A stretch of DNA of 64,000 bases from a virus: positions 13,442 through 77,441 of the IMG/VR virus record IMGVR_UViG_3300011013_000009. One strand, written 5' to 3'. A program made the translations under genes and the position numbers. The notes under the pieces were generated by a model. That model ran no database searches and had not been told where the DNA came from. It worked only from the letters and a program-made list of their open reading frames with translations. Positions 1 through 64,000 of this stretch are shown one piece after another. The number at the start of each line of letters is the position of its first letter. Within the stretch, counting starts at the first letter, position 1.

Positions 1-80
1 TTATTAAAGCGGCAAGGATATGTGCAATGGGATTTGATGATCCGACTACTATGGTAGCTGAGCAAATTATTAATTTATAA
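1..80 (+). CDS. 3' end of an upstream gene (partial)
   Basis: Open frame from nt 3 (IKAARICAMGFDDPTTMVAEQIINL) to TAA at 78-80, followed by a terminator. Confidence 0.6.
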   Translation, partial: IKAARICAMGFDDPTTMVAEQIINL

Positions 81-98
81 ACCATGTCTCTTAGGTTT

Positions 99-125
99 AA
101 GGAGTCGGAAACGGCTCCTTTTTTT
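99..125 (+). terminator. Rho-independent terminator
   Basis: AAGGAGTCG-GAAA-CGGCTCCTT stem with GNRA loop, then a T run. Confidence 0.9.
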
Positions 126-148
126 CTTTAAACTTCACCGGTAAAAGA

Positions 149-180
149 TTTGGTAGAATGAAAAAAACACCTTATATTTA
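149..180 (+). promoter_or_regulatory. Early promoter, Bacteroidota-type -33/-7
   Basis: TTTG-N20-TATATTTA, resembling TTTG-N19-21-TAnnTTTG; near-identical copy at 811. Confidence 0.75.
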
Positions 181-204
181 AGTATAATTTAAAATTTAAG
201 AGAT

Positions 205-804
205 ATGAAAAAATTGAAAAAGCAAAAAGTAAAATTCATCGACAATACCGCAGCTTTAAAGAAAACGGATAAGAAGCACAAAGACGAAACGAATGATTGT
301 GTGGTGTATGCTTTTATGAATGCATTTGAGGTTAGCTATGATGAAGCACATGAATATGTTGAAAAGAATTATAGCAGACGAAAAGGCAAAGGTACATTTA
401 ATACGGTACACGGATTAGCTGAGATGGGTGGATTGAAATTAGTATTATCTAAGAATACAGATAGTGATTGTGACACTAGTTATTTGAATGGCAAGACAAC
501 TAAGTATATCGGAAGTCATCCTAAAGCGTGTGTTAAAGACAAGGAAGGTAACGCTTATGGGACTTATATTAAATTAACCAATCCATTATATCCCTTAGGC
601 AAAGGAGAGTATGCCGGATACACAGTAGGGAAGTTTAGATTACAGCATCCTAAGGGAACATATATTATATTAGTGAGTGGGCACGCATTGTGTATCAAAG
701 ACGGAGCGACAGTAGATAACTATTCTGAGAATGATATGTTATTCCAATTCTATAACAGAGATCAGAGAAGAGCTCTTCATATCTTCCAAGTAATTGACAA
801 GTAA
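205..804 (+). CDS. Early protein, putative Cys-His-Asp (papain/C39-like) hydrolase
   Basis: NDCVVYA...SYDEAH...SGHALCIKDG...D motif pattern. Confidence 0.55.
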   Translation: MKKLKKQKVKFIDNTAALKKTDKKHKDETNDCVVYAFMNAFEVSYDEAHEYVEKNYSRRKGKGTFNTVHGLAEMGGLKLVLSKNTDSDCDTSYLNGKTTKYIGSHPKACVKDKEGNAYGTYIKLTNPLYPLGKGEYAGYTVGKFRLQHPKGTYIILVSGHALCIKDGATVDNYSENDMLFQFYNRDQRRALHIFQVIDK

Positions 805-810
805 AAAAGA

Positions 811-842
811 TTTGGTAGAGTGAAATAAAAACCTTATATTTA
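811..842 (+). promoter_or_regulatory. Early promoter, Bacteroidota-type -33/-7
   Basis: TTTG-N20-TATATTTA. Confidence 0.75.
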
Positions 843-865
843 AGAAATAATAAAAATTAAGAGAT

Positions 866-1207
866 ATGAAAAAGTTTAAAAAGTTTAATTTAGGAGACAC
901 CGTTAGAGCTCACGATTTTGAAGGCAATTTGGAAGTAGGAACTATTAATGCCTGTTATGTAGAAGGCATTGTAGTAGACATTGTTAGAGTAGTAGAGATA
1001 GGAGGTTGTATGTGTTATAAGCTTAAGTGTACTAAGAAAGTATTTGGAGGCGAAGAGATTAAAGAACACAAAGGCGAAATAGTATTCAGTCCTGTTAATG
1101 GCACTAAGACATTCTTCGGTAAAGAATTAAATCAGGTTGTGTTAGTTGAGGCATTTGATGAAGACACAGATCCCGCAGGTGGATATGGATTACATTCCCA
1201 CATTTAA
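866..1207 (+). CDS. Early hypothetical protein, SH3-like beta-barrel
   Basis: FNLGDTVRAHDF...VEGIVV; has its own promoter. Confidence 0.7.
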   Translation: MKKFKKFNLGDTVRAHDFEGNLEVGTINACYVEGIVVDIVRVVEIGGCMCYKLKCTKKVFGGEEIKEHKGEIVFSPVNGTKTFFGKELNQVVLVEAFDEDTDPAGGYGLHSHI

Positions 1208-1222
1208 AAGACGGAAAAGAAA

Positions 1223-1254
1223 TTAGGATAGTTGAAATATTATCCTTATATTTA
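1223..1254 (+). promoter_or_regulatory. Early promoter
   Basis: TTAG-N20-TATATTTA, same spacing and TGAAA spacer element as the 149 and 811 copies. Confidence 0.7.
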
Positions 1255-1287
1255 AGTATTATTAATAATTAAAAAATAAATAATAAA

Positions 1288-1716
1288 ATGAAAAAAGTAA
1301 GTTTAAAAGAACAAATCGAAAAAGTAGAGAACCAATCATTAAGTGGAATTTATTCTAAGGAAGATGTATTGGCATTGTTAAATGATGTAGAAGCTGAAAA
1401 AGAATTTGATATTGACTTAGATGAATTGAAAAAGTATTTATTAAGCAATGTAGAGAATTATTTTAATAATGTTTATAACGCAGCAGACTACATTGAAGAT
1501 CCAGAATTTGAGATTAGCTATGGAAATGAATTGACGCTTGAAAGAGCACAATTTGATTCTAGCCAATTGGCAACTGATGTGGATGCATGTTTTGATGATG
1601 CATTAACAGAATATAAAGATGCCGAAGCAGCAAAGAGAATGGCTGAGATAGATAAGGCAGAGGAAACTCATTTTGAAGAGGCACCTGCAGAAGAGGTGAC
1701 AGGAACAGAATTATAA
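1288..1716 (+). CDS. Early acidic hypothetical protein
   Basis: 142-aa ORF behind its own promoter with an A-rich start region. Confidence 0.8.
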   Translation: MKKVSLKEQIEKVENQSLSGIYSKEDVLALLNDVEAEKEFDIDLDELKKYLLSNVENYFNNVYNAADYIEDPEFEISYGNELTLERAQFDSSQLATDVDACFDDALTEYKDAEAAKRMAEIDKAEETHFEEAPAEEVTGTEL

Positions 1717-1807
1717 ACTAGTTAACACAGAGATAATGAAGAAGAGAGTTTAATACAAAGACATAGCTTTAATATAGAAAGCCAATAAGATAGCAAGACA
1801 TAAGCAC

Positions 1808-1853
1808 AGCGTCCCTCCTTAAGCCATAGAGCTAAGCAGTAAGGGGCGCTTTC
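1808..1853 (+). terminator. Possible terminator hairpin
   Basis: AGCGTCCCT(1808-16) pairs with AGGGGCGCT(1842-50), inner CTTAAGC/GCTAAG stem, short T tail. Confidence 0.45.
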
Positions 1854-1870
1854 TACAATCCATGCCCTAA

Positions 1871-1977
1871 GGGGGCGTAGTAAAGGGGGCAGGGGTAGAA
1901 CAAGGGGGGCTGGGGCAAAACCGGGGGCTAAAGGGGGCTAAATGGGGGGGTAGGGGAGGGTTTCATTAACACCCCCC
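1871..1977 (+). repeat. Phased G-tract array (imperfect TAAAGGGGGC repeats)
   Basis: Nine G4-G7 runs start at 1871,1885,1892,1904,1912,1923,1933,1944,1953; a C6 run at 1972-1977. Confidence 0.9.
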
Positions 1978-2086
1978 TTATCCAGGTGCGGGTTGGCTGC
2001 GTTAAACCTATTTTCTTAGCACGGATAGATTTTTTGCTATATAGGTGGTCTTTATTAGAATATACTGCGTATATACTTTCTGGTAC

Positions 2087-2094
2087 ATATTTAT
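2087..2094 (+). promoter_or_regulatory. Putative late promoter motif ATATTTAT
   Basis: Recurrent intergenic octamer; ATG lies 5 nt downstream. Confidence 0.65.
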
Positions 2095-2099
2095 ATTAA

Positions 2100-2561
2100 A
2101 TGATAAAACTAAAGTCTATATTAACCGAACAATCAACCCCTACGGTAGTATTTGTTTCTGGATTAACTAAGTATGAATCAGTCGACGCACAGGGCAACCG
2201 AATACAAAGCGGTATGCCCGGATTCCAAGTTATAACATTTCATTATAAAGACAAAGAAAAAATTATAAAATATCTAAAAGATAACAATGTACAAGCTCTT
2301 ATATTATATAGTAAGTCTTGTGAATACTGGAAGACATATAAACCATATATTAATAATATTTTTTGCATTGAGCCATGGAATGGAAGTAATAAGATGGTAT
2401 CTAGATACTCAGGGTTTCCTGCTGATAATATGTGGGTCGGCCCAGAAGATTATAGAGGGAATGGATTAAAAACTAATAATGATATAGTGCCCGGCAAAGG
2501 AACTCGGGGACATATCGAAGCCTTATCGGTTGTTTCTCTATTAATAGCTAGGAAAATATAA
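2100..2561 (+). CDS. MIKLK-leader protein, alpha/beta-hydrolase-like
   Basis: MIKLKSILTE leader; VVFVSGL, LILYSKS nucleophile-elbow-like segment, C-terminal His (GHIEAL). Confidence 0.6.
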   Translation: MIKLKSILTEQSTPTVVFVSGLTKYESVDAQGNRIQSGMPGFQVITFHYKDKEKIIKYLKDNNVQALILYSKSCEYWKTYKPYINNIFCIEPWNGSNKMVSRYSGFPADNMWVGPEDYRGNGLKTNNDIVPGKGTRGHIEALSVVSLLIARKI

Positions 2562-2650
2562 TGATAAAACTAAAGTCTATATTAAACGAAATAGGAGATG
2601 CCTTGGTTGCTCCTTATATAACAATATCCATTCCTAGGCTTGGAGATTAG
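2561..2650 (+). CDS. 29-aa MIKLK-leader mini-ORF or truncated remnant (not in ORF track)
   Basis: MIKLKSILNEIGDALVAPYITISIPRLGD*; TAATG overlap; first 30 nt are 29/30 identical to 2100-2129. Confidence 0.6.
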   Translation: MIKLKSILNEIGDALVAPYITISIPRLGD

Positions 2651-2733
2651 TGTATGGCCTGAAGTTTACCTGAAAGGGCGTACTTATAAGCGTACTAACG
2701 TACTACGCTATATTTATTATAAAAAGTCTCCAT

Positions 2734-2844
2734 ATGGATAACGCAGGCGATATATTGATGGAAATACAAATAATATGCCTCACTATATTTATGTGGAAAT
2801 TGTATAGGTATATACTATATAAAGAAGGTAAAGAAAATGATTAA
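2734..2844 (+). CDS. 36-aa putative membrane peptide (not in ORF track)
   Basis: MDNAGDILMEIQIICLTIFMWKLYRYILYKEGKEND; ATATTTAT at 2710-2717 upstream. Confidence 0.45.
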   Translation: MDNAGDILMEIQIICLTIFMWKLYRYILYKEGKEND

Positions 2845-3484
2845 ATTAAAAGATTTATTAAAAGAGCAAAATTCATTTTTCGAACCAATTACGGGAATAG
2901 GATCACCAAAAGCTGGTACCAAGGCTGGTTCTGCATTTGTTAAAGCTGGAGAAAAAGCTGCAGATTTTGCAATAGCACGTAGTAAGGATAAGGATATCAA
3001 CGTAATAACTGATTCTGAATTTCGCGCAGCCATGACAAAATTAGCTAATACGTGGAATCCTATACGAAATCAATATAAAGGTAAAACTGTAAACTTTTAT
3101 AAAATAGGTACAGATGAATTGCTAGGCAATTTTAAAATAGAGAATATCATAGTTAAATATTATGCCGGCAAAGAAGAGTTAGCGCCATATGTAGTTGTAA
3201 GATTATCAGGAGAACATAAAGGAACTGCTTATGCATATGAGCAAGATTTAAAAAGGAATATGTTTAAAGTAGGAAAATCTAAATTAGGTACTTATATGCC
3301 AGAAGCTCCATTAATGAATAAAGAGTTAACTAAAAGTATTTTATCAAAATGGCCTGCTATCGATCGTATTGCTGGAGAATTATCTAATATAAAAGAGAAA
3401 CAAAGAGTACCAGATGCAGATTTTACAGCTGCTATAGATTCTGAATTAGGCAATGATGATATACAATCTACAAATATAGCTTAA
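2837..3484 (+). CDS. MIKLK-leader hypothetical protein
   Basis: MIKLKDLLKE leader. Confidence 0.8.
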   Translation: MIKLKDLLKEQNSFFEPITGIGSPKAGTKAGSAFVKAGEKAADFAIARSKDKDINVITDSEFRAAMTKLANTWNPIRNQYKGKTVNFYKIGTDELLGNFKIENIIVKYYAGKEELAPYVVVRLSGEHKGTAYAYEQDLKRNMFKVGKSKLGTYMPEAPLMNKELTKSILSKWPAIDRIAGELSNIKEKQRVPDADFTAAIDSELGNDDIQSTNIA

Positions 3485-3524
3485 ATTAAAAATAACGCAA
3501 TATTTATAATAAATTGGAAAAAAA

Positions 3525-3857
3525 ATGAAATTAAAAACATTACTAGAAGGATATGCTTGGGAAAGAAAAGATGGCCAACCATTACCAACATTAAATGATG
3601 TTCAGAAAGAGCATAATAAAAAAATATCTGAATCGCCTATACAATATAATCCAAATGATTATGAATCTGCAAAACCAAGTAATATTAATTCTCTCTTAGA
3701 GGATGCAGAAGAGGAATTGGAATCAGTAGTAAATAAATTGTCGACAGATAGTAATGTAAGTACTTCAGATAAGTTAGTTTATTTACAAAGTCTTAAAAAA
3801 ATAAATTATATATTAGATAGATTACAAAATAAAGATTTATCTGGATATTTTGAATAA
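3525..3857 (+). CDS. MKLK-leader hypothetical protein
   Basis: MKLKTLLE leader; ATATTTAT at 3500-3507. Confidence 0.8.
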   Translation: MKLKTLLEGYAWERKDGQPLPTLNDVQKEHNKKISESPIQYNPNDYESAKPSNINSLLEDAEEELESVVNKLSTDSNVSTSDKLVYLQSLKKINYILDRLQNKDLSGYFE

Positions 3858-3869
3858 AAGGAAGAAATA

Positions 3870-4214
3870 ATGGAAGACCCTACATTAATCGGAATATTGG
3901 TTACATTATTAGGAGCATTTGGTGTTAAAGAGATTTGGACCATATGGAAAAAGAAAATCGATATCCAAGGACAAAAAGATTTAATAACATTAAGTAAAGA
4001 ACATCAAATATTACATGGAGTTATAGAAGAGCAAAGAAATACAATTGAAGATATGACAAAAAGAATTGTATTGTTAGAAGATAAAATTGATCAATTAATC
4101 GAAGATAATAAAGATTGTGCTATTAAATTAGCTAGGATGGAAGAAAGATTAATATTATCAGCTAAACAAAGATCAACCAGAAAACAAAAATCAAAAAACG
4201 GTACATCAAAATGA
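3870..4214 (+). CDS. Membrane-anchored coiled-coil protein (holin-like architecture)
   Basis: N-terminal hydrophobic helix, heptad coil, basic tail; AAGGA upstream. Confidence 0.6.
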   Translation: MEDPTLIGILVTLLGAFGVKEIWTIWKKKIDIQGQKDLITLSKEHQILHGVIEEQRNTIEDMTKRIVLLEDKIDQLIEDNKDCAIKLARMEERLILSAKQRSTRKQKSKNGTSK

Positions 4215-4516
4215 TTAAGCTAAAGAATTTATTAAAAGAAAAATATTCACACGAAGATTGGAAATCTGGCGCTACCGGAGAAATGTCTGGATATTATTTA
4301 ATGAAACAATTAAATGATTTAGCACACGATGCCGAAAGATCAGAAGAGCATGATTTAGCAGATGCATATGAATGGTTACATGGTAGAATAAATCAATCTT
4401 ATAGAGATATTGATCTTAATATAGTAGATATACAAGATTTATTAAATGAACCTGCGGGCAGAAAACATTGGAATAATTTGCCAATTGAATATTTGGAAGA
4501 TTTATTTAATTTTTAA
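4211..4516 (+). CDS. MIKLK-leader hypothetical protein
   Basis: MIKLKNLLKE leader. Confidence 0.8.
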   Translation: MIKLKNLLKEKYSHEDWKSGATGEMSGYYLMKQLNDLAHDAERSEEHDLADAYEWLHGRINQSYRDIDLNIVDIQDLLNEPAGRKHWNNLPIEYLEDLFNF

Positions 4517-4518
4517 TT

Positions 4519-5028
4519 ATGATTAAATTAAAAGATATATTATCAGAAGCATTGCCAGATGTTCCTATGACAATGGGATTTCGTAAACACGAAAATTATG
4601 AAGATCAAATCGTAGAACAATTTTTAAGATTTTATCAAAATGATGGCGGAAATAAAACCGGAAGATTTATTGATATGGCATCGCAACTAGTTGATACATA
4701 TGGGGCGGAAGCAGTACAACAAAATTTAGAACGAATTGACGACTTATCAAATCAAATTAACGAATTAATAAAACCAATTTATAAAGGTGCTGGACATAGT
4801 GTAAAAACTCCATTAGATTCTGGAGCAAATGCAACTATATGGAAATATCTAGATGATGCACATGAAACAGTAAATGAAATAATAAATAATAGTACATTTA
4901 ATGGATGGCCAATAGATACGGTTATAGCCGAACTAGATGGTTTATATAATACATTAGACGAACTAAAAATGATATATACAACCAATTACGGCCCAGAACC
5001 TGAAAAAAGACAGGTAGGAATGGTATGA
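4519..5028 (+). CDS. MIKLK-leader hypothetical protein
   Basis: MIKLKDILSE leader. Confidence 0.8.
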   Translation: MIKLKDILSEALPDVPMTMGFRKHENYEDQIVEQFLRFYQNDGGNKTGRFIDMASQLVDTYGAEAVQQNLERIDDLSNQINELIKPIYKGAGHSVKTPLDSGANATIWKYLDDAHETVNEIINNSTFNGWPIDTVIAELDGLYNTLDELKMIYTTNYGPEPEKRQVGMV

Positions 5029-5465
5029 TTAAATTGAAAGACATATTACCTGAAGCACTTCGAGATTATGATTCAAATAACATAGATCTCCCAGCAAATG
5101 AATTTAATTTAAAAGATTTAACATTTGATGATGTGTTAGGTAACTTCCCTGGAGAGTATAAAACCCAACAATTTACAAGAATGCAACCAAATGGACAAGA
5201 AGGACCATATTATAGAGACGGAGTATCATTTCCTAAAGTAGGTGATGGTATGACTACAATAGGCGATTTGAAATCCTTCGAAGGTTGGAAAAAAGAGTTC
5301 TTAACTAAATTTGGAGAAACAATAATTTTATTAGACCCAGACGCAGAATGGTTTGATAAGGTTAAAATAAAAAATGATAAATTCAATCAACAATCCACTG
5401 CTAGTTCTAAAGCAATTTCAAAATATTACACAGATAAACCATCAGGTGGTTTTACTGGTGATTAG
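5025..5465 (+). CDS. MIKLK-leader hypothetical protein
   Basis: MIKLKDILPE leader; ATGA overlap with the previous gene. Confidence 0.8.
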   Translation: MIKLKDILPEALRDYDSNNIDLPANEFNLKDLTFDDVLGNFPGEYKTQQFTRMQPNGQEGPYYRDGVSFPKVGDGMTTIGDLKSFEGWKKEFLTKFGETIILLDPDAEWFDKVKIKNDKFNQQSTASSKAISKYYTDKPSGGFTGD

Positions 5466-5467
5466 CC

Positions 5468-5608
5468 ATGCCCCACTATAAACTTCTTAAAAATTCATTT
5501 ACGATCATTTGTGGAAAATGTGATCATGAATGGAACAGGAAAAGAATGCCCGTTACGGCTACATGTCCTAAATGTAAACATAAAGCAAAAATTAAATCTA
5601 GATTATAG
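5468..5608 (+). CDS. 46-aa zinc-ribbon protein (not in ORF track)
   Basis: MPHYKLLKNSFTIICGKCDHEW...TCPKCKHK; CxxC...CxxC. Confidence 0.7.
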   Translation: MPHYKLLKNSFTIICGKCDHEWNRKRMPVTATCPKCKHKAKIKSRL

Positions 5609-5627
5609 TTAGTTATATTTATATAAA

Positions 5628-6485
5628 ATGATAAAGCTCAAAAACATATTATTAAATGAACAACAAACTAAAACAGTAAAGGGAGTTGAATATTGGAGAA
5701 AAAGTGAAGGTGAACCATGGCAAGCAATAGATAAATGTGTTAAAGGTAATTGTCATCATGGAGAAGGAGAAACTATTGGAGAAGATGGATCATTTATTGG
5801 CGAATTCAAGAATGGTAAACGATGGAAAGGAATTTTGACAGGACCAAACGGAGATCAAATATATGTTAATGGTAAAGCTGAAATACTTAGAGAACCAGAA
5901 GAAAAATCAGGAGGATTTTTATCAGTTGCGTTAAACAGTATAATGCCCACTGATTATTTTAATTTATTACCAGTTAATGCAAAAGCTTGGGTAAAAGATT
6001 TAGTAGGAATTAAAAAAACAATTACTTCGAAAGATTTTTCAGTTAATGATTTATTAGTATTAATTGAAATTGTTAAACGATTAAAAAAAGAAGGAAGAGT
6101 AGCAATACAATATTATGATTATAATAAGATGCTTAGGGATAATAAAATAAAAATCCAAAAGCAAGGAATTGAGAAGAGTTTTGAAGATTCAATAGCAGGT
6201 TCAATATATAGATTACGAACAACGTTAGGACGGGCTCGAATAGGCACAAATTCAGAAGGACAAACAGTTATTGTAGATACATTTGATTTTAATAATGTCC
6301 TCTCCGGAGAGGGTAGTAGCGCTAGTTCTAAAAAAAGACAACAAGAAAAAATAATCCAACAAATTTTAAATAATCCTACAGATCTTAGTTATGATAAAGC
6401 AAGAAGGATATCTGGTGCATTTGGTTCTGCAGACGGTGAAGGAGCTTATGTTTATATTAATCTAGGAGATGAAGCAGATATATGA
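5628..6485 (+). CDS. MIKLK-leader protein with MORN-like repeats
   Basis: MIKLKNILLNE; CVKGNCHHGEG...FIGEFKNGKRWKG; ATATTTAT at 5615-5622. Confidence 0.7.
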   Translation: MIKLKNILLNEQQTKTVKGVEYWRKSEGEPWQAIDKCVKGNCHHGEGETIGEDGSFIGEFKNGKRWKGILTGPNGDQIYVNGKAEILREPEEKSGGFLSVALNSIMPTDYFNLLPVNAKAWVKDLVGIKKTITSKDFSVNDLLVLIEIVKRLKKEGRVAIQYYDYNKMLRDNKIKIQKQGIEKSFEDSIAGSIYRLRTTLGRARIGTNSEGQTVIVDTFDFNNVLSGEGSSASSKKRQQEKIIQQILNNPTDLSYDKARRISGAFGSADGEGAYVYINLGDEADI

Positions 6486-6757
6486 TTAAACTAGAAAACA
6501 TATTAAAAAGTATTCCAAATCAAGAAATAGTTGAATCTGAATTAGGACAATGGGAATATCCTGGTAGAATAACAAGAATACCAAGTAATACTATAACAAT
6601 GCAACCCGATCCTAGAACAGGTAAGCCTATAGAACATATATTATTAATAATAGGAGACCAAAGCGGAGAAAAAAAGATAGGAATTCCAGGAGGACCTAAT
6701 TTATTTTTTCCAACAGATACATCAGTTACTGAATATCCTATTAAAAGGCATATGTAA
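6482..6757 (+). CDS. MIKL-leader small protein
   Basis: MIKLENILKS; GQWEYPG..TRIPSNTITM...VTEYP module. Confidence 0.75.
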   Translation: MIKLENILKSIPNQEIVESELGQWEYPGRITRIPSNTITMQPDPRTGKPIEHILLIIGDQSGEKKIGIPGGPNLFFPTDTSVTEYPIKRHM

Positions 6758-6780
6758 CATATTTATATAAAAAGGATATT

Positions 6781-6957
6781 ATGAGTAAAAAACAATTAAA
6801 CGAATGGAATGATGATTCATTTAAAAAATTACCTAAGCGATGGACTAAACATTATAATAAACCTGATGGAACTGGTTTAACAGAGTTTGAGAAAAAGGGC
6901 GGCAAAGATATTCCAAAGAAGAAAACAAAAAACAACCCCAAAAAATTTAAATGGTAA
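6781..6957 (+). CDS. 58-aa basic protein (not in ORF track)
   Basis: MSKKQLNEWNDDSFKKLPKRW...; ATATTTAT at 6759-6766 and AAGGA upstream. Confidence 0.7.
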   Translation: MSKKQLNEWNDDSFKKLPKRWTKHYNKPDGTGLTEFEKKGGKDIPKKKTKNNPKKFKW

Positions 6958-6961
6958 AATT

Positions 6962-7966
6962 ATGAAAAAGAAACAATTATTAAAAGAAAGATTTCAACAA
7001 TTAGCTGGATTAAAAGAAATTAAAATTTTAAATGAAGAAATTCATCCACCAAAAGAATTAGCAAATGATCTAGAAAAATGGATTGGTAATTTCGAAGCAA
7101 TTCCATTTGGATCGGGCCAAGTAAATTCTGTAAGAATTACTGATCCTGTTGATACAAGCAGTAGAGATATTTTACGCATCGATGGAAATGAAAAAGATGC
7201 ATATTATGTAATTTGGCCAGGTAAAGATTTCCCAAAAGATCCGGCATTAGATAGTTATTTTACATCTACTCCTGATAATACATATAAACAACCACACGAA
7301 AAAATAAAAGCAGCAAATGCATTTGTATTAGTAGGCCCGAAAGTACAAAAAATATTAAGCCATGTATCTGCGTTATTAGGACCCAGCGAAGAAGAGGAAG
7401 AAGAACCAAGAGCATCGTGGTGTAAGCGAAATTTAAATTCAGATTGGTATTTTGATAAATTAATGAATGGATTAGGATATTTAAAAGTTGGTGATTGTGG
7501 TGATGCTGTAGAAATAGCACAAGAGCATATGAATGAATTTTTACAAAAAGATTCGGGTAACTCAGCTAATATAGTTCCTTTAAATGTAGATGGTAAGTAT
7601 GGGCCAAAAACAAAAGCTGAAGTTCAAAGAGTACAAAAAGCAATAAATACTAAACCAGATGGATATTACGGTAAAAAAACTCACGATGCACTTATAAAAT
7701 TAATTAAATCTATGACAACTATAGTTAACGAACCTGAAGTAATAGATAAAATGGATATTCGTGACCCGAATAATGTTTTAGGTAAAAACAAGCCTGAACC
7801 AATTAAATTACAAACATTAGCTCCAGTAACATCAGCTGATGATTCTGAGTTTAAAGAAAAAACAAGAAAAAAATTATTTAAACGTAAAAACAAGAAATCT
7901 AAAAAATCTAAATCAACGCCGATATATGATATACCAAAAATGAAAAATAAAACATATGGTTTATAA
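6962..7966 (+). CDS. Peptidoglycan-binding-domain protein (start moved from 6887 to ATG 6962)
   Basis: MKKKQLLKERFQQLAGL start; LKVGDCGDAV...VDGKYGPKT...PDGYYGKKT is PG_binding_1-like. Confidence 0.75.
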   Translation: MKKKQLLKERFQQLAGLKEIKILNEEIHPPKELANDLEKWIGNFEAIPFGSGQVNSVRITDPVDTSSRDILRIDGNEKDAYYVIWPGKDFPKDPALDSYFTSTPDNTYKQPHEKIKAANAFVLVGPKVQKILSHVSALLGPSEEEEEEPRASWCKRNLNSDWYFDKLMNGLGYLKVGDCGDAVEIAQEHMNEFLQKDSGNSANIVPLNVDGKYGPKTKAEVQRVQKAINTKPDGYYGKKTHDALIKLIKSMTTIVNEPEVIDKMDIRDPNNVLGKNKPEPIKLQTLAPVTSADDSEFKEKTRKKLFKRKNKKSKKSKSTPIYDIPKMKNKTYGL

Positions 7967-7968
7967 TA

Positions 7969-8154
7969 ATGCAAAAATTTTCTTTAATAAAGTTACATAC
8001 ATTCGATAATGAACCTATTTATATAAACAAAAAATATATCAAGAAAATATATCAAAATTCAGTAGGTATTATAGTGATACAATTATTAAATGAAGATTCT
8101 ATTTTTACAAATGAAACTAGTATAGATTTATTAGCTGACAAATTATCAATGTAA
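7969..8154 (+). CDS. Small FlbD-like fold protein
   Basis: LIKLHTFDNEPIYINKKYIKKI...IQLLNEDSIFTNET pattern. Confidence 0.5.
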   Translation: MQKFSLIKLHTFDNEPIYINKKYIKKIYQNSVGIIVIQLLNEDSIFTNETSIDLLADKLSM

Positions 8155-8180
8155 AGTTTTTTTACAAATATTTATATAAA

Positions 8181-8948
8181 ATGAGTGAAAAATATTTAAG
8201 AAATATTATAAGAAATCAATTATTAGCTGTCTTAAATGAACAAGAAATTGAAACTTCTCCTTTCACAGCAGCTGAAGAAAAGTTTTTAGCAAAATTTGCT
8301 GAACTAGGAACTACCTCATTGGGTATAATCTATTCGCCAAATGAAGTTGGAGTGCGTGAATTTATCGGAAGAAGTGGGAAAGAACTAAATTTAACACCAA
8401 ATGTATTAGCAAAGCTTCTTAAAGACAAAATAATTAGCATTATTCCATATGGAGGATATGGAAGGAATGACGATTATACATTACAGTGCAACCTTCCACT
8501 TGATCAATTAGAAGGAATGAACTCAGGAACAGCAGAAGATGGTGGAGCTGATGGAGCTGAAGGAGCTGAAGCACCACCACCAGAAGGAGATTTACCTGAA
8601 CCCCCGGAGGTTCCCGCAGGTCCGCCTGAAGAATCTGCAAGATCAAGCAAGGATATATCGAAATTATTGGTTTCTGAAGCAAAAAAATCAAAAAAAAAGT
8701 CCAAAAGTAAGGTTCATACCAAGAAAGCAAGGACATTAGGTCGATTACCTGGTGGTTATGTGGTATATCTAGAACGAATTATTGAAATTTTAGGTCAAAA
8801 ATTGCATACTTCATTAGAGAAAGAACATTTGGTGGCTGATATACTTGATAATTTAGCTCATAATTTTGGTTTAACGCCACAACAAGTATATAAATCATTT
8901 ATTTTTTATAGATCTCAAAATAGATTACAAAATGTTATTAAAAAATAA
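8181..8948 (+). CDS. Putative virion/head protein with Pro/Glu-rich linker
   Basis: MSEKYLRNIIRNQLLAVLNE start; ATATTTAT at 8168-8175. Confidence 0.7.
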   Translation: MSEKYLRNIIRNQLLAVLNEQEIETSPFTAAEEKFLAKFAELGTTSLGIIYSPNEVGVREFIGRSGKELNLTPNVLAKLLKDKIISIIPYGGYGRNDDYTLQCNLPLDQLEGMNSGTAEDGGADGAEGAEAPPPEGDLPEPPEVPAGPPEESARSSKDISKLLVSEAKKSKKKSKSKVHTKKARTLGRLPGGYVVYLERIIEILGQKLHTSLEKEHLVADILDNLAHNFGLTPQQVYKSFIFYRSQNRLQNVIKK

Positions 8949-8959
8949 AATTATTATTT

Positions 8960-8991
8960 CTTGGAAATTACCTAAAAATTTTATATAATAT
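8960..8991 (+). promoter_or_regulatory. Host-type promoter
   Basis: CTTG-N20-TATAATAT, same geometry as the early promoters. Confidence 0.5.
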
Positions 8992-9005
8992 AATAAAAAA
9001 CAAAT

Positions 9006-9203
9006 ATGGGTTATTACACAGCAAAAGTCCAGTTAGAAGATGATTCATCTGGCAAAGTAAAAAAAGTAACTGAAATGTATCTAGTAGAAGCTATGTCAGT
9101 TACAGAAGCAGAAGCAAAAGTAGTTAAAGACTTTGGAACAACTGCATTTGATTATGAAGTCAAGGCCGTATCGGCAAGTAAAATCATTAAAATTATAGAA
9201 TAA
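9006..9203 (+). CDS. DUF4494-like protein
   Basis: GKVKKVTEMYLVEAMSVTEAEAKV matches the Bacteroidota DUF4494 signature. Confidence 0.75.
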   Translation: MGYYTAKVQLEDDSSGKVKKVTEMYLVEAMSVTEAEAKVVKDFGTTAFDYEVKAVSASKIIKIIE

Positions 9204-9490
9204 TGTATAAATTAGGAGAATCGGTTATTGTCACCGAAAGAAATAAGGACAAGTCAGAAAGACACCAAGTCGGTGTTATCATAAAACAAAGAAAAATCAA
9301 AAAACAGCCGTTTTATGATGTATTGTTAGAGACTAGGAGTGCTAGGATTATTTTAAATACTGCTAGGTCAAATAAAACATTTATCAATAGGACACTTTCC
9401 GAAAAATTGTGCGAAAGTGGCGACATAGTCGCAACCATTCCATATCATTCTTTAGCAGAAGAAGATTTATTACCATTTATCGATTCATAA
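9203..9490 (+). CDS. Hypothetical protein (SH3-like N terminus)
   Basis: ORF with TAATG coupling. Confidence 0.7.
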   Translation: MYKLGESVIVTERNKDKSERHQVGVIIKQRKIKKQPFYDVLLETRSARIILNTARSNKTFINRTLSEKLCESGDIVATIPYHSLAEEDLLPFIDS

Positions 9491-9792
9491 TGGGCCGACC
9501 AAGATTACCAGAACTAGAAAAATTACAAAATCGTGTCAAGAAAAGATATCCTGGCGCATTTTGTAGCACAAACCCATTTGGGGAGTATTATATTGATTGG
9601 AATGGTACAAATTTAAATAATACTTTTCTGTTAGATGATTGTGAGACTGAAGTAGAAGCTTGGAGACAGGCATCTATAACAGCTAAACACGAACAACATA
9701 TTAATAGAACACATCCTATGAAACAATGGATGAATGAAGAAAAGAAAAATCAAAATAAAGAACGAATAACTAAAAGGATAAGAAAACAATGA
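9490..9792 (+). CDS. Hypothetical protein (likely start ATG 9490)
   Basis: TAATG overlap with the previous stop; MGRPRLPELEK. Confidence 0.7.
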   Translation: MGRPRLPELEKLQNRVKKRYPGAFCSTNPFGEYYIDWNGTNLNNTFLLDDCETEVEAWRQASITAKHEQHINRTHPMKQWMNEEKKNQNKERITKRIRKQ

Positions 9793-10181
9793 ATAGTATC
9801 AATCAGCCTTGGGCTATATCTGATAAATTTAGACATAAATACGGAACAATTTGGTCTGATATGGATTTTAAAGTCAATGAAAAATTAACAAATTATATGT
9901 TTAAAACAGACCCGATGAACACATCAGTTGGGACATTAGAAATATGTGGTAAAAGTATACCATTAAAATATAAACACTTAATATCATATACAAATACCAT
10001 TTCAGAATTAGCAAAAGCATTATATTTTGAAAAAGATATATCAAAACATGATAAATTTGCAATTCCTATAGGAGCAAAAGAGTTTTATTTGAAGAAACAC
10101 GAAATAGGAAAATTGAATGAAACTTTAGGAGATTCTTTGGCTTGTATAGTTAAAAGTTACCAACTAGGACTATATTTATAA
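9789..10181 (+). CDS. Hypothetical protein
   Basis: ATGA overlap, 130 aa. Confidence 0.75.
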   Translation: MNSINQPWAISDKFRHKYGTIWSDMDFKVNEKLTNYMFKTDPMNTSVGTLEICGKSIPLKYKHLISYTNTISELAKALYFEKDISKHDKFAIPIGAKEFYLKKHEIGKLNETLGDSLACIVKSYQLGLYL

Positions 10182-10184
10182 TAA

Positions 10185-10622
10185 ATGAACATATATGATA
10201 AAATATTAGTAAGTTTGCCGGAATATAATTTCTTTCGTGAACTACCAGATGTTGAAAAAGTACAATATCTTCTAGAAGTTTATGACATAGAAACAAAGCG
10301 TGTTGGAAATAGCATTGTTAATGGATTAAATAATTTTTTTGATGATATTCGTGAAGAAGATGTTGAACATGGAATAGAATTTGATTCTATAGAATATGGC
10401 AATAAAAAAGATCGTGTTGATATCATGATTGATAATGAAAATATTGTTATAGAATCTAATAGTTTAAAAGCATTAAGATATATAGCATATCGATTTGTTG
10501 ATTCGGGCTATGTTATACTCAGAGACAAAAATACAGAAAAATTATTTCGAGCTGATAAAGTAACGAGGTATTTGCGAGTATATAAGATACTAGGGCAATC
10601 TAATTGTTTGTGTTATAATTAA
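10185..10622 (+). CDS. Hypothetical protein
   Basis: 145 aa; ATATTTAT at 10172-10179. Confidence 0.75.
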   Translation: MNIYDKILVSLPEYNFFRELPDVEKVQYLLEVYDIETKRVGNSIVNGLNNFFDDIREEDVEHGIEFDSIEYGNKKDRVDIMIDNENIVIESNSLKALRYIAYRFVDSGYVILRDKNTEKLFRADKVTRYLRVYKILGQSNCLCYN

Positions 10623-10628
10623 TTTTAT

Positions 10629-10865
10629 ATGAACCCACGAAATATTGTAACAAAATCTCCAACCGTAGAATATCAAGACAAAAGATATATTATTAACCGG
10701 TTAGTAAAAGAAGTAGAAGAAGAAGATCCAGAATATTGGAAATCTATTATTCCACATGATATAGTTTTAAAAAAAGATGGAATGCTTTGGTTTCTTTATG
10801 AAATTACTGAGGTGTTCCCTATAGACATAAAACATGGCAAAGAAGAAGAAACAAAAGATACCTAA
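10629..10865 (+). CDS. Hypothetical protein
   Basis: 78-aa ORF in an operon context. Confidence 0.65.
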   Translation: MNPRNIVTKSPTVEYQDKRYIINRLVKEVEEEDPEYWKSIIPHDIVLKKDGMLWFLYEITEVFPIDIKHGKEEETKDT

Positions 10866-11364
10866 ATATATTATTAACAAATTTTTAAAACCACAATTCA
10901 AAGTAGGTGATATAGTATTATATTCATTCCTAGGAGAAGGTGGTTATGGTAAAATTATAAGCATAAAAAATGAAAAAGCTGATCACAATGTTAGTTACAC
11001 GGTTGAGGGGAATGGTTACAAATATCCTTGTGGCCTTAAGATTAAAGAACACAAAAGCTACCAATTCGGATACATCTTATATGATGAAACAACAAATCAT
11101 ATCGGACCTCTTACAATCCCCAGAAGGAAAACTAATACAACAACAGATGATAGTAATAGCGGCAAGCGAACACCTAGAGATGGTAGCAAAATATTATCAA
11201 ACAATGCCGGAGCCAGATTCGGGACAGAAAATGTTGATAGGGATATCATTACAGACAACAGTATCCCAAATGATGAAGGCAGAAAAGATGATAGAGAGTC
11301 TTCGGAGCTCGAGTCTGCAATAGATAAACAGAAAGCTTTTTTGCGAGGATTTACTAAAAAATAG
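10834..11364 (+). CDS. Hypothetical protein, SH3/KOW-like N terminus
   Basis: FKVGDIVLY...GYGKII...SYTVE. Confidence 0.65.
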   Translation: MAKKKKQKIPKYIINKFLKPQFKVGDIVLYSFLGEGGYGKIISIKNEKADHNVSYTVEGNGYKYPCGLKIKEHKSYQFGYILYDETTNHIGPLTIPRRKTNTTTDDSNSGKRTPRDGSKILSNNAGARFGTENVDRDIITDNSIPNDEGRKDDRESSELESAIDKQKAFLRGFTKK

Positions 11365-11396
11365 GTTGGATTCTTGAATTTTATTTCTTATTATAA
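11365..11396 (+). promoter_or_regulatory. Host-type promoter
   Basis: GTTG-N20-TATTATAA with TGAA in the spacer. Confidence 0.5.
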
Positions 11397-11428
11397 TAAT
11401 GTAATTAAAAATTTAAAAAAATAAAACC

Positions 11429-11911
11429 ATGAAAAAATTAATATTATTAGCAGGAATCCTTTTAGGATTATTTTTAGGATCAAAAGTTTTTGGACAACAA
11501 TCAAATATTAAATATCCTAATATCGATAGTTTACAAACAATTGTATATGATGCATTAACTAATTTTGATAAATATGAATATTCGTTATTGAATTCTAATA
11601 TTCAAACAAAAGATACAATGTTATATCATTTTTTCGATGTATTTACTGGCAGTGGCATTTTTCTAGATACAATGGAGTCAAAAGAATGTATTAAAACTAT
11701 GATTGATATAGATTTACAATCTTTTATAAAACACGATGATTATTATGTTACATTTTTACCTAGAGATGATATGTTTTATAATAATGGTATAGATAAATGG
11801 GCGATTATTTCTAAAATGAAATCTGATATATATGACAATGTTCTATACGTAGAATTTTATTTTAATTCTGCTAATCAATTTCATTTTGTAAAAGTTACTC
11901 ATTGTAAATAA
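11429..11911 (+). CDS. Secreted/periplasmic protein
   Basis: Sec signal MKKLILLAGILLGLFLGSKVFG followed by Gln, as is typical of Bacteroidota. Confidence 0.7.
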   Translation: MKKLILLAGILLGLFLGSKVFGQQSNIKYPNIDSLQTIVYDALTNFDKYEYSLLNSNIQTKDTMLYHFFDVFTGSGIFLDTMESKECIKTMIDIDLQSFIKHDDYYVTFLPRDDMFYNNGIDKWAIISKMKSDIYDNVLYVEFYFNSANQFHFVKVTHCK

Positions 11912-11937
11912 TAATTATAGTTTATTATAACAGTAAG

Positions 11938-11958
11938 AAAGCGCTCAATGAGCGCTTT
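11938..11958. terminator. Bidirectional terminator
   Basis: AAAGCGCTC-AAT-GAGCGCTTT between convergent genes. Confidence 0.85.
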
Positions 11959-11984
11959 TCTACATTTAACTAACAATAATATAT

Positions 11985-12542
11985 TTATGTTACATTATAA
12001 GACCAGCCTCTGTAGTCATTCCAATCATCAGCTCCTGACATATTAGGTGTTATATTTCCACCTTGAGTACGTTTTATGTCTTGTATAACAGGCCATTTTC
12101 CCATTACTTTCGTAATGACATCCCAGTCTATTAATTGACTATTATCTTTATTACTACGTAAAAAGCTAACTAACGCCTGTGCTGGTACCATATCATGCAT
12201 TTCTTTTGGTATTTTATTAACATCAAAGTAATTCAACAACCGACCTGCTGCGAACTTTACATCATTTATAAAAAATTCATACTCGCTTTGTGAAAGATCA
12301 ACTTCTCCTTGTGCATTTATTGAAGGAACCAATACAGCCTTTAAAACACCCGACCAAGGTTTCACAACGTGTTCTTTTTGTTTTTTTGTAAATCGATCAT
12401 ACGCCATATATTTTCGTGGCTTTCGGTTAAGAGTAGCAGTTTTTATAACTTGCGGCTCTCCTTTTTCTGGTGCTGTAGCTTGTTCAGAAAGATTTTTTGT
12501 TCCAAATCTTCTCATGTTCTCTTTTAAAATATTTAAATTCAT
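11985..12542 (-). CDS. Hypothetical protein with ILKENMRRFGTKNLSE leader; only clear minus-strand gene
   Basis: Minus-strand ATATTTAT (12576-12583) and TAAGGA upstream; terminator downstream. Confidence 0.8.
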   Translation of the reverse strand: MNLNILKENMRRFGTKNLSEQATAPEKGEPQVIKTATLNRKPRKYMAYDRFTKKQKEHVVKPWSGVLKAVLVPSINAQGEVDLSQSEYEFFINDVKFAAGRLLNYFDVNKIPKEMHDMVPAQALVSFLRSNKDNSQLIDWDVITKVMGKWPVIQDIKRTQGGNITPNMSGADDWNDYRGWSYNVT

Positions 12543-12692
12543 TTCGATTTCCTTATATCGTTAGTTTTATTTATAATAAATATAGAATAAAATACTTTTC
12601 ATTATTTATTTGTATTCACAAAAAAATTCATTATATTAATAATAAATTGTCTATAGCAATATTTATATATAGACCAAAAAAGAAAGGTAAAA

Positions 12693-12839
12693 ATGAAAGA
12701 AGTAATTAATTCATCATGGTTTAGAGCAGCATTAGCCGGAGGAGCTGGAGCTGCATTAATGGTAACAGGTAACGTACTTTATGCAGGTATTGCATTTGGC
12801 GTTGGTGTTAGAGAATTGTTATTAGCATTCAAAAAATAG
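12693..12839 (+). CDS. 48-aa Gly/Ala-rich membrane peptide (not in ORF track)
   Basis: MKEVINSSWFRAALAGGAGAALMVTGNVLYAGIAFGVGVRELLLAFKK; ATATTTAT at 12659, AAGGT upstream. Confidence 0.7.
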   Translation: MKEVINSSWFRAALAGGAGAALMVTGNVLYAGIAFGVGVRELLLAFKK

Positions 12840-12850
12840 AAAGTTATAAT

Positions 12851-13030
12851 ATGTCAAAATTACGTTATAAAGAAAAAATCACAGATGACATTGTTGATGC
12901 AAGAGAAATCATTCGAATGGTTGGTCGTGGAATTGAAAATGGAAACATTGATCCACAATCTGCTATGATAAATTTAGCTGAAGCTATTCGGAAGTTGGAA
13001 AATGCAAAATCATTTGTTGATCGTGAATGA
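12851..13030 (+). CDS. 59-aa helical protein (not in ORF track)
   Basis: MSKLRYKEKITDDIVDARE...FVDRE; ATGA overlap with the next gene. Confidence 0.7.
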   Translation: MSKLRYKEKITDDIVDAREIIRMVGRGIENGNIDPQSAMINLAEAIRKLENAKSFVDRE

Positions 13031-14025
13031 AAAAAGTTTTCCCATACATTGTATTGTTAGCGGCATTATGTTTAGCAACTAGTGCCGCTTACTACAGCGT
13101 ATTCGGACTTAGCAAATTATTTTCCGCACAAACATTAGCTATTATTATAATGGCAGGTACATTAGAGGTTTCAAAATTAATCACTGCTACTTATTTACAC
13201 CGTTATTGGAAAAAATTAAATATACTTATTAAAATGTATTTAACTACGGCTGTTGTCGTATTAATGTTTATTACATCTATAGGTATATATGGATTTTTGG
13301 TATCTGCATATCAAACAACCGCAGACCAATTAACTATAATAGATAAACAAATTGCAGTTATAGAATTAAAGAAAGAAAGATTTAATGACCAATTAACTAG
13401 TTATAGTGCTGAAAAAGAACAGCTAGGAGAATCTATATCCGAACTATCAAAAGGATTATCAAATAATGTAGTTCAATATAAGGATAAAGAATCTGGTAAA
13501 ATTATAACTACTACATCTTCTTCTACAAGGAGAGTTTTAAATGATCAATTAGATGATTTTAAAGAACAAAGAAATAATATATCAATAAAAATAGAATCAA
13601 TGACAGATTCAATAACAAAATTAGATTTACAAGTATTAGATATAGAATCAAATAGTGAGGCATCTGCAGAGATAGGCCCACTAAAATATCTATCAGAATT
13701 ATTAGATAAACCCATGGACGAAATAGTTAATTGGTTTATATTAATTTTTATATTTGTATTTGACCCATTAGCAATCATATTATTAGTATCAGCAAACAAA
13801 GCATTTGATATAGTAAATGAAACAAAATATAAATTATATGAAAAACAAGATGTTCAATGTTCCATTCCAGATGGATATGAATATAATACACCATACCCAA
13901 TACCGGAGGAAATATTAAATGCCGAGGATAATCAAGAAGAAAATGTCGATTCCGTTCCGGAAGAGAAAACAGAGGTTAAAAAGAAAAAGAAACGTTTTAG
14001 GACAAATACAAAAGTTATATCATGA
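13027..14025 (+). CDS. Multi-TM plus coiled-coil membrane protein
   Basis: Three N-terminal TM helices, long coil, EIGPLKYL, WFILIFIFVFDPLAI. Confidence 0.75.
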   Translation: MKKVFPYIVLLAALCLATSAAYYSVFGLSKLFSAQTLAIIIMAGTLEVSKLITATYLHRYWKKLNILIKMYLTTAVVVLMFITSIGIYGFLVSAYQTTADQLTIIDKQIAVIELKKERFNDQLTSYSAEKEQLGESISELSKGLSNNVVQYKDKESGKIITTTSSSTRRVLNDQLDDFKEQRNNISIKIESMTDSITKLDLQVLDIESNSEASAEIGPLKYLSELLDKPMDEIVNWFILIFIFVFDPLAIILLVSANKAFDIVNETKYKLYEKQDVQCSIPDGYEYNTPYPIPEEILNAEDNQEENVDSVPEEKTEVKKKKKRFRTNTKVIS

Positions 14026-14183
14026 AAAAAGCAAAAACAAAAACAAGAGGGAATTATAAAAAAATGGCTTGTAAATATTGTGAGTCAATTGTTGAGCGAG
14101 TAGATTCGAACTCTGTCGCAGTTACATGTTCAAAATGTACTTTCAAATTATGTGAAGGTATTGATTTGGATAGTTCCGAATAA
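14022..14183 (+). CDS. 53-aa zinc-finger protein (not in ORF track)
   Basis: CKYC...VTCSKC; ATGA overlap. Confidence 0.7.
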   Translation: MKKAKTKTRGNYKKMACKYCESIVERVDSNSVAVTCSKCTFKLCEGIDLDSSE

Positions 14184-14196
14184 TTTATTATATTAT
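14165..14196 (+). promoter_or_regulatory. Host-type promoter
   Basis: TTTG-N20-TATATTAT upstream of the HD/sigma operon. Confidence 0.6.
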
Positions 14197-14207
14197 ATAT
14201 AAAAAAT

Positions 14208-14984
14208 ATGTTAGAAGCAGAGAAAATTAAATTAAACTGGGATATATACAGAGATCGTGTTAATTCATTATTTCCGGATAGAGCAGTACAATTAAATAAA
14301 TTATATGATGATTATGAAGATAGAATTATAATGATGCCAGCATCTTCTGTCGCTCATTTTCATAATGCATTTGCCGGAGGATATATTGATCATATACTTC
14401 GTGTTATGGATTGTGCAGAAAAATTATATGAATCATGGAAAGATATGGGAGCTGATATGTCAGGCTATACAGTCCATGAAATGTTATTTGCTGCAATGCA
14501 TCACGATTTAGGCAAATGTGGATTTCCAGGAGATGGAAATGAAGTATACCAAGTAGAAACTTCAGATTGGCATAGAAAAAATATGGGAAGGATGTATAAG
14601 CATAATGAAAACATTCCTTTTACAATGGTACCTGATTTATCAATATTTTTATTACACAAATATCAAGTTCCGATGTCTTGGAATGAATATCAAGCTATCA
14701 AAATACATGATGGTGTTTATGATGAAGCAAATAAACCATATTTTATTTCTAGGTCAGCACAATCAAAATTAAAAACTAATTTACCATTGTTATTACACCA
14801 TGCAGATCATATGGCATCGCAGATAGAATATGAACAATGGAGAAACGCAAAAAATAATTCACCAAAACCAGTAGCACCAAAATCAAAAGCTACTAAATCA
14901 ACCGCACTTAAAAATTTAGCAGAAAAAAATCCAACTATGGATAAGTCTATCTCTGATATTTTTAGCACGTTTAACGAAGGATAA
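14208..14984 (+). CDS. HD-domain phosphohydrolase (YhaM-like HD)
   Basis: PASS..HFHNAFAGGYIDH...HHDLGK...IHDG...LHHAD. Confidence 0.85.
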   Translation: MLEAEKIKLNWDIYRDRVNSLFPDRAVQLNKLYDDYEDRIIMMPASSVAHFHNAFAGGYIDHILRVMDCAEKLYESWKDMGADMSGYTVHEMLFAAMHHDLGKCGFPGDGNEVYQVETSDWHRKNMGRMYKHNENIPFTMVPDLSIFLLHKYQVPMSWNEYQAIKIHDGVYDEANKPYFISRSAQSKLKTNLPLLLHHADHMASQIEYEQWRNAKNNSPKPVAPKSKATKSTALKNLAEKNPTMDKSISDIFSTFNEG

Positions 14985-14985
14985 T

Positions 14986-15300
14986 ATGATTATATTCTTA
15001 ATATCAATATCATCTGTACTATTAATAACGACTGTATATTTTATATATAGAGCATATGTACTCGCAGGAGTATTAGCTGACGCTGAAGAATATATTAAAG
15101 ATGTAGAAGACTTATCTACTTATATGTATCGACAAATAGATGCTTCATATGAAGAAATGAAGCGTGTCGATCATATGGGAGCATTTCATGAAGATGATGA
15201 AGCTGGAACTACATTTGCTATGTTAAAAGATGTAGTTGAAAAATTATATAAGGAATTTAATGCCGAGAAAAAAGAAGCAGAGCAACAGGTATTGGACTAA
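14986..15300 (+). CDS. Membrane-anchored hypothetical protein
   Basis: N-terminal TM; AAGGA upstream. Confidence 0.7.
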   Translation: MIIFLISISSVLLITTVYFIYRAYVLAGVLADAEEYIKDVEDLSTYMYRQIDASYEEMKRVDHMGAFHEDDEAGTTFAMLKDVVEKLYKEFNAEKKEAEQQVLD

Positions 15301-15961
15301 CATTACCGAATGCTCAATATCTGCTTATAATCAATGTGCAGAAGAGCCAGTATTAAGGGAGCGAATATATAGAAGATTTATATTTCCTGCCTTTATGAAG
15401 CTAGCAGAAAATTTAATTAATAAAATGAAGTGTGAATATATAGATTCCACATTTCAAGATCTACAAACAGATATAGTTACATATCTTACAGTTCGCCTAG
15501 ACAAATTCAATCCAAATGCCGGAAGGGCATATTCATATTATACAAGAACTACATTTAATTATTTAATCGCAGAAAATCAAAAAGGATATGCAAAATTAAA
15601 AAGAAAAGCAGAGCCTGTAGATATAGATGATAATAGAAATGTTCTAATTGAAATGCATAATGATGAAATGCGAGAAACTTTAAAGTATTTTATGGACGCA
15701 TATATTGAATATTGTTATAATAATTTAAATTTTATATTTACAAATGAATTAGATATACATGTTGCTGATTCTATATTACATATTTTTTCAGAACGAGAAA
15801 ATATAGAACAATATAATAAAAAAGCGTTATATGTTTTTATCCGTGAAAGAACCGGACTACAAACAAACAATATAACAAGAGTTATAAAAGTACTTAAGGA
15901 AATTTATAACAACAAGTTTCTAGAATACGAACAAACAGAGTTCGTGAATTTGCCTTTTTAA
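15260..15961 (+). CDS. T4 gp55-like late sigma factor (likely start ATG 15260)
   Basis: Region-2-like LDKFNPNAGRAYSYYTRTTFNYLI; TAAGGA before MPRKKK. Confidence 0.7.
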   Translation: MPRKKKQSNRYWTNITECSISAYNQCAEEPVLRERIYRRFIFPAFMKLAENLINKMKCEYIDSTFQDLQTDIVTYLTVRLDKFNPNAGRAYSYYTRTTFNYLIAENQKGYAKLKRKAEPVDIDDNRNVLIEMHNDEMRETLKYFMDAYIEYCYNNLNFIFTNELDIHVADSILHIFSERENIEQYNKKALYVFIRERTGLQTNNITRVIKVLKEIYNNKFLEYEQTEFVNLPF

Positions 15962-15985
15962 TATTTATTATTAAAAGGAACTACT

Positions 15986-16420
15986 ATGGACATAAAAGAA
16001 GAATTATTCAAAGGAACTAGCTTTGCTGACCTAATGTCCGATGTCTATCACAATTCAAAAAAGAAAGATAGACAAATAAATCAATTAATATCTCAATTAC
16101 AACCACTAATACGTAATGCATCTGATGCTACTATAATAGTACCATTAATTAAAGAATACCTGGATGTTGCGGTGAAGAACGATGATCATTTAGTCAAATT
16201 AACCGCTATAGTCCAACGTTATATATCCGCTACACAGACAATTTCCGGCGAATCTTCATTATTAAGTGAAGAAGAAAAAATGCAATTATTAAAAGTTGCT
16301 GAAGAAACATTTGAGGACGAGTTATCAGATGAAATCAAAAAAATTGATGATGAAGATAAAGAGTTGAAAGAAAAAATTAAAAACGTTAAAGAATCGTTGG
16401 AGAAAAAAGATGCACGTTAA
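15986..16420 (+). CDS. Helical protein, possibly small terminase subunit
   Basis: Late motif at 15961-15968; helix-turn-helix hairpin size and shape only. Confidence 0.35.
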   Translation: MDIKEELFKGTSFADLMSDVYHNSKKKDRQINQLISQLQPLIRNASDATIIVPLIKEYLDVAVKNDDHLVKLTAIVQRYISATQTISGESSLLSEEEKMQLLKVAEETFEDELSDEIKKIDDEDKELKEKIKNVKESLEKKDAR

Positions 16421-17423
16421 GTTTCATTTAGCGGAAGTAATTTCAAATAATAATATTGATACGTATAAAAGAACTGAAATAGATAATTCAATTAATGATT
16501 TCTTTTTAATAACAGTACGTACATATGACGCTAATAGAACACAAGATATTGATTGTAGACCAGCTAATCCAAATATAAAACAAATTCCTTTAATAGGAGA
16601 ACATGTTTTAATATTTCAAGGAACAAATGAATTTAGTAATATCGATAAATTTAGACGCCAATGGTATTATCTTCCTGCATATTCTATACAATCAGCTATA
16701 AATGAAAATGCATTACCAGGAGTTGCTAAATTACGAGCAAGTGATATTAATCCATTACCAAGTCAAGATAATACTCCTATAGGTAATTCATTTAAACAAA
16801 AAGTTGTTTCTCCATTACAGCCATATGAAGGAGATACATTAATAGAAGGTCGTTTTAGTAATAGTATTAGATTAGGAAGTACAGTTACTGGTGGCGATTA
16901 TACATTAATGCCATCTTGGGGCGGAAATGCTAATGGAGATCCAATTATAATATTATCAAATAACCACACTGATTTACAAAATAAAAAATTTACAGTTGAA
17001 AATATAAAACAAGACGGATCTAGTTTATACTTAACATCGACGCAAACATTTCCAAATTTACAATTGGATATTCCGCTAACAAAATCAACATCTGAGAGTC
17101 AATATAATTCGCCTCAAATAATTGGGAGTGCAGATAGAATTATATTACAAGCAAAAAAAGATATTATTGCATTAGATGCAAAAAAACGAGTAACTATTAA
17201 TACGCCAAATTTACACATCGGAGATGAAACTGCGTGTGAAGCGATGGTGCATGGAGATGTATTATTGTCAATATTAATAGATATCCTCAATGTTTTATCG
17301 GCTGGAGGTATTGGTCCTAGTGGAATTCCAACTCAGCCTAAAGATTTAGCATCATTACAAAGCGCCCGAGAACAATTGCAGAATTTAAATAGTTCGAGAT
17401 TTTTTATAAAAAGAGATAATTAA
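16410..17423 (+). CDS. Baseplate hub/spike protein (gp5/gpV-like)
   Basis: PLIGEHVLI OB-fold-like segment, beta-repeat middle, AMVHGDVL tail; precedes gp25. Confidence 0.6.
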   Translation: MHVKFHLAEVISNNNIDTYKRTEIDNSINDFFLITVRTYDANRTQDIDCRPANPNIKQIPLIGEHVLIFQGTNEFSNIDKFRRQWYYLPAYSIQSAINENALPGVAKLRASDINPLPSQDNTPIGNSFKQKVVSPLQPYEGDTLIEGRFSNSIRLGSTVTGGDYTLMPSWGGNANGDPIIILSNNHTDLQNKKFTVENIKQDGSSLYLTSTQTFPNLQLDIPLTKSTSESQYNSPQIIGSADRIILQAKKDIIALDAKKRVTINTPNLHIGDETACEAMVHGDVLLSILIDILNVLSAGGIGPSGIPTQPKDLASLQSAREQLQNLNSSRFFIKRDN

Positions 17424-17434
17424 AAGGAGTTATT

Positions 17435-18331
17435 ATGGCAGTATCACCACCATTAGATATTATACCAGGCTTACCAGCTAAAGGAGTTGCAGAATTAAAT
17501 AAATTGTCTAGTAAATTAATAAAACAAATTGCTGGCAAAGTTGGGGAAACTTTACAAGATGCAATACAATTACCTGACAATATTAAATGTGATGATCCTA
17601 GGATTGAAGATATTAAACAAAAAATACAAGAAGCTCAAGAGCTAATTGCAAATTTGCAAGATGTTATTGCTACTATACAAAAAGTAGCTACGGCTGTACA
17701 ACAAGCGGCTGCAATCGCAGCTGCAATTAAATCTTCGATTTTTTTACTGCCTCCACCAATTGGCACTGCTGCGTTACAAGCTGAGTTAGTAGAAGTACAA
17801 AACATGACAATTGCAAATGCTATTGAAGCAGTAAAACAATTAAATATAATACCAGAATCATTAAATGCAGGAATGGGACTAATTAATAGTCAATTAGCTA
17901 ATATTATTGGACAGTTAGGATCTATTTGTAATAATGAATCATTTGCTGTTTCAGATGAAGTGGCAGCTAATTTAGATCAACAAGGAGATGGTAATACTAT
18001 TGGAGGTGGTGAATATAACAACCCAGACGGAATCGGGTGGGGAACTGCAGAGAGTAGAGTAGATGATGCTACACTTGGTACTGAATTTTATACTGACATT
18101 AATGTATCAAAAGATGATTTGCAACAATATGTTTCTGCGGCGGAGAAATTAGTATTAAATCAACAAAATTTATTAACATCGATAAAAGAAGCGCCTGCAC
18201 AATCATATAATGGAACTACTCCTCCTTTAAGGGTATTAGGGAAGCCAGGGGATTACTATATCGACACTGCTGCTAAAAAAATGTATGGGCCTAAAACAAG
18301 TGATGGATGGCCAAGCCCCGTAAATTATTAA
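17435..18331 (+). CDS. Baseplate-region protein
   Basis: Coiled N-terminal half; C-terminal GKPGDYYIDT...MYGPK..GW; AAGGAG SD. Confidence 0.55.
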   Translation: MAVSPPLDIIPGLPAKGVAELNKLSSKLIKQIAGKVGETLQDAIQLPDNIKCDDPRIEDIKQKIQEAQELIANLQDVIATIQKVATAVQQAAAIAAAIKSSIFLLPPPIGTAALQAELVEVQNMTIANAIEAVKQLNIIPESLNAGMGLINSQLANIIGQLGSICNNESFAVSDEVAANLDQQGDGNTIGGGEYNNPDGIGWGTAESRVDDATLGTEFYTDINVSKDDLQQYVSAAEKLVLNQQNLLTSIKEAPAQSYNGTTPPLRVLGKPGDYYIDTAAKKMYGPKTSDGWPSPVNY

Positions 18332-18360
18332 TTGTAATATTTATATAAAAGAAGAAAATT

Positions 18361-18837
18361 ATGGACACAAAAAAATTTATTCAAACATTAAGAAAAGTAG
18401 TACAAGAAGAAGTAAGATCGGTTATTAAACAAGAATTAACTGAAATTTTACAAGAAGGACTACAACCAACTATTTCTGAGTTACAAACGACAAAACAACC
18501 AATTCAAGAACAAGTTTCAGGACCTAAATACCCAACCACAACAAAGAAAAATAAAGTTAAATTTAAGAAAACTAAATATTCTGATATTTTAAATGAAACG
18601 AATTCTTTAAGAGAACAAACAACTGCAGGAGATTATGCTTCAATGATGAATGAAGATATTGTCATGACGTCAAAAGATGCAGTTGGGTTTGGAATGCAAC
18701 GAAATGGTTCTGCTCTAGCAACTATGGTCGACCCAGAAACTGGGAAGAATATGAAAGTAGATAGTGTTGTAGCAGATGCGATAACAAAAGACTATTCAGC
18801 TTTAATGAAAGCAATTGACAAGAAAAAAGGTAAATAA
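18361..18837 (+). CDS. Putative virion protein
   Basis: MDTKKFIQTLRKVVQEEVR start; late motif at 18337. Confidence 0.65.
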   Translation: MDTKKFIQTLRKVVQEEVRSVIKQELTEILQEGLQPTISELQTTKQPIQEQVSGPKYPTTTKKNKVKFKKTKYSDILNETNSLREQTTAGDYASMMNEDIVMTSKDAVGFGMQRNGSALATMVDPETGKNMKVDSVVADAITKDYSALMKAIDKKKGK

Positions 18838-19280
18838 TGGCATATCAAATTGTTGGTGTTGATATTAATGATATAGCTCCAAATAGTGCAATTGGAGTTA
18901 AATTTCCATTTAATGCCCAAGGCGTTTTTACTAAAACATATACAACATTAGAACAAGCTAGTACTAATGTTAGAAGTTTATTATTAACAAGAAAAGGAGA
19001 GCGTTATATACAACCAACATTTGGCACTGATTTACTAAACATTTTATTCCAGCCGAATATTAATGAATTAAAAGATTTAGTTTCATCTACAATAACCGAT
19101 GCTATAACGTATTGGTTACCTTATATTATTATTAATACATTAGAAATTGTTACGCAAGAAGATGATCCTACTTTAATACATGATATAAAAATATCAATTA
19201 AATTTACAACAGCCGGGGTTGGTGCAGAAGAAACTATTACTATTTTTGCTGGAGAAAATGGTGTATTGCGAGTAGAATAA
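18837..19280 (+). CDS. Baseplate wedge protein, gp25-like
   Basis: NVRSLLLTRKGERYIQPTFGTDL...WLPYI. Confidence 0.9.
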   Translation: MAYQIVGVDINDIAPNSAIGVKFPFNAQGVFTKTYTTLEQASTNVRSLLLTRKGERYIQPTFGTDLLNILFQPNINELKDLVSSTITDAITYWLPYIIINTLEIVTQEDDPTLIHDIKISIKFTTAGVGAEETITIFAGENGVLRVE

Positions 19281-19295
19281 TAGAAAGCATAACAA

Positions 19296-21176
19296 ATGGA
19301 AATACAAAAAGATGTATCATATTTAGGAAAAGATTTTGGTCAATTTCGTAAAAACTTAATTGACTTTACAAAGCAATACTTTCCTAATGATTACAATGAT
19401 TTTAATGAATCGTCGCCAGGTATGTTGTTCATGGAAATGGCTTCATATGTTGGTGATGTATTAAGTTATTATGCTGATACAAATTTAAAAGAGTCGTTAT
19501 TAGAACAAGCATCAGAACGACAAAATATATATGATATTGCAAAATCATTAGGATATACTCCAAAAAATGCAATACCAGCTTATACAAATCTAGATGTATT
19601 CCAATTGGTTCCTGCTATTGGTTCCGGCGACAATGTAAGTCCAGATTATAATTATGCATTATCGATAAAACCAGGAATTCGTGTTAAACAAAATAATGGA
19701 TCAGCTGAATTTAGAACATTAGATGCTGTTGATTTTGAGTTTTCGTCGTCAATTAATCCAACAGAAGTTACGGTATATGAAAGTGATGATACTACAAAAC
19801 AGCCAACGTATTATTTACTAAAGAAAACAGTACAAGCCGTATCTGGTGAAACTAAAACAGCTACATTTTCATTTACTTCTCCTAAAGCATATGATAAAAT
19901 CGTTTTACCTGAAACAAATGTTATTGATATTATTTCAATTGAAGAATCTGATGGTGATAATTGGTATCATGTTCCATATCTAGCACAAGATACTATATTT
20001 GAACCGGTACCAAATTTATTAGAGAATGATCCTGATTTTGTTCAATATCGAGATTCTAGTCCTAGTTTATTAAAATTAAGAAAAACTGCTAAAAGATTTG
20101 TAACTAGATTAAGGAGTGATAATAAATTAGAAATACAATTTGGAGCAGGTATATCTGATAATAATGACGAAGAAATTATACCAAATCCAGATAATGTAGG
20201 AAATGGGTTAGCTGGGTTTAGAAGGCCAATTGACGTAGATATTGACCCTTCTAATTTTTTATATACTAGAGCATATGGACAAGTACCAGCAAATACAACG
20301 TTAACTGTTACATATACAGTTGGTGGCGGAGTTTCTGATAACGTTCAATCTGGTGTATTAACAAATATCGATTTTATAGATTATAATGATGATCCAAATT
20401 CTAGTAATAATGTGTCTACAGTTAGATTTATAAAATCAACAGTTGCTGTTAATAATACAAATCCAGCTAATGGCGCAAAAACAGCTGATACGTTGCAAGA
20501 TATTAAAAATAATACTTTAGGAAATTTTGCTACTCAAAATCGGTTAGTAACAAGAGACGATTATATTATAAGATGTTATTCAATGCCGGCTAGATTCGGG
20601 AGCGTTTCAAAAGCATATATTGTTCCTGATGATCAAATTGCTCAAAGTGACTTAGAAGAAACTATAGTAGCAAATCCATTAGCAATGAATTTATATACAT
20701 TAGGTTTTAATTCACAAAAACAATTAACTCCATTAAATGATGCTATTAAAACAAATTTAAAAAATTATTTAGGTTATTATAGAATTTTAACAGATGCTAT
20801 AAATATTAAAGATGCATTTATAATTAATATGGGTGTTGAATTTGAAATAACTGTTTTATCTAATTTTAATTCCAATGAAGTATTATTACAATGCATTGAT
20901 ACTGTTAAAAGTTATTTTGATGTAGATAAATGGCAAATAAACCAACCTATTATTAAAACCGAATTATTAAATACTATTGCAAATGTACAAGGAGTACAAA
21001 GTGTTGTAGGAGTTATATTTAATAATTTATATAATACCGACCAAAATTATTCTGGAAATGTTTATGATTTAGAAGGTGCAACGAGACAAGGTATTATTTA
21101 TCCTTCATTAGATCCAAGTATATTTGAAGTTAAATTTCCAAATCAAGATATAAAAGGAAGAGTAGTTAACTATTAA
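19296..21176 (+). CDS. Baseplate wedge protein, gp6/baseplate-J-like
   Basis: KDFGQFRKNL...YNDFNESSPG...YVGDVLSYY; QNRLVTRDDY. Confidence 0.88.
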   Translation: MEIQKDVSYLGKDFGQFRKNLIDFTKQYFPNDYNDFNESSPGMLFMEMASYVGDVLSYYADTNLKESLLEQASERQNIYDIAKSLGYTPKNAIPAYTNLDVFQLVPAIGSGDNVSPDYNYALSIKPGIRVKQNNGSAEFRTLDAVDFEFSSSINPTEVTVYESDDTTKQPTYYLLKKTVQAVSGETKTATFSFTSPKAYDKIVLPETNVIDIISIEESDGDNWYHVPYLAQDTIFEPVPNLLENDPDFVQYRDSSPSLLKLRKTAKRFVTRLRSDNKLEIQFGAGISDNNDEEIIPNPDNVGNGLAGFRRPIDVDIDPSNFLYTRAYGQVPANTTLTVTYTVGGGVSDNVQSGVLTNIDFIDYNDDPNSSNNVSTVRFIKSTVAVNNTNPANGAKTADTLQDIKNNTLGNFATQNRLVTRDDYIIRCYSMPARFGSVSKAYIVPDDQIAQSDLEETIVANPLAMNLYTLGFNSQKQLTPLNDAIKTNLKNYLGYYRILTDAINIKDAFIINMGVEFEITVLSNFNSNEVLLQCIDTVKSYFDVDKWQINQPIIKTELLNTIANVQGVQSVVGVIFNNLYNTDQNYSGNVYDLEGATRQGIIYPSLDPSIFEVKFPNQDIKGRVVNY

Positions 21177-21184
21177 GGACAATT

Positions 21185-22627
21185 ATGTTTAAAATAATAT
21201 ATCCACAATCAGATGCAACATTATATGAATCATCGCCAACAACTAATACTGGATTAGATGAAATATTAGAAGTTGGTAAACGACTATCAACAGCTGGCGA
21301 TAGCTATTTAAAATCTAGATCTGTTATTAAATTTGATATGGCCGACGTAACATCTGCTTTAACAAAATATGGAGTTAGTTTAGATGATTGTAAATTTGTG
21401 TTACAGTTATATACTACTAATGCAAAAAATTTACCAGCTGATTATACAATTGATGCTAAGTTAGTGGGGGATGATTGGACTAATGGAACTGGTCAGCAAT
21501 ATGATAATACAATTGTAAAGGATGGCATAACCTGGGATAATCCTAAATCAGGATCTTTCTATTGGACATCAGGAAGTCAGTATGTACAGGTACCATCTGG
21601 TGGTGGCAGTTTAGTAAAATTAACGAGTGTTGGCTCATTTAATATTACAGGCAGTACTGCGGGAACTTATATTGTTAGTTCCTCGAATACTAATGTTACT
21701 GCTTCTATAACATTAACATCTACATCTAGTTTTGGGTCTGCTACAATAGTTGCAGCGACTGGATCGTTTAATGTATCAGACACCGTTGTATTTACTTCAC
21801 AATCATTAGGTGCTACCACATCCGGCGGAACTGATATGACATTTACTTTAGTTGATGTTGATTTTCGTAATGCAAGTAGCATTTATATAAGTGGATCTGG
21901 TGTTGGTGGTAGTTGGCTATATCAATCTGGGTCTGGAATATATAGTGGTAGTTTAACATTTTATTCTCAATCATTCTTTACACAACCAGGATTAGATTTA
22001 TCCGAAGATTTTAATTATAGACCAACTGATTTAAATATTGATGTTACCGGAGCGGTGAAAACGTGGATAAGTGGTTCGGGAGGATTTACTATTCCAAATT
22101 ATGGATTTTTATTACAATTTTCTGATGCAGATGAAGCAGATGTTTCAAAAACTGGATACGTAAGATTCTTTAGTAGGGAAACCCACACTGTATATGTTCC
22201 TAGATTAACAATGTATTTTGATAAATCTAGTTTTGCTACAGGATCTTTGTCAGCAATGGATTTAGATTCATATACAGTATACACAAAACTTAAAAAAGAA
22301 TATAAAGATTCTGAAGTATCTAAACTTAGAATTTATGCTCGTGATAAATACCCACAAAAATCACCAACTAATTTATTTCCAATGACAACCGTAAAATATT
22401 TGCCTAGCAATACTTTATATACATTGAAAGATGCGGCTACAGACGAAACGATAATTCCATATGATAATATTTATACTAAAGTAAGTTGCGATAGTACAAG
22501 TAATTATGTGTATATGGACATGACTGGTTTAATGCCAGAGCGTTACTATCGTTTAGAGTTTAAAGTCGTAGATGGCTTTGTAGAAGAATATATAGAAGAT
22601 GACTTCTATTTTAAAGTAGTTAGGTAA
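21185..22627 (+). CDS. Structural protein with DNRLRE-like domain
   Basis: DATLYE...RSVIKFD...NYGFLL...FFSRE...PRL, interrupted by a Ser/Thr-rich insert. Confidence 0.6.
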   Translation: MFKIIYPQSDATLYESSPTTNTGLDEILEVGKRLSTAGDSYLKSRSVIKFDMADVTSALTKYGVSLDDCKFVLQLYTTNAKNLPADYTIDAKLVGDDWTNGTGQQYDNTIVKDGITWDNPKSGSFYWTSGSQYVQVPSGGGSLVKLTSVGSFNITGSTAGTYIVSSSNTNVTASITLTSTSSFGSATIVAATGSFNVSDTVVFTSQSLGATTSGGTDMTFTLVDVDFRNASSIYISGSGVGGSWLYQSGSGIYSGSLTFYSQSFFTQPGLDLSEDFNYRPTDLNIDVTGAVKTWISGSGGFTIPNYGFLLQFSDADEADVSKTGYVRFFSRETHTVYVPRLTMYFDKSSFATGSLSAMDLDSYTVYTKLKKEYKDSEVSKLRIYARDKYPQKSPTNLFPMTTVKYLPSNTLYTLKDAATDETIIPYDNIYTKVSCDSTSNYVYMDMTGLMPERYYRLEFKVVDGFVEEYIEDDFYFKVVR

Positions 22628-22632
22628 ATAAT

Positions 22633-23727
22633 ATGGCACGAAATGTAAATCAAGCAAATGTACAAGCTGTAGCAATTCGTGATCCACTACCAGATCCAAT
22701 TGCACAAGAAATTCAACAGCCATATATACTAAATGGATTAACATATCAGTCTAATAATCCATATGTTGTTGAAAGAGATGGTGCTGGTAATATTAAATTA
22801 TATGAATCTGAGTCTAATCAAAGATTAATAATTGAACCATCAATTGAAAATATTACTAATGAATCATTTGTACAAGTAGTAGATACTCAATTTCAATACT
22901 TTAAATTTCCTGTTAGAACTGTTTCAGCTGGATCATCTGCGATAACAGATATAGATTTAGATATATCGCAAGATCCATATGAAGGAAGATTGATTAGAAC
23001 TGATTCTAGTAATACATATCTAATAGAAAATGGACTTAAACGGTTATTTTTTATTAAAGCAGATAACACATGGGCACTAAAAAATAATTTGCCTCCATTT
23101 TCTAATATCGCAGATAATATAAACAATGTAGACCCAGGCGGATATAATCCAGATTCGTCATTAAACGTTGAAAAAGTTCCTGAAACTATATTAGGGTCAT
23201 ATCCAACCGGCGCAGCATATTTGCCAACAGATGCATTTCCAGAAGGAAACGTATATAGTAAATTTACATTTATATTAGAAGAAAAAGCAGATAATACAAA
23301 TGCCTCGTTATTAATAACCGGACCAGGATTTGGTAAAGCAAAATTTGATGGAGGTGTTACTACAAATGATGGAAACGTAATACGTGTCATGGAATTTAAT
23401 ATTAATGATACTGCTAATAGTTATTTAGAATTTAGTATGCCAGATTTGGGAGGGCCTCGTAAGATGACACTTGGCGTAGGAGGATTTTTGGCTACTGACT
23501 TTAGGCTAATTGCTGATTTATTAGAAAATAGCGAAAATGGAAATACATCAAATAATCAAAGTAAACCAATAAAAAATAAAACTTGGAAATTATCAATTTC
23601 TGATTTATTAAATTATAATAAAGATATATTACAGGCAGCGTTTGATTTTAATACTAATAAGGTGCCATTTCGAATTAAAGGCAATACTACTATTCAATTT
23701 ACTTTAACAATACTAAAGGATGAATAA
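22633..23727 (+). CDS. Putative baseplate/tail-associated protein
   Basis: Position in the operon; internal GRLIR...YLIENGLKR module. Confidence 0.55.
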   Translation: MARNVNQANVQAVAIRDPLPDPIAQEIQQPYILNGLTYQSNNPYVVERDGAGNIKLYESESNQRLIIEPSIENITNESFVQVVDTQFQYFKFPVRTVSAGSSAITDIDLDISQDPYEGRLIRTDSSNTYLIENGLKRLFFIKADNTWALKNNLPPFSNIADNINNVDPGGYNPDSSLNVEKVPETILGSYPTGAAYLPTDAFPEGNVYSKFTFILEEKADNTNASLLITGPGFGKAKFDGGVTTNDGNVIRVMEFNINDTANSYLEFSMPDLGGPRKMTLGVGGFLATDFRLIADLLENSENGNTSNNQSKPIKNKTWKLSISDLLNYNKDILQAAFDFNTNKVPFRIKGNTTIQFTLTILKDE

Positions 23728-23739
23728 CCTATAGGCAAA

Positions 23740-26700
23740 ATGATATCACAATATTCAAATATCGATGAAATTTTAAATGCGGACCAATCACTATCTGGTT
23801 TGCGTTTATCAAAAAAACAATCGGATTTGTTATCATTTCCATTAGACAAACGTATTGATTTTGCTAATATTAATCCATCTCAAGAAAATTTATTAGAATT
23901 TCATGTATATGCAAATGATACATGGATAACCGGAAATCATACTTTACCGGTAACTAATGAATCAGCTACATTTACCAATACAGCTACTAATGAATCTATA
24001 CAATTAAATGGCGTTCCTGTTAATATTAATTTATTTCAACAACTTGACAATTTAAAATTAACTGCAGGAAATTATAGATTTGTAATTAATTTCTTTGAAA
24101 ATTTAATTGGTAGTTATGCATTACAGTACTTAAAAGTCGATGAAATATCTCCAGATAGAACAGAGGTACGGTTAAAAGCAATTGATAAAAAAAATTCACA
24201 GTTTTTAATACAAATTAATAATTATATTAACAGCGTTAATCAAACTGCAACTCCTGGCGGATTTGCTAAAACGTATTTATTGAATTTTAGTAGAAATCAA
24301 ACATTTCAATATGTTAATAGTGTTGTTATTGGCGAATTTTTATATGTAAAATTATTGAATCCGCTTCCTGATACAATTGAAGAACAATTTAAATGTTGGG
24401 TTGTACAAGAAAACAAATATCCATATATTGATAATGTAGTTATTTATTCCCAATCAGGCGTTTCTCCTGTTAATATATTATCTGGTCCTAATTGGCAAGC
24501 AAATAATCAAGGCTTTAATATTTCATCAGAAACTAATTTAAAAACATGGAATGATTTATTAGGTTCTTCTACTCAAACATCTCAAGAAATTGTAGACGCA
24601 CATTTTTCTGGTAGTTTATCTGGTATGTCATTAAATATCGATTATACTGATTTTAATAATTTTATATTTTATAGTTCAGCTACAGAAAGATTAGCTAATT
24701 ACAGATATAAATTAGATTTATTAGAATATTATATTGCACAATCATCATCCGCTGCAGAATTATCTGGATCTGTAGCAGTAACTAATGCTACAGATTATGA
24801 TAAATTAAAAACAAATTTAATTGGAGGATTTGATAAATTTGAGCAATTTTTATATTATGAATCTTCGTCTGGATTATTTAGTAATGAAATTCCGTTAGAA
24901 AATCCTAATGTTAGTTATGTAACAGGAAGTTATATCACACCATCTCCTAAATCTAATTCAACGTTGCCATATACTTTATATTCAATTACTAGTAGTCAAT
25001 TTGAAACGTGGTATAATGGTTTATATGATAGTGCATCTATTTATGACAATCGAAATTTAAATTTATTAACAAAGTCCGTACCAGAATTTATATTGTTAGA
25101 TGAAAATAATTCTCAATTATCTACATTTGTTAATATGTTAGGTCAACATTATGATATATTATATACATATATTAATGCAATGACTCGTATAAACAAAAGA
25201 GATGAACATCCTAAATTAGGAATGCCTAATGAATTATTATATGATGTAGCAAAACAATTTGGATGGAATTTACAAGACGGAAATCAAAATAAAAATTTAT
25301 GGGAATATACATTAGGTACTGATGAATCTGGAACGCCTTTAACTGGTTCTAATTCTATTAGCGGAACTTCAATGCCAGCACAAGATATGACATATAACAT
25401 ATGGAGACGTATTGTTAATAATATTCCAGGGTTATTAAAGTCAAAAGGAACTAAGCGTAGTATACAAGCGTTATTGGCTTGTTACGGCGTACCACAATCA
25501 TTAATTACTATAAAAGAATATGGCGGTCCTAGATTAGAAAGACCTCCTATATATGAACAATTGAATTTTGATTATGCATTAGATTTAATTACAAATCCTG
25601 CAGGTACAGTGACAGTTAATTATGATCAACCAATCGATGGAGTAGAATTGAGATTTAGAACCGATAATATTTTAACTAATCCTACAATGTCAAGTACAAT
25701 GAATTTATATAATGTAGGTAGTAATTCAGTAACTATTGATTTTTCTTCTGGTACAAAAGGTACTATTCAAATTAATGGAACTAGTTCAGCTGCATTCGAA
25801 TGTTTCAATGGAGATTGGGTAAATACAATATTAAGAAGTGGTAGTAATGGCACATTAGAAATCGTTGCAAAAAAATCTAAATACGGAAAAATTGTTTCAT
25901 CAGTTTCTGCATCTGCTACAGCAAGTTTACCTGCATCTGGTACTGTTACCTTAGGTAGTACTAGTACCGGCGCTACTAGATTAGAAGGCCAATTACAAGA
26001 ACTTAGATTATGGACTGGAAGTTTATTAGATGATCCTATGGAAAATCATACAAAAGCACCTGCGGCATATGATGGTAATGTAGATGCATATGATGAATTA
26101 GTATTTAGAGTTCCATTAACACAAAAAATTGATCATTCTATAACATCAAGTTTATCTGGCGTCGAGCCGAATCCTTCCGGAATATCTGCTTCATTTGCAA
26201 GTTGGACAAATGATACTCCATATGATTCTATAGAAGAAATGTATTATTATGATGGTATATCATTAGGAGCAGGAACGTTTGATGATAATAAGATACGGTT
26301 AGAATCAAATGAATTAGTAGGAACATTAGATTTTCTTACGAGAGCAGAAAGAAGTCAGTTTGATAGGGCTCCATTAGATAGCAAAAAATTAGGTGTATAT
26401 TATTCTCCACAAACAATGATTAATGAAGACATTATTGCACAATTAGGATTTCAAAGTTTAGATGATTATATAGGAGATCCTGGAGATCAAAATAGTCGTT
26501 CATATCCTGATTTAATTAGAGTAGCTACAGACTATTGGAAAAAATATACACAAAAGAATGATATTAATGCATATATAAAAATATTTTCTTTATTTGATTT
26601 ATCATTCTTTAAACAATTAGAGCAATTATTGCCAGCTCGTGTTGATAAAATAACTGGATTATTAATACAACCAAATTTATTAGAACGTAGCAAAGATACA

Positions 26701-27246
26701 GCATTACCAAATGTTAATCGCTTCAATGAAACATATAATGGAGAATTAATTGTATTTGATAATACAGATGAATTTATTAATTCACAATATTTAACGTATA
26801 CTGGATCTGTCGGTACATTGATTGCATCTATGAGTGGTAATGATGATGATCAATTACAAGCATATTTAACTAGTAGTCAAGATAATTATAATGGAACTAC
26901 ATATTGTTATCCATATTTAATTAGATCTGGAAGTGGATGGCTGCAAGTTTCATCTTCATATTGGTTATGTGAAGGAGTATTACCAACTATTACCGGAAGT
27001 AGATTATCAGAAATATATGAATATGTATATTCTGGGAGTGTTATGCGTTCTGCAGAAGTACAAGACTATTTGCCAACCGGAACAGAGCGTCATGAATACC
27101 TAGGATGTTCTATGACTAGTCCAGACTTCAATATTGATTCGACGGATACTATTGACGGCGGACCTGTAGTCGAATATATAGAAGCAAACCCAAATCAAAT
27201 AATTACACAATCGCCAGGACAACAAGGAGGGTTTCAAATTAAATAA
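23740..27246 (+). CDS. Large baseplate wedge protein (P2 gpI/gp7-like segment)
   Basis: LLKSKGTKRSIQALLACYG motif; LamG-like middle (LQELRLW). Confidence 0.65.
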   Translation: MISQYSNIDEILNADQSLSGLRLSKKQSDLLSFPLDKRIDFANINPSQENLLEFHVYANDTWITGNHTLPVTNESATFTNTATNESIQLNGVPVNINLFQQLDNLKLTAGNYRFVINFFENLIGSYALQYLKVDEISPDRTEVRLKAIDKKNSQFLIQINNYINSVNQTATPGGFAKTYLLNFSRNQTFQYVNSVVIGEFLYVKLLNPLPDTIEEQFKCWVVQENKYPYIDNVVIYSQSGVSPVNILSGPNWQANNQGFNISSETNLKTWNDLLGSSTQTSQEIVDAHFSGSLSGMSLNIDYTDFNNFIFYSSATERLANYRYKLDLLEYYIAQSSSAAELSGSVAVTNATDYDKLKTNLIGGFDKFEQFLYYESSSGLFSNEIPLENPNVSYVTGSYITPSPKSNSTLPYTLYSITSSQFETWYNGLYDSASIYDNRNLNLLTKSVPEFILLDENNSQLSTFVNMLGQHYDILYTYINAMTRINKRDEHPKLGMPNELLYDVAKQFGWNLQDGNQNKNLWEYTLGTDESGTPLTGSNSISGTSMPAQDMTYNIWRRIVNNIPGLLKSKGTKRSIQALLACYGVPQSLITIKEYGGPRLERPPIYEQLNFDYALDLITNPAGTVTVNYDQPIDGVELRFRTDNILTNPTMSSTMNLYNVGSNSVTIDFSSGTKGTIQINGTSSAAFECFNGDWVNTILRSGSNGTLEIVAKKSKYGKIVSSVSASATASLPASGTVTLGSTSTGATRLEGQLQELRLWTGSLLDDPMENHTKAPAAYDGNVDAYDELVFRVPLTQKIDHSITSSLSGVEPNPSGISASFASWTNDTPYDSIEEMYYYDGISLGAGTFDDNKIRLESNELVGTLDFLTRAERSQFDRAPLDSKKLGVYYSPQTMINEDIIAQLGFQSLDDYIGDPGDQNSRSYPDLIRVATDYWKKYTQKNDINAYIKIFSLFDLSFFKQLEQLLPARVDKITGLLIQPNLLERSKDTALPNVNRFNETYNGELIVFDNTDEFINSQYLTYTGSVGTLIASMSGNDDDQLQAYLTSSQDNYNGTTYCYPYLIRSGSGWLQVSSSYWLCEGVLPTITGSRLSEIYEYVYSGSVMRSAEVQDYLPTGTERHEYLGCSMTSPDFNIDSTDTIDGGPVVEYIEANPNQIITQSPGQQGGFQIK

Positions 27247-27292
27247 AAATATTTGATTGTAATATTTATATAAAATTAAAGGTAAAAAGAAA

Positions 27293-27955
27293 ATGGGATA
27301 TTTAGATAACAGTTCAGTAACAGTTGATGCTATATTAACTCTAAAAGGAAGAGAATTATTAGCAAGAGGCGGAAATGCATTTAATATTACGCAATTTGCA
27401 TTAGGAGACGATGAGGTAGATTATGGATTATGGAATCCGCAACACGGATTAGGTTCAGATTATTATGGTGTAATTATAGAAAATATGCCGGTAACTGAAG
27501 CAGTTGCTGATGAAACACAAGCGTTAAGATATAAACTAGTTACATTGCCGAAACAAACTACTCAAATACCTGTAGTAACAGTTGGTAATGCTTCTATAGA
27601 TTTATTAGCGGCTGGAGACTCTTCAATTATATCTCCCAATACTAGTAATTTACAAGGAGGCAATTCTACATTAGGCTATACTGCGATTTTATCTGATAGT
27701 ACAGTTGCAGATATTACTGTTACTCAACCATTACAAAATTCAGTACTTCCTACTACGCCAAGATTTATTGGTGATAATGAAGATGCTCAAAGTGTTGCTG
27801 TAGCTGGGTTTGCTTTTCAAGTTGTTGCTAAGTATCAAGCATTAGCAGATAAAACTGCTACTATAACTATAATAGGAAATGAAACAGGTGGTAGTACTAC
27901 TATTAATTTAACAGTTAGAGAAGCAACTGCTAATACTGCAGGAATAACATTATAA
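27293..27955 (+). CDS. Baseplate/tail-fibre attachment protein
   Basis: ILTLKGRELLARG...ITQFALGDD motif; late motif at 27262. Confidence 0.55.
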   Translation: MGYLDNSSVTVDAILTLKGRELLARGGNAFNITQFALGDDEVDYGLWNPQHGLGSDYYGVIIENMPVTEAVADETQALRYKLVTLPKQTTQIPVVTVGNASIDLLAAGDSSIISPNTSNLQGGNSTLGYTAILSDSTVADITVTQPLQNSVLPTTPRFIGDNEDAQSVAVAGFAFQVVAKYQALADKTATITIIGNETGGSTTINLTVREATANTAGITL

Positions 27956-27964
27956 TAGGATAAT

Positions 27965-29221
27965 ATGAAAACATTAATAACTACATTAAAACAATTACCA
28001 AACCAAGGACAGCGAGTACCTAGGGGAGGCGAAGTAAATAGAGAAGCACTTGGCGATCGGGCAACTGCGGCTGGTGAAGCAGCATTGAATGCTCAAATAC
28101 AAGCACAGGCACAAGTAATAGCCGAACAAATTATTGCTCAGCAACAACAAGCTGATATATTATCTAAAAACGGATCGACATTCTCAGTGTTTAATCCTAC
28201 AGAAGATATTGTTGATAAACAAACAGAGGTTGTTACTGCGGGGCTGTGGAGTGATAATCAAGGAACGTTAACGACACACTTTTCTTCATCAACTCAAACA
28301 GTTAGTCAAGTTCGTCATTACGTAGATGTATATCAAAAACTTCCTTCTGATACTGGTTCGGCTGTACAATATGCTTTATCATATGGACATGTAGATGGAA
28401 GTGGTTCTTCGAATTTAGGAACACAGGAAAATCCGGCATCAAAAGCTACATATGCTCAATATAAACAATTATTATTAGAAAAGACTGCAACTAGGTTTGT
28501 TACTGCCGGATCTGGTAGTACCGATTCTGTTTATGTTATTAATGTACAACGTAATAGAATGAAAGAGCAATTAGATGCAGGAAATTGGCAATTACCATTA
28601 ACTGGAGTTACTTCTAGAGCAACTAATGCAACTGGTAGCGTTGCAGTTGGATCGGTTAGTGGATCTATAACATTGATAGATGATTCAAGTGTTAATACTG
28701 GTACTGTTGGAGAGACAGGAGTCGTTTATAATGTAGTATCAGGTAGTATTGATAATGGAGTTCATAATTCTACAAATCCTGTTTATTATGGATTATTTTA
28801 TCCGAAACATGGAGCAATTGTATTAGACGGAAAAATGTTAGATCAACAATTGAGTTTTGATACTAATACAACTTCAAATTCAGAAGGAAATAATCATTAT
28901 GCGTTATTCCATTCTATATCTGGTTCTGCTAGTGCTTCTTCAGAAGGATTTGAAGCAAGAAACCAAGAAACAGTAACGAGTACTCATTATTTTGTAAGAG
29001 TTAAAAATGGAATGTTTAATTTCTCAAATAATCCTTCTTATACAACTGGAAGTGTTGGAACGTTAGCACAAAGTACTTTTGTAGGTGCACCTAAATCTTA
29101 TGTAACGACAGTTGGATTGTATAATGATCAACAAGAATTGTTAGCAGTTGCAAAATTAAGCAAACCATTATTGAAATCATTTTCTAGAGAAGCGTTGATT
29201 AGAGTTAAATTAGATTTTTAA
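27965..29221 (+). CDS. Baseplate structural protein
   Basis: C-terminal YVTTVGLYNDQQELLAVAKLSKP. Confidence 0.6.
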   Translation: MKTLITTLKQLPNQGQRVPRGGEVNREALGDRATAAGEAALNAQIQAQAQVIAEQIIAQQQQADILSKNGSTFSVFNPTEDIVDKQTEVVTAGLWSDNQGTLTTHFSSSTQTVSQVRHYVDVYQKLPSDTGSAVQYALSYGHVDGSGSSNLGTQENPASKATYAQYKQLLLEKTATRFVTAGSGSTDSVYVINVQRNRMKEQLDAGNWQLPLTGVTSRATNATGSVAVGSVSGSITLIDDSSVNTGTVGETGVVYNVVSGSIDNGVHNSTNPVYYGLFYPKHGAIVLDGKMLDQQLSFDTNTTSNSEGNNHYALFHSISGSASASSEGFEARNQETVTSTHYFVRVKNGMFNFSNNPSYTTGSVGTLAQSTFVGAPKSYVTTVGLYNDQQELLAVAKLSKPLLKSFSREALIRVKLDF

Positions 29222-29284
29222 AAGTAACTCATTGATTTTAGACCTGTTATATTTATTATAAAAGTATAGCAGGTTTTTACTATT

Positions 29285-30829
29285 ATGCCAAATCATATAA
29301 CAGACGAATATAAAGGTGTTTATCCGCAAGTACTAAAAAAGGTAGAGCCGAGCGATTATAAAGTTAATCAATTTGAAGCTAACAAACAATTTATTTTTAC
29401 TTCAGGTAGCGCTGTTACAGATGGTTATACTCCATTACAAGGAATATATGTATCTTCGTTGCCTCCTATATCTAGTAGCCAAACGTTTAATTCTGCTACC
29501 AACGTCGATGGCTCATATCAATTTTCAACATATTATTCTATCAATCAATTGTTTTATAAACGAAAAGGAGAACCAAGTAAAACTCATGGACCAACTAATC
29601 TAAATAGAACTTCAAAATTTCTATATGAGTCTGCTTCGGTATTTGCAATACCACAAACCAAATTTGGCGAAGCTATTAAACCAGCTTCGTTTACATATAC
29701 CGGATCTGTTAGTTTGAAATCTGATCGTTATGGAAATATATATGATGAAAATATTTCTACCGGTTCATTTCCTGGCGGAGAAACATTTTATGAAGGGTTC
29801 AATGAATATTTTGATTTAACAAGAATTCCTTATGTATCTGCATTAGGTGTTACATATATTGATGGTGTTACTACAAGTAATGGAAGTCAATTACCAATTG
29901 GATTATCAGCAAGATTTTCTGGATCTGGATATATTGAAAGTGATTTGCCTGGATATTATAATCGTGATTATAATTATGCAATTTCTTTCTTCATATCAAG
30001 TGGATCTGCAACGGCTGATGAATTAATACTAGGAAAAATATCAGCATCAAATACTCCACAATATCCATTTAATGTACAATTAAGTGGTAGCAATCAATTA
30101 AAATTTTCCGCAGGTGGTTCTAATACTTTTACAGCAGAAATTTCATCATCAACATTTGTTAGTAGTAGCTGGACACACGTTGTATGCCAAAAGTCAGGTA
30201 GCGAATTACAATTATATATAGACGCAACATTACACGCATCTGCTAGCTCAAATTTATTGTTATCCGCATTCAATACACCATTTACCGCATCTGCTAGAAT
30301 CGACAATGATTATCCACTCAAAATAGGCGGATATAGCCCCAATACCGGCAATCTACACGCAGATCTAGATGAAATTAGGATTTTTAATAAATCATTGACT
30401 CAAGCTCAAATAACATCGTTATCGGACCGTAGCGAGGGCGGAGGTTTATTGCAAACTGATAGAGTTGGCAATGTATTTAATAAACAAGGATTAGTAGTAA
30501 TTTCTAGTACAGATTATAGATATGATGATATATTAACTGCTAATTATACCTCAAGTTATAAGAGCACTATTACATTATATGAGCATTCTATATTAGCAAG
30601 ATTAAATGCTGGAGATTTTAATATATCTTCAAATCCTACTACTTTAAAAGATGATGGGTTTAACATTCAGAATTGGGCCACCGGTAGTAATTTTAATCCT
30701 TATATAACAGAAATCGGATTGTATAATGATGCTGGACAATTATTAGCAATAGGAAAATTAGCAACACCAATTAAAAAAAGAGATGATATCGATATGAATT
30801 TTTTAATTAACATTGATATTGATAAGTAA
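29285..30829 (+). CDS. LamG-domain baseplate protein
   Basis: WTHVVCQK...LYID...DLDEIRIFNKSL; same C-terminal YITEIGLYND..QLLAIGKL module as the previous gene. Confidence 0.75.
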   Translation: MPNHITDEYKGVYPQVLKKVEPSDYKVNQFEANKQFIFTSGSAVTDGYTPLQGIYVSSLPPISSSQTFNSATNVDGSYQFSTYYSINQLFYKRKGEPSKTHGPTNLNRTSKFLYESASVFAIPQTKFGEAIKPASFTYTGSVSLKSDRYGNIYDENISTGSFPGGETFYEGFNEYFDLTRIPYVSALGVTYIDGVTTSNGSQLPIGLSARFSGSGYIESDLPGYYNRDYNYAISFFISSGSATADELILGKISASNTPQYPFNVQLSGSNQLKFSAGGSNTFTAEISSSTFVSSSWTHVVCQKSGSELQLYIDATLHASASSNLLLSAFNTPFTASARIDNDYPLKIGGYSPNTGNLHADLDEIRIFNKSLTQAQITSLSDRSEGGGLLQTDRVGNVFNKQGLVVISSTDYRYDDILTANYTSSYKSTITLYEHSILARLNAGDFNISSNPTTLKDDGFNIQNWATGSNFNPYITEIGLYNDAGQLLAIGKLATPIKKRDDIDMNFLINIDIDK

Positions 30830-30846
30830 CTGATATTTATTATTAT

Positions 30847-32685
30847 ATGAATAAATTAGACATTATATTAGATCGGTTAAATGTTACCGTTGACAATCCA
30901 AAATATTCTAGCTTAATTAAAGAAGAAATGGATCGAGCTAAACAATTACAATTACTTAATGAAGTAATAAAAATTAAGTGGGAATTAAAAGATATATCAA
31001 ATGTTAAAAAGTTTTTAGATCAAGGATTTGATGATGCATTTCGTGTAAAGCGTGTAACAAATAAACCTAAAAAACTTAAAGAATTAACTATAACAGAATT
31101 TTTAACAACAATATTGGATGCGATGACTAACAATAATTGGAAAGAAAAAAATTATTTTAATTCTAATTATGTATTATTTATCGGACCTGATTATCGAAAA
31201 TATACTCCAAAACAAGTTATGGATTTATTAATATTCCCAAAATCTGATATTAATACCGAGGAACTAGATACTTCAAAAAAAATAACATCGATCAATGGTG
31301 CCGATGTTTATAATTATGGAGATTTTCCAGGAGGGCGAATTAAAGGCACTAAAGTTGATCGAAAATCATATAAAGGGAAAGAACAAGATGCAAAAAATTT
31401 ACATGCTCCTGAAGTTAGAGTAGAAACAGAACCAGAAATAGATGCAACTAGTCAATTGACTACTAACATACCATTACCAACATTGAAGCTTGGTTCTAGA
31501 GGAGAAGAAGTTAAAAAATTACAAACTATTTTATTTAATGATCAAACAGAATGGGATGGTAAATTTGGAACCAAAACAAAAGCGTTTTTAACGGCGTGGC
31601 AACAAGTTAATATTCTTAATCTTGATGGTATATATGGCCCAAGCTCATATGAGCGAATGAAACAAACTAATGGAACTTGGTCATTAGGAAAAACTGAAAC
31701 TGGCGCCAATGGATCAGTAAAACAAAATAAAACCGATTTAGGAAATTATATTTACACTGAATTAAAGAAAAAATCTAAATCTAAAAGCGATACTAATGTT
31801 GGGTCAATTTGGTCGGCTCTAAGAGAAGCTCAACGAGGCTATATTACAAAAATATTGGAAGAAACAAATGCTGAATCTTATATAAAACCGGGTACTACAA
31901 TAATTGGTGTTGTTGATACTACGAGCAATCGATTTTTTAGAGACGATTTAAAAAAAATGGGAAGAGAATGGGTTAATGCAATACAGAAAAAAGTTTTGTA
32001 TTTTACAAAATGGAATGATTCATCAAGTAGAATTCCAGAATGGGGTGGTGGACCTGGAGGCCAAATATCATTAATTTATAAGTATACTAACGTAACTACT
32101 TTAGATGTAAACTCGCCTGGAGCTTATATGAAATATGATACAACAAAATCTGAAGAAAAACCTAAAGATACTAAAGTAGTAAAATATCCAAAATTAGATG
32201 AAGATGAATTTTTAATTGTTAAAGCGTGGCAAAGTAATACTGGTAAAAAATCAAATTGGGGAGTTCGACAACCTGCTTTAGAATATAAAGTTAAAGATAG
32301 GTATGGAAATACTCCAAGTTTAGCAACGTTGAAAAAATATTTCGGTGGGTCTAGATTTGGCTCCTCAATTGGACGATTTAAATGGTATGGTACTGGAAAA
32401 ACATGGGAGGCATCTAAAGGCTCTATTAAATTTTATATGAAACCATATAAAGATGGAACGTTATATACTCCGGGACATTATATGGACTGGGGAAATGATC
32501 CGTATTGGATTAATTCCCATGCAGCTGGAATTATGAAAAAAGCAAAAAATATAGGAAATGGTAAGATGAAAATTAGTCCAGATGTAAGAAGTGTATCTTC
32601 AAAATCTAGTTCATCATCTAGTTCATCATCTAGTTCATCATCTAAACCAAGGATGGATTATATAAACACCGGAGGATTAAAATAA
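30847..32685 (+). CDS. Peptidoglycan-binding-domain protein
   Basis: LKLGSRGEEVKKLQ...WDGKFGTKT...LDGIYGPSS; late motif at 30833. Confidence 0.75.
   Translation: MNKLDIILDRLNVTVDNPKYSSLIKEEMDRAKQLQLLNEVIKIKWELKDISNVKKFLDQGFDDAFRVKRVTNKPKKLKELTITEFLTTILDAMTNNNWKEKNYFNSNYVLFIGPDYRKYTPKQVMDLLIFPKSDINTEELDTSKKITSINGADVYNYGDFPGGRIKGTKVDRKSYKGKEQDAKNLHAPEVRVETEPEIDATSQLTTNIPLPTLKLGSRGEEVKKLQTILFNDQTEWDGKFGTKTKAFLTAWQQVNILNLDGIYGPSSYERMKQTNGTWSLGKTETGANGSVKQNKTDLGNYIYTELKKKSKSKSDTNVGSIWSALREAQRGYITKILEETNAESYIKPGTTIIGVVDTTSNRFFRDDLKKMGREWVNAIQKKVLYFTKWNDSSSRIPEWGGGPGGQISLIYKYTNVTTLDVNSPGAYMKYDTTKSEEKPKDTKVVKYPKLDEDEFLIVKAWQSNTGKKSNWGVRQPALEYKVKDRYGNTPSLATLKKYFGGSRFGSSIGRFKWYGTGKTWEASKGSIKFYMKPYKDGTLYTPGHYMDWGNDPYWINSHAAGIMKKAKNIGNGKMKISPDVRSVSSKSSSSSSSSSSSSSKPRMDYINTGGLK
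32605..32644 (+). repeat. 12-nt tandem repeat encoding poly-Ser
   Basis: TCTAGTTCATCA x3 plus TCTA. Confidence 0.9.
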
Positions 32686-32692
32686 TATAGTT

Positions 32693-33178
32693 ATGAAAAA
32701 AAATCATTGGCATACCGCTGGAAGTAAAAAACGTCAAGCGGCATATAAATACGGTTATAAATCTGGATTAGAATTGACAGTTGCTAATCAAATCAAAGAA
32801 GCAAAATATCCAGTAAATTACGAAACTGAAAAATTAGAATATACGGTACCTGCAAAAGATCACAAATATACACCAGACTTTGTATTTCAAAAGAAAAATG
32901 GAGAAACAATGTATATCGAAACAAAAGGTAGATGGACGACTATCGATAGAAGAAAAATGAAACATATATTAGCTTCTAATCCGGATATTGATTTAAGAAT
33001 AGTATTTCAAAACCCAAACCAAAAAATAACAAAAGGTAGTAAAACTACATATGAAATGTATGCAAAGAAGTTAGGAATAACTCATATTGCAAAGAAAGAT
33101 ATCCCAGATGCGTGGTTTAAAGAATGTTTGAAAGATGGAGAAGTTCCAAAACCGAAAAAACAATTTTTAACGTATTAG
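32693..33178 (+). CDS. T7 endonuclease I-like Holliday junction resolvase
   Basis: YKSGLE...YTPDF...IETKGRW...DRRKM...DLRIVFQN...KGSKTTY. Confidence 0.9.
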   Translation: MKKNHWHTAGSKKRQAAYKYGYKSGLELTVANQIKEAKYPVNYETEKLEYTVPAKDHKYTPDFVFQKKNGETMYIETKGRWTTIDRRKMKHILASNPDIDLRIVFQNPNQKITKGSKTTYEMYAKKLGITHIAKKDIPDAWFKECLKDGEVPKPKKQFLTY

Positions 33179-33332
33179 GTTGGATTTGTGAAATTTTTTA
33201 ATTATTTTCTAAATGTAATTAATAAAATGATTATTATTTATTATAATGAAATGTTTAATAAATGATGATCGTTAGATCGTTTATTGATTGTAATTAATAA
33301 ATGTATTTAACCATAATATATAAGCCATATAC

Positions 33333-33363
33333 TTTGAATTCTTCAGTATTTTCATTATAATAT
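33333..33363 (+). promoter_or_regulatory. Host-type promoter for primase/nuclease genes
   Basis: TTTG-N19-TATAATAT. Confidence 0.55.
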
Positions 33364-33367
33364 TAAT

Positions 33368-34309
33368 ATGAAGAATCTTAAATTACTTCAATTATTAGAG
33401 TCTGTATTAGGTAAAGGTAAGAAAACCTCAGGAGATAATATAGCATTTTTCTCTCCATTTACTTCGCATTATAAACCTAAATTAGAAATAAATCTTAACA
33501 CATCAATAGAAGGCCAGAATCCATGGCACTGTTGGATATCTGATAGAAAAGGGCGAACAATTGGTTCGCTATTTAAACAACTAAAACTCCCAAAAGAAAA
33601 ATTTGAGCAATTAAGTCGAATAATACAAACGGCAAAATATCGCAATAATGAAACAGTAAAAACAGAAGAGACATTAAGATTACCAGAAGAATACATACCA
33701 CTCTGGATTCCAAAGAAAACACCTGATTATCGTAATGCAATGCATTATTTAAAAACAAGAGGAGTTACTATATTTGATATTATTAGATACAGAATTGGGT
33801 ATGCTGAATCTGGCGAGTATTCCGGAAAAATAATTATACCAAGTTATAATAAAGAAGGACTTATAAATTATTTTGTATCAAGAGCATATTATTCAAGCGA
33901 TTCTTATAAACACAAAAATCCAAAAGTATCAAAAGATATAATAGGATTTGAAATGTTAATTAATTGGGCAGAGCCAATTGTTTTATGTGAAGGAGCGTTT
34001 GATGCAATAGCAATAAAAAGAAATGCGATACCATTATTTGGAAAAATAATACAACCAACATTACAGAAAAAAATTATAGAAGAACGGGTAAAAGATATAT
34101 ACTTATGTTTAGATCAAGATGCAATTAAAAAAGCATTATCTATCGCAGAGAAATTTATGGCAGAAGGATTAAATGTATATTTCGTAGAATTGCCGGACAA
34201 AGACCCAAGTGAGTTAGGGTTTGAAACAATAAACAAGATGATTACAAATACAACTACATTTTCATTTGAAAGGTTAATGCAGTTAAGAATGAATATAATA
34301 TGGAAATAA
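33368..34309 (+). CDS. DnaG-type DNA primase
   Basis: YLKTRG, IIIPSY, TOPRIM LCEGAFDA...LCLDQDA...KDPSE. Confidence 0.9.
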   Translation: MKNLKLLQLLESVLGKGKKTSGDNIAFFSPFTSHYKPKLEINLNTSIEGQNPWHCWISDRKGRTIGSLFKQLKLPKEKFEQLSRIIQTAKYRNNETVKTEETLRLPEEYIPLWIPKKTPDYRNAMHYLKTRGVTIFDIIRYRIGYAESGEYSGKIIIPSYNKEGLINYFVSRAYYSSDSYKHKNPKVSKDIIGFEMLINWAEPIVLCEGAFDAIAIKRNAIPLFGKIIQPTLQKKIIEERVKDIYLCLDQDAIKKALSIAEKFMAEGLNVYFVELPDKDPSELGFETINKMITNTTTFSFERLMQLRMNIIWK

Positions 34310-37300
34310 AAGAATTAGAAACTAATATAGAGTATATTGATAAGATATTTCACATATCTGATATACATATTAGAACACTAAAACGACACAATGAATTTAA
34401 TAAAGTTTTTGACAATATGTTTTTACACATTGCTCAACACGCAACAGATTCTAGTATTTGTGTTGTAACTGGAGATATAGTACATTCTAAATTAGAAATG
34501 TCTCCGGAACTAATAAACATGTTAACTAAATTCTTTCGTGGCTTTACAATTCCTACAATTGTTATGTTAGGAAATCACGATATGAATTTAAATAATTTAA
34601 ATCGAATAGATGCACTGTCGCCTATATTAAATGTAATTAATAATCCAAATATACATTTTATAAAAGAGAATGGGCTGTTTAAATTAGGAAATGTTGTCTT
34701 TAATCATATGGCAGTAGATGTACAGCCTGAAAATTATATACGAGCAAAAGATTTTGATGCACCATATAAAATTGCATTACACCATGGAGCAGTAGATAGC
34801 GCAGTTACAGATGTAGGATTTGAAATTTCAAATGATCATGTAAAGACAGATTTATTCGAAGGACATGATTTAACATTATTAGGAGATATTCACAAACCAG
34901 CACAATTTTTAAATACAGAAAAAACAATTGGATATCCTGGAAGTTTAATTCAACAAAATCATGGAGAGGCATTAGATCATGGTATGTTAGTTTGGGACCT
35001 CCCAAGTAAAACATCTGAATTTATACAAGTACATAATGAATATGGTTATGTTACATTTGAAGTTAATAAATCAACTATTGTAGATGCACCACACCGAGTT
35101 CCAGAAAAACCAAGAGTAAGAATAAAATTTAATGGAACAGATGCAGCAGATATTAAAAAATTAATTGCAACTATTCGAAACAAATATGATGTACAAGACA
35201 TTTCAATTCAACGGAATACTGACGAATTAGAACAACAGGAATTAGAAGTAAATACAATTGGAAATGTAAGAGATGTTGAATATCAAAATACAATGATAAC
35301 GGAATATGTTGAAAACACATTTCCAGATGCATTAGATTCAGAAGTAGATGCAGTAAGACACATTAATAGAACAATGAATTCTAAATTACCAGCACTCGAT
35401 TCTGTTAGAAACGTAACTTGGTATCCTGTGTCATTTGAATTCGAAAATATGTTTTCATATGGCAAAAAAAGTACTATTGACTTTTCTAAATTAAATGATG
35501 TAGTAGGATTATTTGCCGCAAATACATCTGGAAAATCATCTTTATTAGACGCAATAACATATACTATATTTGATAAATGTAGCAAGACAAGTAAATCAAA
35601 AGAAGTTTTAAATAATAAAAAGTCTACATTTAAAGGAGTATTTAAATTCATGTTAAATAATGAATTATATACTATTGAGCGAGAAGGAATAACATTAAAA
35701 CATGGACATGTTAAAGTAAATGTTAATTTTCATAATGAAACTGAAAATTTCAATGGGGAAGAAAGAAGTGATACAAATAAAATGATTCGAAAGTATCTTG
35801 GTACTTATGATGATTTCATATTAACTGCATTTTCATTACAAGCAGATAATAATAATTTTATAGAAAAGTCACAACGAGAAAGAAAAGATTTATTATCACA
35901 ATTTCTAGATACAACCGTATTTGAACAATTATATCATATTGCATCACAAGAAGTAAAAGAGACAGCTGGCAAGTTAAAAGAATATAAAAAGACGGATTTT
36001 GGAGAAATTATAAAACAATCTGATGAAATTATAACTGATGAGCAACAAGAAATTACAGAATTAGAAAAATCAGAACACGACTTACAAGAGTCACGAAATC
36101 AATTACAAGACGACATTTTAGAATTAATTGACCAAAAACAACCAACATCATATGATGGGCCAGATTTGGAAAAATTACAAGATGTACAAGAAGATTTAGA
36201 TTCAGAAATAGATACTACAGAAAGTAATATACAAGATCAAGAAGAAGTTGTACAACAAACTAATTCCAAATTTAAAGAGTTTAGCGATACTGTTAACGAT
36301 AATCAAGAAGTTACTACAGAAATATTAAAAGAGAAAATTGAAAAGCGTGCTCCTATTGTAAAAGAATTTGAAAGAAATATAAAAAAAATTACCAAGGAAG
36401 AAACTGAGTTAAAACAATTAATAAAAATACAAAAGAAAAAATTAGATCATTTAAAAACACACGAATATGATCCAAATTGTAAATATTGTACATCAAATGT
36501 TTTTATTAAAGAAGCGGAACAAGCAAAACAAGAATTGCCTGATAATGAAATTAGATTAGAGTCAAAACAAAAAGCAATAAAGCATTTCCAAAAACAAGCA
36601 GATGGAATTACAGAAACAATATCCAAATATCAATTAGGAGTAGACTTATTAAATAAATTAGAAACTCAAAAATTACAATTACAAGTAATGCAAAGCGATT
36701 TGCAAACAAAAGAGAATGAATTAAAAACAAATAAAAATCAACAAGACAATTATATAAAAAATGAATCTTCGATCATACATAATAGCGGAATAGATTCAAA
36801 AATTGAAAATAATAAATCATTAATAAAAGATATTAGTACTACATTAAAAGGTATAACTGGGTCGATTAAATCTAAACATGGAAAAATTGAAGTAGCAAAA
36901 ACTAAAAAGAAAAATGCAATCGAACAAATTGAAAAATATAAACAATTAGAAACAGAATATAAAGCATATGAATATTATTTAAGTGCTGTTGGAAGAAATG
37001 GCGTTTCATATGAATTAGTTAAAATTGCATTGCCTAAAATTGAAAACGAAATAAATAATGTATTAAACCAAGTAGTTGATTTTAATATGGTTTTACAGAC
37101 AGATGGAAAAAATATTAATGGATATATTATTTATGATGAAGATAATTTTTGGCCATTAGAATTAACATCAGGAATGGAAAGATTTATTTCTTCATTAGCA
37201 ATTCGTGTAGCATTAATAAATGTATCAGCATTACCAAGACCAAATTTCATAGCAATAGATGAAGGCTGGGGCAGTTTAGATCAAAACCATATGTCATCAA

Positions 37301-37440
37301 TTTCAAATCTATTTGAATATTTTAGAACCAAATTTGAGTTTTGTATTATTATTTCACACGTTGATACAATGAGAGATATGGTAGATAATTTAATCGAGGT
37401 AAATAAGATAGATAATTTCAGCCAGATTGTACATACTTAA
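34300..37440 (+). CDS. Fused SbcD/Mre11 nuclease - SbcC/Rad50 ATPase (gp47-gp46-like)
   Basis: SDIH, GD, GNHD, GDIH, YPGS; Walker A ANTSGKSS; zinc hook CKYC; TSGME; IAIDEG; ISH. Confidence 0.92.
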   Translation: MEIKELETNIEYIDKIFHISDIHIRTLKRHNEFNKVFDNMFLHIAQHATDSSICVVTGDIVHSKLEMSPELINMLTKFFRGFTIPTIVMLGNHDMNLNNLNRIDALSPILNVINNPNIHFIKENGLFKLGNVVFNHMAVDVQPENYIRAKDFDAPYKIALHHGAVDSAVTDVGFEISNDHVKTDLFEGHDLTLLGDIHKPAQFLNTEKTIGYPGSLIQQNHGEALDHGMLVWDLPSKTSEFIQVHNEYGYVTFEVNKSTIVDAPHRVPEKPRVRIKFNGTDAADIKKLIATIRNKYDVQDISIQRNTDELEQQELEVNTIGNVRDVEYQNTMITEYVENTFPDALDSEVDAVRHINRTMNSKLPALDSVRNVTWYPVSFEFENMFSYGKKSTIDFSKLNDVVGLFAANTSGKSSLLDAITYTIFDKCSKTSKSKEVLNNKKSTFKGVFKFMLNNELYTIEREGITLKHGHVKVNVNFHNETENFNGEERSDTNKMIRKYLGTYDDFILTAFSLQADNNNFIEKSQRERKDLLSQFLDTTVFEQLYHIASQEVKETAGKLKEYKKTDFGEIIKQSDEIITDEQQEITELEKSEHDLQESRNQLQDDILELIDQKQPTSYDGPDLEKLQDVQEDLDSEIDTTESNIQDQEEVVQQTNSKFKEFSDTVNDNQEVTTEILKEKIEKRAPIVKEFERNIKKITKEETELKQLIKIQKKKLDHLKTHEYDPNCKYCTSNVFIKEAEQAKQELPDNEIRLESKQKAIKHFQKQADGITETISKYQLGVDLLNKLETQKLQLQVMQSDLQTKENELKTNKNQQDNYIKNESSIIHNSGIDSKIENNKSLIKDISTTLKGITGSIKSKHGKIEVAKTKKKNAIEQIEKYKQLETEYKAYEYYLSAVGRNGVSYELVKIALPKIENEINNVLNQVVDFNMVLQTDGKNINGYIIYDEDNFWPLELTSGMERFISSLAIRVALINVSALPRPNFIAIDEGWGSLDQNHMSSISNLFEYFRTKFEFCIIISHVDTMRDMVDNLIEVNKIDNFSQIVHT

Positions 37441-37465
37441 TATTTATAGAAAAGAGTAATGTTAA

Positions 37466-40400
37466 ATGGCAAAACAGCGGGCAGTAAAAAAAGGATTTGA
37501 TACAATTCCAACTTATTTTACAGACACATCTGTATCATCTCCAGATGTATTCAAAATTACTAAACTCCCATTACGATTCACAGCCGGCAAAAATTTAATT
37601 AAATTACAAGGCAATACTGATAATTTAAAATTAGGAACACTTGTTGATGTTGAAGTTTTAGATTATAATGGAGACCCAATATATTCTGAGTTTATTGATT
37701 ATCTAGAAGAAGATAAGTCTAGAGTCATTGCAATTTATGTTTATGAAGATACATCTCCTGGTGACTGTACTGTTACTATTACTGGAACGTTGTCTAAACT
37801 CAACGGACAGCCAGTTCCACAAGAATGGCAAGGCAAAACAAATGTTAAATGGATTAAACAATTTCCAGTTAATCCTACAGATCCAAATGAAACAGAAATA
37901 ATATTCACAAAAGAACCTACAATAACTGTTGAAGAAAATGTAGGAGTACAGTTAGATAGAAATTATACAACAACTCAATTCCCAACATATACTACAGGAA
38001 CAGTTGAATATTTTTTTAAAAATAATCAGCCGGCATTACAATTAGTAGGTGGAAAATTTGAAGGAGATATGATCGGAGGAACTATTACAGTTGCTAGCCC
38101 AACAAACCCAGCACCAACACCAAATTATACTCCATCCACTACACAATTTACATCTAAAATAAAAAAAGTATTAAATGACAATTCAGTAACATTAGAAACA
38201 CCATTTACTGTTTTAAGCAACAAAACAATATCATCTCATACATATAATCATTTTGATCCATCATCATTTAGTTTATCATATGAAGCAGACCCAACATATG
38301 TCGCAACACAAAATTCAGAATCATTTGCATTATTACAAATAAATGATTTAGATCCAGCAACAGGAGATATTTCAAGAATAAAAGTTTATACCAACGGGAG
38401 TGGCACTGTTGGCACATGGGAACAAGTAAATGATGTATTGTTAGAAGGCACAGAAATATTTGTAGATTCTACAGCATCATTAACACCAGATCAATCTATA
38501 GGAATATTTACAACACAAAGTATAATTGATACGTATTGGGAAGGACATTTATATTTAGGCAATTCTGAATCAACTGAACCAGCTTTATTATGGAGGACTG
38601 GATCAATTAATAATGGAATGTTAATTCGCAGTACTACAAATATTAATGCAAAAACAGATGTATTGGTTGCACAAGTAACAGATCAATATTCTGGATTTTT
38701 CGTAAGCCAGTCACAATATAAAGTTACAATTGATGCATTTGCAGAAAGAAGTATTTTATCAGATTATAATAATCCTAAACTATCGATATATGCATCTGGT
38801 TCTGCATTTAATTTTGATACAACCGATGTTCTAAATCAATCGTTGCCAGTAACATTAGGTAAGAAAATTGGAGAAATAGAAAGCACTGCAAAAACATCGC
38901 AACGGTATGATGATATAGAATTTGAATTTAAATCAGATCAATCAGGTAATGGCTCTTTGTTATTTGTAGTAGAAGCAGGAAAATGGTATATTGCTGATAT
39001 AAGAACAGTAACAAGTGCAGAAATAGGTTACAGCCCAAATTACACAAGAATTAGATCTGAAATACCAACTAAACATAAAAGTGATAATCAATTATCATTT
39101 AAAGTAGAATATTATAATGTAATTGGTGATAGAAGTAAAACTATTAGTTATGTTAATAATAAAACTTGGGAAGGTGGAAATAGATATATTGACGGAGCAT
39201 TTTCAATGCTTACTGGTTCATTATATGTAGCTGATACATTAGAATCAGGTATAGATATTTCCGGATTAAAAGATACAGGCTTTATTCGTTCATTACCATA
39301 TGGAGGATTTAATCAAGCAACAGGATCAGGAGCACCAGGATTTTTATTGTTTTCTGGATCTGCATTGCCAAATCAAACAGCAACATCATATCAAGGCGTT
39401 GGATTAGAAATGGTTGCTGATGCAAATAACTATTTTAGATTTAGAACCAATCCATCAATATTAGATATAAGAACAGAAACAATATTTTTGAGTGGTAGTA
39501 ATGTTGAAATAAATACTCCAAATTTCTTTTTAGGAGTGGAAGGAGGAGTTTATTTATCTGGATCAAATGGAAATATTGCAATTTCTGCTTCTAATTTTTC
39601 TGTATCTCAAGAAGGAAGTGTAACTGCATCAAATGCATTATTTAGTGGAGTAGCATTAGCTAATATTATACGGGATAAAACTATAATTGTAAATGATGGT
39701 AATAGCGGAAGTTATTTACAATTAGTAGATATAGAACCAGGCGGTGGTATATGTTATGCAACACAAGTTGTTTTCGATGGGTCATTGGGTGGAGAAACAG
39801 TCCGAAGACTACGTATAGCAACAACTAATTTACCATATTCGCCAACCTTCCCTGCCGGCACAAACGGAGCACCTATAGGAGATTTTTTACTTCCGGAATT
39901 ATCTAGTACATCAAAATTAGATTTTGTTTTAGAATTTGCTGGTGACAATAAATCTGTATTTGATGTGTTTACTCCATCGAAAGCAGCCGGTGGCCCTAGC
40001 CCCCCACCATTCACTTGTCCACCAGACTATATTACATTAGACGCGAATTCTGTATTAACTTTCGTAGCCGGCGGATCTGGGCTTACTTGGTTAACAACTG
40101 CTGGTACACAACACCCGTTTGATCATACATTTAACCGCAATATTACAATCGGAGATGGAGATTCAAGTGGAGGATCAATACAGGTAATAAAGTCAGGGTC
40201 AAATACCGGCACCTCTGCCAGGATTGGTCCTTATATTGAACTTATTAATCCAACTTATGGAAACACTAATAAATTTACTATATCACAAGGAGGAACTACT
40301 GGAACTACTCCACTCGTATTAGCAAACAATGAGCCATATTGGGGAATTGTATCTAACCAAGTAGGTACTATATTTAATGAACCATATATAGCATTTTCTG

Positions 40401-40768
40401 GATCTTTAAATGGAGATACTAGAAAAACAATGATTACTAGTGCACTGTATCACAATTGGCGCGAAATATCATCTGCTGGAACATATGATGCCAACGGAGA
40501 TGATTATTTTATTATTGTTAATCACACAACTGGTACTGTTACAATAGAGCCATCTGCCGTAGCTTCGGAACAAGGGCGTGTTTTAAAAATAATATATACC
40601 GGAACTGGTGGAACATTAGTTATTAATCCTCCCGGCTTCGGAGTTATATTAATTGCCGGTGGAGGAGTACTAACTAGGACTACTACTGTGCAAGGATCTG
40701 CTATATCATTAGTAGCAAACGGAGCTACATCGTGGATACAATTCGCAGAAACTGGCACATGGACATAA
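37466..40768 (+). CDS. Large tail/baseplate structural protein with fibre-like C terminus
   Basis: Late motif at 37440; beta-rich, SGS-rich; C-terminal DDYFIIVN...GRVLKII...W fibre-tip-like module. Confidence 0.6.
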   Translation: MAKQRAVKKGFDTIPTYFTDTSVSSPDVFKITKLPLRFTAGKNLIKLQGNTDNLKLGTLVDVEVLDYNGDPIYSEFIDYLEEDKSRVIAIYVYEDTSPGDCTVTITGTLSKLNGQPVPQEWQGKTNVKWIKQFPVNPTDPNETEIIFTKEPTITVEENVGVQLDRNYTTTQFPTYTTGTVEYFFKNNQPALQLVGGKFEGDMIGGTITVASPTNPAPTPNYTPSTTQFTSKIKKVLNDNSVTLETPFTVLSNKTISSHTYNHFDPSSFSLSYEADPTYVATQNSESFALLQINDLDPATGDISRIKVYTNGSGTVGTWEQVNDVLLEGTEIFVDSTASLTPDQSIGIFTTQSIIDTYWEGHLYLGNSESTEPALLWRTGSINNGMLIRSTTNINAKTDVLVAQVTDQYSGFFVSQSQYKVTIDAFAERSILSDYNNPKLSIYASGSAFNFDTTDVLNQSLPVTLGKKIGEIESTAKTSQRYDDIEFEFKSDQSGNGSLLFVVEAGKWYIADIRTVTSAEIGYSPNYTRIRSEIPTKHKSDNQLSFKVEYYNVIGDRSKTISYVNNKTWEGGNRYIDGAFSMLTGSLYVADTLESGIDISGLKDTGFIRSLPYGGFNQATGSGAPGFLLFSGSALPNQTATSYQGVGLEMVADANNYFRFRTNPSILDIRTETIFLSGSNVEINTPNFFLGVEGGVYLSGSNGNIAISASNFSVSQEGSVTASNALFSGVALANIIRDKTIIVNDGNSGSYLQLVDIEPGGGICYATQVVFDGSLGGETVRRLRIATTNLPYSPTFPAGTNGAPIGDFLLPELSSTSKLDFVLEFAGDNKSVFDVFTPSKAAGGPSPPPFTCPPDYITLDANSVLTFVAGGSGLTWLTTAGTQHPFDHTFNRNITIGDGDSSGGSIQVIKSGSNTGTSARIGPYIELINPTYGNTNKFTISQGGTTGTTPLVLANNEPYWGIVSNQVGTIFNEPYIAFSGSLNGDTRKTMITSALYHNWREISSAGTYDANGDDYFIIVNHTTGTVTIEPSAVASEQGRVLKIIYTGTGGTLVINPPGFGVILIAGGGVLTRTTTVQGSAISLVANGATSWIQFAETGTWT

Positions 40769-40817
40769 TTTTAATATTAATATAAACTAACTAGATATTT
40801 ATAATAAAGAATAAAAA

Positions 40818-43800
40818 ATGGATAAAGTAACAGTATTATTCCCAGGAGGATTTAAACCAATCACAGGAGCTCATATGGCTCTTGCTCAACGATACGCACA
40901 AAACCCAAATGTTAATAAAGTTTTAATGTTTATTGGACCAAAAGCAAGACATGGAGTAACAAGAGATCAATCCAAACAAATATTCAATTTATTAAATAGA
41001 AACAAAAAAATACAATTAATATATTCTAGATTAAATTCTCCAATTGCATCAGCATTTGATTATTTACTTACAATGCCAGAAGACACTGTCGGAAAATTTG
41101 CATTAGCAGCTGCGAATAAAGATAAAGACTATGTACGAATAAAAGATTTTATTGGAGCAGTTGATAAATATAAAATTAATCCAGACAAAAAAGGAAATAA
41201 AATTCCACAAGGAGTAGATGCTATAGAATTAATGGTAAATGTAGACCCATTAACATATCCAAACGGAGAACCTATATCTGCAGATTCAACTATATCTACA
41301 ATAAATTCCGGAGAGTTATCAAAATTTAAAGACAGCTATCCAAATTACTCAGATGCTATAGTAAAAAATATATGGCAACTATTAGGTGGAGAATCTACAT
41401 TTGGAGATGAATTTGGAGATGAAGCAAAATCAAGAGTACAAAAAAGTGCGGGCATAAAACCAAAAGAAGATTTTTCTACACAAATGCCATTAATAGGATG
41501 GGAATATGATAAATTTGTAGAGAATTATAAAAATCTACACCCAGATAATGTAGTAGAAGATGGCCCTGATAATTACACATATGGATATAGAAAAGGCGAT
41601 ACCCAAGCCCATTGGAAATATGATGATTTAGACAATGTAATACAATCAGACTCGAATAAAGAAATTAGAAAAGTAATTGGATCTCCCCAAACCGCAACGT
41701 TATGGAAAGAATCTAAATATGGCAATCAAGTGTCGTGGAATACAAGTCCTATACAAACAGCTTCTGGCCAAATGCCAAAAGAAAAACACACTGATGGTAA
41801 AGGAAATGAATTGCCAACTAAAGATGAATACGAAATAGGAGACAAAGTAGAAATCCCATATCAATATATGGTTACTACTGGAATAGTTAGAAGTATTGAT
41901 AAGAGAGGCAAATCAAACCCAAGAAATTGGGAATATACAGTACAACAAAAAGGCGATGAAGCAGGAACAAAAGAAGAGGATGGTTATAACGGACCTAGGT
42001 CATATCCATGGGGATATGATATATATGGGTATTGGCCTGATAAAGAAAAAAATGAAAGTATACTCACAAAAGATTGGTGGGTAAATGAATTACTTGCAGA
42101 TGCAAAACAAATGTTCAATGAATTAAGAACAGGCAAAAGATTAAGAGTATTTGATTTTGATGACACATTAAGCAAAATGAATGCTACTATATATGTTACA
42201 CACAGAGATGGAAATAAGACAAATTTAAGTCCAGCAGAATTTGCAGTATATGAGCCAAGGCCAGGCGATGACTTTGATTTTAGAGATTTTGATAAAATTA
42301 TAAAAGGAGCAACACCAATATCTGTTAACATAGAAGCACTACGAAAAGCACAAAATGATCCTGGAGCAAAAACAACAATATTAACTGCGAGAGGAATAGG
42401 ATACCCAGTAAAAAGATATTTAGAAAGAGAACACGGAATAAAAAATGTTTATGTAGTAGCATTAGGTTCATCAGACCCAATGGATAAAGCAAGGTGGATA
42501 GAAGACCAAATTAAAAAAGGATATGACGACATTTATTTTATAGACGATTCTCATAAAAATATAGCCGCAGTAAAAACATTGATAGATAAATATCCAGATG
42601 TACATATGGATGTCGAATTGGCAGAAGGATATGAAACTCCAAAAGGAGCTAAAGCGCACATTAAAAAAATAAGCAAATTAAGAAAATATTTAGATAAAGA
42701 TGATAATAAAGGATTTGTTTATGACTTCGATAAATTTCCTAAAACTGTGTTTGGAACCAAACATTTAACTGAAGGCGGATTAGCTGGACATATGAATCAC
42801 CCATTTGAGCGAGCAACATCAAGATCACTGACATTTGGAGATATGAAAGAAATAGTTGCTAGGGCATTACAAGGAAGATTAGATATTGAATCTGTTGTAA
42901 CAGAAAAGACTGATGGATTAAATATATTTGTAACAGTTAAAGATGGACAAGTTAAATTTGCAAGAAATAAAGGAGAAAGAGTCAATCCACTAACTGCAAA
43001 AGAGTTAGCTACAAAATTTGCCGGTCGAGGAGATTTAACAAAAGCATTCACAGAAACTGGGGAAGATTTAGCATCAGCATTTTCACAAGTTAATTCAGAA
43101 ACAATACAAAGTATATTCCAAAATGGACGTGTATTTGCAAACATGGAAATTATATATCCAGATACTAAAAATGTTATTTCATATGATATTGCAGCATTAC
43201 AATTTCACAATTTACAGGAATTTGATGAAAAAGGAAATGTAGTCCAAACTGATATGACAGGAGCAAATGTAATACAAAAAGCAGTCGAAGATGCAAATGC
43301 TCATATGCAAAAAACATTTAATTTAATACCACCAAATAAAATTAAAGTTGGACAGTTAGAAGATTTTGAAGATTACCAAGATGCGTTATTTAATGAATTA
43401 GACCAATTAAAAAATCAATATGAATTAGATGATAAAGATACTATATCTGAATATCATAAAGGGTGGTGGAGAGATGTAATACAAGATAAAGCAACTGAAT
43501 TAGGATATGAAATTCCAGAAGAAGTTTTAGAATTGTTAGTCGATAGATGGGCATTCAATTTAAAAGGCACAAGAATCACAGCTGTTAAAAAAATGATTGA
43601 CAATGAAAAATTTGCAAATTGGGTTACTGATTTTGATAAAAAAGATTTTAAACAATATCAAAAACAAAATGTAGAACCATTTGAATCTGTATTTTTAAAA
43701 TTAGGTGCAGAGGTATTAAAGAATGTTTCTAGTATGTTGGCTGCAAATCCTAATAAAACGGCACAACAAATAAGAAAAGATTTAGCATCTGTAATTCGAG

Positions 43801-43997
43801 AACTAAGAGCAACCAATGATTTAAGAAAATTAGAATTAATGAAAACACATTTACAAAAAATTCAACGAATGGGAGGATTTGAAAAAATCGTGCCAATTGA
43901 AGGTTTAGTATTCGTGTATGGTGGGAATACTTATAAATTAACTGGATCATTTGCACCAATAAATCAAATATTAAACATTGTAAAGTATTCTAGATAA
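40818..43997 (+). CDS. Multidomain enzyme: HIGH-type nucleotidyltransferase + HAD phosphatase + ligase-fold (KxDG) domain
   Basis: FPGGFKPITGAH; VFDFDDTL/LTARG/FIDDS; EKTDG...ARN...NME...EGLVF...YKLTG. Confidence 0.75.
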   Translation: MDKVTVLFPGGFKPITGAHMALAQRYAQNPNVNKVLMFIGPKARHGVTRDQSKQIFNLLNRNKKIQLIYSRLNSPIASAFDYLLTMPEDTVGKFALAAANKDKDYVRIKDFIGAVDKYKINPDKKGNKIPQGVDAIELMVNVDPLTYPNGEPISADSTISTINSGELSKFKDSYPNYSDAIVKNIWQLLGGESTFGDEFGDEAKSRVQKSAGIKPKEDFSTQMPLIGWEYDKFVENYKNLHPDNVVEDGPDNYTYGYRKGDTQAHWKYDDLDNVIQSDSNKEIRKVIGSPQTATLWKESKYGNQVSWNTSPIQTASGQMPKEKHTDGKGNELPTKDEYEIGDKVEIPYQYMVTTGIVRSIDKRGKSNPRNWEYTVQQKGDEAGTKEEDGYNGPRSYPWGYDIYGYWPDKEKNESILTKDWWVNELLADAKQMFNELRTGKRLRVFDFDDTLSKMNATIYVTHRDGNKTNLSPAEFAVYEPRPGDDFDFRDFDKIIKGATPISVNIEALRKAQNDPGAKTTILTARGIGYPVKRYLEREHGIKNVYVVALGSSDPMDKARWIEDQIKKGYDDIYFIDDSHKNIAAVKTLIDKYPDVHMDVELAEGYETPKGAKAHIKKISKLRKYLDKDDNKGFVYDFDKFPKTVFGTKHLTEGGLAGHMNHPFERATSRSLTFGDMKEIVARALQGRLDIESVVTEKTDGLNIFVTVKDGQVKFARNKGERVNPLTAKELATKFAGRGDLTKAFTETGEDLASAFSQVNSETIQSIFQNGRVFANMEIIYPDTKNVISYDIAALQFHNLQEFDEKGNVVQTDMTGANVIQKAVEDANAHMQKTFNLIPPNKIKVGQLEDFEDYQDALFNELDQLKNQYELDDKDTISEYHKGWWRDVIQDKATELGYEIPEEVLELLVDRWAFNLKGTRITAVKKMIDNEKFANWVTDFDKKDFKQYQKQNVEPFESVFLKLGAEVLKNVSSMLAANPNKTAQQIRKDLASVIRELRATNDLRKLELMKTHLQKIQRMGGFEKIVPIEGLVFVYGGNTYKLTGSFAPINQILNIVKYSR

Positions 43998-44025
43998 TAT
44001 TTATATTAAAAATAAGGCAATAGCT

Positions 44026-44874
44026 ATGGCTAAAAAGTACAAAAAACCAGAAAATAAAAAACATAAACCCAGAAAAGATTTAAAAGATTATGAGGGAAAA
44101 GAGACTGAAAATATGGTATTAGACGCATCAGGCGAACCACAACCAGATGTTCCTAGAAAAATTAAATATTCAGACATAGGCGATTCTGAAAATATGGTTT
44201 ATGATGTAAAAGATTCTGATAGGGCATATCCAATAAAAGATATGCAAGACGGAGATCCTAAGATGGCTAAACACGCATTAAAAACATTTGATAAAAACGT
44301 AGAAGCTGATGCTGACGATTTTATAGAAACATTGTCAAAAAAGGATGGTGGGTATACTTCTAAATTAAAAAAATTAACTAAAGAACAAAAAGAAAAATTC
44401 GTTAGAGCTATAGTTCGTAAGCGTATTGAACAATTTATTAATGAATCAGTACAGTTAGAACAAGGCGATCCAGAAGAAGAGCCATTAGCTGATACTCCAG
44501 AGCCTGCACCAGCCCCCGAAGCACCAGCAGTTCCTGCAGATCAAACAGAACCTGCACCAACTCCCGAAATACCTGCAGAACCAGAATCAACTCCTGAAAT
44601 GCCGGCGCCAACAGGAGCGGCTACTTCACCCGAAGCACCTGAAGCACCAGAAGCATCAGCCGACCCAAATGATCCGGATGGCGATGGTATGCCAGGCGAT
44701 TCTAGAATTGATAACTTTGTATTAGCAGTTCAACAAAAACCAAATATTGTACAGCAAATAAAAATGATTATGGATGTAATAAATAAAATTACTGCTGAAG
44801 ATGATAGAAAACAAAAAATTGGAAAAATTGGTTTATTAAAGCGAGTTGTAGATAGAGCAATTTCAAGATTATAA
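44026..44874 (+). CDS. Putative head-associated protein with Pro/Ala/Glu-rich linker
   Basis: Late motif at 43997; FINE followed by a PEPAP-rich segment. Confidence 0.6.
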   Translation: MAKKYKKPENKKHKPRKDLKDYEGKETENMVLDASGEPQPDVPRKIKYSDIGDSENMVYDVKDSDRAYPIKDMQDGDPKMAKHALKTFDKNVEADADDFIETLSKKDGGYTSKLKKLTKEQKEKFVRAIVRKRIEQFINESVQLEQGDPEEEPLADTPEPAPAPEAPAVPADQTEPAPTPEIPAEPESTPEMPAPTGAATSPEAPEAPEASADPNDPDGDGMPGDSRIDNFVLAVQQKPNIVQQIKMIMDVINKITAEDDRKQKIGKIGLLKRVVDRAISRL

Positions 44875-44883
44875 AAGGATAAT

Positions 44884-45522
44884 ATGTCAAAAAAGTTACA
44901 AAATATAAAAGCAGTGAAAAAAATGCTCGAAGGAACTCATGCATTTCAAACAAAGAAAACTCACGGATTTTCAGATGCTAAAAAAACAGCAGACAAAAAT
45001 CAAAAACGAGAAGTGGGAGATATCTGGGATGAAGAAATTAATGGTACCCTTTACACAATAGAACAAAAAAAAGGGTTTAGAATAAAAAAACCAAAAAATT
45101 CAATCGCATCAGATATAAAAGAATATTTAAAATCATTTCCAAATTGTCCAAAAGAAACATGTACATGTAAAGCGCCAAATCGATTAGATAATAAGATGCG
45201 TATATATCACGGAAAATGTTTTGATTGTGTTATTGATATGGAACATCAATTACGTGTAGAAGGAAAATACGAAGAGTATGAAAAAAATAGAATAAAAAAT
45301 AATGCAGTTGCTTGGTTAAAAAAAGCAGAAGAAGATGTTAAAATGTTAAAAAAAGCATACACCGAAGCTAGTACAATAGTTACTAATGCAGATGGTTTAA
45401 CAGAGAATTGGGCAGCAAAAATGACTCCGGAACAATTCGAAGAATCAGTACAACAAAATTTTGATAAGTTTAAAAAAGAATTTTTAGAAAATTTAAATAA
45501 AGAAGAAAATGAAGACAATTAA
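44884..45522 (+). CDS. Cys-cluster hypothetical protein
   Basis: CPKETCTC...HGKCFDC; AAGGA upstream. Confidence 0.75.
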   Translation: MSKKLQNIKAVKKMLEGTHAFQTKKTHGFSDAKKTADKNQKREVGDIWDEEINGTLYTIEQKKGFRIKKPKNSIASDIKEYLKSFPNCPKETCTCKAPNRLDNKMRIYHGKCFDCVIDMEHQLRVEGKYEEYEKNRIKNNAVAWLKKAEEDVKMLKKAYTEASTIVTNADGLTENWAAKMTPEQFEESVQQNFDKFKKEFLENLNKEENEDN

Positions 45523-45829
45523 AAAATATTGGAAAATAATTGCAGGTGCAATTGTAGGATTATTTGGATTAATATTTCTAGTTTCAAGAAAAATAACTGC
45601 AAACAAATTAGATAAAACAGAAGAAGAAATTGATAAAAATAATTCAAAAGTCGATAAATTATCAGGAAAATTGGAACGAATTAAAGAGGAAGAAGAAGAA
45701 GCTAAAGCAGACATTAAAAAACAAAAAAAAGATATTAAAGAGGCAAAAAAGAAAAAAGACACCGTTCCTACAACAAAGAGAACTACTGCCGATGCTAAGA
45801 AAAATATAATCAAAAAAACTCGGAAATGA
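45509..45829 (+). CDS. Membrane-anchored coiled-coil protein (spanin-like architecture)
   Basis: N-terminal TM plus charged coil. Confidence 0.45.
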   Translation: MKTIKKYWKIIAGAIVGLFGLIFLVSRKITANKLDKTEEEIDKNNSKVDKLSGKLERIKEEEEEAKADIKKQKKDIKEAKKKKDTVPTTKRTTADAKKNIIKKTRK

Positions 45830-46206
45830 AAAAATTTTTTATTATATTATTATTATTACCAGTTTTTTCGTTTACACAAACTGTTGATACTTGTTTTACA
45901 GAAGAACAAATACATGATATATCTGAAACAATAGATTCATTATATTATTTAGATTCTGTTAACAATGATATTATAATAAAACAAGACAAGTTAATATCTA
46001 GTTTAGATCGATTAAATAAATTAGATTCATTACAAAAATTATATTATCAACAACAAATTGATTTATTAAACAGTAACATTGATTTATATATTGAACGAGA
46101 AGACCTTATAAAACCAAAATGGTATGATAGCAAAATAATTTGGTTTGGTGCTGGTATATTAACTACGGTATTGACCGGAAAGTTAATTGTAGAAGTGGTT
46201 CAATAA
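45826..46206 (+). CDS. Signal-peptide coiled-coil protein with C-terminal TM (spanin-partner-like)
   Basis: MKKFFIILLLLPVFSFT-Q signal; KPKWY..IWFGAG TM. Confidence 0.45.
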   Translation: MKKFFIILLLLPVFSFTQTVDTCFTEEQIHDISETIDSLYYLDSVNNDIIIKQDKLISSLDRLNKLDSLQKLYYQQQIDLLNSNIDLYIEREDLIKPKWYDSKIIWFGAGILTTVLTGKLIVEVVQ

Positions 46207-46207
46207 T

Positions 46208-47785
46208 ATGGCTGAAAAAAATATAAAACAAATAATTGAAGAACAATATGTAAAGTGTGCAAATGATCCAGTATACTTTATGCGACAGTTTTGCTATATT
46301 CAACATCCTTTAAAAGGAAAAATCAAATTCGATTTATTTCCATTTCAAGAAGAATCACTATCTACTTTACAAAATAGTCGTTATAGCGTAATATTAAAAT
46401 CAAGGCAGTTGGGTATATCAACATTATCTGCTGGATATGCATTGTGGTCGATGTTATTTAATGAAGACTTCAACGTTTTGGTTATAGCAACAACACAAGA
46501 TGTAGCAAAAAACTTAGTAAGTAAAGTTCAAATAATGAATGAAAATTTACCTAGTTGGTTAAAAACTACAATAACAACTAATAATAAATTATCATTAAAA
46601 TTTTCAAATGGTTCGCAAATAAAAGCAATTTCAAGTGCATCAACAGGAGCTCGGTCAGAAGCATTATCATTACTAATAGTTGATGAAGCCGCATTTATTA
46701 GAAACATCGAAGAGATATGGGTGGCATCACAAGCAACGCTATCAACAGGTGGTGGCGCTATTGTTTTATCTACCCCAAATGGTTTAGGAAATTGGTTTCA
46801 TCAAATATGGGCAGATGCTGAAACTGGCACAAATGGGTTTGAAACAATTAAGTTAAAATGGGACCTTCACCCAGAACGTGATCAATCTTGGAGAGATGAC
46901 CAAACAAAGTTATTAGGCGAAAGAGGAGCAGCTCAAGAATGTGATTGTGATTTTATATCATCAGGTCATACTATTGTCGATGGGGCAATATTACAACAAT
47001 ATGAATTAAAATGTGAAGATCCGGTTGAAAAAAGAGGATATGATAACGGTTATTGGATTTGGGAATATCCAGACTATACAAAAAATTATATAGTAGTAGC
47101 AGATGTCGCAAGGGGCGATGGAGCAGATTGGTCTGCATTTCATGTAATCGATGTTGAAACAATAACCCAGGTAGCAGAGTATAAAGGAAAGCTACCACCT
47201 AAAGATTTTGGCAACATGTTAGTATCAGTTGCAACAGAATGGAATAATGCATTATTAGCAATTGAAAATGCAAATATAGGATGGGCGGCAGTACAGCCAG
47301 CATTAGATAGAGGATATGAAAATCTATTTTATACATATAAAACAGAAGGATATGTAGATTTAGAAGTACAATTACAAAAAGGATATGACATAAAAGATAA
47401 AACAAAAATGGTACCTGGAGTCTCAACTACAAGTAGAACTAGGCCATTAATGATATCTGCATTAGAAATGTATATGAGAGAAGGAACGCCTATTATTAAA
47501 TCAAAACGACTTATACAAGAATTATTTGTATTTGTCTGGCTTAACGGTAAAGCACAGGCACAGATTGGTTATAATGATGACTTAGTAATGAGTTATGCAA
47601 TAGGATTGTGGTTAAGAGATACTAGTTTAAAATTAAGACAACATGGAATTGAATTAAATAAACGAGCATTATCACAATTTAGAAAAACAGATACAACCAT
47701 TTATACTAATAATAACACAAAACAAAATGATAGTTGGAAATGGAATAATGGTTCAGAAGACGAAAATTTAACCTGGCTTCTGTAA
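46208..47785 (+). CDS. terL: Terminase large subunit (T4 gp17-like)
   Basis: LKSRQLGIST, IVDEAAFI, STPNG, AQECDCDF, ADVARGDG, NDDLVMS. Confidence 0.96.
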   Translation: MAEKNIKQIIEEQYVKCANDPVYFMRQFCYIQHPLKGKIKFDLFPFQEESLSTLQNSRYSVILKSRQLGISTLSAGYALWSMLFNEDFNVLVIATTQDVAKNLVSKVQIMNENLPSWLKTTITTNNKLSLKFSNGSQIKAISSASTGARSEALSLLIVDEAAFIRNIEEIWVASQATLSTGGGAIVLSTPNGLGNWFHQIWADAETGTNGFETIKLKWDLHPERDQSWRDDQTKLLGERGAAQECDCDFISSGHTIVDGAILQQYELKCEDPVEKRGYDNGYWIWEYPDYTKNYIVVADVARGDGADWSAFHVIDVETITQVAEYKGKLPPKDFGNMLVSVATEWNNALLAIENANIGWAAVQPALDRGYENLFYTYKTEGYVDLEVQLQKGYDIKDKTKMVPGVSTTSRTRPLMISALEMYMREGTPIIKSKRLIQELFVFVWLNGKAQAQIGYNDDLVMSYAIGLWLRDTSLKLRQHGIELNKRALSQFRKTDTTIYTNNNTKQNDSWKWNNGSEDENLTWLL

Positions 47786-47815
47786 TAAGATATATTTATA
47801 TAAAAAAAGAAAACA

Positions 47816-49636
47816 ATGGCATCATTAAGAAAACGTTTAAGAAATTTATTTTCTACTAATGTAATAGTACGTAAGTATGGAAAAGATCGTCTAAGAGTAG
47901 TCGATACTAACAGATTACAGTCATTAGGAAATTTATCACAAAGCAAGTTAACGGATAGATATAATCGATTACACGGCACAACTAAACATAATATGGGTGG
48001 TTATGGCGGATATGATTCGAATTACTACATGCAACAGAATCGTATGCAATTGTATACTGATTACGAGATGATGGATAAAGACCCAATAATATCATCTGCA
48101 TTAGATATATATGCTGACGAATCAACATTAGCAGATCAGTTCGGCGATATATTAACTATTAAAACAAATAAAACTCATATACAAAAAATATTATACAATT
48201 TATATTATGACATATTAAACATTGAATTTAATATGTGGCCATGGATTCGTAATATGTGTAAGTATGGAGATTTCTTTTTAAAATTAGATGTTGCTGAAGA
48301 AATAGGAATTTTAAATGCACGCCCACTTTCTACTTATGAAATTGAAAGATTGGAACAGTATGACGAAACAACGGGTGAATATGATATTAAATTTAGACAC
48401 GCCGCAACAGAACATTTAGAATATGATGTGTTTGAGATAGCACACTTCAGGTTATTATCAGATTCAAACTTCCTCCCATACGGCCGAGCAATGCTTGAAG
48501 GAGCTAGACAAGAATTTCAAAAATTAATGATGTTAGAAGATGCAATGCTTATTCACAGAATAATGAGAGCACCCGAAAAACGTATTTTTAAAATTGATAT
48601 TGGTAATATTCCACCCAATGAAGTTGATTCATTTATGGAAACAATTATTAATAAAATGAAAAAAATTCCATATGTTGATAAACAAACTGGTAACTATAAT
48701 CTTAAATTTAATTTGAATAATATGTTAGAAGATTATTACTTACCTGTGCGGGGAGGCAATAGTCAAACGACAATAGATACACTACCAGGAATGGAGTTTA
48801 CCGGCATTGATGACATCGAATATGTAAAACACAAAATGATGGCAGCATTGAAAATTCCTAAACCATTTTTAGGATATGATGAGGGAGTTGAAGGGAAAAC
48901 TACATTAGCGTCAATGGATATTAGGTTTGCAAGAACAATTGAAAGAATTCAAAAAATAGTTGTTTCAGAATTAGTTAAAATTGGAATTGTACATTTATAT
49001 TCTCAAGGCTATGAAGGAGATGATTTAATAGGATTTGAGTTAGAATTGACTCCGCCATCTATAATTTACGATCAACAAAAAGTTGCATTGATGAATGAAA
49101 AAGTAACTTTAGCATCTGCAATGAAGGATCTAAAACTAGTTTCAGATAAATACATTTATGAGTATATTTTCAATATGTCTGAAGATGAGTGGTTAGAAGA
49201 GCGTAATAATGTTATAGAAGATCTTAAATTAAGATTTAGACAAAATCAAATTGAACAAGAAGGTAATGATCCAACATTAACAGGAACATCATTTGGAACA
49301 CCACATGATTTGGCGTCAATTCATATGAGTACCGATGACGTAGAAGATAAAGATCCGGGGGGCAGACCACCCGAAGGAATTAAATATGGACAGCACAAAA
49401 ATGAATTTGGTTGGGATCCAACTGGGGCTAAAACAATTAAGCAAGGAACAGATCCAAACAATATCACAACCACATTCCAACCAGATCCTAGATTTAGAAA
49501 TACAAAAACAACTGTAGCAACTGAAAATGCTGATATTTTAAAGAAATTAAGACCTAAAAGCCCAAAGATTATAACAGAAGATCAAAATAAAGATGTAGAT
49601 TCTGGAACAATGTTGGACGAAGACAATATTTTATAA
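47816..49636 (+). CDS. Portal protein (T4 gp20-like)
   Basis: LMMLEDAMLIHRIMRAPEKRIFKIDIGN; MLEDYYLPVRGG; IDTLPG; ALKIPK. Confidence 0.96.
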   Translation: MASLRKRLRNLFSTNVIVRKYGKDRLRVVDTNRLQSLGNLSQSKLTDRYNRLHGTTKHNMGGYGGYDSNYYMQQNRMQLYTDYEMMDKDPIISSALDIYADESTLADQFGDILTIKTNKTHIQKILYNLYYDILNIEFNMWPWIRNMCKYGDFFLKLDVAEEIGILNARPLSTYEIERLEQYDETTGEYDIKFRHAATEHLEYDVFEIAHFRLLSDSNFLPYGRAMLEGARQEFQKLMMLEDAMLIHRIMRAPEKRIFKIDIGNIPPNEVDSFMETIINKMKKIPYVDKQTGNYNLKFNLNNMLEDYYLPVRGGNSQTTIDTLPGMEFTGIDDIEYVKHKMMAALKIPKPFLGYDEGVEGKTTLASMDIRFARTIERIQKIVVSELVKIGIVHLYSQGYEGDDLIGFELELTPPSIIYDQQKVALMNEKVTLASAMKDLKLVSDKYIYEYIFNMSEDEWLEERNNVIEDLKLRFRQNQIEQEGNDPTLTGTSFGTPHDLASIHMSTDDVEDKDPGGRPPEGIKYGQHKNEFGWDPTGAKTIKQGTDPNNITTTFQPDPRFRNTKTTVATENADILKKLRPKSPKIITEDQNKDVDSGTMLDEDNIL

Positions 49637-49675
49637 TTAACACGATATTTATATGTAAAGGAACTGTGTTTCGAT

Positions 49676-50530
49676 ATGAAAAAATTAAAACATTCTAAAT
49701 ATAAGAATACGGCAATGTTATTCGAAATTTTAGTAAGGAAATTAACATCCGAATCATTGACTTCAGATAAGTCAGTGACAATTGATATAATTAAAAAGTA
49801 TTTTGGAAAGAACACTGAGCTGTCAAAAGAACTACAATTATATAATTCATTAATAAAAGAACAATTTAAGTCAGAAGCGAGAGCATTAGATTTTATTAGG
49901 TCTTGTAAAGAGACTCACAATAAATTAAATAAATCTTTAATTAAAAGACAACGGTATAACTTAGTAAAAGAAATATCAGAAAATTTTATTTTTGATAAAA
50001 TGTCAAAAATTAGGATTAATAATTATAAACAAATTGCTTCAATATATAAATTATTTGAATATAATGAATCACACAATCCTAAACAAATTTTAGAATGTAA
50101 AGATGTAATTATAGAACATATATTAATTAAAGACACAAGTAATTCAAAGAAAAATACTATATTAGAATCATTTAAAAATCAACATAAAGATGTTCGATTA
50201 TTAACATATAAATTATTAGTTGATAAATTTAATAAAAAATATTCTGGTTTAAATGAAGCACAAAAGGATTTGCTTAATCATTATATTACTCACGTTAATG
50301 ATACTGAGTCTTTAAAGGAATATATCCACAAAGTTATTCCTGTTATTAAAAAACAATTAAAAGAACATGTTAAATTAATAGATGACAAAGTGACAAAAAT
50401 TAAAGTAGACAAATTATCAGAAATGCTTTGTAATGTTGAAACAATTAAAACTATTAAAGAATCTCATGTATTATCATTATTAAGATATTTTGATTTAATT
50501 AAAGAATTAAAAGAGGTAAATATAAAATGA
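49676..50530 (+). CDS. Conserved head-module hypothetical protein
   Basis: Between portal and protease; late motif at 49645. Confidence 0.7.
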   Translation: MKKLKHSKYKNTAMLFEILVRKLTSESLTSDKSVTIDIIKKYFGKNTELSKELQLYNSLIKEQFKSEARALDFIRSCKETHNKLNKSLIKRQRYNLVKEISENFIFDKMSKIRINNYKQIASIYKLFEYNESHNPKQILECKDVIIEHILIKDTSNSKKNTILESFKNQHKDVRLLTYKLLVDKFNKKYSGLNEAQKDLLNHYITHVNDTESLKEYIHKVIPVIKKQLKEHVKLIDDKVTKIKVDKLSEMLCNVETIKTIKESHVLSLLRYFDLIKELKEVNIK

Positions 50531-51093
50531 AATCTTTTTTAAATGAAATGGAAAAAAAGTTTAAAACTGTTAATGAAGCAGAGCTTTGCGAAGAATGTGG
50601 TATGCATGAATGTAAATGTGTAGCTGAAGCTGACATTGTAGTTAATGATCCTAAAGACATTGATACAGTAAAAAAAGAATTAGATCCAGAAGATAGATTA
50701 GTGGTAGAAGATGAATTAGAAGAAATTTCTACATCTGGAGGAGCTGGCTCATATATGACTCCAAATGCATTTGGTAAAAAGAAAAAGAACTATAAGTGGG
50801 CATCTGTTTCAGAAGCAATGGATAAAAAATATGAAAAATTAATTGAATCATATTCTAAATTTGCAATGGGTAAAGGCTCAAAAGCATCACCATCCAGAAC
50901 AGTAAATACCACTATTAGGGAAGTAGCTAAAAAATTACAAGAGATTGAGCAATTAATAAATTATACAGGTAGATTAAAAAATGAATCAGGAATGACACGG
51001 GCTGAATATGGAAAGTCTACTAACACAGCATTAAATAAGATTTCAGAACGATTATTAAAGATTTCTGAACGTGTAAGAAGATTAGGAGAATAA
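50527..51093 (+). CDS. Putative prohead core protein
   Basis: MKSFLNE start, many hydrophobic-x-E sites, CEECGMHECKC. Confidence 0.55.
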   Translation: MKSFLNEMEKKFKTVNEAELCEECGMHECKCVAEADIVVNDPKDIDTVKKELDPEDRLVVEDELEEISTSGGAGSYMTPNAFGKKKKNYKWASVSEAMDKKYEKLIESYSKFAMGKGSKASPSRTVNTTIREVAKKLQEIEQLINYTGRLKNESGMTRAEYGKSTNTALNKISERLLKISERVRRLGE

Positions 51094-51094
51094 T

Positions 51095-51718
51095 ATGTCT
51101 AAAGCTTTATTAGTAGAATATATGCCATTTAAACCTATCTCTCCATTAACTGAATCAGATGGAGCAAAATTCGGAGTACCTGGTGGAATGGTAGTTCAAG
51201 GGGTATTACAAAGAGCTGGAGCAAAAAACCAGAATGGGAGAATATACCCAAAACACATTTTAGCAAGAGAATGTGTAAGATATCAAAAAGAGTATATAGA
51301 TCAACATAGGGCATTAGGAGAATTAGATCACCCAGAATCATCAATTGTTAATTTAAATAATGTATCTCATAATGTTTTAAAAATATGGTGGGATGGTGAT
51401 AATCTTAAAGGAGCAGTACAAGTATTAGATACTCCCGCAGGAAATATATTAAAATCACTATTTAAATCAGGGATAACATTGGGGATATCTAGTAGGGGTT
51501 TAGGAAGTGTAAAAGAATTATATAAAGAATCAGCAGTTGAAGTTCAAGAAGACTTTGAATTAATATGTTGGGACTTTGTATCTAATCCGTCGACAACAGG
51601 AGCATTTATGCAACCAATGTTTGAGTCGACAAATAAAATGAATGTAATAAACAAATATGGCAGAGTAAATGAAATTATAACTTCAATACTTTGTGATGAT
51701 GGAAAATGTAGGATATAA
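51095..51718 (+). CDS. Prohead protease (T4 gp21-like)
   Basis: NQNGRIYP, ALGELDHP, VSH, GISSRGLGS, DFVSNPS. Confidence 0.95.
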   Translation: MSKALLVEYMPFKPISPLTESDGAKFGVPGGMVVQGVLQRAGAKNQNGRIYPKHILARECVRYQKEYIDQHRALGELDHPESSIVNLNNVSHNVLKIWWDGDNLKGAVQVLDTPAGNILKSLFKSGITLGISSRGLGSVKELYKESAVEVQEDFELICWDFVSNPSTTGAFMQPMFESTNKMNVINKYGRVNEIITSILCDDGKCRI

Positions 51719-51720
51719 AT

Positions 51721-52086
51721 ATGAATATTAAAGCATTAATGGAAGCGTTAGAAAGCGAACCTGTACAAGTAACCAAAGAACAAAAAAAGGCCTTTATGGA
51801 AGCAGTTCGTGGATTTTCTCAACTAGGAGAAGGCGTATATGGAAAAACTAATTTAAAAGAATTGTGTGAAAAAGTAAAATATATGGTTGAAACAGCAAAC
51901 CAAGTAACTTTAGCAGAAGGAGATTGGTTTGATGGAATGACTGTTAATAGAAACATGAAAGAAATAGCAAATTCATATAAAGTATTTGAAAAGACAGCAC
52001 AAGAAATGTCAGTATTAAGAGAAAGATTTGAAGCAGCGTTTGAAGATATTGGAAGAGGATTAAATCGATATTTTGAAATGGATTAA
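51721..52086 (+). CDS. Head-module hypothetical protein
   Basis: MNIKALMEALE start; TAGGA upstream. Confidence 0.7.
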   Translation: MNIKALMEALESEPVQVTKEQKKAFMEAVRGFSQLGEGVYGKTNLKELCEKVKYMVETANQVTLAEGDWFDGMTVNRNMKEIANSYKVFEKTAQEMSVLRERFEAAFEDIGRGLNRYFEMD

Positions 52087-52087
52087 G

Positions 52088-52119
52088 ATAGGAATATTGA
52101 AAAAAATTTATTATATTAT
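52088..52119 (+). promoter_or_regulatory. Host-type promoter ahead of the bS21 unit
   Basis: ATAG-N20-TATATTAT; TAGGA-N3-TTGAAA matches the promoter at 1223. Confidence 0.55.
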
Positions 52120-52135
52120 ATAAAAGGTAAGAAGA

Positions 52136-52534
52136 ATGTCAAGTGTTAATAATATGTATAGAAAATTTTTCGGGTTTAAGAAAATGAATGAATCGCCAGA
52201 ACTAGAAGAGGCAGATTTATTAAACCACATGACCGATTACAGAGGAGGAGTAGTTTATCAATTACATAATCCAGCAACAGCAGTTGATGTAAGAAAAGAC
52301 ATACAACAATTTGCAGCAAAAAAGAAAATGCATATTATTAAAACACAATTTAATGATGCAAAAGGATTAGGATTTTTTCAATTTAGATTAGGAGAAGACC
52401 CGGGAAAAGAATCACAAAGAATACAAGGATTCATAAGTCAATTACCAGAAGTAGTAAGATTTAAATTTACTACAGGACAGCCTACACAACCACAAGCCCC
52501 ACCACCTGCCCCACCAACAAATGATATCGTATAA
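52136..52534 (+). CDS. Hypothetical protein co-located with bS21
   Basis: 132 aa, Pro-rich tail; AAGGT upstream. Confidence 0.7.
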   Translation: MSSVNNMYRKFFGFKKMNESPELEEADLLNHMTDYRGGVVYQLHNPATAVDVRKDIQQFAAKKKMHIIKTQFNDAKGLGFFQFRLGEDPGKESQRIQGFISQLPEVVRFKFTTGQPTQPQAPPPAPPTNDIV

Positions 52535-52545
52535 AATAAGTTATA

Positions 52546-52803
52546 ATGAACAAAAAACAAAGAATGAGTAAAAAACAAAAACAACACCTATCAATAGCCC
52601 CAGGCCATGGAATTGGCGCTAAAGTCGTAGAAAAAGATATTAACTTTGCATTAAGGATTTGGAAAAGAAAATTAAAAGAATCCGATGTTTTAGTAAACTT
52701 AAAAGAAGGAAGAGAGTTTTTAAAACCAAGTGTAAAGAAAAGAAAACAAAAAATCGATGCAATATATACCCAAAAAATAAAAGACTTGCACGCAGACGAT
52801 TAG
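52546..52803 (+). CDS. rpsU: Phage-encoded ribosomal protein bS21
   Basis: DINFALRIWKRKLKESDVLVNLKEGREFLKPSVKKR is the bS21 signature; extended basic N terminus. Confidence 0.9.
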   Translation: MNKKQRMSKKQKQHLSIAPGHGIGAKVVEKDINFALRIWKRKLKESDVLVNLKEGREFLKPSVKKRKQKIDAIYTQKIKDLHADD

Positions 52804-52822
52804 ATTTTCCATATATAATAAT

Positions 52823-52852
52823 AAGTCCTAGCAGAAATGTTAGGACTTTTTT
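52823..52852 (+). terminator. Rho-independent terminator after bS21
   Basis: AAGTCCTAGCA-GAAA-TGTTAGGACTT plus T run. Confidence 0.9.
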
Positions 52853-52873
52853 ACTGTTTTTTCAAACTACCCT

Positions 52874-52981
52874 ATATTTATTGTAAATACGTTATCGATC
52901 TATATAACGTCAACGAAAATTAATTATTCTATTAAGATTCCAAATAATCTTATTTCCAAAACAAAATTTAAGGAGAAAACA
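52874..52981 (+). promoter_or_regulatory. Late promoter and structured 5' leader of the scaffold-capsid operon
   Basis: ATATTTAT 52874-81; hairpins 52889-52910 and 52933-52952; TAAGGAG 52969-75. Confidence 0.65.
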
Positions 52982-54070
52982 ATGGCAAAATCAGATTTGC
53001 TAAAAGAAGCGATTGCGGACGCTAAGGCTGTTAAAGAAACTGCATTAGCAAACGCAAAAATTGCATTAGAAGAAGCTTTTGCTCCAAGGATTCAATCAAT
53101 GTTAACAACTAAATTAGCTGAAGACGAAATGTACGAAGACGAAATGTACGAAGACGAAATGCTAGATATAGCTGAAGAAGAACCAGATGTAGACCCAATG
53201 GCTATGGAAGGCGAAATGGACTTAGAAGCTGAATTAGGTGGAGAAGCTCCAATGGATGATCTAGGTGCCGCAGGCATGGAAGATGATCTAGGCGCTGAAG
53301 CAGGCATGGAAGATGATCTAGGTGCCGCAGAAGGACCAGCATCAGTAAATATCGACGGAGTAGAATATGCTCCTGTTGGCGGTGACGACACAAGTGTTGA
53401 AGCAGATGCTGAAGAAATGGCACCACCTGTTGATGATATGGAACTTGAATCTATTATTAGAGAGCTAGAAGAAGACTTAAATGAAGAAGATAATTTAGAC
53501 GCAGTAGATGCAGAAATTGAAGTTAATGAAGGAGTCACAGGGGCTGAAGCATTAGCACCAGAAGACGAAAACTTGTCTGAAGACTTTAACATCGATGAAA
53601 TTATCGAATCTATTTTATCTGAAGAAGAAGATGCAGAAGCACCAAAAGACGAAGCAGATGCAGAATTAGATGAAGGTGAATATAAAGAAGAGCTTGAAGA
53701 AGCTTATAACACGATTCATTCACTTCGACACACAATCAATGAAGTCAATCTTTTAAATGCAAAGCTCCTTTACACTAACAAATTATTTAGGAACTTCGAG
53801 CTTAATGAAAATCAAAAAATGAAAGTAATTGAAAATTTTGATAGAGCTGGAACAACTAGAGAAGTAAAATTAGTGTTTAGTACATTAGCAGAAAGTTTCA
53901 CTGTGCCTGTTAAAAAGCGCAAAATGGTAAAAGAAAACAAAGCTTCAAAGAGCTATGCTTCTAGACCATCTGGAACTACTGCACCGAGCAAGAAAACGAA
54001 ACAAATTATTAACGAAGGAAATGAATTAGCTAATAGATGGAAGAAATTAGCTGGTTTATTGCCTAACTAA
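52982..54070 (+). CDS. Prohead core/scaffolding protein (gp22-like)
   Basis: Highly acidic, directly upstream of the capsid gene; many L/I-x-E sites; ends RWKKLAGL. Confidence 0.85.
   Translation: MAKSDLLKEAIADAKAVKETALANAKIALEEAFAPRIQSMLTTKLAEDEMYEDEMYEDEMLDIAEEEPDVDPMAMEGEMDLEAELGGEAPMDDLGAAGMEDDLGAEAGMEDDLGAAEGPASVNIDGVEYAPVGGDDTSVEADAEEMAPPVDDMELESIIRELEEDLNEEDNLDAVDAEIEVNEGVTGAEALAPEDENLSEDFNIDEIIESILSEEEDAEAPKDEADAELDEGEYKEELEEAYNTIHSLRHTINEVNLLNAKLLYTNKLFRNFELNENQKMKVIENFDRAGTTREVKLVFSTLAESFTVPVKKRKMVKENKASKSYASRPSGTTAPSKKTKQIINEGNELANRWKKLAGLLPN
53120..53161 (+). repeat. 15-nt tandem repeat (EDEMY) in scaffold
   Basis: GAAGACGAAATGTAC x2.8; further MEDDLGA repeats at about 53252-53335. 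Confidence 0.9.
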
Positions 54071-54087
54071 AGAAAAGGAAAGAAATA

Positions 54088-55737
54088 ATGAATATATCAT
54101 CATTATTAGAAGATAATAATCCGTCCCAAAGAAATCAAGCTAAAGGTTTGGTATCAAAATGGGAAAGAACAGGATTATTAGAAGGCCTAAAAAATGAAAC
54201 CGAGCGAGCAGGTATGGCACAACTTCTTGAAAACCAAGCTAGACAGTTGGTAAGAGAAGCGTCAGGTACCGGTACCGCAGAGGGATCAGAAGAATGGGCA
54301 GGGGTAGCTCTTCCATTGGTAAGAAGAATTTTTGCAGAATTTGCTGCTAAAGAATTCGTTTCTGTACAACCAATGAATCTACCATCAGGTCTAGTATTTT
54401 ACTTAGACTTTAAATATGGAACAGCACAACCTGGATTTGAAACATCAAATGCTGGTACGAACAATCCATTGAAATTTGGTTCTCCAAATGCCAATAACTC
54501 GATGTTCGGTGTTACTTCTGATGCAGGCGATCCAACTGGTGGTCTTTATGGCGCTGGTAGATTTGCTTATTCTATTAACGAAGTAGTCCAAGGAGGCACT
54601 GCTACAATAGCAAATGCTACTTCAGCATCAGTTAACTATGATAGTTCATTTACAGATGTAGCAAATTTTGCTACTTTGTATCAAGTAATATCATTCCCAA
54701 CATCATCATTAACTAGATTTGATAACACAGCTGTTAGATCATTTGTATTATCAACAGGTTCGGCAGGTACATTTACTAGTTATCCAGCATTTACTAGAAT
54801 CAATGGCGGAAATATTGATTTTGTTGTAACAGGTTCAGGAGCAGTATTAGCTGCTGGTGGATATACTTGTTCATATAGTCAACAGCCAACAGATGTAACT
54901 AGAGGTGATTTCGAAGATTCAGATCCATTTAAAGGTTCTGGTACCGGTACTGGTATTGACGATGGAACAGATATTGATATTCCTGAAGTGAATCTTGAAA
55001 TGCAATCAGATCCAATCGTTGCTAAGACTAGAAAGTTAAAGGCTGTTTGGACACCTGAATTTGCTCAAGATTTAAATGCATATCACTCAATTGACGCTGA
55101 AGCTGAATTAACTTCAATGTTAAGTGAATATGTATCGATGGAAATCGATCTTGAAATATTAGATATGCTTATCAATGGCGCAGTTACTACTGAGTTCTGG
55201 TCTGCAGAGTCTAATAAATTCTATAATGCAGCAACTAATACTTTTGATACAAAAGGTGCTGGAGCTGGTGGATATTATAATACTCAAGGAGAATGGTTCC
55301 AAACTCTTGGTACTAAACTTCAAAAAGTATCTAATACAATTCACCAAAAGACACTAAGAGGTGGAGCGAATTTCTTAGTTACTAGTCCTGCTGTTGCAAC
55401 TATCCTTGAATCTATTCCTGGATTTGCTGCTGACACAGATGGTGACAAAATGGAATTTGCCGCTGGTGTTCAAAAAATTGGTGCTATGAATAATAGATAC
55501 ACAGTTTATAAGAACCCATACATGAAAGAAAACGTAATCCTTATGGGATACAGAGGAGCACAGTTCCTTGAAACTGGAGCAGTTTATTCTCCATACGTTC
55601 CACTTATCATGACTCCATTAGTGTACGATCCTGTAAACTTCACTCCTAGAAAAGGGGTTATGACTCGTTATGCGAAGAAAATCGTAAGACCTGAGTTCTA
55701 TGGTAAAGTTTATGTAGCTGGATTAAATACTCTTTAA
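54088..55737 (+). CDS. Major capsid protein (T4 gp23-like)
   Basis: LPLVRR, VQPMNLPSGLVF, AKTRKLKAVWTPEFAQDL.A.H.IDAEAEL, YSPYVPL, PRKGVMTRY. Confidence 0.97.
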   Translation: MNISSLLEDNNPSQRNQAKGLVSKWERTGLLEGLKNETERAGMAQLLENQARQLVREASGTGTAEGSEEWAGVALPLVRRIFAEFAAKEFVSVQPMNLPSGLVFYLDFKYGTAQPGFETSNAGTNNPLKFGSPNANNSMFGVTSDAGDPTGGLYGAGRFAYSINEVVQGGTATIANATSASVNYDSSFTDVANFATLYQVISFPTSSLTRFDNTAVRSFVLSTGSAGTFTSYPAFTRINGGNIDFVVTGSGAVLAAGGYTCSYSQQPTDVTRGDFEDSDPFKGSGTGTGIDDGTDIDIPEVNLEMQSDPIVAKTRKLKAVWTPEFAQDLNAYHSIDAEAELTSMLSEYVSMEIDLEILDMLINGAVTTEFWSAESNKFYNAATNTFDTKGAGAGGYYNTQGEWFQTLGTKLQKVSNTIHQKTLRGGANFLVTSPAVATILESIPGFAADTDGDKMEFAAGVQKIGAMNNRYTVYKNPYMKENVILMGYRGAQFLETGAVYSPYVPLIMTPLVYDPVNFTPRKGVMTRYAKKIVRPEFYGKVYVAGLNTL

Positions 55738-55790
55738 TAGTTAGATAAATAAACTATTTAATTAATTATAGAATTAACAATTGAATTAGG

Positions 55791-55818
55791 AAGGGATGAT
55801 TTAGGTCATCCCTTTCTT
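55791..55818 (+). terminator. Terminator after the capsid gene
   Basis: AAGGGATGAT-TTAG-GTCATCCCTT followed by TCTT. Confidence 0.85.
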
Positions 55819-55861
55819 ACTGTTTTAATATTTATATAAAAGAATTATAGGAAAATTAACA

Positions 55862-56137
55862 ATGGCAGCAACTAGAACAAAATATTCAATGCAAACAAGA
55901 ATTCGTTACAAAGGAAATTTAGTAGATGTATTAGATCGAATAAGAGCAATTCGTCTTGTATTAATGGTTCATATCGAACAAGATCTAGGAAAGGGTGCAG
56001 AGCTAGTTACTATGAAAATAATGACACCATATCCTCCTAGACATTCATATCACGCAATTAGAAAATTATGTTTAGGTAAAATTGAAACATTAGAAGAAAT
56101 GCAATTACTAGAAACTACTTTAACAAAATTACAATAA
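55862..56137 (+). CDS. Hypothetical late protein
   Basis: Late motif at 55828; TAGGA upstream. Confidence 0.7.
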   Translation: MAATRTKYSMQTRIRYKGNLVDVLDRIRAIRLVLMVHIEQDLGKGAELVTMKIMTPYPPRHSYHAIRKLCLGKIETLEEMQLLETTLTKLQ

Positions 56138-56177
56138 TAGCCTAAATAAAATATATTTATAATAAAGGAAATAACAA

Positions 56178-57401
56178 ATGGATTACAGTGAAAATAAACC
56201 AATTTGGCCCGGAAGCTCATCATTTAGTCCAGGACAAACTCCATTTGGTTTTTTTGATAGCGATGCGCTATTTCAACAACAAGCAGACAGCTTTGCAGTA
56301 TTTGCAGCAAATAATGTTGGATATCCAATCATGGATGTCGAGTTAATAGATATAAACTTTTATACAGCATTTGAATCTGCAGTAATAGAATATTCAAATC
56401 AAGTTAATCAAGTAAACATTGCAAATAATTTATTAAACACATTAGGAATTAACACAGGGTCTCAATTTTTATCAGAAGGCAGTTTTTCAGATACATTAGT
56501 AGGTAGTTCATTATCATATATTACAAAGCTATCTAAAACATATGGAACTGAAGCAGACTCCGGAGGAAATTTAAAATGGTTTTCTGCATCAATTGATATC
56601 CAAGATGGGGTACAGTCATATAGTATACGTACAGCGGTATCTAAATCTTTAGGGATAACATTATCAGACACTAGCTCAATTGAAGTAAAAAGAGTATTAC
56701 ATAATGTTCCACCAGCAATTGTTAGATATTTTGATCCATTTGTGGGTACAGGAATGGGGTCGCAACAATTATTAGACTCATTCGACTTTGGAGGATTTTC
56801 TCCATCAGTTAATTTCATGATGATGCCTATACATCAAGACTTATTAAGAATACAATCAATTGAATTTAATGATAGAATCCGTAAATCACATTTTTCATTT
56901 GAATTACACGGAGATGATATAAGATTATATCCAGTCCCAGGAACACAAGGAACAGCTGCAACACCATATTACGATAATGTTTGGTTTGAATTTATATTTG
57001 AAGATAAAAAAGCAGATGATGCAATTTTATTCGGAAATACCGCAGCATTAACTGGAGTGGTATCCGACGTATCGAATATACCATATACGTATCAAAAATA
57101 CAGTCAAATAAATGATATGGGGCGTGCTTGGATTATAAAATATGCATTAGCATTAGTAAAAGAAATGTTAGGGTATGTAAGAGGAAAATATTCATCAGTA
57201 CCAATCCCAAATGCAGAAGTAACATTAAATGGTCCTGAATTGATATCACAAGGTACTACAGAGAAAGATGCACTTATAACTCAATTAAGAGAGTTTTTAG
57301 AAAAAATGACAAAAGAGAGTATGATGACAAGGCAACAAGCAGAAAATGATGCAATGAATGAAATTTTGTCAAAAATACCAACTAAAATTTATATAGGATA
57401 A
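56178..57401 (+). CDS. Neck/head-completion protein (gp13-like)
   Basis: VGYPIMDVEL; WIIKYALALVKEMLG.VRGKY...VTLNG. Confidence 0.85.
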   Translation: MDYSENKPIWPGSSSFSPGQTPFGFFDSDALFQQQADSFAVFAANNVGYPIMDVELIDINFYTAFESAVIEYSNQVNQVNIANNLLNTLGINTGSQFLSEGSFSDTLVGSSLSYITKLSKTYGTEADSGGNLKWFSASIDIQDGVQSYSIRTAVSKSLGITLSDTSSIEVKRVLHNVPPAIVRYFDPFVGTGMGSQQLLDSFDFGGFSPSVNFMMMPIHQDLLRIQSIEFNDRIRKSHFSFELHGDDIRLYPVPGTQGTAATPYYDNVWFEFIFEDKKADDAILFGNTAALTGVVSDVSNIPYTYQKYSQINDMGRAWIIKYALALVKEMLGYVRGKYSSVPIPNAEVTLNGPELISQGTTEKDALITQLREFLEKMTKESMMTRQQAENDAMNEILSKIPTKIYIG

Positions 57402-57404
57402 TGA

Positions 57405-57926
57405 ATGGCGTTATTTGGAACACAGAGAGATGCAAAGTTTTTAGCATCAATTAACGCAGAACTATTAAATGCGATAGTTGATACTGAAATAGAATTCTAC
57501 AAATTAATAATAGAACAATCTAATTCGAATATATATGGAGAGTCTACTTCCAAAGCATATTATGACTCAATATTAATTCCAGCATTAATTACCAAAGAAG
57601 GTAAAACTGGTACTATGGATGATTATGGACATAGTTATACCAGGACTGCACAATTTGGAATATCTAGAGATATATTAGAAAAAGCAGATTTTTATCCAGA
57701 AGCTGGAGATATTATTAAATGGGACGCAGAATATTATCAAATCGATAATGTTGATGCAAATGAATATTTTGTAGGGAAGAATCCAGAAACTTGGCCCAAT
57801 GGTGATAAATTTGGTTATAGCGTGTCTGTATTATGTGATACTCATGTAACTAGACAAACTCCGACAAATATTAGAAAAATGCGTTTTGGCAATGCAAAAG
57901 ACGATAAATCATATAAAGGATTTTAA
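57405..57926 (+). CDS. Neck protein (gp14-like head closure)
   Basis: NIYGE, YPEAGDII..D..YYQI; synteny. Confidence 0.7.
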   Translation: MALFGTQRDAKFLASINAELLNAIVDTEIEFYKLIIEQSNSNIYGESTSKAYYDSILIPALITKEGKTGTMDDYGHSYTRTAQFGISRDILEKADFYPEAGDIIKWDAEYYQIDNVDANEYFVGKNPETWPNGDKFGYSVSVLCDTHVTRQTPTNIRKMRFGNAKDDKSYKGF

Positions 57927-59149
57927 TGCCTAGATATAGACGACAAAATATCGATAGAAAAACAAATAAGCCCGAATTAAATAAAAGTGAATCTACAAGA
58001 CCGGATTTAATTTTAAATAGGGCGGAGCAAATACGAAGAGACGACGATGTTGTTCGCACTCCAAAACGTACTGTATATGATATTGATTACGCAATTAAAT
58101 GGTTTATAGAAAACGAAATACAACCACAAGTAGAAGCCAATGGAGAATTAATCGATGTTCCGGTTATTTTTGCAAATGGAGAAAAATGGGATAATGTAAG
58201 GCGATTAGGATATTTACGAGATGAAAAAGGAATGTTACAATCTCCTATTATTGTATTAAAACGAAATTCATTATCAGAAAGAGACCAATTAAGAAAATTA
58301 GATATTAATCGACCTATATCCGGAAATCAATTAATATACAAACAAAAATATAATAAACGAAATAGATATTCAGACGATTTAATTCCTATACCAATAAATG
58401 ATCCTATACAATCACAAGAATTATATACAGTAAATGTACCGGAATATGTAGATATAGAATATGATATGATGATATGGACTGATTTTACTACGCAAATGAA
58501 TGATTTAGTAGAACAAATTATGCCATATGGAACATTTGCATGGGGCAATGAATTTAATAAATATAGAACTTTTATTCGTCAAATGAGTTTCGAAACTATT
58601 AATACAGTTGGAGAAGACAGATTAATACGGTGCATAGTACCATTAACAGTCAATGGAACATTAATGGCAGAACAAGAGTATAGACAAAATGTTGTACAAA
58701 AAAGATATTCAATAAAAAAATTAGAATGGGCTACCGTGATTGATGTAGATACAAATATATTTGACACTACAATTGTCCCTCAACAATTAATAGATGCGCA
58801 ACAACGAATTATATCAGGAAATTCAGTAATTGTTTCTGGCGGTGGTAGTAGTACTACAATTGATTCATCTACATTAAACTATTTAATTAATTTGTCAGAC
58901 CAAACAGGAACATTTGTAGACACAGATACAATTACAGTATCTGCTGCAGCAGCAACTAATCCATCTAATTTAACAGTTGCAAATAAAAATGAATTTGATT
59001 TATATATTAATGGACAATATATAGATAAAGCAATTTATACATGGACTCCATTACAAACATCTCCACAAACTATAGACTTTGATACTGGTACATTAGGATA
59101 TACCCTAGATTCAGAAGATGTGATAATTATTAATGGTAGGTGGGCTTAA
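57926..59149 (+). CDS. Tail completion/terminator protein (gp15-like)
   Basis: VPVIFANGEKW; PEYVDIEYDMMIWT...QMNDLVEQI. Confidence 0.7.
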   Translation: MPRYRRQNIDRKTNKPELNKSESTRPDLILNRAEQIRRDDDVVRTPKRTVYDIDYAIKWFIENEIQPQVEANGELIDVPVIFANGEKWDNVRRLGYLRDEKGMLQSPIIVLKRNSLSERDQLRKLDINRPISGNQLIYKQKYNKRNRYSDDLIPIPINDPIQSQELYTVNVPEYVDIEYDMMIWTDFTTQMNDLVEQIMPYGTFAWGNEFNKYRTFIRQMSFETINTVGEDRLIRCIVPLTVNGTLMAEQEYRQNVVQKRYSIKKLEWATVIDVDTNIFDTTIVPQQLIDAQQRIISGNSVIVSGGGSSTTIDSSTLNYLINLSDQTGTFVDTDTITVSAAAATNPSNLTVANKNEFDLYINGQYIDKAIYTWTPLQTSPQTIDFDTGTLGYTLDSEDVIIINGRWA

Positions 59150-61449
59150 TGGCAAGACAATTTAAAAGCGGACAGTTACGAGACGATTTATCATTATCAG
59201 GCTCGTTCTCAGGATCATTTCAAGGAGATGGTTCTGGTTTAACTGGGCTACCATTAGTAGTATCAGCATCATATGCCATATCAGCATCTTATGCCATATC
59301 AGCGTCCCATGAAATTATAAAAGAGGTTTCATCATCATACGCCGACACTGCGTCTTTTGCAGAATCAGGTAATGGTATTTTTAGCGGAAGCTTTAGCGGA
59401 AGTTTTGAAGGAAATGGAAGTGGTTTAACAGATATCCCGGCGTCGGGAATTGTAGGGCTAAATTTATCACAAATTTCAAGTGGTAGTGCGACAGCATCAA
59501 TTTCACCTGATAAAGGGTTACAGATAAATACAGATACCACAATTACAGGTTCATTAACAGCTTCAGGTAGCTTAACTATACAAGGATCATCTAGTTATGA
59601 AGGCGGAAGTATAACATTAGATACAACTACTTTACCAAGTCTACCAGGTAGCGATACAAAAGTAAGTATAGGAGTAGGTGGTTCCGGAGCCCCACAAAAA
59701 ACATTTCAAATTTATACCAATGCAGGGTATGTTCAAGTAGGACCCGTAAATGGTTCATATTCACATTTCCTAACAGATAGGTCCAAATTCTATTTTAATA
59801 AACCTCTTCAAGTAGAGGGTGAAGTAATGAGTCATGTTGGTCAAGATTTAGTATTAGGAAGTAGAGGAGGAACTAGTGATACAATTACAATAGGCACTAA
59901 TGATATTATATTTGAACTAAATAATAATAATATATTCTACATGACTACAGGTAGTTCAGGTTTAGATTCAATATTAAGTGGTAGTGCATCATCAACAGCA
60001 TCCTTTGGAACTTATTTAGGGGATGGTTCCCAATTAACAGGTATTGTTACAGACCCATTCCCTTATACAGGAGATGCTTCAATAACAGGTTCATTAACAG
60101 TATCAGGTTCATTTGTACCTCATGGTAAAGCCGGAATTGATAATGTTATAATAGGAGATGGTGCAGGTGCCATAGCAAACGCTCAGACAGCCTATAATGT
60201 ATTCGTAGGACGAAATGCAGGAGGTAATGACAATGATTTTGGAGATCAAAATGTATTAGTAGGAAATGAAGCAGGATATTTAGGTAACCAAACTGGAAAC
60301 ACTTCTATAGGTTACCATGCAGGAAGAGGATGGGGAACAACAGGGACTACTCCAACAATAGGATATAATACTTCTATAGGTTATCAAGCTGGATATGGAG
60401 CAGCTACTAGAACAACTGCTATACATAATACCCTTTTAGGAGCATTTACTGGAAGAAATATAAACCCTTTTGGTGGTGGAAATGGAAATGGCAATGTATT
60501 AATAGGATATTACGCAGGATATGAAAATGTAGGAGATGGAAATATTATAATTGGTTCAGGTAGTATAGGTGAAGACTATATGACAAACCAACTTCGAATA
60601 GGTAATGGAAATGATTTAGTCACAATCTCAGCTTCTTTAGCAACTGGTGATATTATTTTCCCAAGTACTGCTTCAGCAGCATACTTTGTAGGTGATGGTT
60701 CACAATTAACAGGAATAGTTTCATCATCTTATGCAATATCTGCTTCATACGCAGTAAGTGCATCCCATGAGATAATAAAAGAAATATCTTCCAGTTACGC
60801 TGATACTGCATCTTTTGCACAAAGCGGAAACGGAACATTCTCAGGTTCATTCTCAGGAAGCTATGTTGGAGATGGTAGTGGTTTAACAGGTGTAGACCCA
60901 TTCCCATTTTCAGGTTCAGCAGTAATAACAGGAAGTTTAGTAATATCGGGTTCAAGCAAACCATTAGAAGTAATTGGAAGCGGTTCAACGGTATTTAGTG
61001 TAGTAGGTAGTTTAGGAGAATTATTTGCTATAGACGATGTTTTATCAGGCTCTTTATTAGTAATAAACGATGCTTCTGGAATACCCCAATTTGAAGTATT
61101 CTCAGATGGTAGAACTTTAATAGGAGCAGACCCTCGTTCATTATATACTACTGCGACTATAAGCGCAACAGCAGCTGCTACATCGGAATCCATATATTCA
61201 TTGAGTACTAGTTCATATGACGGTGTATTCTTTGATTATACCATAAGTTCTGCATCAAATGCTAGAGCAGGAAACATAATGTCAATATGGAATGGGGGTA
61301 GTTTAGTTTACACAGAAAATACTACAACTGATATAGGATCAACAACAGGAGTTATATTTAATGTAGAAATTTCCCAAAGCCAAGCACAACTAATTTCAGT
61401 AACAGATACTGCAGGATGGAAAATTAAAACAACAATAAGATCAATATAA
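59149..61449 (+). CDS. Tail fibre protein (likely start ATG 59149)
   Basis: SASYA repeats, GDGSxLTG modules, NTSIGYxAG adhesin-head-like repeats. Confidence 0.75.
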   Translation: MARQFKSGQLRDDLSLSGSFSGSFQGDGSGLTGLPLVVSASYAISASYAISASHEIIKEVSSSYADTASFAESGNGIFSGSFSGSFEGNGSGLTDIPASGIVGLNLSQISSGSATASISPDKGLQINTDTTITGSLTASGSLTIQGSSSYEGGSITLDTTTLPSLPGSDTKVSIGVGGSGAPQKTFQIYTNAGYVQVGPVNGSYSHFLTDRSKFYFNKPLQVEGEVMSHVGQDLVLGSRGGTSDTITIGTNDIIFELNNNNIFYMTTGSSGLDSILSGSASSTASFGTYLGDGSQLTGIVTDPFPYTGDASITGSLTVSGSFVPHGKAGIDNVIIGDGAGAIANAQTAYNVFVGRNAGGNDNDFGDQNVLVGNEAGYLGNQTGNTSIGYHAGRGWGTTGTTPTIGYNTSIGYQAGYGAATRTTAIHNTLLGAFTGRNINPFGGGNGNGNVLIGYYAGYENVGDGNIIIGSGSIGEDYMTNQLRIGNGNDLVTISASLATGDIIFPSTASAAYFVGDGSQLTGIVSSSYAISASYAVSASHEIIKEISSSYADTASFAQSGNGTFSGSFSGSYVGDGSGLTGVDPFPFSGSAVITGSLVISGSSKPLEVIGSGSTVFSVVGSLGELFAIDDVLSGSLLVINDASGIPQFEVFSDGRTLIGADPRSLYTTATISATAAATSESIYSLSTSSYDGVFFDYTISSASNARAGNIMSIWNGGSLVYTENTTTDIGSTTGVIFNVEISQSQAQLISVTDTAGWKIKTTIRSI

Positions 61450-61453
61450 TGTT

Positions 61454-62200
61454 ATGTCATTACGAAGAGGACCAAAATCAATAGTAACTGAAGGGTTAGT
61501 ATTTTATATAGATGCTGCTAATCCAAAATCATATGTAAGTGGTAGTACTACAACAAATAATCTAACTAACACAGATGAAATTGGAAATTTAATAAACAAT
61601 ACAGGTTTTTCCACAGACAATCAAGGAACTTGGGTATTTGATGGTGTTAATGATTATATAACATTTGGGGATCTAACATCCATAAACCCTGAATTAAATA
61701 GTTTTACTTATAATATATTTTTTAAAATAGACCCTACTACCTTAACAACTAATATAATTTCAACTAAGGGAAGTAGTTCATCTAATTTAATTGGTTGGGC
61801 GATATTTTATGCAGATGTAAATGGAGTAATAGAAATTAGATGTAATGGGAATAATAGTTTAAGTCAAAGAGCTGGTCAATATATATCCATAAATGAAAAC
61901 CAAATTTATATGGTTAGTTTAGTTATTAACCGAACTGATAACACAATAAAAGGTTATTTAAATGGTAGTAATAATAATTGGGATGATGGTAATTTTGGTG
62001 GAGCTTTTACTACTAACTCTATTACAGGATTTGGATCAATAGTATCCCCAGATGACTTTTTTATTGGAAGAAGAAGTAATATTGGTACTCCTTTACCTAT
62101 GCTTGGTAACATTTATTTAGTTAATTGTTACAATAGAGCTTTATCAGCAGATGAAGTCCTACAAAATTATAACGCATTAAAAGGAAGATTTGGATTATGA
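61454..62200 (+). CDS. LamG/ConA-like lectin-fold protein
   Basis: IVTEGLVFYIDAAN..SY; FDGVND; YNRALSADEVLQNYNALKGRFGL. Confidence 0.88.
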   Translation: MSLRRGPKSIVTEGLVFYIDAANPKSYVSGSTTTNNLTNTDEIGNLINNTGFSTDNQGTWVFDGVNDYITFGDLTSINPELNSFTYNIFFKIDPTTLTTNIISTKGSSSSNLIGWAIFYADVNGVIEIRCNGNNSLSQRAGQYISINENQIYMVSLVINRTDNTIKGYLNGSNNNWDDGNFGGAFTTNSITGFGSIVSPDDFFIGRRSNIGTPLPMLGNIYLVNCYNRALSADEVLQNYNALKGRFGL

Positions 62201-62880
62201 GATTCGGATCAAAATCAATAGTAACTGAAGGGTTAGTATTTTATGTAGATTCTAATAATCCTTCTTCATATACTTCAGGCAGTTTAACTACCTCTAACTT
62301 AGTAGGACCTGGTAGTGGTTCTTTACAATCAGGTGTAGGAATAGGAGATAATAATTCTTGGAGATTTGATGGAGTAGATGATAATATACAAACAAGTGTT
62401 TCCCCAAGTACATATTCTATTACTGGCTACTCAACAGGAATGGCTTATGGGATATGGTTTAAAACATCCGTAGCAAATTCAACAGATTTTACTTTTATTA
62501 CCTCAAATGCAAATACCAATATGACTTCAGGAACGGGTATTTTTATTAGAAATTCTAAATGTTATGCTTTTATTAGAGCATGGAATTATAGTCAAACTAC
62601 TTCTCAAGATGTAAATGATGGAGAATGGCATTATGCTGTAATATCAAAACAATTTTATCTTGATGGGCAAGTTGTTACTACTGGGTATAACACTACCCCT
62701 CCTTATGATATAAATAAAAATGTATCAAGTAATCTTACTGTAGATTTTCGTATAGCTCGTAATCCAGGAAGAGCCAATCTACCAGGTGATATATCATTAT
62801 TTCATGTATATAATAGAAATTTATCATCATCAGAAGTACTCCAAAACTACAACGCATTAAAAGGGAGGTTTGGATTATGA
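62197..62880 (+). CDS. LamG/ConA-like lectin-fold protein (paralogue)
   Basis: Same termini as the previous gene; DGEWHYAV. Confidence 0.88.
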   Translation: MRFGSKSIVTEGLVFYVDSNNPSSYTSGSLTTSNLVGPGSGSLQSGVGIGDNNSWRFDGVDDNIQTSVSPSTYSITGYSTGMAYGIWFKTSVANSTDFTFITSNANTNMTSGTGIFIRNSKCYAFIRAWNYSQTTSQDVNDGEWHYAVISKQFYLDGQVVTTGYNTTPPYDINKNVSSNLTVDFRIARNPGRANLPGDISLFHVYNRNLSSSEVLQNYNALKGRFGL

Positions 62881-63590
62881 GTGGACGAGTAGGACCATTA
62901 CCACCTTCATTTACAGACAACTATTCATTAAATTTTGATGGGATAGATGATTATATAGATTGTGGCAACATATCTGCTTTAAATGGCTTAACTACTGCTA
63001 CTTGGTCTTGTTGGATTAGAAGGGGGGGAACATCAGCATATTATTTAATGAGTTCGTGGGGTACAACAAATGTAGATAAACAATTTTTTTCATATACAAC
63101 AAACCAACAAATCTTAGTATATTTAGGTGATAGCACAACGGGTGCGCAAAGATTAATGTTTAATAGTAACAATTTACTTACAATTACTACAGGAACTTGG
63201 TATCATTTAGCAATTGTATATAATGGTTCTGAAGCAAGCGACGCTGATAAAATAAAGGTTTATCTTGAAAACACTCCAATTACTAATCAAACAACAGGAT
63301 ATAATATACCATCTTTACATTCAGTTACTACAAATTTTGAAATAGGTAAAATAGGTGGATATACTACTAATGAATTTAATGGAAACATAGATGAGGTTTC
63401 AATTTTTGATAGTATACAAAATGTATCAACACTTTACAACTTAGGCACACCAGGAGATCTAACAAGTTTAAGCCCTTTAGCATGGTATCAATTCGAAGAA
63501 GGATCAGGTACAACTGCTATAGATTCTGGAACAGGTGGAAATAATGGTACTATAAATGGAGCTACTTATTCAACTGATGTACCAACTTAA
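62877..63590 (+). CDS. LamG/ConA-like lectin-fold protein
   Basis: SLNFDGIDDY, TWYHLAIVY, FNGNIDEVSIF, GTTAIDS..NNGT. Confidence 0.88.
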   Translation: MSGRVGPLPPSFTDNYSLNFDGIDDYIDCGNISALNGLTTATWSCWIRRGGTSAYYLMSSWGTTNVDKQFFSYTTNQQILVYLGDSTTGAQRLMFNSNNLLTITTGTWYHLAIVYNGSEASDADKIKVYLENTPITNQTTGYNIPSLHSVTTNFEIGKIGGYTTNEFNGNIDEVSIFDSIQNVSTLYNLGTPGDLTSLSPLAWYQFEEGSGTTAIDSGTGGNNGTINGATYSTDVPT

Positions 63591-63616
63591 TTATTTTTTA
63601 ACATATTTATAATAGA

Positions 63617-63877
63617 ATGCATTACGAAGATAGAACATACGCAACAGCTGTAACATCAGACTTAGGGAACGTTGATTTTTCTCAAGTTATGGAAACATCA
63701 ACTAATACAATTAGAAAATCATTAGATGAAACTCAATTTGTATTAAAATGGCATAAAGGACATATTCCAACTTTCATTTCAGATGCTAGTGTAGCGTTAA
63801 CTTGGAGTGGTTCATATGAAGATTGTTTAACATTAATGTCAACAGCTGAATGGTCTGATACAGGATCAATAGAATAA
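63617..63877 (+). CDS. Small fibre-associated protein
   Basis: VDFSQVMETS..TIRKSLD...W; late motif at 63603. Confidence 0.65.
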   Translation: MHYEDRTYATAVTSDLGNVDFSQVMETSTNTIRKSLDETQFVLKWHKGHIPTFISDASVALTWSGSYEDCLTLMSTAEWSDTGSIE

Positions 63878-63917
63878 AAATATTTAACTTCTTTTTGGAT
63901 AGGGAAAAAAAGAAAAC

Positions 63918-64000
63918 ATGGCAAACGAATTTATAATAAAGAAAGGCTTTATCTCAAAAGCCAACTCAGTAGTATCAGGTTCTCTGATAGTAACAGAAGG
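63918..64000 (+). CDS. 5' part of another tail-fibre-like gene (partial)
   Basis: MANEFIIKKGFISKANSVVSGSLIVTE, open to the window end. Confidence 0.6.
   Translation, partial: MANEFIIKKGFISKANSVVSGSLIVTE

Follow-up and report, generated by a model that had tools for sequence, protein, structure and literature searches.

A changeable array of unrelated proteins behind a putative T4-type capsid-targeting leader in an uncultured marine phage

What purpose might be served by a row of phage proteins that have nothing in common but their first ten residues? The question is raised by an uncultured marine T4-like phage in which eight full-length open reading frames (ORFs) between positions 2100 and 6757 begin with the leader MIKLKxLLxE, and a ninth copy, at 2561, heads a remnant of 29 codons. 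An earlier note on this DNA had read the array as capsid cargo addressed by its leader, and here we assess that proposal using the window (the whole stretch of DNA analysed, 64,000 nucleotides, to which all coordinates refer) and related sequences from other viral contigs. Identical proteins are also encoded on a 163-kb contig.

An array of unrelated proteins with a shared leader

The leader motif was absent from every other ORF start, both in the 64-kb window and in the whole 77,441-base contig, its matches being confined to one 4.7-kb stretch (the chance of 8 of 107 genes falling inside 11 consecutive genes is approximately 5 × 10−8). At the DNA level, a degenerate pattern for the first eight codons matched eight times in the window, always within the array and on the + strand, and gave no match in any of 100 shuffled sequences. 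The canonical leader starts the ORFs at 2100, 2837, 4211, 4519, 5025 and 5628, whereas the leader at 3525 is a variant without Ile2 and that at 6482 has residues 1–8 but not Glu10, its next I-x-E ending at residue 18; an N-terminal leader of about ten residues ending in L/I-x-E was found in seven of the eight intact genes, 6482 being the exception. All nine leader ORFs counted by the earlier note begin where it placed them, but the N terminus at 2561 is similar to that of a leader protein of 154 aa on a different contig (L161:2599-3060, E = 1.5 × 10−4), which identifies 2561 as a gene remnant and brings the tally to eight intact genes and one remnant instead of nine genes. The array and its surroundings comprise the following features.

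2088-2095, + strand: promoter-like motif TATTTATA, 4 nt ahead of the first array gene
2100-2561, + strand: leader gene 1, 153 aa, with a small alpha/beta-hydrolase-like body (homologues, AF2 model, fold match)
2561-2650, + strand: leader-gene remnant of 29 codons, with no frame in the next 190 nt or so
2837-3484, + strand: leader gene, 215 aa, basic, without a known family (Pfam/PHROG search)
3525-3857, + strand: leader gene, Ile2-less variant, 110 aa, acidic, with TATTTATA at 3501
3870-4214, + strand: gene without leader inside the array, with an N-terminal hydrophobic segment and a coiled coil
4211-4516, + strand: leader gene, 101 aa, acidic
4519-5028, + strand: leader gene, 169 aa, acidic
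5025-5465, + strand: leader gene, 146 aa, acidic
5468-5608, + strand: Cys-rich 46-aa gene without leader, retained in syntenic relatives
5628-6485, + strand: leader gene, 285 aa, with one additional residue ahead of Glu and TATTTATA at 5616
6482-6757, + strand: leader gene, 91 aa, Glu10 missing, a variant shared by orthologues in three contigs (L238, L239 and L241)
6781-6957, + strand: 58-aa gene whose worn leader closes with L-N-E at residue 8
6962-7966, + strand: peptidoglycan-binding-domain protein, 334 aa, with a Lys-rich leader variant (PF01471, E = 8.2 × 10−9)
8181-8948, + strand: tentative further member, whose leader is longer and of a different class, about 22 residues ending L-N-E-Q-E

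The motif TATTTATA occurs in 23 copies on the + strand of the contig, against 4 of its reverse complement, and 19 of the copies are intergenic, 4–25 nt ahead of a start. It precedes three array genes and also structural genes, but the suggestion that the array lies behind late motifs was not supported. A late-specific signal was ruled out, as the motif is present too in the upstream small-gene region and showed no enrichment ahead of leader genes in other contigs; it is promoter-like and general to the phage group. A DNA search of positions 2000–7000 against cultured phages returned no match, and neither tRNA genes nor Rfam families were detected in the window.

That the bodies diverge completely behind the leader was borne out, with no Pfam or PHROG family in common and no mutual BLASTP matches; their isoelectric points lie at 4.5–4.8 for four and 8.4–9.3 for three. 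We consider it highly improbable that these genes are fast-diverging paralogues of a single ancestor, with the N terminus as the last conserved part. Their tandem arrangement would fit such an origin, as would the leaders at 2100 and 2561, which are near-identical over approximately 30 nt (one mismatch, in a stretch that includes 3 nt ahead of the ATG), but the bodies are unlike in length, charge and predicted fold, those in other contigs fall in unrelated Pfam families, and one body family was found with two different leaders. Homologues of the 3525 protein in three contigs (L182, L195 and L210) bear the canonical leader, the 4211 protein is 49% identical to a leader protein (L167:175-855), and the 6781 protein, with its worn leader, is 52% identical to a canonical-leader protein (L143:7674-8006). 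The 2837 protein has only two distinct homologues among 5.8 billion proteins. The 6962 protein carries, behind its Lys-rich leader variant, a copy of the C-terminal motif of the phage scaffold, and the N terminus at 8181 is conserved in L238, L239 and L241.

The product of 2100 had been called hydrolase-like, a label that has moderate support from homologue conservation, the AF2 model and fold comparison but no Pfam match. Nearly all of its 20 homologues retain the leader; Ser71 does not vary among them, and His138 hardly varies. In the model (pLDDT 83.5), residues 1–9 are unstructured (pLDDT < 50) and precede a confident domain, with Ser71 at the end of a strand (64–71) ahead of a helix (72–83). 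The best fold match is an esterase (5cml_B; Z = 10.4, r.m.s.d. 3.2, 140 residues aligned), in a tie of esterase/hydrolase matches with other flavodoxin-like folds; Foldseek against the PDB gave nothing at E ≤ 0.001, and the ESM Atlas gave generic flavodoxin-like neighbours only. The description of the 5628 product as MORN-like found no support in Pfam, where there was no match at E ≤ 0.1. The C-terminal part of this protein aligns with the end of phrog_7348 (1.8 × 10−11). Searches with the protein and its alignment found no relatives among viral contigs; metagenome contigs gave six loci, and an AF2 model built from six sequences was unusable (pLDDT 36). Among orthologues of 5628, some carry the MIKLK leader and others a 16-residue alternative that meets the body at the same I-L-N-E.

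Peptide-level constraint on the leader

Codon and residue tallies were made on 138 distinct leaders from other contigs, collected with a pattern that allowed Phe at positions 4, 7 and 8. Five different codons are in use for Leu4 and six for Leu8, whereas Phe, though permitted, occurred 3, 2 and 0 times at positions 4, 7 and 8, respectively. Positions 4, 7, 8 and 10 are constrained, positions 6 and 9 are free, and no nucleotide consensus was found upstream of leader genes. The leader is conserved at the level of the peptide and not of the DNA. Its end, L/I-x-E, is the cut motif of gp21-type proteases. The capsid-targeting sequence (CTS) of T4 has 10 residues; targeting depends on positions 4 and 7, processing on 8 and 10, and the gp21 cut falls behind L/I-x-E (PMC9026906, PMC8442874). 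Judged by residue pattern, the leader corresponds to the T4 CTS in register, with hydrophobic residues at 4, 7 and 8 and Glu at 10.

These tallies also bear on whether the tag might act outside the capsid, as a boost to or timer of translation (through an AT-rich start, perhaps via a phage bS21) or as a signal for stability, degradation or localisation. The leader codons are indeed AT-rich, ribosomal protein bS21 is encoded in the head module of the phage, and some tagged enzymes in other contigs look cytoplasmic. Fixed amino acids behind varying codons, the avoidance of equally AT-rich Phe codons and the lack of an upstream consensus nevertheless argue against such a role, as do the protease motif at the end of the tag and its linkage to phages with an S77 protease and to head-module genes, and we regard it as quite improbable.

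Head module, protease and leader genes in other viruses

The gp21-like protease that had been placed at 51095 was confirmed (PF03420, E = 6.6 × 10−31, spanning 51095-51715) and lies among head genes.

50527-51093, + strand: head-module protein, core candidate, with a 7-residue N-terminal stretch ending L-x-E (4.5% [LI]-x-E density)
51095-51718, + strand: S77 (gp21-type) prohead serine protease, the presumed processing enzyme (PF03420, E = 6.6 × 10−31; phrog_207, 1.5 × 10−54)
51721-52086, + strand: head-core protein, orthologous to canonical-leader proteins (BLASTP E = 1 × 10−22 to 7 × 10−25)
52982-54070, + strand: acidic scaffold in a gp22-like position, with N-terminal L-K-E at residue 9 (4.6% cut-motif density)
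54088-55737, + strand: gp23-type major capsid protein (PF07068, E = 1.4 × 10−76, match from residue 68)

As the earlier note had observed, head-gene N termini are alike: five consecutive ones, scaffold and capsid protein included, have 7–9 residues ending in L-x-E. The scaffold also has a conserved C-terminal motif, R-[FW]-x-x-L-A-G-L. With leaders removed, the 51721 protein is the orthologue of nine leader-bearing proteins (BLASTP), and its family comprises 884 clusters, with the leader in 42 of the best 150 representatives and many close variants besides. Relatives of the S77 protease have a conserved [IL]-x-E near residue 20; the protease's own Glu at residue 8, also considered as a conserved site, was rejected because it is Asp in many relatives. 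An uncontrolled complex prediction for the protease with residues 1–40 of the 4211 protein (score 0.00) counts neither for nor against the proposal.

Across viral contigs, the leader travels with the S77 protease, a gene for which was present in 20 of 39 leader-bearing IMG/VR records (mostly fragments 7–40% complete) and in all four of those at least 90% complete. Among 120 loci sampled, at least 167 distinct leader proteins were recovered, in at least 108 body clusters, with Pfam families that include ADP-ribosyltransferase (ADPrib_exo_Tox, one match), Zeta/AAA_33 kinase, NUDIX, HD, RNase_T, Mom and RimK. Three tagged proteins with H-[FY]-T had been guessed to be ADP-ribosyltransferases, a guess that found no Pfam support. 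Syntenic relatives carry different payloads, which, together with the 5628 orthologues bearing another leader and the one remnant copy, sustains the proposal of a modular, changeable locus.

A prohead propeptide need not imply delivery to a host, as tagged proteins might be accessory core or scaffold helpers that are lost, by degradation or expulsion, before the DNA is packaged. The best-conserved tagged family (51721) belongs to the head module, four array bodies are small and acidic, resembling scaffold pieces, and arrays in relatives sit between protease and scaffold (five consecutive leader genes in the complete 195-kb genome G043, and one leader gene each in L225 and L224). Internal [LI]-x-E density, however, is 0–2.5% in cargo bodies, at the background level (mean 1.5%), compared with 4.5–5.1% in four head-core candidates, three to four times denser, a contrast that matches the expectation for proteins cut once as opposed to proteins degraded. 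Enzyme families and a peptidoglycan-binding protein are also found among the tagged proteins, and payloads turn over rapidly among relatives, which is unusual in assembly factors; an assembly role is, in our view, unlikely.

A proposed capsid address

We consider that the decapeptide is probably a T4 CTS-type propeptide for capsid targeting and processing, with a different sequence and a large, changeable cargo set. The original proposal of a CTS-like address removed by a gp21-like protease is favoured by comparison (length and register, peptide-level conservation, co-occurrence with S77, leader genes placed between protease and scaffold in relatives, the orthology of head-module gene 51721 with leader-bearing proteins, and cut motifs at no more than background density in the cargo bodies), but not by sequence identity with the T4 CTS. 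From these likenesses we infer a course that runs from core binding and cleavage to head retention, injection and cargo function. The array proteins would be produced together with the head proteins, and the N-terminal tag, in which I2, K3, L4, K5, L/I7 and L8 are under constraint, would dock each protein onto the prohead's scaffold core while it assembles. Upon shell closure, the S77 protease (51095) would cut behind L8-x9-E10, and the freed body would be retained in the head beside the DNA, probably to exit with it at infection. Because such an address takes just 30 nt, cargo genes could be gained, swapped and lost, as expected of a tandem variable array. Against a T4-type address stand the acidity of four of the eight bodies (pI 4.5–4.8), where T4 internal proteins are basic, the tagged Mom, RimK and NUDIX proteins elsewhere, which are expected to act in the cell and not in the capsid, the missing Glu10 of 6482 and the lack of late-gene specificity in the promoter-like motif.

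A broader reading is possible, though we advance it with considerable reserve: sequence alone may reveal the capsid cargo of a large, abundant aquatic group of T4-like phages, in which hundreds of unrelated proteins, many of them enzymes or inhibitors acting on the host in the first seconds of infection, would each bear one of several interchangeable addresses for packaging and injection. The classes tentatively envisaged are the MIKLK decapeptide, the 16-residue alternative, which shares its cut site, and the C-terminal scaffold motif R-[FW]-x-x-L-A-G-L when copied to the N terminus.

Proteins injected with DNA act ahead of any phage gene expression, and among those of T4 are an anti-restriction protein and an enzyme that modifies RNA polymerase. 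If the tag addresses the capsid, a simple motif search could list the injected proteins of many uncultured aquatic phages and, given this early action and the T4 precedents, such a list would be a reasonable source of counter-defence and takeover functions. It would also follow that addressing as in T4 is an old and widespread principle, with a sequence that drifts and a register that stays, and that the tag could become a packaging handle for phages of Bacteroidota and cyanobacteria.

Comparison with known systems

The addressing principle is already known from T-even phages. Among the papers searchable here, none was found to mention this leader in a phage, or to describe the leader, its lineage or the size of its cargo set, and no virion proteome or N-terminal data were found for Flavobacterium phage immuto or Microcystis phage Mel-JY01, to which the lineage is related. 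Both of these cultured phages carry the leader, Mel-JY01 in exact form on three genes (at 60276, 60923 and 62733 of its genome) and immuto in a single near-exact copy (at 24569).

Propeptide-bearing ejection proteins have been described in the giant phages phiKZ, 201phi2-1 and SPN3US (PMC5694885, PMC7411985, PMC9026906), where many head-internal proteins are likewise cut after Glu by a diverged gp21 homologue. There, however, the propeptides are long and varied, with another short motif before the Glu cut site and no single common decapeptide.

In T4, the CTS is found on IPI, IPII, IPIII and Alt (Mullaney and Black 1996, reviewed in PMC9026906; PMC8442874). Both systems place 10-residue N-terminal leaders on unrelated proteins, with hydrophobic residues at 4, 7 and 8, Glu at 10 and an L/I-x-E end, and both encode an S77 protease homologue, with scaffold and protease also bearing such motifs. 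With the published CTS the leader shares no identical residues but Met1 and Glu10 (PMC8442874), the likeness being one of pattern; the protease and capsid proteins are distant (the capsid protein is approximately 28% identical to those of T4-like enterobacterial phages). T4 has four dispersed tagged genes, compared with 8–12 in one array here, and small, basic internal proteins, whereas half of the bodies here are acidic; several leader classes also appear to coexist in the present system, which is known from sequence only.

A further parallel is with the polymorphic internal-protein loci of T-even phages, which have a conserved CTS (Repoila et al. 1994, as cited in PMC3012670). Variable, unrelated genes retain only the leader in both cases, and both are interpreted as the outcome of an arms race with host defence. 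The present lineage, related to phages immuto and Mel-JY01, differs in using another leader and in having a far larger repertoire, with at least 108 body clusters in the 120 loci sampled.

The phage and its leader array

The window makes up most of a linear virus contig of about 30% G+C, and identical proteins are recorded from a 163-kb contig. Among cultured phages, Flavobacterium phage vB_FspM_immuto has the most similar capsid protein (57% identity), followed by Microcystis phage Mel-JY01 (55%); hundreds of IMG/VR contigs come closer than either, and identity to T4-like enterobacterial phages is about 28%. The gp21-like protease previously placed at 51095 was recovered as an S77 enzyme.

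Terminase and head genes of the phage
Large terminase: T4-type, encoded by the phage
gp20 portal: PF07230, 2.3e-65
51095, + strand: S77 prohead protease, PF03420, 6.6e-31
gp23 capsid protein: PF07068, 1.4e-76

The ORF listing and translation place a canonical N-terminal leader, MIKLKxLLxE, at 2100, 2837, 4211, 4519, 5025 and 5628 (+ strand; genes are named by start position), with variants lacking Ile2 (3525) or Glu at position 10 (6482). The nine ORFs described in the earlier note begin with the leader or a variant of it; one (2561) is a remnant, as judged from its short frame (29 codons, then about 190 nt without a frame), an N terminus similar to that of a full-length leader protein on a different contig (E 1.5e-4), and about 30 nt around and including the leader that are near-identical to 2100 (1 mismatch) between unrelated flanks. 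A degenerate search pattern covering leader codons 1–8 had 8 matches, all in the array (2100–6757), and 0 in 100 shuffles; the motif was found at no other gene start in the window or the 77,441-base contig, and the chance of such clustering among 107 genes is about 5e-8. The bodies behind the leader are indeed unrelated, with no common family by Pfam or PHROG. Three small genes among the array genes (3870, 5468 and 7969) have no leader. Just upstream, a G-rich island (1808–1990) in 30% G+C DNA contains nine or so G4–G7 runs on the + strand at a spacing of about 10 nt; no Rfam family matches it, and its predicted RNA fold is no more stable than those of shuffled sequences (z +0.94).

An IMG/VR scan with the back-translated leader yielded at least 120 loci (counts from the scan are lower bounds). 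Across these loci, 139 of the 143 leader matches start ORFs that are 40 or more codons long and 133 are the first ATG behind an in-frame stop (median six codons upstream), which marks the matches as gene starts. Codons vary freely across the 138 distinct leaders (five for Leu4, six for Leu8), with no conserved nucleotides upstream of their ATG; Phe, common in AT-rich DNA and permitted by the search pattern at positions 4, 7 and 8, occurs there only 3, 2 and 0 times. Positions 6 and 9 are free, and position 11 prefers Ala, Lys or Ser. On this codon and residue usage, the leader is best read as a peptide signal.

Putative promoters

On the contig, TATTTATA has 23 copies on the + strand versus 4 of its complement, and 19 copies are intergenic, 4–25 nt ahead of starts that include 2100, 3525, 5628, 6781, 8181 and portal and tail genes.

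ATATTTATA(T/A)AA, strand-specific: for example at window 2088, 3501, 5616, 6760, 8169, 47793, 49646 and 56154; 4–25 nt before 19 starts

With TATTTATA sites before both array and structural genes, the array seems to consist of at least three units under the control of the same putative element as the structural genes. In four cases ATATTTATA(T/A)AA lies just 4 nt ahead of the ATG; if it is a −10-like element, transcripts there would be leaderless or near-leaderless. The array had been described as lying behind late motifs, but TATTTATA also occurs three times in the small-gene region upstream and, in other loci, precedes 10.7% of tagged genes versus 12.9% of other ORFs, which rules it out as a late-specific signal.

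Leader genes and the head module

An S77 gene was found in 20 of the 39 leader-bearing records searched whole, most of which are 7–40% complete, and in all 4 of the 4 that are at least 90% complete. Relatives carry leader genes within the head module itself, in the stretch from protease to scaffold: one each in two loci (L224 and L225), and five in a row in a complete 195-kb genome (G043), which has eight altogether; another two complete genomes contain three apiece. In the window, the head-core gene 51721 lies directly behind the protease. Its N terminus is related to the leader but worn, and it is homologous to nine canonical-leader proteins with their leaders removed (E 1e-22 to 7e-25). Its family profile comprises 884 clusters at 50% identity; among the best 150 of the 884 representatives, 42 carry the leader, and near variants keeping basic-Leu-x-x-aliphatic-aliphatic-x-Glu occur in many others. 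The similar short starts noticed earlier in head genes extend to five consecutive ones (50527, protease, 51721, scaffold at 52982–54070 and capsid protein), whose N-terminal seven to nine residues end in L-x-E. In the protease, this residue-8 site is not the conserved one; a conserved [IL]-x-E lies near residue 20 (47 homologs; window 51095–51160), a candidate self-processing site comparable to that proposed at the T4 gp21 N terminus. That the tag instead affects translation or protein fate in the cell seems improbable, given these head-module links and conservation at the peptide level.

The phage also encodes a bS21 ribosomal protein (52546–52803; PF01165, 4.9e-8, above cut-off) between head-core genes and scaffold, and an RpsU is annotated at the equivalent position in Mel-JY01.

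Putative cargo bodies and exchanged leaders

The at least 167 distinct tagged proteins from the at least 120 loci form at least 108 BLASTP clusters. Most have no Pfam family; those assigned include ADPrib_exo_Tox, Zeta_toxin/AAA_33, NUDIX, HD, RNase_T, Mom and RimK, together with metallopeptidases and a cell-wall hydrolase. Gene 2100, earlier called hydrolase-like, belongs to a family of 20 homologs, nearly all tagged, in which Ser71 is invariant and His138 nearly so; in an AF2 model that is confident (pLDDT 83.5) save for residues 1–9, Ser71 sits at a strand–helix junction. Across the whole domain, its fold comes closest to esterases and further alpha/beta hydrolases (Z 10.4), which would fit that description, but generic flavodoxin-like folds tie with them.

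The internal density of [LI]-x-E, the cut motif of gp21-type proteases, is 0–2.5% in array bodies, with a mean of 1.5% in 67 other genes and 4.5–5.1% in 49676, 50527, 51721 and scaffold. Since T4 core proteins are cut at many sites and internal proteins at one (PMC9026906), the array bodies look like the class retained in the head. This density, along with the enzyme payloads, argues against tagged proteins being assembly helpers that are expelled, which we consider unlikely. The bodies are mixed in charge: four acidic and, of the eight tagged ones, three basic (pI 8.4–9.3), as are those of the variant-leader genes 6781 and 6962. Directly behind the leader, 3525 (3525–3857) and otherwise different proteins of L182, L195 and L210 have a W-x-R-K-x-G-x-P-L-P-T-L-type motif, possibly a further conserved element downstream of the putative cut site.

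Tagged homologs occur elsewhere for 3525, 4211 and 6781, the last with a worn leader of its own. Three syntenic loci (L238, L239 and L241) share the 5628-6482-6781 block and an 8181 homolog with the window, but their upstream tagged genes differ from its own, in line with the modular locus proposed earlier. In orthologs of 5628, the body is preceded by either this leader or, joined at the same I-L-N-E, an alternative of 16 residues; in one locus (L240:39-2244), the 16-residue leader ending I-L-N-E heads two adjacent unrelated genes, one of them the 5628 ortholog, indicating a swap of leaders on an unchanged body. This swap on one body family, and tagged bodies in unrelated families, make it very doubtful that tagged genes are diverged paralogs.

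Residues 114–280 of 5628 (5628–6485) match the extreme C terminus of PHROG 7348 (2392–2550 of 2564; 1.8e-11), a giant-protein family labelled endolysin. The 6962 protein has a peptidoglycan-binding domain and, behind a Lys-rich leader variant, a copy of the scaffold C-terminal motif (6962–7040). This motif, R-[FW]-K-K-L-A-G-[LI], ends the scaffold (53990–54067) and, in the loci compared, is C-terminal in 75 proteins, nearly all scaffold homologs, N-terminal in only four and internal in one. In the 6962 protein and two proteins of other phages it lies near the N terminus, each time followed by [LI]-x-E.

Comparison with T4

By sequence comparison, the basis of the whole case, the leader is probably a T4-type address: the tag would dock the tagged protein onto the prohead core, the S77 protease would cut it off behind Glu10, and the body would remain in the head. 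By extrapolation from T4, the cargo may be injected and may act against host defences. In the searchable literature, we found no description of this leader, no account of the immuto and Mel-JY01 lineage or of hundreds of uncultured aquatic phages using it, and no mention of 8–12 leader genes in tandem, leader arrays inside the head module, or several coexisting leader classes. T-even internal proteins are diverse and have only a capsid targeting sequence (CTS) in common, which has been suggested as a possible general protein-loading route of T4-like phages (PMC3012670, PMC9026906). The T4 CTS has ten residues (sequence in PMC8442874); its mutants assign residues 4 and 7 to targeting and 8 and 10 to processing, and gp21 cleaves after L/I-x-E (PMC9026906). 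The phage leader is of equal length and in the same register, whereas only Met1 and Glu10 are identical. The likeness is one of pattern, not homology: the leader probably works as the T4 CTS does but is not its sequence relative.

Follow-up and report, generated by a model that had tools for sequence, protein, structure and literature searches.

The window analysed here is a stretch of 64,000 nucleotides from a marine T4-like phage. On its plus strand lies one long gene, ORF 40818-43997, which adjoins the DNA-packaging genes and encodes a protein of 1059 residues (Table 1). Since a TAA codon stands two codons 5' of the ATG, an N-terminal extension of the reading frame is impossible. Four marine metagenome runs contain contigs more than 99% alike to the ORF, and no indels are listed for them. 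The single polypeptide joins a nucleotidyltransferase, a Pnkp-type phosphatase and an RNA-ligase-like domain, and all three domains have sequence support. Every motif quoted in the original prediction was found at the residue given for it, namely PGGFKP at 9, TGAH at 16, MFNE at 432-435, DFDDT at 446, LTARG at 522 and IDDS at 575 in the N-terminal and HAD parts, and LAE at 601-603, LTE at 650-652, KTDG at 697, ARN at 715, NME at 775, EGLVF at 1028 and YKL at 1039 in the linker and C-terminal part. The HIGH-type, HAD and ligase-type assignments each gained statistical support from profile searches.

Table 1. Features of ORF 40818-43997 and its upstream region, in window coordinates.
Feature	Residues (aa)	Position	Strand	Remarks
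Whole ORF	1059 + stop	40818..43997	+	Single open frame; present in the 77-kb viral record (100% self-match)
Promoter-like motif TATTTATA (core of ATATTTATA[T/A]A)		40796..40803	+	14 nt upstream of the ATG of the ORF
HIGH / cytidylyltransferase-like nucleotidyltransferase	1-195	40818..41402	+	PGGFKPITGAH at 9-19; ISADSTI at 153-159
Middle module	201-300	41418..41717	+	(E/D)DGP..Y motif at 247; common to close relatives P0152 and P0153
Insert of ~114 aa	301-414	41718..42059	+	Piece originally predicted to be SH3-like; absent from nearest relatives
HAD phosphatase, T4 Pnkp type	431-600	42108..42617	+	phrog_415 match; motifs I, II and IV intact
Linker	601-652	42618..42773	+	LAE603 and LTE652; no other [LI]xE up to residue 652
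Ligase-like module	653-1059 (~410)	42774..43994	+	Conserved columns; hhalign match to Rnl2 family

The N-terminal domain had been proposed to be a HIGH-superfamily domain with a variant TGAH motif, and the profile matches agree with this. A profile of the 1059-aa protein and 12 relatives (A5) matched PPAT structures, with 3nd5 as the best hit (E 3.8e-6), and a wider family profile matched NaMNAT 2h29 (E 7.4e-6) and NMNAT 2qjt (E 3e-5). In the subgroup profile search, PGGFKPITGAH aligned to PGSFDPMTNGH of 3nd5, and the domain has the GxFxPxT/HxxH signature and the Rossmann N-terminal half in common with PPAT/CoaD, NadD and NMNAT. PF01467 is present in 25 of 40 and 31 of 75 relatives (best E 1.7e-10), whereas the score of the 1059-aa protein itself stays below the Pfam threshold (E 0.24, 12 bits against a cut-off of 21). 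The protein also differs from the HIGH-superfamily adenylyltransferases in the second signature, ISxxxxR, where it carries Ile in the Arg column. Arg is found there in 12 of 13 aligned sequences, and 192 of 201 relatives have the signature with Arg. As this conserved Arg is lost, the HIGH domain of the 1059-aa protein may be altered or inactive. Across the family, the HIGH nucleotidyltransferase is the constant partner of the ligase module.

The middle of the protein had been described as SH3-like, a label for which we found no backing, as residues 201-430 gave no Pfam or NCBIfam match even at E ≤ 10. The [DE]DGP motif of the middle module recurs in 49 of 154 proteins examined and lies, among the matches listed, mostly between the nucleotidyltransferase and the ligase-like domain. 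The insert that follows is missing from the nearest relatives: P0152 (948 aa) and P0153 (945 aa) align only to residues 1-300 and 411-1059, and jackhmmer with the insert returned no other protein of the set searched that contains it. Marine contigs span both insert junctions, e.g. X2 record 3 at 41603-42262.

The predicted HAD domain was recovered with its catalytic signature, consisting of motif I (D446-F-D448-D-T450, i.e. DxDxT), motif II (T523 in LTARG) and motif IV (D576-D577). Residues 431-587 match phrog_415, 'polynucleotide kinase', at E 2.7e-8, and an hhalign comparison of the HAD sub-family with residues 157-239 of T4 Pnkp gave P 8.4e-5 and a probability of 60% over 71 columns. The HAD models of NCBIfam and Pfam gave weak matches to the 1059-aa protein, below their cut-offs.

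The C-terminal module contains, in this order, GGLAGHMNHPF, EK697TDGLN (motif I), AR716N, D750, NME777IIYP followed by Y789, an insert of about 230 residues, E1028-G-LVF and YK1040LTG. In alignments of 16, 40, 75 and 80 rows, K697, D699, G700, R716, D750, E777, Y789, E1028, G1029 and K1040 are invariant or at least 90% conserved. Motif I (EKxDG) never varies at D and G and is at least 90% conserved at E and K; by regular expression, EKxDG occurs in 139 of 151 representatives, and in the relative P0073 an intein is inserted at this very motif. When the first 190 module columns were compared with the Rnl2 family by hhalign, a match over 110 columns was obtained (P 7.1e-5, probability 63%), with motifs I, Ia, III and IIIa collinear, and the whole module gave P 4.2e-4. 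The Rnl2-family match scored 38.6, compared with a mean of 15.0 and a maximum of 23.1 for 60 column-shuffled templates, and Rnl2 ranked first among 70 T4 ORFs against the module profile. T4 Rnl1 is collinear from motif I to NFEFVAP (NMEIIYP here), with P values of 0.015-0.044 for motifs I-III of the Rnl1 family, while T4 DNA ligase gave no match in the profile comparison. A HMMER search of the T4 genome with the A3 profile returned no matches. For the last 61 module columns, no alignment to motif IV or V was obtained with either Rnl1 or Rnl2, and EGLVF and K1040 are a pattern match only. Of the ligase-type motifs originally predicted, those from motif I to motif IIIa are backed by profiles. 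Unlike in known ligases, approximately 230 residues separate motifs IIIa and IV, and no OB-type domain was detected in the ligase-like protein.

Searches of public resources place the module in a widespread clade that has no name in any public source. It matched 711 representative clusters at E ≤ 1e-30 and gave 3209 matches at E ≤ 1e-3 in the representative library, and all 240 public entries listed are 'hypothetical' or unnamed. Of the ESM Atlas clusters, the nearest ones (score 0.96, viral) are unnamed or DUF6267. The named neighbours are RNA_ligase clusters with scores of 0.79 and 0.75, which, like the weak PF09414 matches of relatives, we take as a lead only. DUF6267 (PF19782) accounts for 23-24% of the members of the nearest clusters, and its model of 376 positions is close to the module in length. 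However, the PF19782 model matched neither the window's genome nor 10 standalone relatives, it is unlisted among the families of the 40 or 75 relatives, and we found no mention of DUF6267 in the literature.

The variation in domain architecture that the original prediction had put forward as a check was readily found. P-loop kinases are fused to the module in some relatives (Zeta_toxin in 5 of 40), and AAA_33 in 4 of 40. A CCA-adding enzyme, made up of a PolyA_pol head and an RNA-binding domain, and a 2H phosphoesterase were seen in 1 of 40 each, and other relatives carry HAD domains or stand alone. Judged by their sequences, the kinase, the CCA-adding enzyme and the 2H phosphoesterase make up the repertoire of RNA end repair.

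With regards to its genomic position, homologues of the gene precede TerL by 0.5-6.3 kb, both on one strand, in 73 of 80 loci. The remaining 7 loci end less than 2 kb past the homologue, so that the arrangement holds in 73 of 73 informative loci. The conserved gene order is SbcC-like, 1100-aa ORF, ORF 40818-43997 homologue, TerL and portal. Given this fixed position in every relative, a core function seems to suit the gene better than a role as an accessory counter-defence. The original prediction had also named a late motif near the head module. Indeed, the 8-mer TATTTATA is found no more than 60 nt upstream of 14 of the 63 plus-strand ORFs examined, including those at 37466, 40818, 44026, 47816 (portal), 49676, 55862 and 56178; TATAAATA, with 20 of 24 matches on the minus strand, is the same motif, read on the plus strand as TATTTATA. 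The promoter-like motif common to portal and head genes was therefore confirmed, but in the direction of transcription it does not match the T4 late consensus, and the label 'late' for ORF 40818-43997 is drawn from the genes that carry it, among them the portal and other head-module genes.

From the domain homologies, conserved residues, fusion partners, synteny and promoter motif observed here, we infer that ORF 40818-43997 encodes one multi-domain enzyme for healing and sealing nucleic acid ends, most likely in RNA (tRNA) repair, expressed from the head-module promoter motif. We hold this explanation with middling confidence; every catalytic activity, RNA as the substrate and the time of expression are predicted. 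A host ribonuclease would leave a 2',3'-cyclic or 3'-phosphate end, and the Pnkp-type HAD domain, with D446 as nucleophile, would remove this phosphate. The C-terminal domain would act as a covalent nucleotidyltransferase in which K697 takes up AMP and passes it to the 5'-phosphate end, after which the nick would be sealed. Neither the 1059-aa protein nor the 77-kb record (46% of the genome) contains a kinase, while relatives have a fused P-loop kinase, and so either the 5'-kinase would need to be supplied by another source or the substrate would be 5'-phosphorylated from the start. As far as sequence can tell, the enzymology proposed at the outset, with a Pnkp-type 3'-phosphatase, a ligase-type adenylyltransferase and a HIGH nucleotidyltransferase in one chain, is thus upheld.

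The same set of domains could instead serve the repair of DNA ends or the sealing of nicks together with the upstream gp46/47-type recombination nuclease, making DNA ready for packaging. The conserved gene order from SbcC-like to portal and the core-like behaviour of the gene speak for this, and DNA ends, too, are substrates of Pnkp-type phosphatases and P-loop kinases, as in the T4 pseT annotation and in other systems. Furthermore, PF01068 has no match in the complete 190-kb genome of Microcystis phage Mel-JY01, and the sole PF01653 signal of that genome (13.4 bits, below the cut-off) lies inside the homologue of ORF 40818-43997. However, many T4-like phages lack a DNA ligase altogether, and the missing ligase is for that reason weak evidence. 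What points back to RNA is the Glu directly before the motif I Lys (EKxDGxN), as in T4 Rnl2 (REKIHGTN), together with profile matches to Rnl2 and Rnl1 and not to T4 DNA ligase, the lack of a detectable OB-type domain, and the fusion of relatives to an RNA-acting CCA-adding enzyme and a 2H phosphoesterase. We therefore consider a role in DNA repair unlikely.

Another explanation concerns delivery. The original prediction regarded the protein as a virion-packaged precursor that enters the prohead, where the T4-type prohead protease cuts it at linker [LI]xE sites into separate enzymes, which are injected with the DNA as a ready-made repair kit. A T4-type head maturation protease is encoded in the window (phrog_207, E 1.5e-54), and the gene adjoins the packaging module and carries the head-gene promoter motif. 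Polyvalent phage proteins located near late virion genes and predicted to be injected are described in PMC5512222, and for T4 head proteins PMC5694885 reports propeptides of 10-20 residues and cleavage after Glu. The gp21-type sites named at the domain boundaries were not confirmed as such. Overall, the 1059-aa protein has 6 [LI]xE sites where shuffles have 8.8 ± 2.7, no more than chance would give, and MFNE falls outside the [LI]xE motif. The distribution is uneven, with no site in residues 1-600 (4.1 expected, P 0.013) and two in the 52-residue HAD-ligase linker (0.33 expected, P 0.027), a stretch that also aligns with HAD-less relatives (P0154 from residue 592). In the linkers of 58 representative relatives, 298 [LI]xE were counted against 228 expected (z 5.7, a score inflated by the relatedness of the sequences), and the control [LI]xD was at expectation. 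On the other hand, LTE652 belongs to the conserved domain motif (L/I)(L/I)x(E)GGAxGHMxHPF, in which 29 of 127 relatives have Cys or Met in place of the Glu. The packaged T4 protein Alt shows no site avoidance (8 [LI]xE observed, 7.9 expected), and such counts consequently diagnose little.

The N-terminus gives a similarly divided picture. In 52 of 78 relatives the nucleotidyltransferase motif starts at least 20 residues from the N-terminus, behind a CTS-like leader of about 12 or more residues that recalls the T4 internal proteins; T4 ipII, ipIII and gp24 have [LI]xE at residues 8-10. Many of these leaders fit M..L..[FYW]L[VA]E.IL.E, and the same leader stands before unrelated domains in L153 and L154. 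However, ORF 40818-43997 and its close relatives have no leader, and an upstream start is excluded by the stop codon. The protein begins MDKVTVLFPGG, directly at the first Rossmann-fold strand, and has no [LI]xE before residue 601; a propeptide like that of T4-type processed head proteins, 10-20 residues long with [LI]xE at its end, was not found at the N-terminus. For this ORF, the missing leader and the lack of [LI]xE enrichment argue against a packaged and processed precursor, which we regard as improbable.

Very unlikely is the fuller version of this scheme, a capsid-delivered tRNA-repair kit of marine T4-like phages. In it, the CTS-like leader would target the precursor to the prohead, the prohead protease would trim it at the linker [LI]xE sites, and the HIGH nucleotidyltransferase would make or regenerate the ligase cofactor, e.g. 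NAD+ from NMN and ATP. Delivered with the capsid, the kit would be active before any phage gene expression, and with the ligase cofactor renewed, sealing would continue in cells whose abortive-infection systems had attacked NAD+ or tRNA.

Highly doubtful, finally, is a C-terminal module that is some other Lys-nucleotidylating enzyme or not catalytic at all, its likeness being limited to a motif-I-like segment: PF09414 in 17 of 75 relatives and PF01653 in 5 of 75 give weak, sub-threshold matches (best E 0.0011), all six located Pfam ligase matches cover about 30 residues at motif I, PF09414, PF01068 and PF01653 do not match the 1059-aa protein even at E ≤ 10, its module matches no Pfam, NCBIfam or PDB sequence profile, neither Rnl1 nor Rnl2 has anything equivalent to the unusual N-terminal GGAxGHMxHPF motif and the 230-residue insert, and the nearest ESM clusters carry no ligase name, yet the hhalign match covers 110-174 columns, more than motif I, and scores above all 60 shuffled templates, E777, E1028-G and K1040 are invariant and fit, one after the other, motifs III, IV and V, and the fusion partners are end-healing enzymes.

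The preferred reading as an end-healing and sealing enzyme invites comparison with T4, where Pnkp plus Rnl1/Rnl2 are the heal-and-seal answer to anticodon nucleases. The Pnkp-type HAD domain is common to both (DFDDTLSKMN here, DVDGTLAKMN in T4 Pnkp, pseT), and the region from motif I to IIIa resembles that of T4 Rnl1 and Rnl2. In contrast to the T4 system, the domains are here joined in one polypeptide without a kinase and with a HIGH nucleotidyltransferase added, and the gene lies in the late/packaging region, whereas the T4 pseT and Rnl genes are among the early genes. The module itself differs from the T4 ligases as a separate unnamed clade with an extra His-rich motif at its N-terminus and the 230-residue insert. 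Likened by domain plan alone, bacterial Pnkp (Pnkp/Hen1) and fungal and plant Trl1 also hold healing and sealing domains in one chain, with the ligase-type adenylyltransferase at the C-terminus in bacterial Pnkp; they use a metallophosphoesterase or a 2H phosphodiesterase. To our knowledge, these enzymes always include a kinase, and none has a HIGH nucleotidyltransferase. With several unrelated enzyme domains in one late-region protein, and a CTS-like leader in many relatives, the family also resembles phage polyvalent proteins (Iyer et al. 2017, PMC5512222) and T4 Alt and internal proteins, but profile searches of the 1059-aa protein and 40 relatives found no zincin protease, ArdC, MuF or other polyvalent hub domain.

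If the preferred reading is true, a large group of abundant marine T4-like phages encodes, in a constant position next to the terminase, an enzyme that heals and seals ends and whose ligase part belongs to a clade named in no database. RNA ligases would then span a wider range than is known, and one would for the first time be seen paired with a HIGH nucleotidyltransferase. The modular relatives, with a kinase, a CCA-adding enzyme, a HAD domain or the module standing alone, form a natural series for dissecting the role of each part. For the phages themselves, it suggests that the repair of RNA (or DNA) ends would be a core late function rather than an occasional accessory.

The conserved positions of the C-terminal module (aa 653-1059) encoded by the gene at 40818-43997 follow the order of ligase motifs. 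The reading frame is open for 1059 codons, and its start is fixed because an in-frame TAA lies two codons 5' of the ATG; the motif positions quoted in the original prediction were all correct when the translated sequence was re-read. A head motif, (L/I)(L/I)xEGGAxGHMxHPF, is followed by EK697xDGxN, AR716N, D750 and NxE777(I/V)IYP...Y789, then by approximately 230 variable residues, and finally by E1028-G-(I/L)VF and YK1040(L)TG. The module is widespread: a phmmer search against 1.84 billion representatives returned 3209 proteins at E<=1e-3, of which 711 reached E<=1e-30. For 148 of 150 matches listed, the best stretch fell within query residues 585-1059, and among those listed it was nearly always C-terminal in targets of about 380 to 1985 aa. 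All entries listed from word-indexed searches (120 + 120) were unnamed or called 'hypothetical protein', and none carried a precomputed Pfam domain. In the relative P0073, residues 4-38 form an intein C-terminal splicing domain that ends exactly before the TDG of motif I, a placement that would fit an essential active site. Two sets of relatives, of 40 and 75 proteins, each had one member with an intein or Hint domain.

The module was left unmatched when the whole protein was compared by sequence with Pfam and the PDB, and when four pieces were compared with NCBIfam and Pfam. A profile of standalone ligase-like relatives gave chance-level matches in the PDB (E >= 0.18) and no match in the whole T4 genome. 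Sub-threshold Pfam matches were found in the relatives (PF09414 in 17 and PF01653 in 5 of 75), and in all six of the 20 standalone relatives having such a match it lay over motif I. For hhalign, the Rnl2 and Rnl1 sequences of T4 were expanded into family profiles with members from IMG/VR loci and from four bacterial loci. Templates limited to one T4 sequence or to close T4-like relatives gave marginal matches (P 0.007-0.044), and the match was convincing only once the four distant Rnl2-like bacterial loci had joined the profile, the leading 190 module columns then aligning with Rnl2 residues 19-129 (P 7.1e-5, probability 63%) and the whole module with the Rnl2 family (P 4.2e-4). The observed score of 38.6 compares with 15.0 +/- 2.5 (maximum 23.1) for 60 column-shuffled templates. 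When 70 T4 ORFs were ranked, Rnl2 came first and Rnl1 fourth; the second-ranked ORF, Alt, is probably a spurious match. The Rnl1 family was collinear with the module from its motif I as far as its NFEFVAP segment. The last 61 columns, with the putative motifs IV and V, found no counterpart in the corresponding part of Rnl1 or Rnl2, and the ligase fold proposed originally is a prediction.

Neighbours in the ESM Atlas were unnamed viral clusters, 23-24% of whose members carry DUF6267; the named neighbours, taken as leads only, were RNA_ligase clusters (scores 0.79 and 0.75). As an identity for the module, DUF6267 found no confirmation. In the literature covered, nothing was found on a phage RNA ligase fused to a cytidylyltransferase or NMNAT, on DUF6267 or on Microcystis phage Mel-JY01. 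Any prior description would most likely stand in Burroughs and Aravind 2016 (NAR 44:8525), and supplementary files of PMC7824862 and PMC5512222 may list the family.

Taken alone, the N-terminal nucleotidyltransferase (NTase) domain (aa 1-195) only weakly matched CTP_transf_like (E 0.24). Over 200 residues it shares 60% identity with relatives such as P0154. A 13-row alignment including it matched 46 PDB sequences at E<=1, and most of these are PPAT, among them the best match, 3nd5 (E 3.8e-6), a result that supports the HIGH-superfamily assignment. The wider family profile matched NaMNAT and NMNAT across both signature motifs, and PF01467 was recognised in 25 members of a set of 40 relatives and in 31 of a set of 75. 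The second signature reads IS[AS]xxR in 192 of 201 relatives; its arginine is missing here, as in the two closest relatives, so that, judged from the sequence, this copy of the domain may have an altered activity or none. Weak tblastn matches to aa 1-176 (27-29% identity, E 5e-6) were also obtained in 11 records of Prevotella Lak megaphages within MK250015-MK250028, and the ligase module was unmatched in the same records.

The HAD phosphatase assignment (aa 431-600) held up as well. The domain matched phrog_415 'polynucleotide kinase' (E 2.7e-8), and a 7-row alignment of its sub-family aligned with T4 Pnkp residues 157-239 (P 8.4e-5), with the DxDxT nucleophile motif, the downstream LxKMN and the Arg of LTARG in register. 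According to its database record, T4 pseT is a 5'-kinase, 3'-phosphatase and 2',3'-cyclic phosphodiesterase; the present protein has no P-loop. A second Pnkp, an AAA_33 kinase or a PF09414 ligase was not found in the 77-kb IMG/VR source record, which proves little because that record covers an estimated 46% of the genome.

The intervening aa 201-430 matched nothing in Pfam or NCBIfam, and jackhmmer searches with aa 201-300 and 301-415 returned the two closest relatives only, or nothing. Within aa 201-300 (window 41418-41717) lies an (E/D)DGP..Y motif; of 154 proteins examined, 49 have a [DE]DGP motif, and in most of those listed it lies in the stretch that separates the NTase from the ligase module. 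A small conserved module of the pattern (V)DDGP..(F/Y)Y...Y......GW.V(V/I).Y was noted in this interval, and no family matched it. Residues 301-414 are an insert: P0152 and P0153, the nearest relatives, lack it, and their flanking sequence on both sides is 83-93% identical to that of this protein. Marine contigs span both junctions.

The window has a GC content of approximately 30%, and no tRNA genes were found in it. Its large terminase (TerL) is T4-type; among isolates, Mel-JY01 comes nearest at 56% identity, followed by the Flavobacterium phage 'immuto' group at 52%. Four marine metagenome runs, each from a different study, were used for contig comparison and contained fragments more than 99% identical; run labels include marine, seawater, viral and sponge, and that of the likely source is subsurface. 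In run X6, one joint omits 150 bases at 43481-43632, but only one contig shows it, with 35 bases on one side, too little for an interpretation. Four small ORFs separate the gene from TerL.

Position of the gene, its neighbours and the promoter-like motif copies in the window
Feature	Coordinates	Location	Remarks
Primase-family PHROG matches	33368-34309	upstream of gene	
SbcC-like nuclease subunit	34300-37440	upstream of gene	
1100-aa ORF	37466-40768	upstream of gene	unassigned; no PHROG match
NTase-HAD-ligase gene	40818-43997		+ strand
282-aa ORF	44026-44874	directly 3' of gene	long Pro/Glu/Ala-rich low-complexity stretch; own promoter-motif copy; no PHROG match
TerL	46208-47785	downstream of gene	
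Portal	47816-49636	downstream of gene	
T4-type head maturation protease	51095-51718		phrog_207, E 1.5e-54
Major head protein	54088-55737	after head maturation protease	
Promoter-like motif copies (examples)	37441-37448, 40796-40803, 43998-44005, 47793-47800, 49646-49653, 55829-55836, 56154-56161		

Synteny was followed in 80 IMG/VR loci with relatives at 40-72% identity (L084-L163). A TerL match lies 0.5-6.3 kb 3' of the gene on the same strand in 73 of them, and the remaining 7 stop less than 2 kb past the gene. A homologue of a 212-aa ORF follows the gene in 72 loci, the portal was found in 51, the 1100-aa ORF in 35, the SbcC-like gene in 22 and the 282-aa ORF in only 16. The conserved order (window 33368-49636) is SbcC-like gene, 1100-aa ORF, NTase-ligase gene, 212-aa Cys-rich ORF, TerL and portal, and Mel-JY01 has the same arrangement. 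In its complete 190-kb genome, PF01068 (ATP-dependent DNA ligase family) was unmatched, and the only PF01653 (NAD-ligase adenylation domain) signal, a sub-threshold one, falls inside the homologue of this gene (product WWT39297). Because of this pattern and the position beside recombination and packaging genes, the product could be a DNA-sealing enzyme, although we consider this improbable; T4 DNA ligase gave no alignment with the module.

The claim of a late motif near the gene was correct with regard to a promoter-like 8-mer 5' of both the gene and the portal, but when read in the direction of transcription this sequence does not correspond to the T4 late consensus. TATAAATA has 24 matches in the window against 22.7 expected, a total at chance, of which 20 lie on the - strand, corresponding to TATTTATA on the coding strand (P ~0.0015, two-sided binomial). 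The motif ATATTTATA(T/A)A is strand-specific and promoter-like, with copies across 2088-63611. The 8-mer stands 12-33 nt 5' of the start in 14 of 63 + strand ORFs examined, including, besides the gene and the portal, the 1100-aa ORF and those at 44026, 49676, 55862 and 56178. We only infer a 'late' class for the TATTTATA-type motif from the genes carrying it, since the 8-mer also precedes five function-unknown genes in the first 11 kb. A second motif, CCTTATATTTAAG, occurs at about 160-1290, 5' of the first three ORFs (205, 866, 1288), and may represent another promoter class.

Whether the ORF encodes a packaged precursor processed by the prohead protease is doubtful. The gp21-type sites, [LI]xE, were predicted at the domain boundaries; both early ones do lie in the HAD-ligase linker (P 0.027) and aa 1-600 have none (P 0.013), but their total is at or below chance, and we rejected it as evidence of processing. 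Among 58 representatives, whose kinship inflates the figures, [LI]xE is enriched in linkers (298 vs 228 expected) and depleted in the two catalytic domains (179 vs 274), with the control [LI]xD at expectation in both. Avoidance was rejected as a hallmark of packaging, as T4 Alt is packaged and shows none. At the position of the Glu preceding GG in the head motif, 29 of 127 relatives have Cys or Met. Passages in PMC5694885 and PMC3012670 describe T4-family prohead proteases as cleaving after Glu and T4 head-protein propeptides as 10-20 residues long. The NTase motif begins at least 20 residues from the N-terminus in 52 of the 78 relatives, leaving a leader of about 12 residues or more, and many of these leaders are similar to the N-terminal ends of T4 ipII, ipIII and gp24. 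The pattern M..L..[FYW]L[VA]E.IL.E recurs in many relatives (P0007, P0010, P0018, P0083, P0111 and others; loci L138, L151, L153, L154) and behaves as a separate N-terminal module, because in L153 and L154 it precedes a different domain. The present ORF, however, has no such leader.

Domain architecture varied across relatives, with seven layouts. The commonest is NTase + ligase at 660-690 aa (P0154, P0160); others are NTase + HAD + ligase (P0007), HAD + ligase (P0012), kinase + NTase + ligase (P0020, P0036, P0061), CCA-adding head and RNA-binding domains + NTase + ligase (P0052), the ligase module N-terminal to the NTase (P0119), and standalone ligases of about 410-440 aa. 2H phosphoesterase and ADP-ribosyltransferase domains were single cases. 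Where PMC7824862 treats jumbo-phage surveys, RNA ligases are listed with kinase, phosphatase, 2H and CCA-adding enzymes, the same kinds of domain that are fused to the ligase-like module in these relatives.

Follow-up and report, generated by a model that had tools for sequence, protein, structure and literature searches.

A bS21 gene in a T4-like myophage and its co-occurrence with Shine-Dalgarno-led virion genes

The bS21 locus and its surroundings

The DNA analysed here, referred to as the window, is a stretch of 64,000 nucleotides that corresponds to bases 13442-77441 of a 77,441-bp contig (IMG/VR virus record IMGVR_UViG_3300011013_000009). It comes from a T4-like myophage and covers about half of the genome of that phage. 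(Note that the within-genome statistics given below cover the entire contig, and that coordinates are those of the window.) No tRNA genes were found in the window, and megablast of 10 kb against our phage collection returned no match. The features relevant to this work are listed below, where an SD (Shine-Dalgarno) core is a 4-nt anti-SD-complementary core containing GG at positions -17 to -4 from the start codon.

115..1287, + strand: last three copies of the early promoter-leader cassette, before the ATGs at 205, 866 and 1288
14986..32685, + strand: baseplate/tail block (baseplate wedge at 19296); SD core in 11/15 genes
32693..43997, + strand: DNA-metabolism block (endonuclease, primase, SbcC-like protein, PNK-domain protein); SD core in 0/5 genes
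44026..63877, + strand: head/packaging/virion block (TerL at 46208, portal at 47816, prohead protease at 51095, adaptor at 56178); SD core in 16/23 genes
52136..52534, + strand: 132-aa gene heading the bS21 transcription unit, with a late-type motif variant and an AAAGG core (52123-52127) upstream
52538..52545, + strand: SD-free initiation region of bS21, with conserved AAGTTATA abutting the ATG and no GG in the 25 nt upstream
52546..52803, + strand: phage bS21 gene, 85 aa (Pfam PF01165, 33 bits against a cut-off of 27)
52823..52857, + strand: intrinsic-terminator-like hairpin and T-run at the end of the bS21 unit (11-pair stem, then TTTTACTGTT)
52874..52887, + strand: late-type promoter-like motif ATATTTATTGTAAA before the scaffold gene, from an intergenic motif scan
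52970..52975, + strand: SD site AAGGAG of the scaffold gene, spacing 6 to the ATG, duplex energy -8.2 kcal/mol
52982..54070, + strand: acidic, repeat-rich scaffold (prohead core) protein; its C-terminal 117 aa are 46% identical to gp067 of Flavobacterium phage immuto, which holds the equivalent position
54074..54079, + strand: SD site AAAGGA of the major capsid gene, spacing 8 to the ATG
54088..55737, + strand: T4 gp23-type major capsid protein (MCP; Pfam PF07068, E = 1.4e-76; 57% identity to the immuto MCP)

Two types of promoter-like sequence are associated with these blocks. The early cassette has the form GATT(T/A)GG, about 19 nt, TATATTTAAG and then an A-rich leader without GG, and approximately 17 further copies of it lie upstream of the window. 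Outside the early region the motif ATATTTAT(A/T) occurs at 23 intergenic sites, that at 52874..52887 among them, and it is found in immuto as well. (A sigma-70 consensus scan of 51900-54300 performed no better on the sequence than on shuffles and was not used for promoters.) The 132-aa gene that heads the bS21 unit had no family match in searches.

The open reading frame at 52546-52803 encodes a bS21 protein. Residues 27-76 match positions 4-54 of the 55 positions of the PF01165 profile, and PF01165 is found in all 37 of the close homologues of 75-85 aa. About 21 aa at its N terminus form a basic extension; the protein further contains a KPS motif and a tyrosine, Y74, and it aligns without gaps to residues 10-60 of the Flavobacterium johnsoniae bS21 (7jil_z). 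The preliminary description of this DNA had cautioned that a C-terminal tyrosine might correspond to the tyrosine of the host protein that takes part in sequestration; because the alignment is ungapped, Y74 is the exact equivalent of F. johnsoniae Tyr54. Tyr54 is the residue that stacks on the anti-SD. The phage protein thus has, 14 residues after the lysine of KPS, the aromatic residue of this position, a tyrosine specific to Bacteroidia. At 85 aa, it is longer than the short Bacteroidia-type form, which has about 64 aa and lacks an N-terminal extension ahead of helix 1: up to the position equivalent to F. johnsoniae residue 10 it has 30 residues, compared to 9 in the host protein and 17-39 in related phage proteins. 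A basic N-terminal extension is the trait common to the phage bS21 proteins and is missing from the host protein.

Shine-Dalgarno dichotomy within the genome

The preliminary description listed 20 starts with SD motifs, and all 20 carry a motif of the AAGGA/TAGGA/GAGGT type 4-10 nt before the ATG; examples are gene 17435 (AAAGGAG, spacing 5), gene 50527 (GAGGT, spacing 9) and the minus-strand gene ending at 12542 (ATAAGGAAATCGAAATG). It was equally accurate for the starts that it named as SD-free (205, 866, 1288, 9006, 11429, 14208, 33368 and that of bS21) and for the late genes that it named as exceptions (18361, 40818 and 47816), none of which has a GG-containing core. Across the contig, an SD core precedes 27/38 genes of the virion blocks versus 1/46 early and DNA-metabolism genes (Fisher p = 3.7e-12), where classes were set by block and promoter type rather than by function because PHROGs returned no match for most of the small genes. 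Internal ATG codons used as controls have such a core in 279/1721 cases (16%). The enrichment in late genes that had been set as a check is therefore strong (71% of virion genes versus 16% of controls, p = 2e-13), and the early small genes are depleted (1/41). Note that many early leaders are copies of one promoter-leader cassette; when these are collapsed, 24 clusters are left, 2 of them with a core. Among the genes at 2100-14984 of the window, 8/27 have an SD core.

Pairing energies, which had also been put forward as a check, gave the same picture. The mean duplex energy with the tail CACCUCCUUUCU was -2.26 kcal/mol for 42 early genes and -3.97 kcal/mol for the other 72 genes (Mann-Whitney p = 8e-4), pairing being stronger outside the early genes. 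The sites are complementary to the 3' tail of 16S rRNA, taken here as ACCUCCUUUCU, the tail of F. johnsoniae, which may not be that of the host itself. They are short (5-6 nt), and their spacing is 4-10 nt in 33/38 of the motif-bearing genes; the commonest cores are AAAGGA (10) and AGGA (7), followed by AAGGA, AAAGG and AGGAG. We entertained the idea that the AGGA motif is part of a late promoter or of the 5' ends of late transcripts, and rejected it, since many SD-bearing genes (17435, 21185, 27965, 44884, 51095 and 57926, for example) lie inside operons and have no promoter motif, and since immuto has the identical promoter motif without AGGA.

The start of the bS21 gene belongs with the SD-free class. 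The sequence ..AAGTTAT-ATG also precedes bS21 in many relatives, and an SD core is missing before approximately 40/49 of their bS21 genes, as would be expected for a protein that unmodified ribosomes must make. The preliminary description had spoken of a translation switch between early and late genes. The contrast in SD sites between virion and early genes is real, but the word switch should be used with caution: bS21 lies in a late-type operon, and so would be co-expressed with the virion genes rather than made before the late mRNAs.

Co-occurrence of bS21 and Shine-Dalgarno sites across relatives

We compared 111 non-redundant related loci, 57 with bS21 and 54 without. Fifty-two of the 57 bS21-bearing loci are SD-rich and 53 of the 54 bS21-less loci are SD-poor, which goes against the concern that relatives lacking bS21 might show the same pattern. 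The mean SD fraction is 0.58 in loci with bS21 and 0.16 in loci without it (controls 0.15 and 0.17, respectively; p = 1e-17). Consistent with these values, the 5-mers TAAGG, GGAGA, AGGAG, TAGGA and AAGGA, found in an unbiased manner, are enriched 8-13-fold in bS21-bearing loci only, and only these loci have a peak in G frequency at -11 to -8. Before the MCP gene, whose start is strictly orthologous among the loci, an SD core is present in 56/57 bS21-bearing loci versus 14/54 bS21-less loci; the 14 come from a distant MCP clade of 53 rows, and in the clade that holds this phage (85 rows) the core is found at the MCP start in 0 of about 22 bS21-less members. One lineage (L063/L175) is an exception in that it has bS21 and no SD sites, and four more bS21-bearing loci sit just below the SD threshold. 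In a second bS21-bearing record, 2/32 genes of a non-structural stretch have an SD core versus 10/31 in the structural locus. (Stretch L206 of record G005 is another SD-rich structural block and hence offers no early-versus-late contrast.) These results show near-exclusive co-occurrence of phage bS21 and SD-bearing late genes among the relatives.

A natural control is provided by Flavobacterium phage vB_FspM_immuto (NC_055915, Immutovirus), for which a complete genome of 160 kb is available. Immuto resembles the phage studied here in its MCP (57% identity), its protease (53%), its gene order, the type of its early promoter cassette and its late motif. It differs in that S21 is absent from the whole genome and that SD cores precede only 3-6% of the genes of each block, which is below background. 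The position of bS21 is occupied in immuto by gp069, an acidic protein of 75 aa. We considered gp069 as a cryptic bS21 and rejected it as an unrelated protein; moreover, tblastn of the phage bS21 against the phage collection gave no match at E <= 1e-3, so there is no close bS21 in immuto.

One explanation for this pattern is that bS21 and SD sites are co-inherited with no functional link, as marks of lineage that reflect shared descent or linked loss through module exchange. The countable independent transitions are few (by parsimony, 6 for bS21 and 8 for SD), the four independent contrast pairs give a sign test of p = 0.125, a larger tree has only two such pairs on well-supported branches, and the L063/L175 lineage separates the two traits; all of this is compatible with co-inheritance, although the sign test is uninformative because there are too few independent contrasts. 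On the other hand, SD-poor groups without bS21 lie nested among SD-rich groups with bS21 in the MCP tree, and an AU test, in which the group was named only after the tree had been seen, rejects holding all bS21-less rows together (lnL difference 110, p-AU 0.009), and with this a single split between bS21-bearing and bS21-less phages. Furthermore, the SD sites stand on dozens of unlinked leaders dispersed over more than 40 kb, so that one recombination event cannot remove them together with bS21, and yet no gene block of immuto and none of the nested bS21-less groups has them. Finally, the MCP site is held in 56/57 loci despite divergence of the flanking leader sequence. We thus regard co-inheritance without function as quite unlikely.

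A second explanation concerns the hosts. Flavobacteriia ribosomes normally ignore SD sites, the anti-SD tail of their 16S rRNA being kept in a pocket that bS21, bS18 and bS6 form together. If the bS21-bearing phages infected bacteria that read SD sites, and their bS21-less relatives infected SD-blind Bacteroidota, the pattern would follow from host range. The contigs are metagenomic, and the MAG bins that contain related contigs are taxonomically mixed, which leaves some room for a host difference. (A protein search based on words gave metagenomic bS21 proteins of the phage type alone, none of them cellular, and hence no host information.) Several observations nevertheless argue against it. 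The SD-depleted early genes lie behind cassettes whose form is almost the same as in Flavobacterium phage immuto, F. johnsoniae bS21 is the best solved match of the phage protein, with which it shares the Bacteroidia-specific tyrosine, and the two closest MAG matches, one of them bS21-bearing, fall in Flavobacteriia and Flavobacterium bins. These observations point to the Flavobacteriia (Bacteroidota) as the most likely host group, and a host outside the Bacteroidota, which would have undone the proposal of the preliminary description, is not indicated. A difference in hosts therefore appears very improbable as the source of the pattern.

Proposed role of phage bS21 and comparison with known systems

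The link between bS21 and SD sites is correlative, and the mechanism that we infer from it runs as follows. Early and DNA-metabolism genes use host-style, A-rich leaders without SD sites. The leaders of virion genes have short SD sites, mostly AAAGGA or AAGGAG at 4-10 nt from the ATG, and unmodified host ribosomes should read these poorly. Phage bS21, translated from its SD-free start within the head-gene block, would join the 30S subunits of the host, either instead of host bS21 or where that protein is missing. In the resulting subunits the anti-SD could pair with mRNA, and SD-led virion mRNAs would gain over host and early mRNAs. That phage bS21 makes the 30S subunit SD-reading and so favours SD-led virion mRNAs is in our judgement the best explanation of the sequence data, and probably the correct one. 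The interpretation in the preliminary description is to this extent supported in part, and each of its refuting conditions that sequence analysis could address gave an outcome in its favour. Besides a Bacteroidota host, we infer that the phage protein is incorporated into ribosomes and that the anti-SD is liberated or stabilised.

Loss of Tyr54 was rejected as the mechanism, both for this phage, which keeps Y74, and as a general rule: across the 57 relatives the column holds an aromatic residue in 29 and R, K, V or E in 28, and the residue does not predict SD use. Tyr54 status therefore yields no residue-level mechanism. If phage bS21 retunes the anti-SD, it does so by a route other than loss of Tyr54, and the basic N-terminal extension may be what frees or stabilises the anti-SD. 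The chances seem about even that phage bS21, through this extension, turns SD-blind Bacteroidota 30S subunits into SD-reading ones, such that short-SD virion mRNAs are preferred and SD-less host, early and bS21 mRNAs lose out.

The conservation of Y74 and of a host-like C-terminal helix would, taken alone, predict the opposite, namely that the phage protein behaves like that of the host and keeps the anti-SD sequestered. Ribosomes would then simply be topped up or stabilised late in infection, and the AGGA-type motifs would serve another purpose, such as recognition by those host ribosomes that lack bS21, a role in mRNA stability or the binding of a factor encoded by the phage. Chen et al. 2022 (PMC9723584) concluded from this conservation that the phage protein blocks the anti-SD like the host protein, and wild-type F. 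johnsoniae has a sizeable pool of bS21-free ribosomes that reads SD sites (PMC13000457). A host-like protein leaves unexplained, however, why late genes rich in SD sites are nearly confined to loci with a phage bS21, why the Tyr54 column is R, K, V or E in 28/57 phage proteins, and why an N-terminal extension is found in all phage proteins but not in that of the host; extra sequestering bS21 would, moreover, reduce use of the phage's own SD sites. We consider a purely host-like role unlikely, if worth keeping in view.

Phage bS21 as a factor that makes ribosomes SD-reading would bear on a common gene, since bS21 is by far the most frequent phage-encoded ribosomal protein (PMC9976891), for which published readings go no further than a possible steering of ribosomes towards phage mRNAs or an action like that of the host protein. 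The pattern suggests, but does not prove, a function for phage bS21 that can be tested. It points to a concrete class of targets, namely virion mRNAs with SD sites in a host phylum whose ribosomes pass over such sites, and close relatives that lack both bS21 and SD sites serve as natural controls. For F. johnsoniae, the reporters, depletion strains and cryo-EM methods that such a test needs already exist. If true, the proposal would provide a clear case of a virus altering the mRNA-selection rule of cellular ribosomes by means of a single small protein, and would have consequences for how genes are called and expression is predicted in Bacteroidota phages. Our literature search found no paper stating a link between phage bS21 and SD-bearing late genes.

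The closest cellular parallel is F. johnsoniae, in which the bS21 status of the 30S subunit likewise decides between sequestration of the anti-SD and SD pairing (PMC7797042, PMC9976891, PMC13000457). There, the anti-SD becomes free when bS21 is lost or mutated, translation of SD-bearing reporters rises 2-5-fold, and the single gene rpsU uses a 13-bp SD. In this phage, by contrast, a variant bS21 is present alongside dozens of short (5-6 nt) SD sites, and its own gene is SD-free, the reverse of rpsU. None of the three papers links phage bS21 to SD sites, and PMC13000457 makes no mention of phage. A T4-like phage of Pelagibacter, HTVC008M, also encodes a bS21, which reportedly becomes incorporated into ribosomes of E. 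coli (Mizuno et al. 2019, cited in PMC9976891). Its host belongs to another phylum, its bS21 is not known to have an SD-linked role, and, as the window protein has no tblastn match in the phage collection at E <= 1e-3, the two proteins are distant.

The phages most similar to the one described here are the bS21-encoding myophages that Chen et al. assigned to Bacteroidetes hosts (ISME Commun 2:31, PMC9723584). In those phages, bS21 is part of a conserved block that also holds TerL, portal, prohead protease and MCP, as it does in this phage (TerL at 46208, portal at 47816, protease at 51095, bS21 at 52546 and MCP at 54088), the protein has an aromatic residue at the Tyr54 position, and phage bS21 is proposed to substitute into host ribosomes late in replication. 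Shine-Dalgarno is named three times in the paper, and the passages retrieved from it do not speak of phage leaders. By comparison, the present analysis places SD sites on the late leaders, finds bS21-less relatives to be SD-poor, and finds half of the related proteins to be without the aromatic residue.

Gene content and transcription layout

The 77,441-bp contig is linear, with approximately 30% G+C and almost all of its genes on one strand, and terminal repeats are absent from it; the window covers its bases 13442-77441. An ORF at 52546-52803 (85 aa) matches the Pfam Ribosomal_S21 profile above its curated cut-off, and the ORF at 54088-55737 encodes a T4 gp23-type major capsid protein (MCP).

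Other genes of the window, with names taken from PHROGs
19296, baseplate wedge protein
32693-43997, DNA-metabolism block (endonuclease, primase, SbcC-like protein, PNK-domain protein)
46208, TerL
47816, portal
51095, prohead protease
56178, head-tail adaptor

Among cultured phages, Flavobacterium phage vB_FspM_immuto (immuto; 160 kb genome, MCP 57% identical) is the closest relative, and it has the same gene order: early small-gene cluster, baseplate, primase, TerL, portal, protease, scaffold, MCP. Contigs that carry bS21 homologues reach 157-169 kb, so the present one probably represents about half of a genome. Three proteins (5628-6485, 6962-7966 and 30847-32685) have weak matches to endolysin families, and the 612-aa endolysin-like protein inside the tail block may be a virion-associated lysin. 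At 61454-63590 lie three tandem paralogues (248, 227 and 237 aa) with hits to phrog_8510 or phrog_24074, virion structural protein; the leaders of the last two are nearly identical, with AAAGGA and GGGAGGT cores.

Approximately 20 early genes each lie behind one repeated cassette, three of them in the window (ATGs 205, 866 and 1288). The cassette consists of GATT(T/A)GG, ~19 nt, TATATTTAAG and then a 25-nt A-rich leader ending in AAGAGATATG, and it resembles the Bacteroidota promoter form, -33 TTTG / -7 TAnnTTTG. Immuto, the host of which is known, has cassettes put together in the same way, from GTTG, ~19 nt, TATATTTAGG and an A-rich leader in that order. Note that twelve tiny, tightly packed ORFs at contig bases 149-3159, 5' of the window, share a GG-free initiation region, AAACCAAAA(C/G)AAAGAAGATG, that does not resemble the cassette leaders found before the other early genes.

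Outside the early region a late-type motif, ATATTTAT(A/T), occurs at 23 intergenic sites, 13-36 nt 5' of an ATG, and immuto has it too, in the same positions. A variant of this motif lies before the 132-aa gene (52136-52534) that precedes bS21.

Elements 3' of the bS21 gene
52823-52857, hairpin and T-run 3' of the gene
52874, late-type motif between the hairpin/T-run and the scaffold gene

The first base of the motif lies 13-14 nt before the ATGs at 2100, 5628, 8181, 10185, 30847 and 63617 (e.g. ATATTTATATAAAATG), and three starts in immuto are arranged likewise; should the motif be a -10-like element, those six mRNAs would have no leader or hardly any.

Shine-Dalgarno sites in virion and early genes

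We scored as a Shine-Dalgarno (SD) core any GG-containing 4 nt at -17 to -4 complementary to the Flavobacterium johnsoniae 16S tail. Such a core precedes 11 of the 15 genes of the tail/baseplate block and 16 of the 23 in the head block, as opposed to 1 of 41 early genes and 0 of 5 in the DNA-metabolism block (virion versus early plus DNA-metabolism genes, Fisher p = 4e-12); the fraction is 8/27 in window 2100-14984 and 16% at internal ATGs, which served as the control. The enrichment in late genes claimed in the preliminary description is thus borne out, and at every start that it listed we found the motif that it gave. The early genes fall below background (p = 0.015), a figure to be read with the fact that their leaders are mostly copies of one cassette and so are not 41 independent samples (when collapsed, 2 of 24 clusters have a core).

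Spacing is 4-10 nt, and AAAGGA is the commonest core. With a start only 13-14 nt past the first base of the late motif, several SD-less late genes have no space for an SD. The MCP, scaffold and protease genes have an SD; those for portal and TerL, proteins needed in few copies, have none.

Relatives with and without bS21

We scanned IMG/VR three times with MCP queries and obtained 203 loci (168 non-redundant), in which bS21 was detected with a profile built from phage bS21 proteins. In 57 scorable loci the gene lies 1.3-4 kb 5' of the MCP gene, and it is absent from 54 further loci covering the same stretch. The mean SD fraction is 0.58 in bS21-bearing loci (control 0.15) versus 0.16 in bS21-less loci (control 0.17); 52 of the 57 are SD-rich, and 53 of the 54 are SD-poor, so that the pattern is missing from the bS21-less relatives with which the preliminary description had proposed a comparison. 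The MCP start, where the N-terminus is conserved and the site strictly orthologous, has an SD in 56/57 versus 14/54 loci. All 14 belong to a distant 53-row MCP clade without any bS21-bearing member; in the 85-row clade that holds the window phage, no bS21-less member has an MCP SD. With no preset motif, the top upstream 5-mers in bS21-bearing loci are TAAGG, GGAGA, AGGAG, TAGGA and AAGGA (8-13-fold) and G frequency peaks at -11 to -8; bS21-less loci have no G peak, and their top upstream 5-mers contain A and T only.

Neither the complete immuto genome, in which each block has SD cores on 3-6% of its genes, nor any of four further bS21-less records (27-99 kb) has a match to the Pfam S21 profile. 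A second bS21-bearing record has a core in 2/32 genes of a non-structural stretch versus 10/31 in the structural locus. Only L063/L175 is a clear instance of bS21 in the absence of SD sites; here bS21 lies ~4 kb 5' of the MCP gene and cores precede 1/18 genes and not the MCP gene; this bS21 has the shortest N-terminus of the set, and its gene is located elsewhere.

A difference in host between bS21-bearing and bS21-less phages might produce the same contrast, but this explanation fits worst of those considered because the early genes of the window phage avoid SD cores and use cassettes of the Flavobacterium-phage type. The MAG bins that contain related MCP contigs (L208-L230) are taxonomically mixed (11/23 Bacteroidota); the two closest contigs are in a Flavobacteriia bin and a Flavobacterium bin, and in the remaining bins (Woesebacteria, Bifidobacterium, Microbacteriaceae and more) the phage contigs were apparently binned wrongly.

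Alternatively, bS21 and SD sites may be co-inherited without a functional link. In the MCP tree the window phage lies inside a fully bS21-bearing, SD-rich clade, and the sister clade, which holds immuto, is entirely bS21-less and SD-poor. Further bS21-less, SD-poor groups (L048/50/52/67, L159-161, L042 and L198/L058) are interleaved with bS21-bearing ones, and by parsimony bS21 status needs 6 changes. In four independent pairs SD changes the same way in 3 or 4 and the opposite way in 0, too few pairs for the sign test (p = 0.125), and a larger tree has only 2 pairs on well-supported branches. A tree with all bS21-less rows on one side of a branch was rejected by the AU test (lnL difference 110, p = 0.009), for a group defined after the tree was seen and on an MCP tree that may differ from the genome tree. 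The association is therefore strong and of more than one origin, with its independence still short of formal proof.

The phage bS21 and its proposed effect on the ribosome

Among solved structures, F. johnsoniae bS21 (7jil chain z) matches the phage protein best. Residues 30-80 align without a gap to host residues 10-60, and Y74 is therefore the equivalent of Tyr54, which in the host protein stacks on A1534 (PMC7797042); the preliminary description had rightly cautioned that a C-terminal Tyr is kept. A host-like bS21, with SD motifs that have another purpose, is thus a further alternative. Among 57 related phage proteins the Tyr54 column holds Y or F in 29 and R, K, V or E in 28, and the SD fraction is the same in both groups (0.56 and 0.60, respectively). 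All related phage bS21 proteins have in common an N-terminal extension that F. johnsoniae bS21 lacks, in which a hydrophobic residue and PG come after a K/R-rich stretch.

About 40/49 loci lack an SD core on the bS21 gene, which often has AAGTTAT conserved 5' of the ATG; the exception is one clade. In L053, L057, L065, L070, L072, L079, L080 and L081, a clade unlike all others, the bS21 N-terminus is only short (MTDRVY..), the Tyr54 column holds K or R, and the bS21 gene itself carries an SD-like ATAAGGAA..GGTTATG. In the window, an imperfect 18-nt tandem duplication at the 5' end of the gene (52546-52581) encodes MNKKQR-MSKKQK; this duplication is missing from most homologues, which have 79 aa, and the 85-aa form is confined to the closest relatives (89-99% identical).

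The simplest reading is that phage bS21 confers SD use on host ribosomes and that virion mRNAs are marked for such ribosomes. The preliminary description had proposed a switch; because bS21 is co-expressed with the late genes, it would instead be a feed-forward amplifier rather than a prior switch. Its SD-free start would let unmodified ribosomes make bS21 and might limit bS21 later.

Our literature searches found no report linking SD sites of phage genes to a phage-encoded bS21; neither PMC9976891 nor PMC13000457 draws this connection, and the passages of Chen et al. 2022 (PMC9723584) covered by the searches do not tie the two together. In F. johnsoniae, loss or truncation of bS21, or Y54A, frees the anti-SD so that SD-bearing messages are translated more, and a 13-bp rpsU helix clashes with the bS21 C-terminal helix; in other bacteria the SD-anti-SD helix runs between two bS21 helices (PMC9976891, PMC13000457). 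The N-terminal extension is a candidate means by which a Tyr54-bearing variant might free or stabilise the anti-SD.
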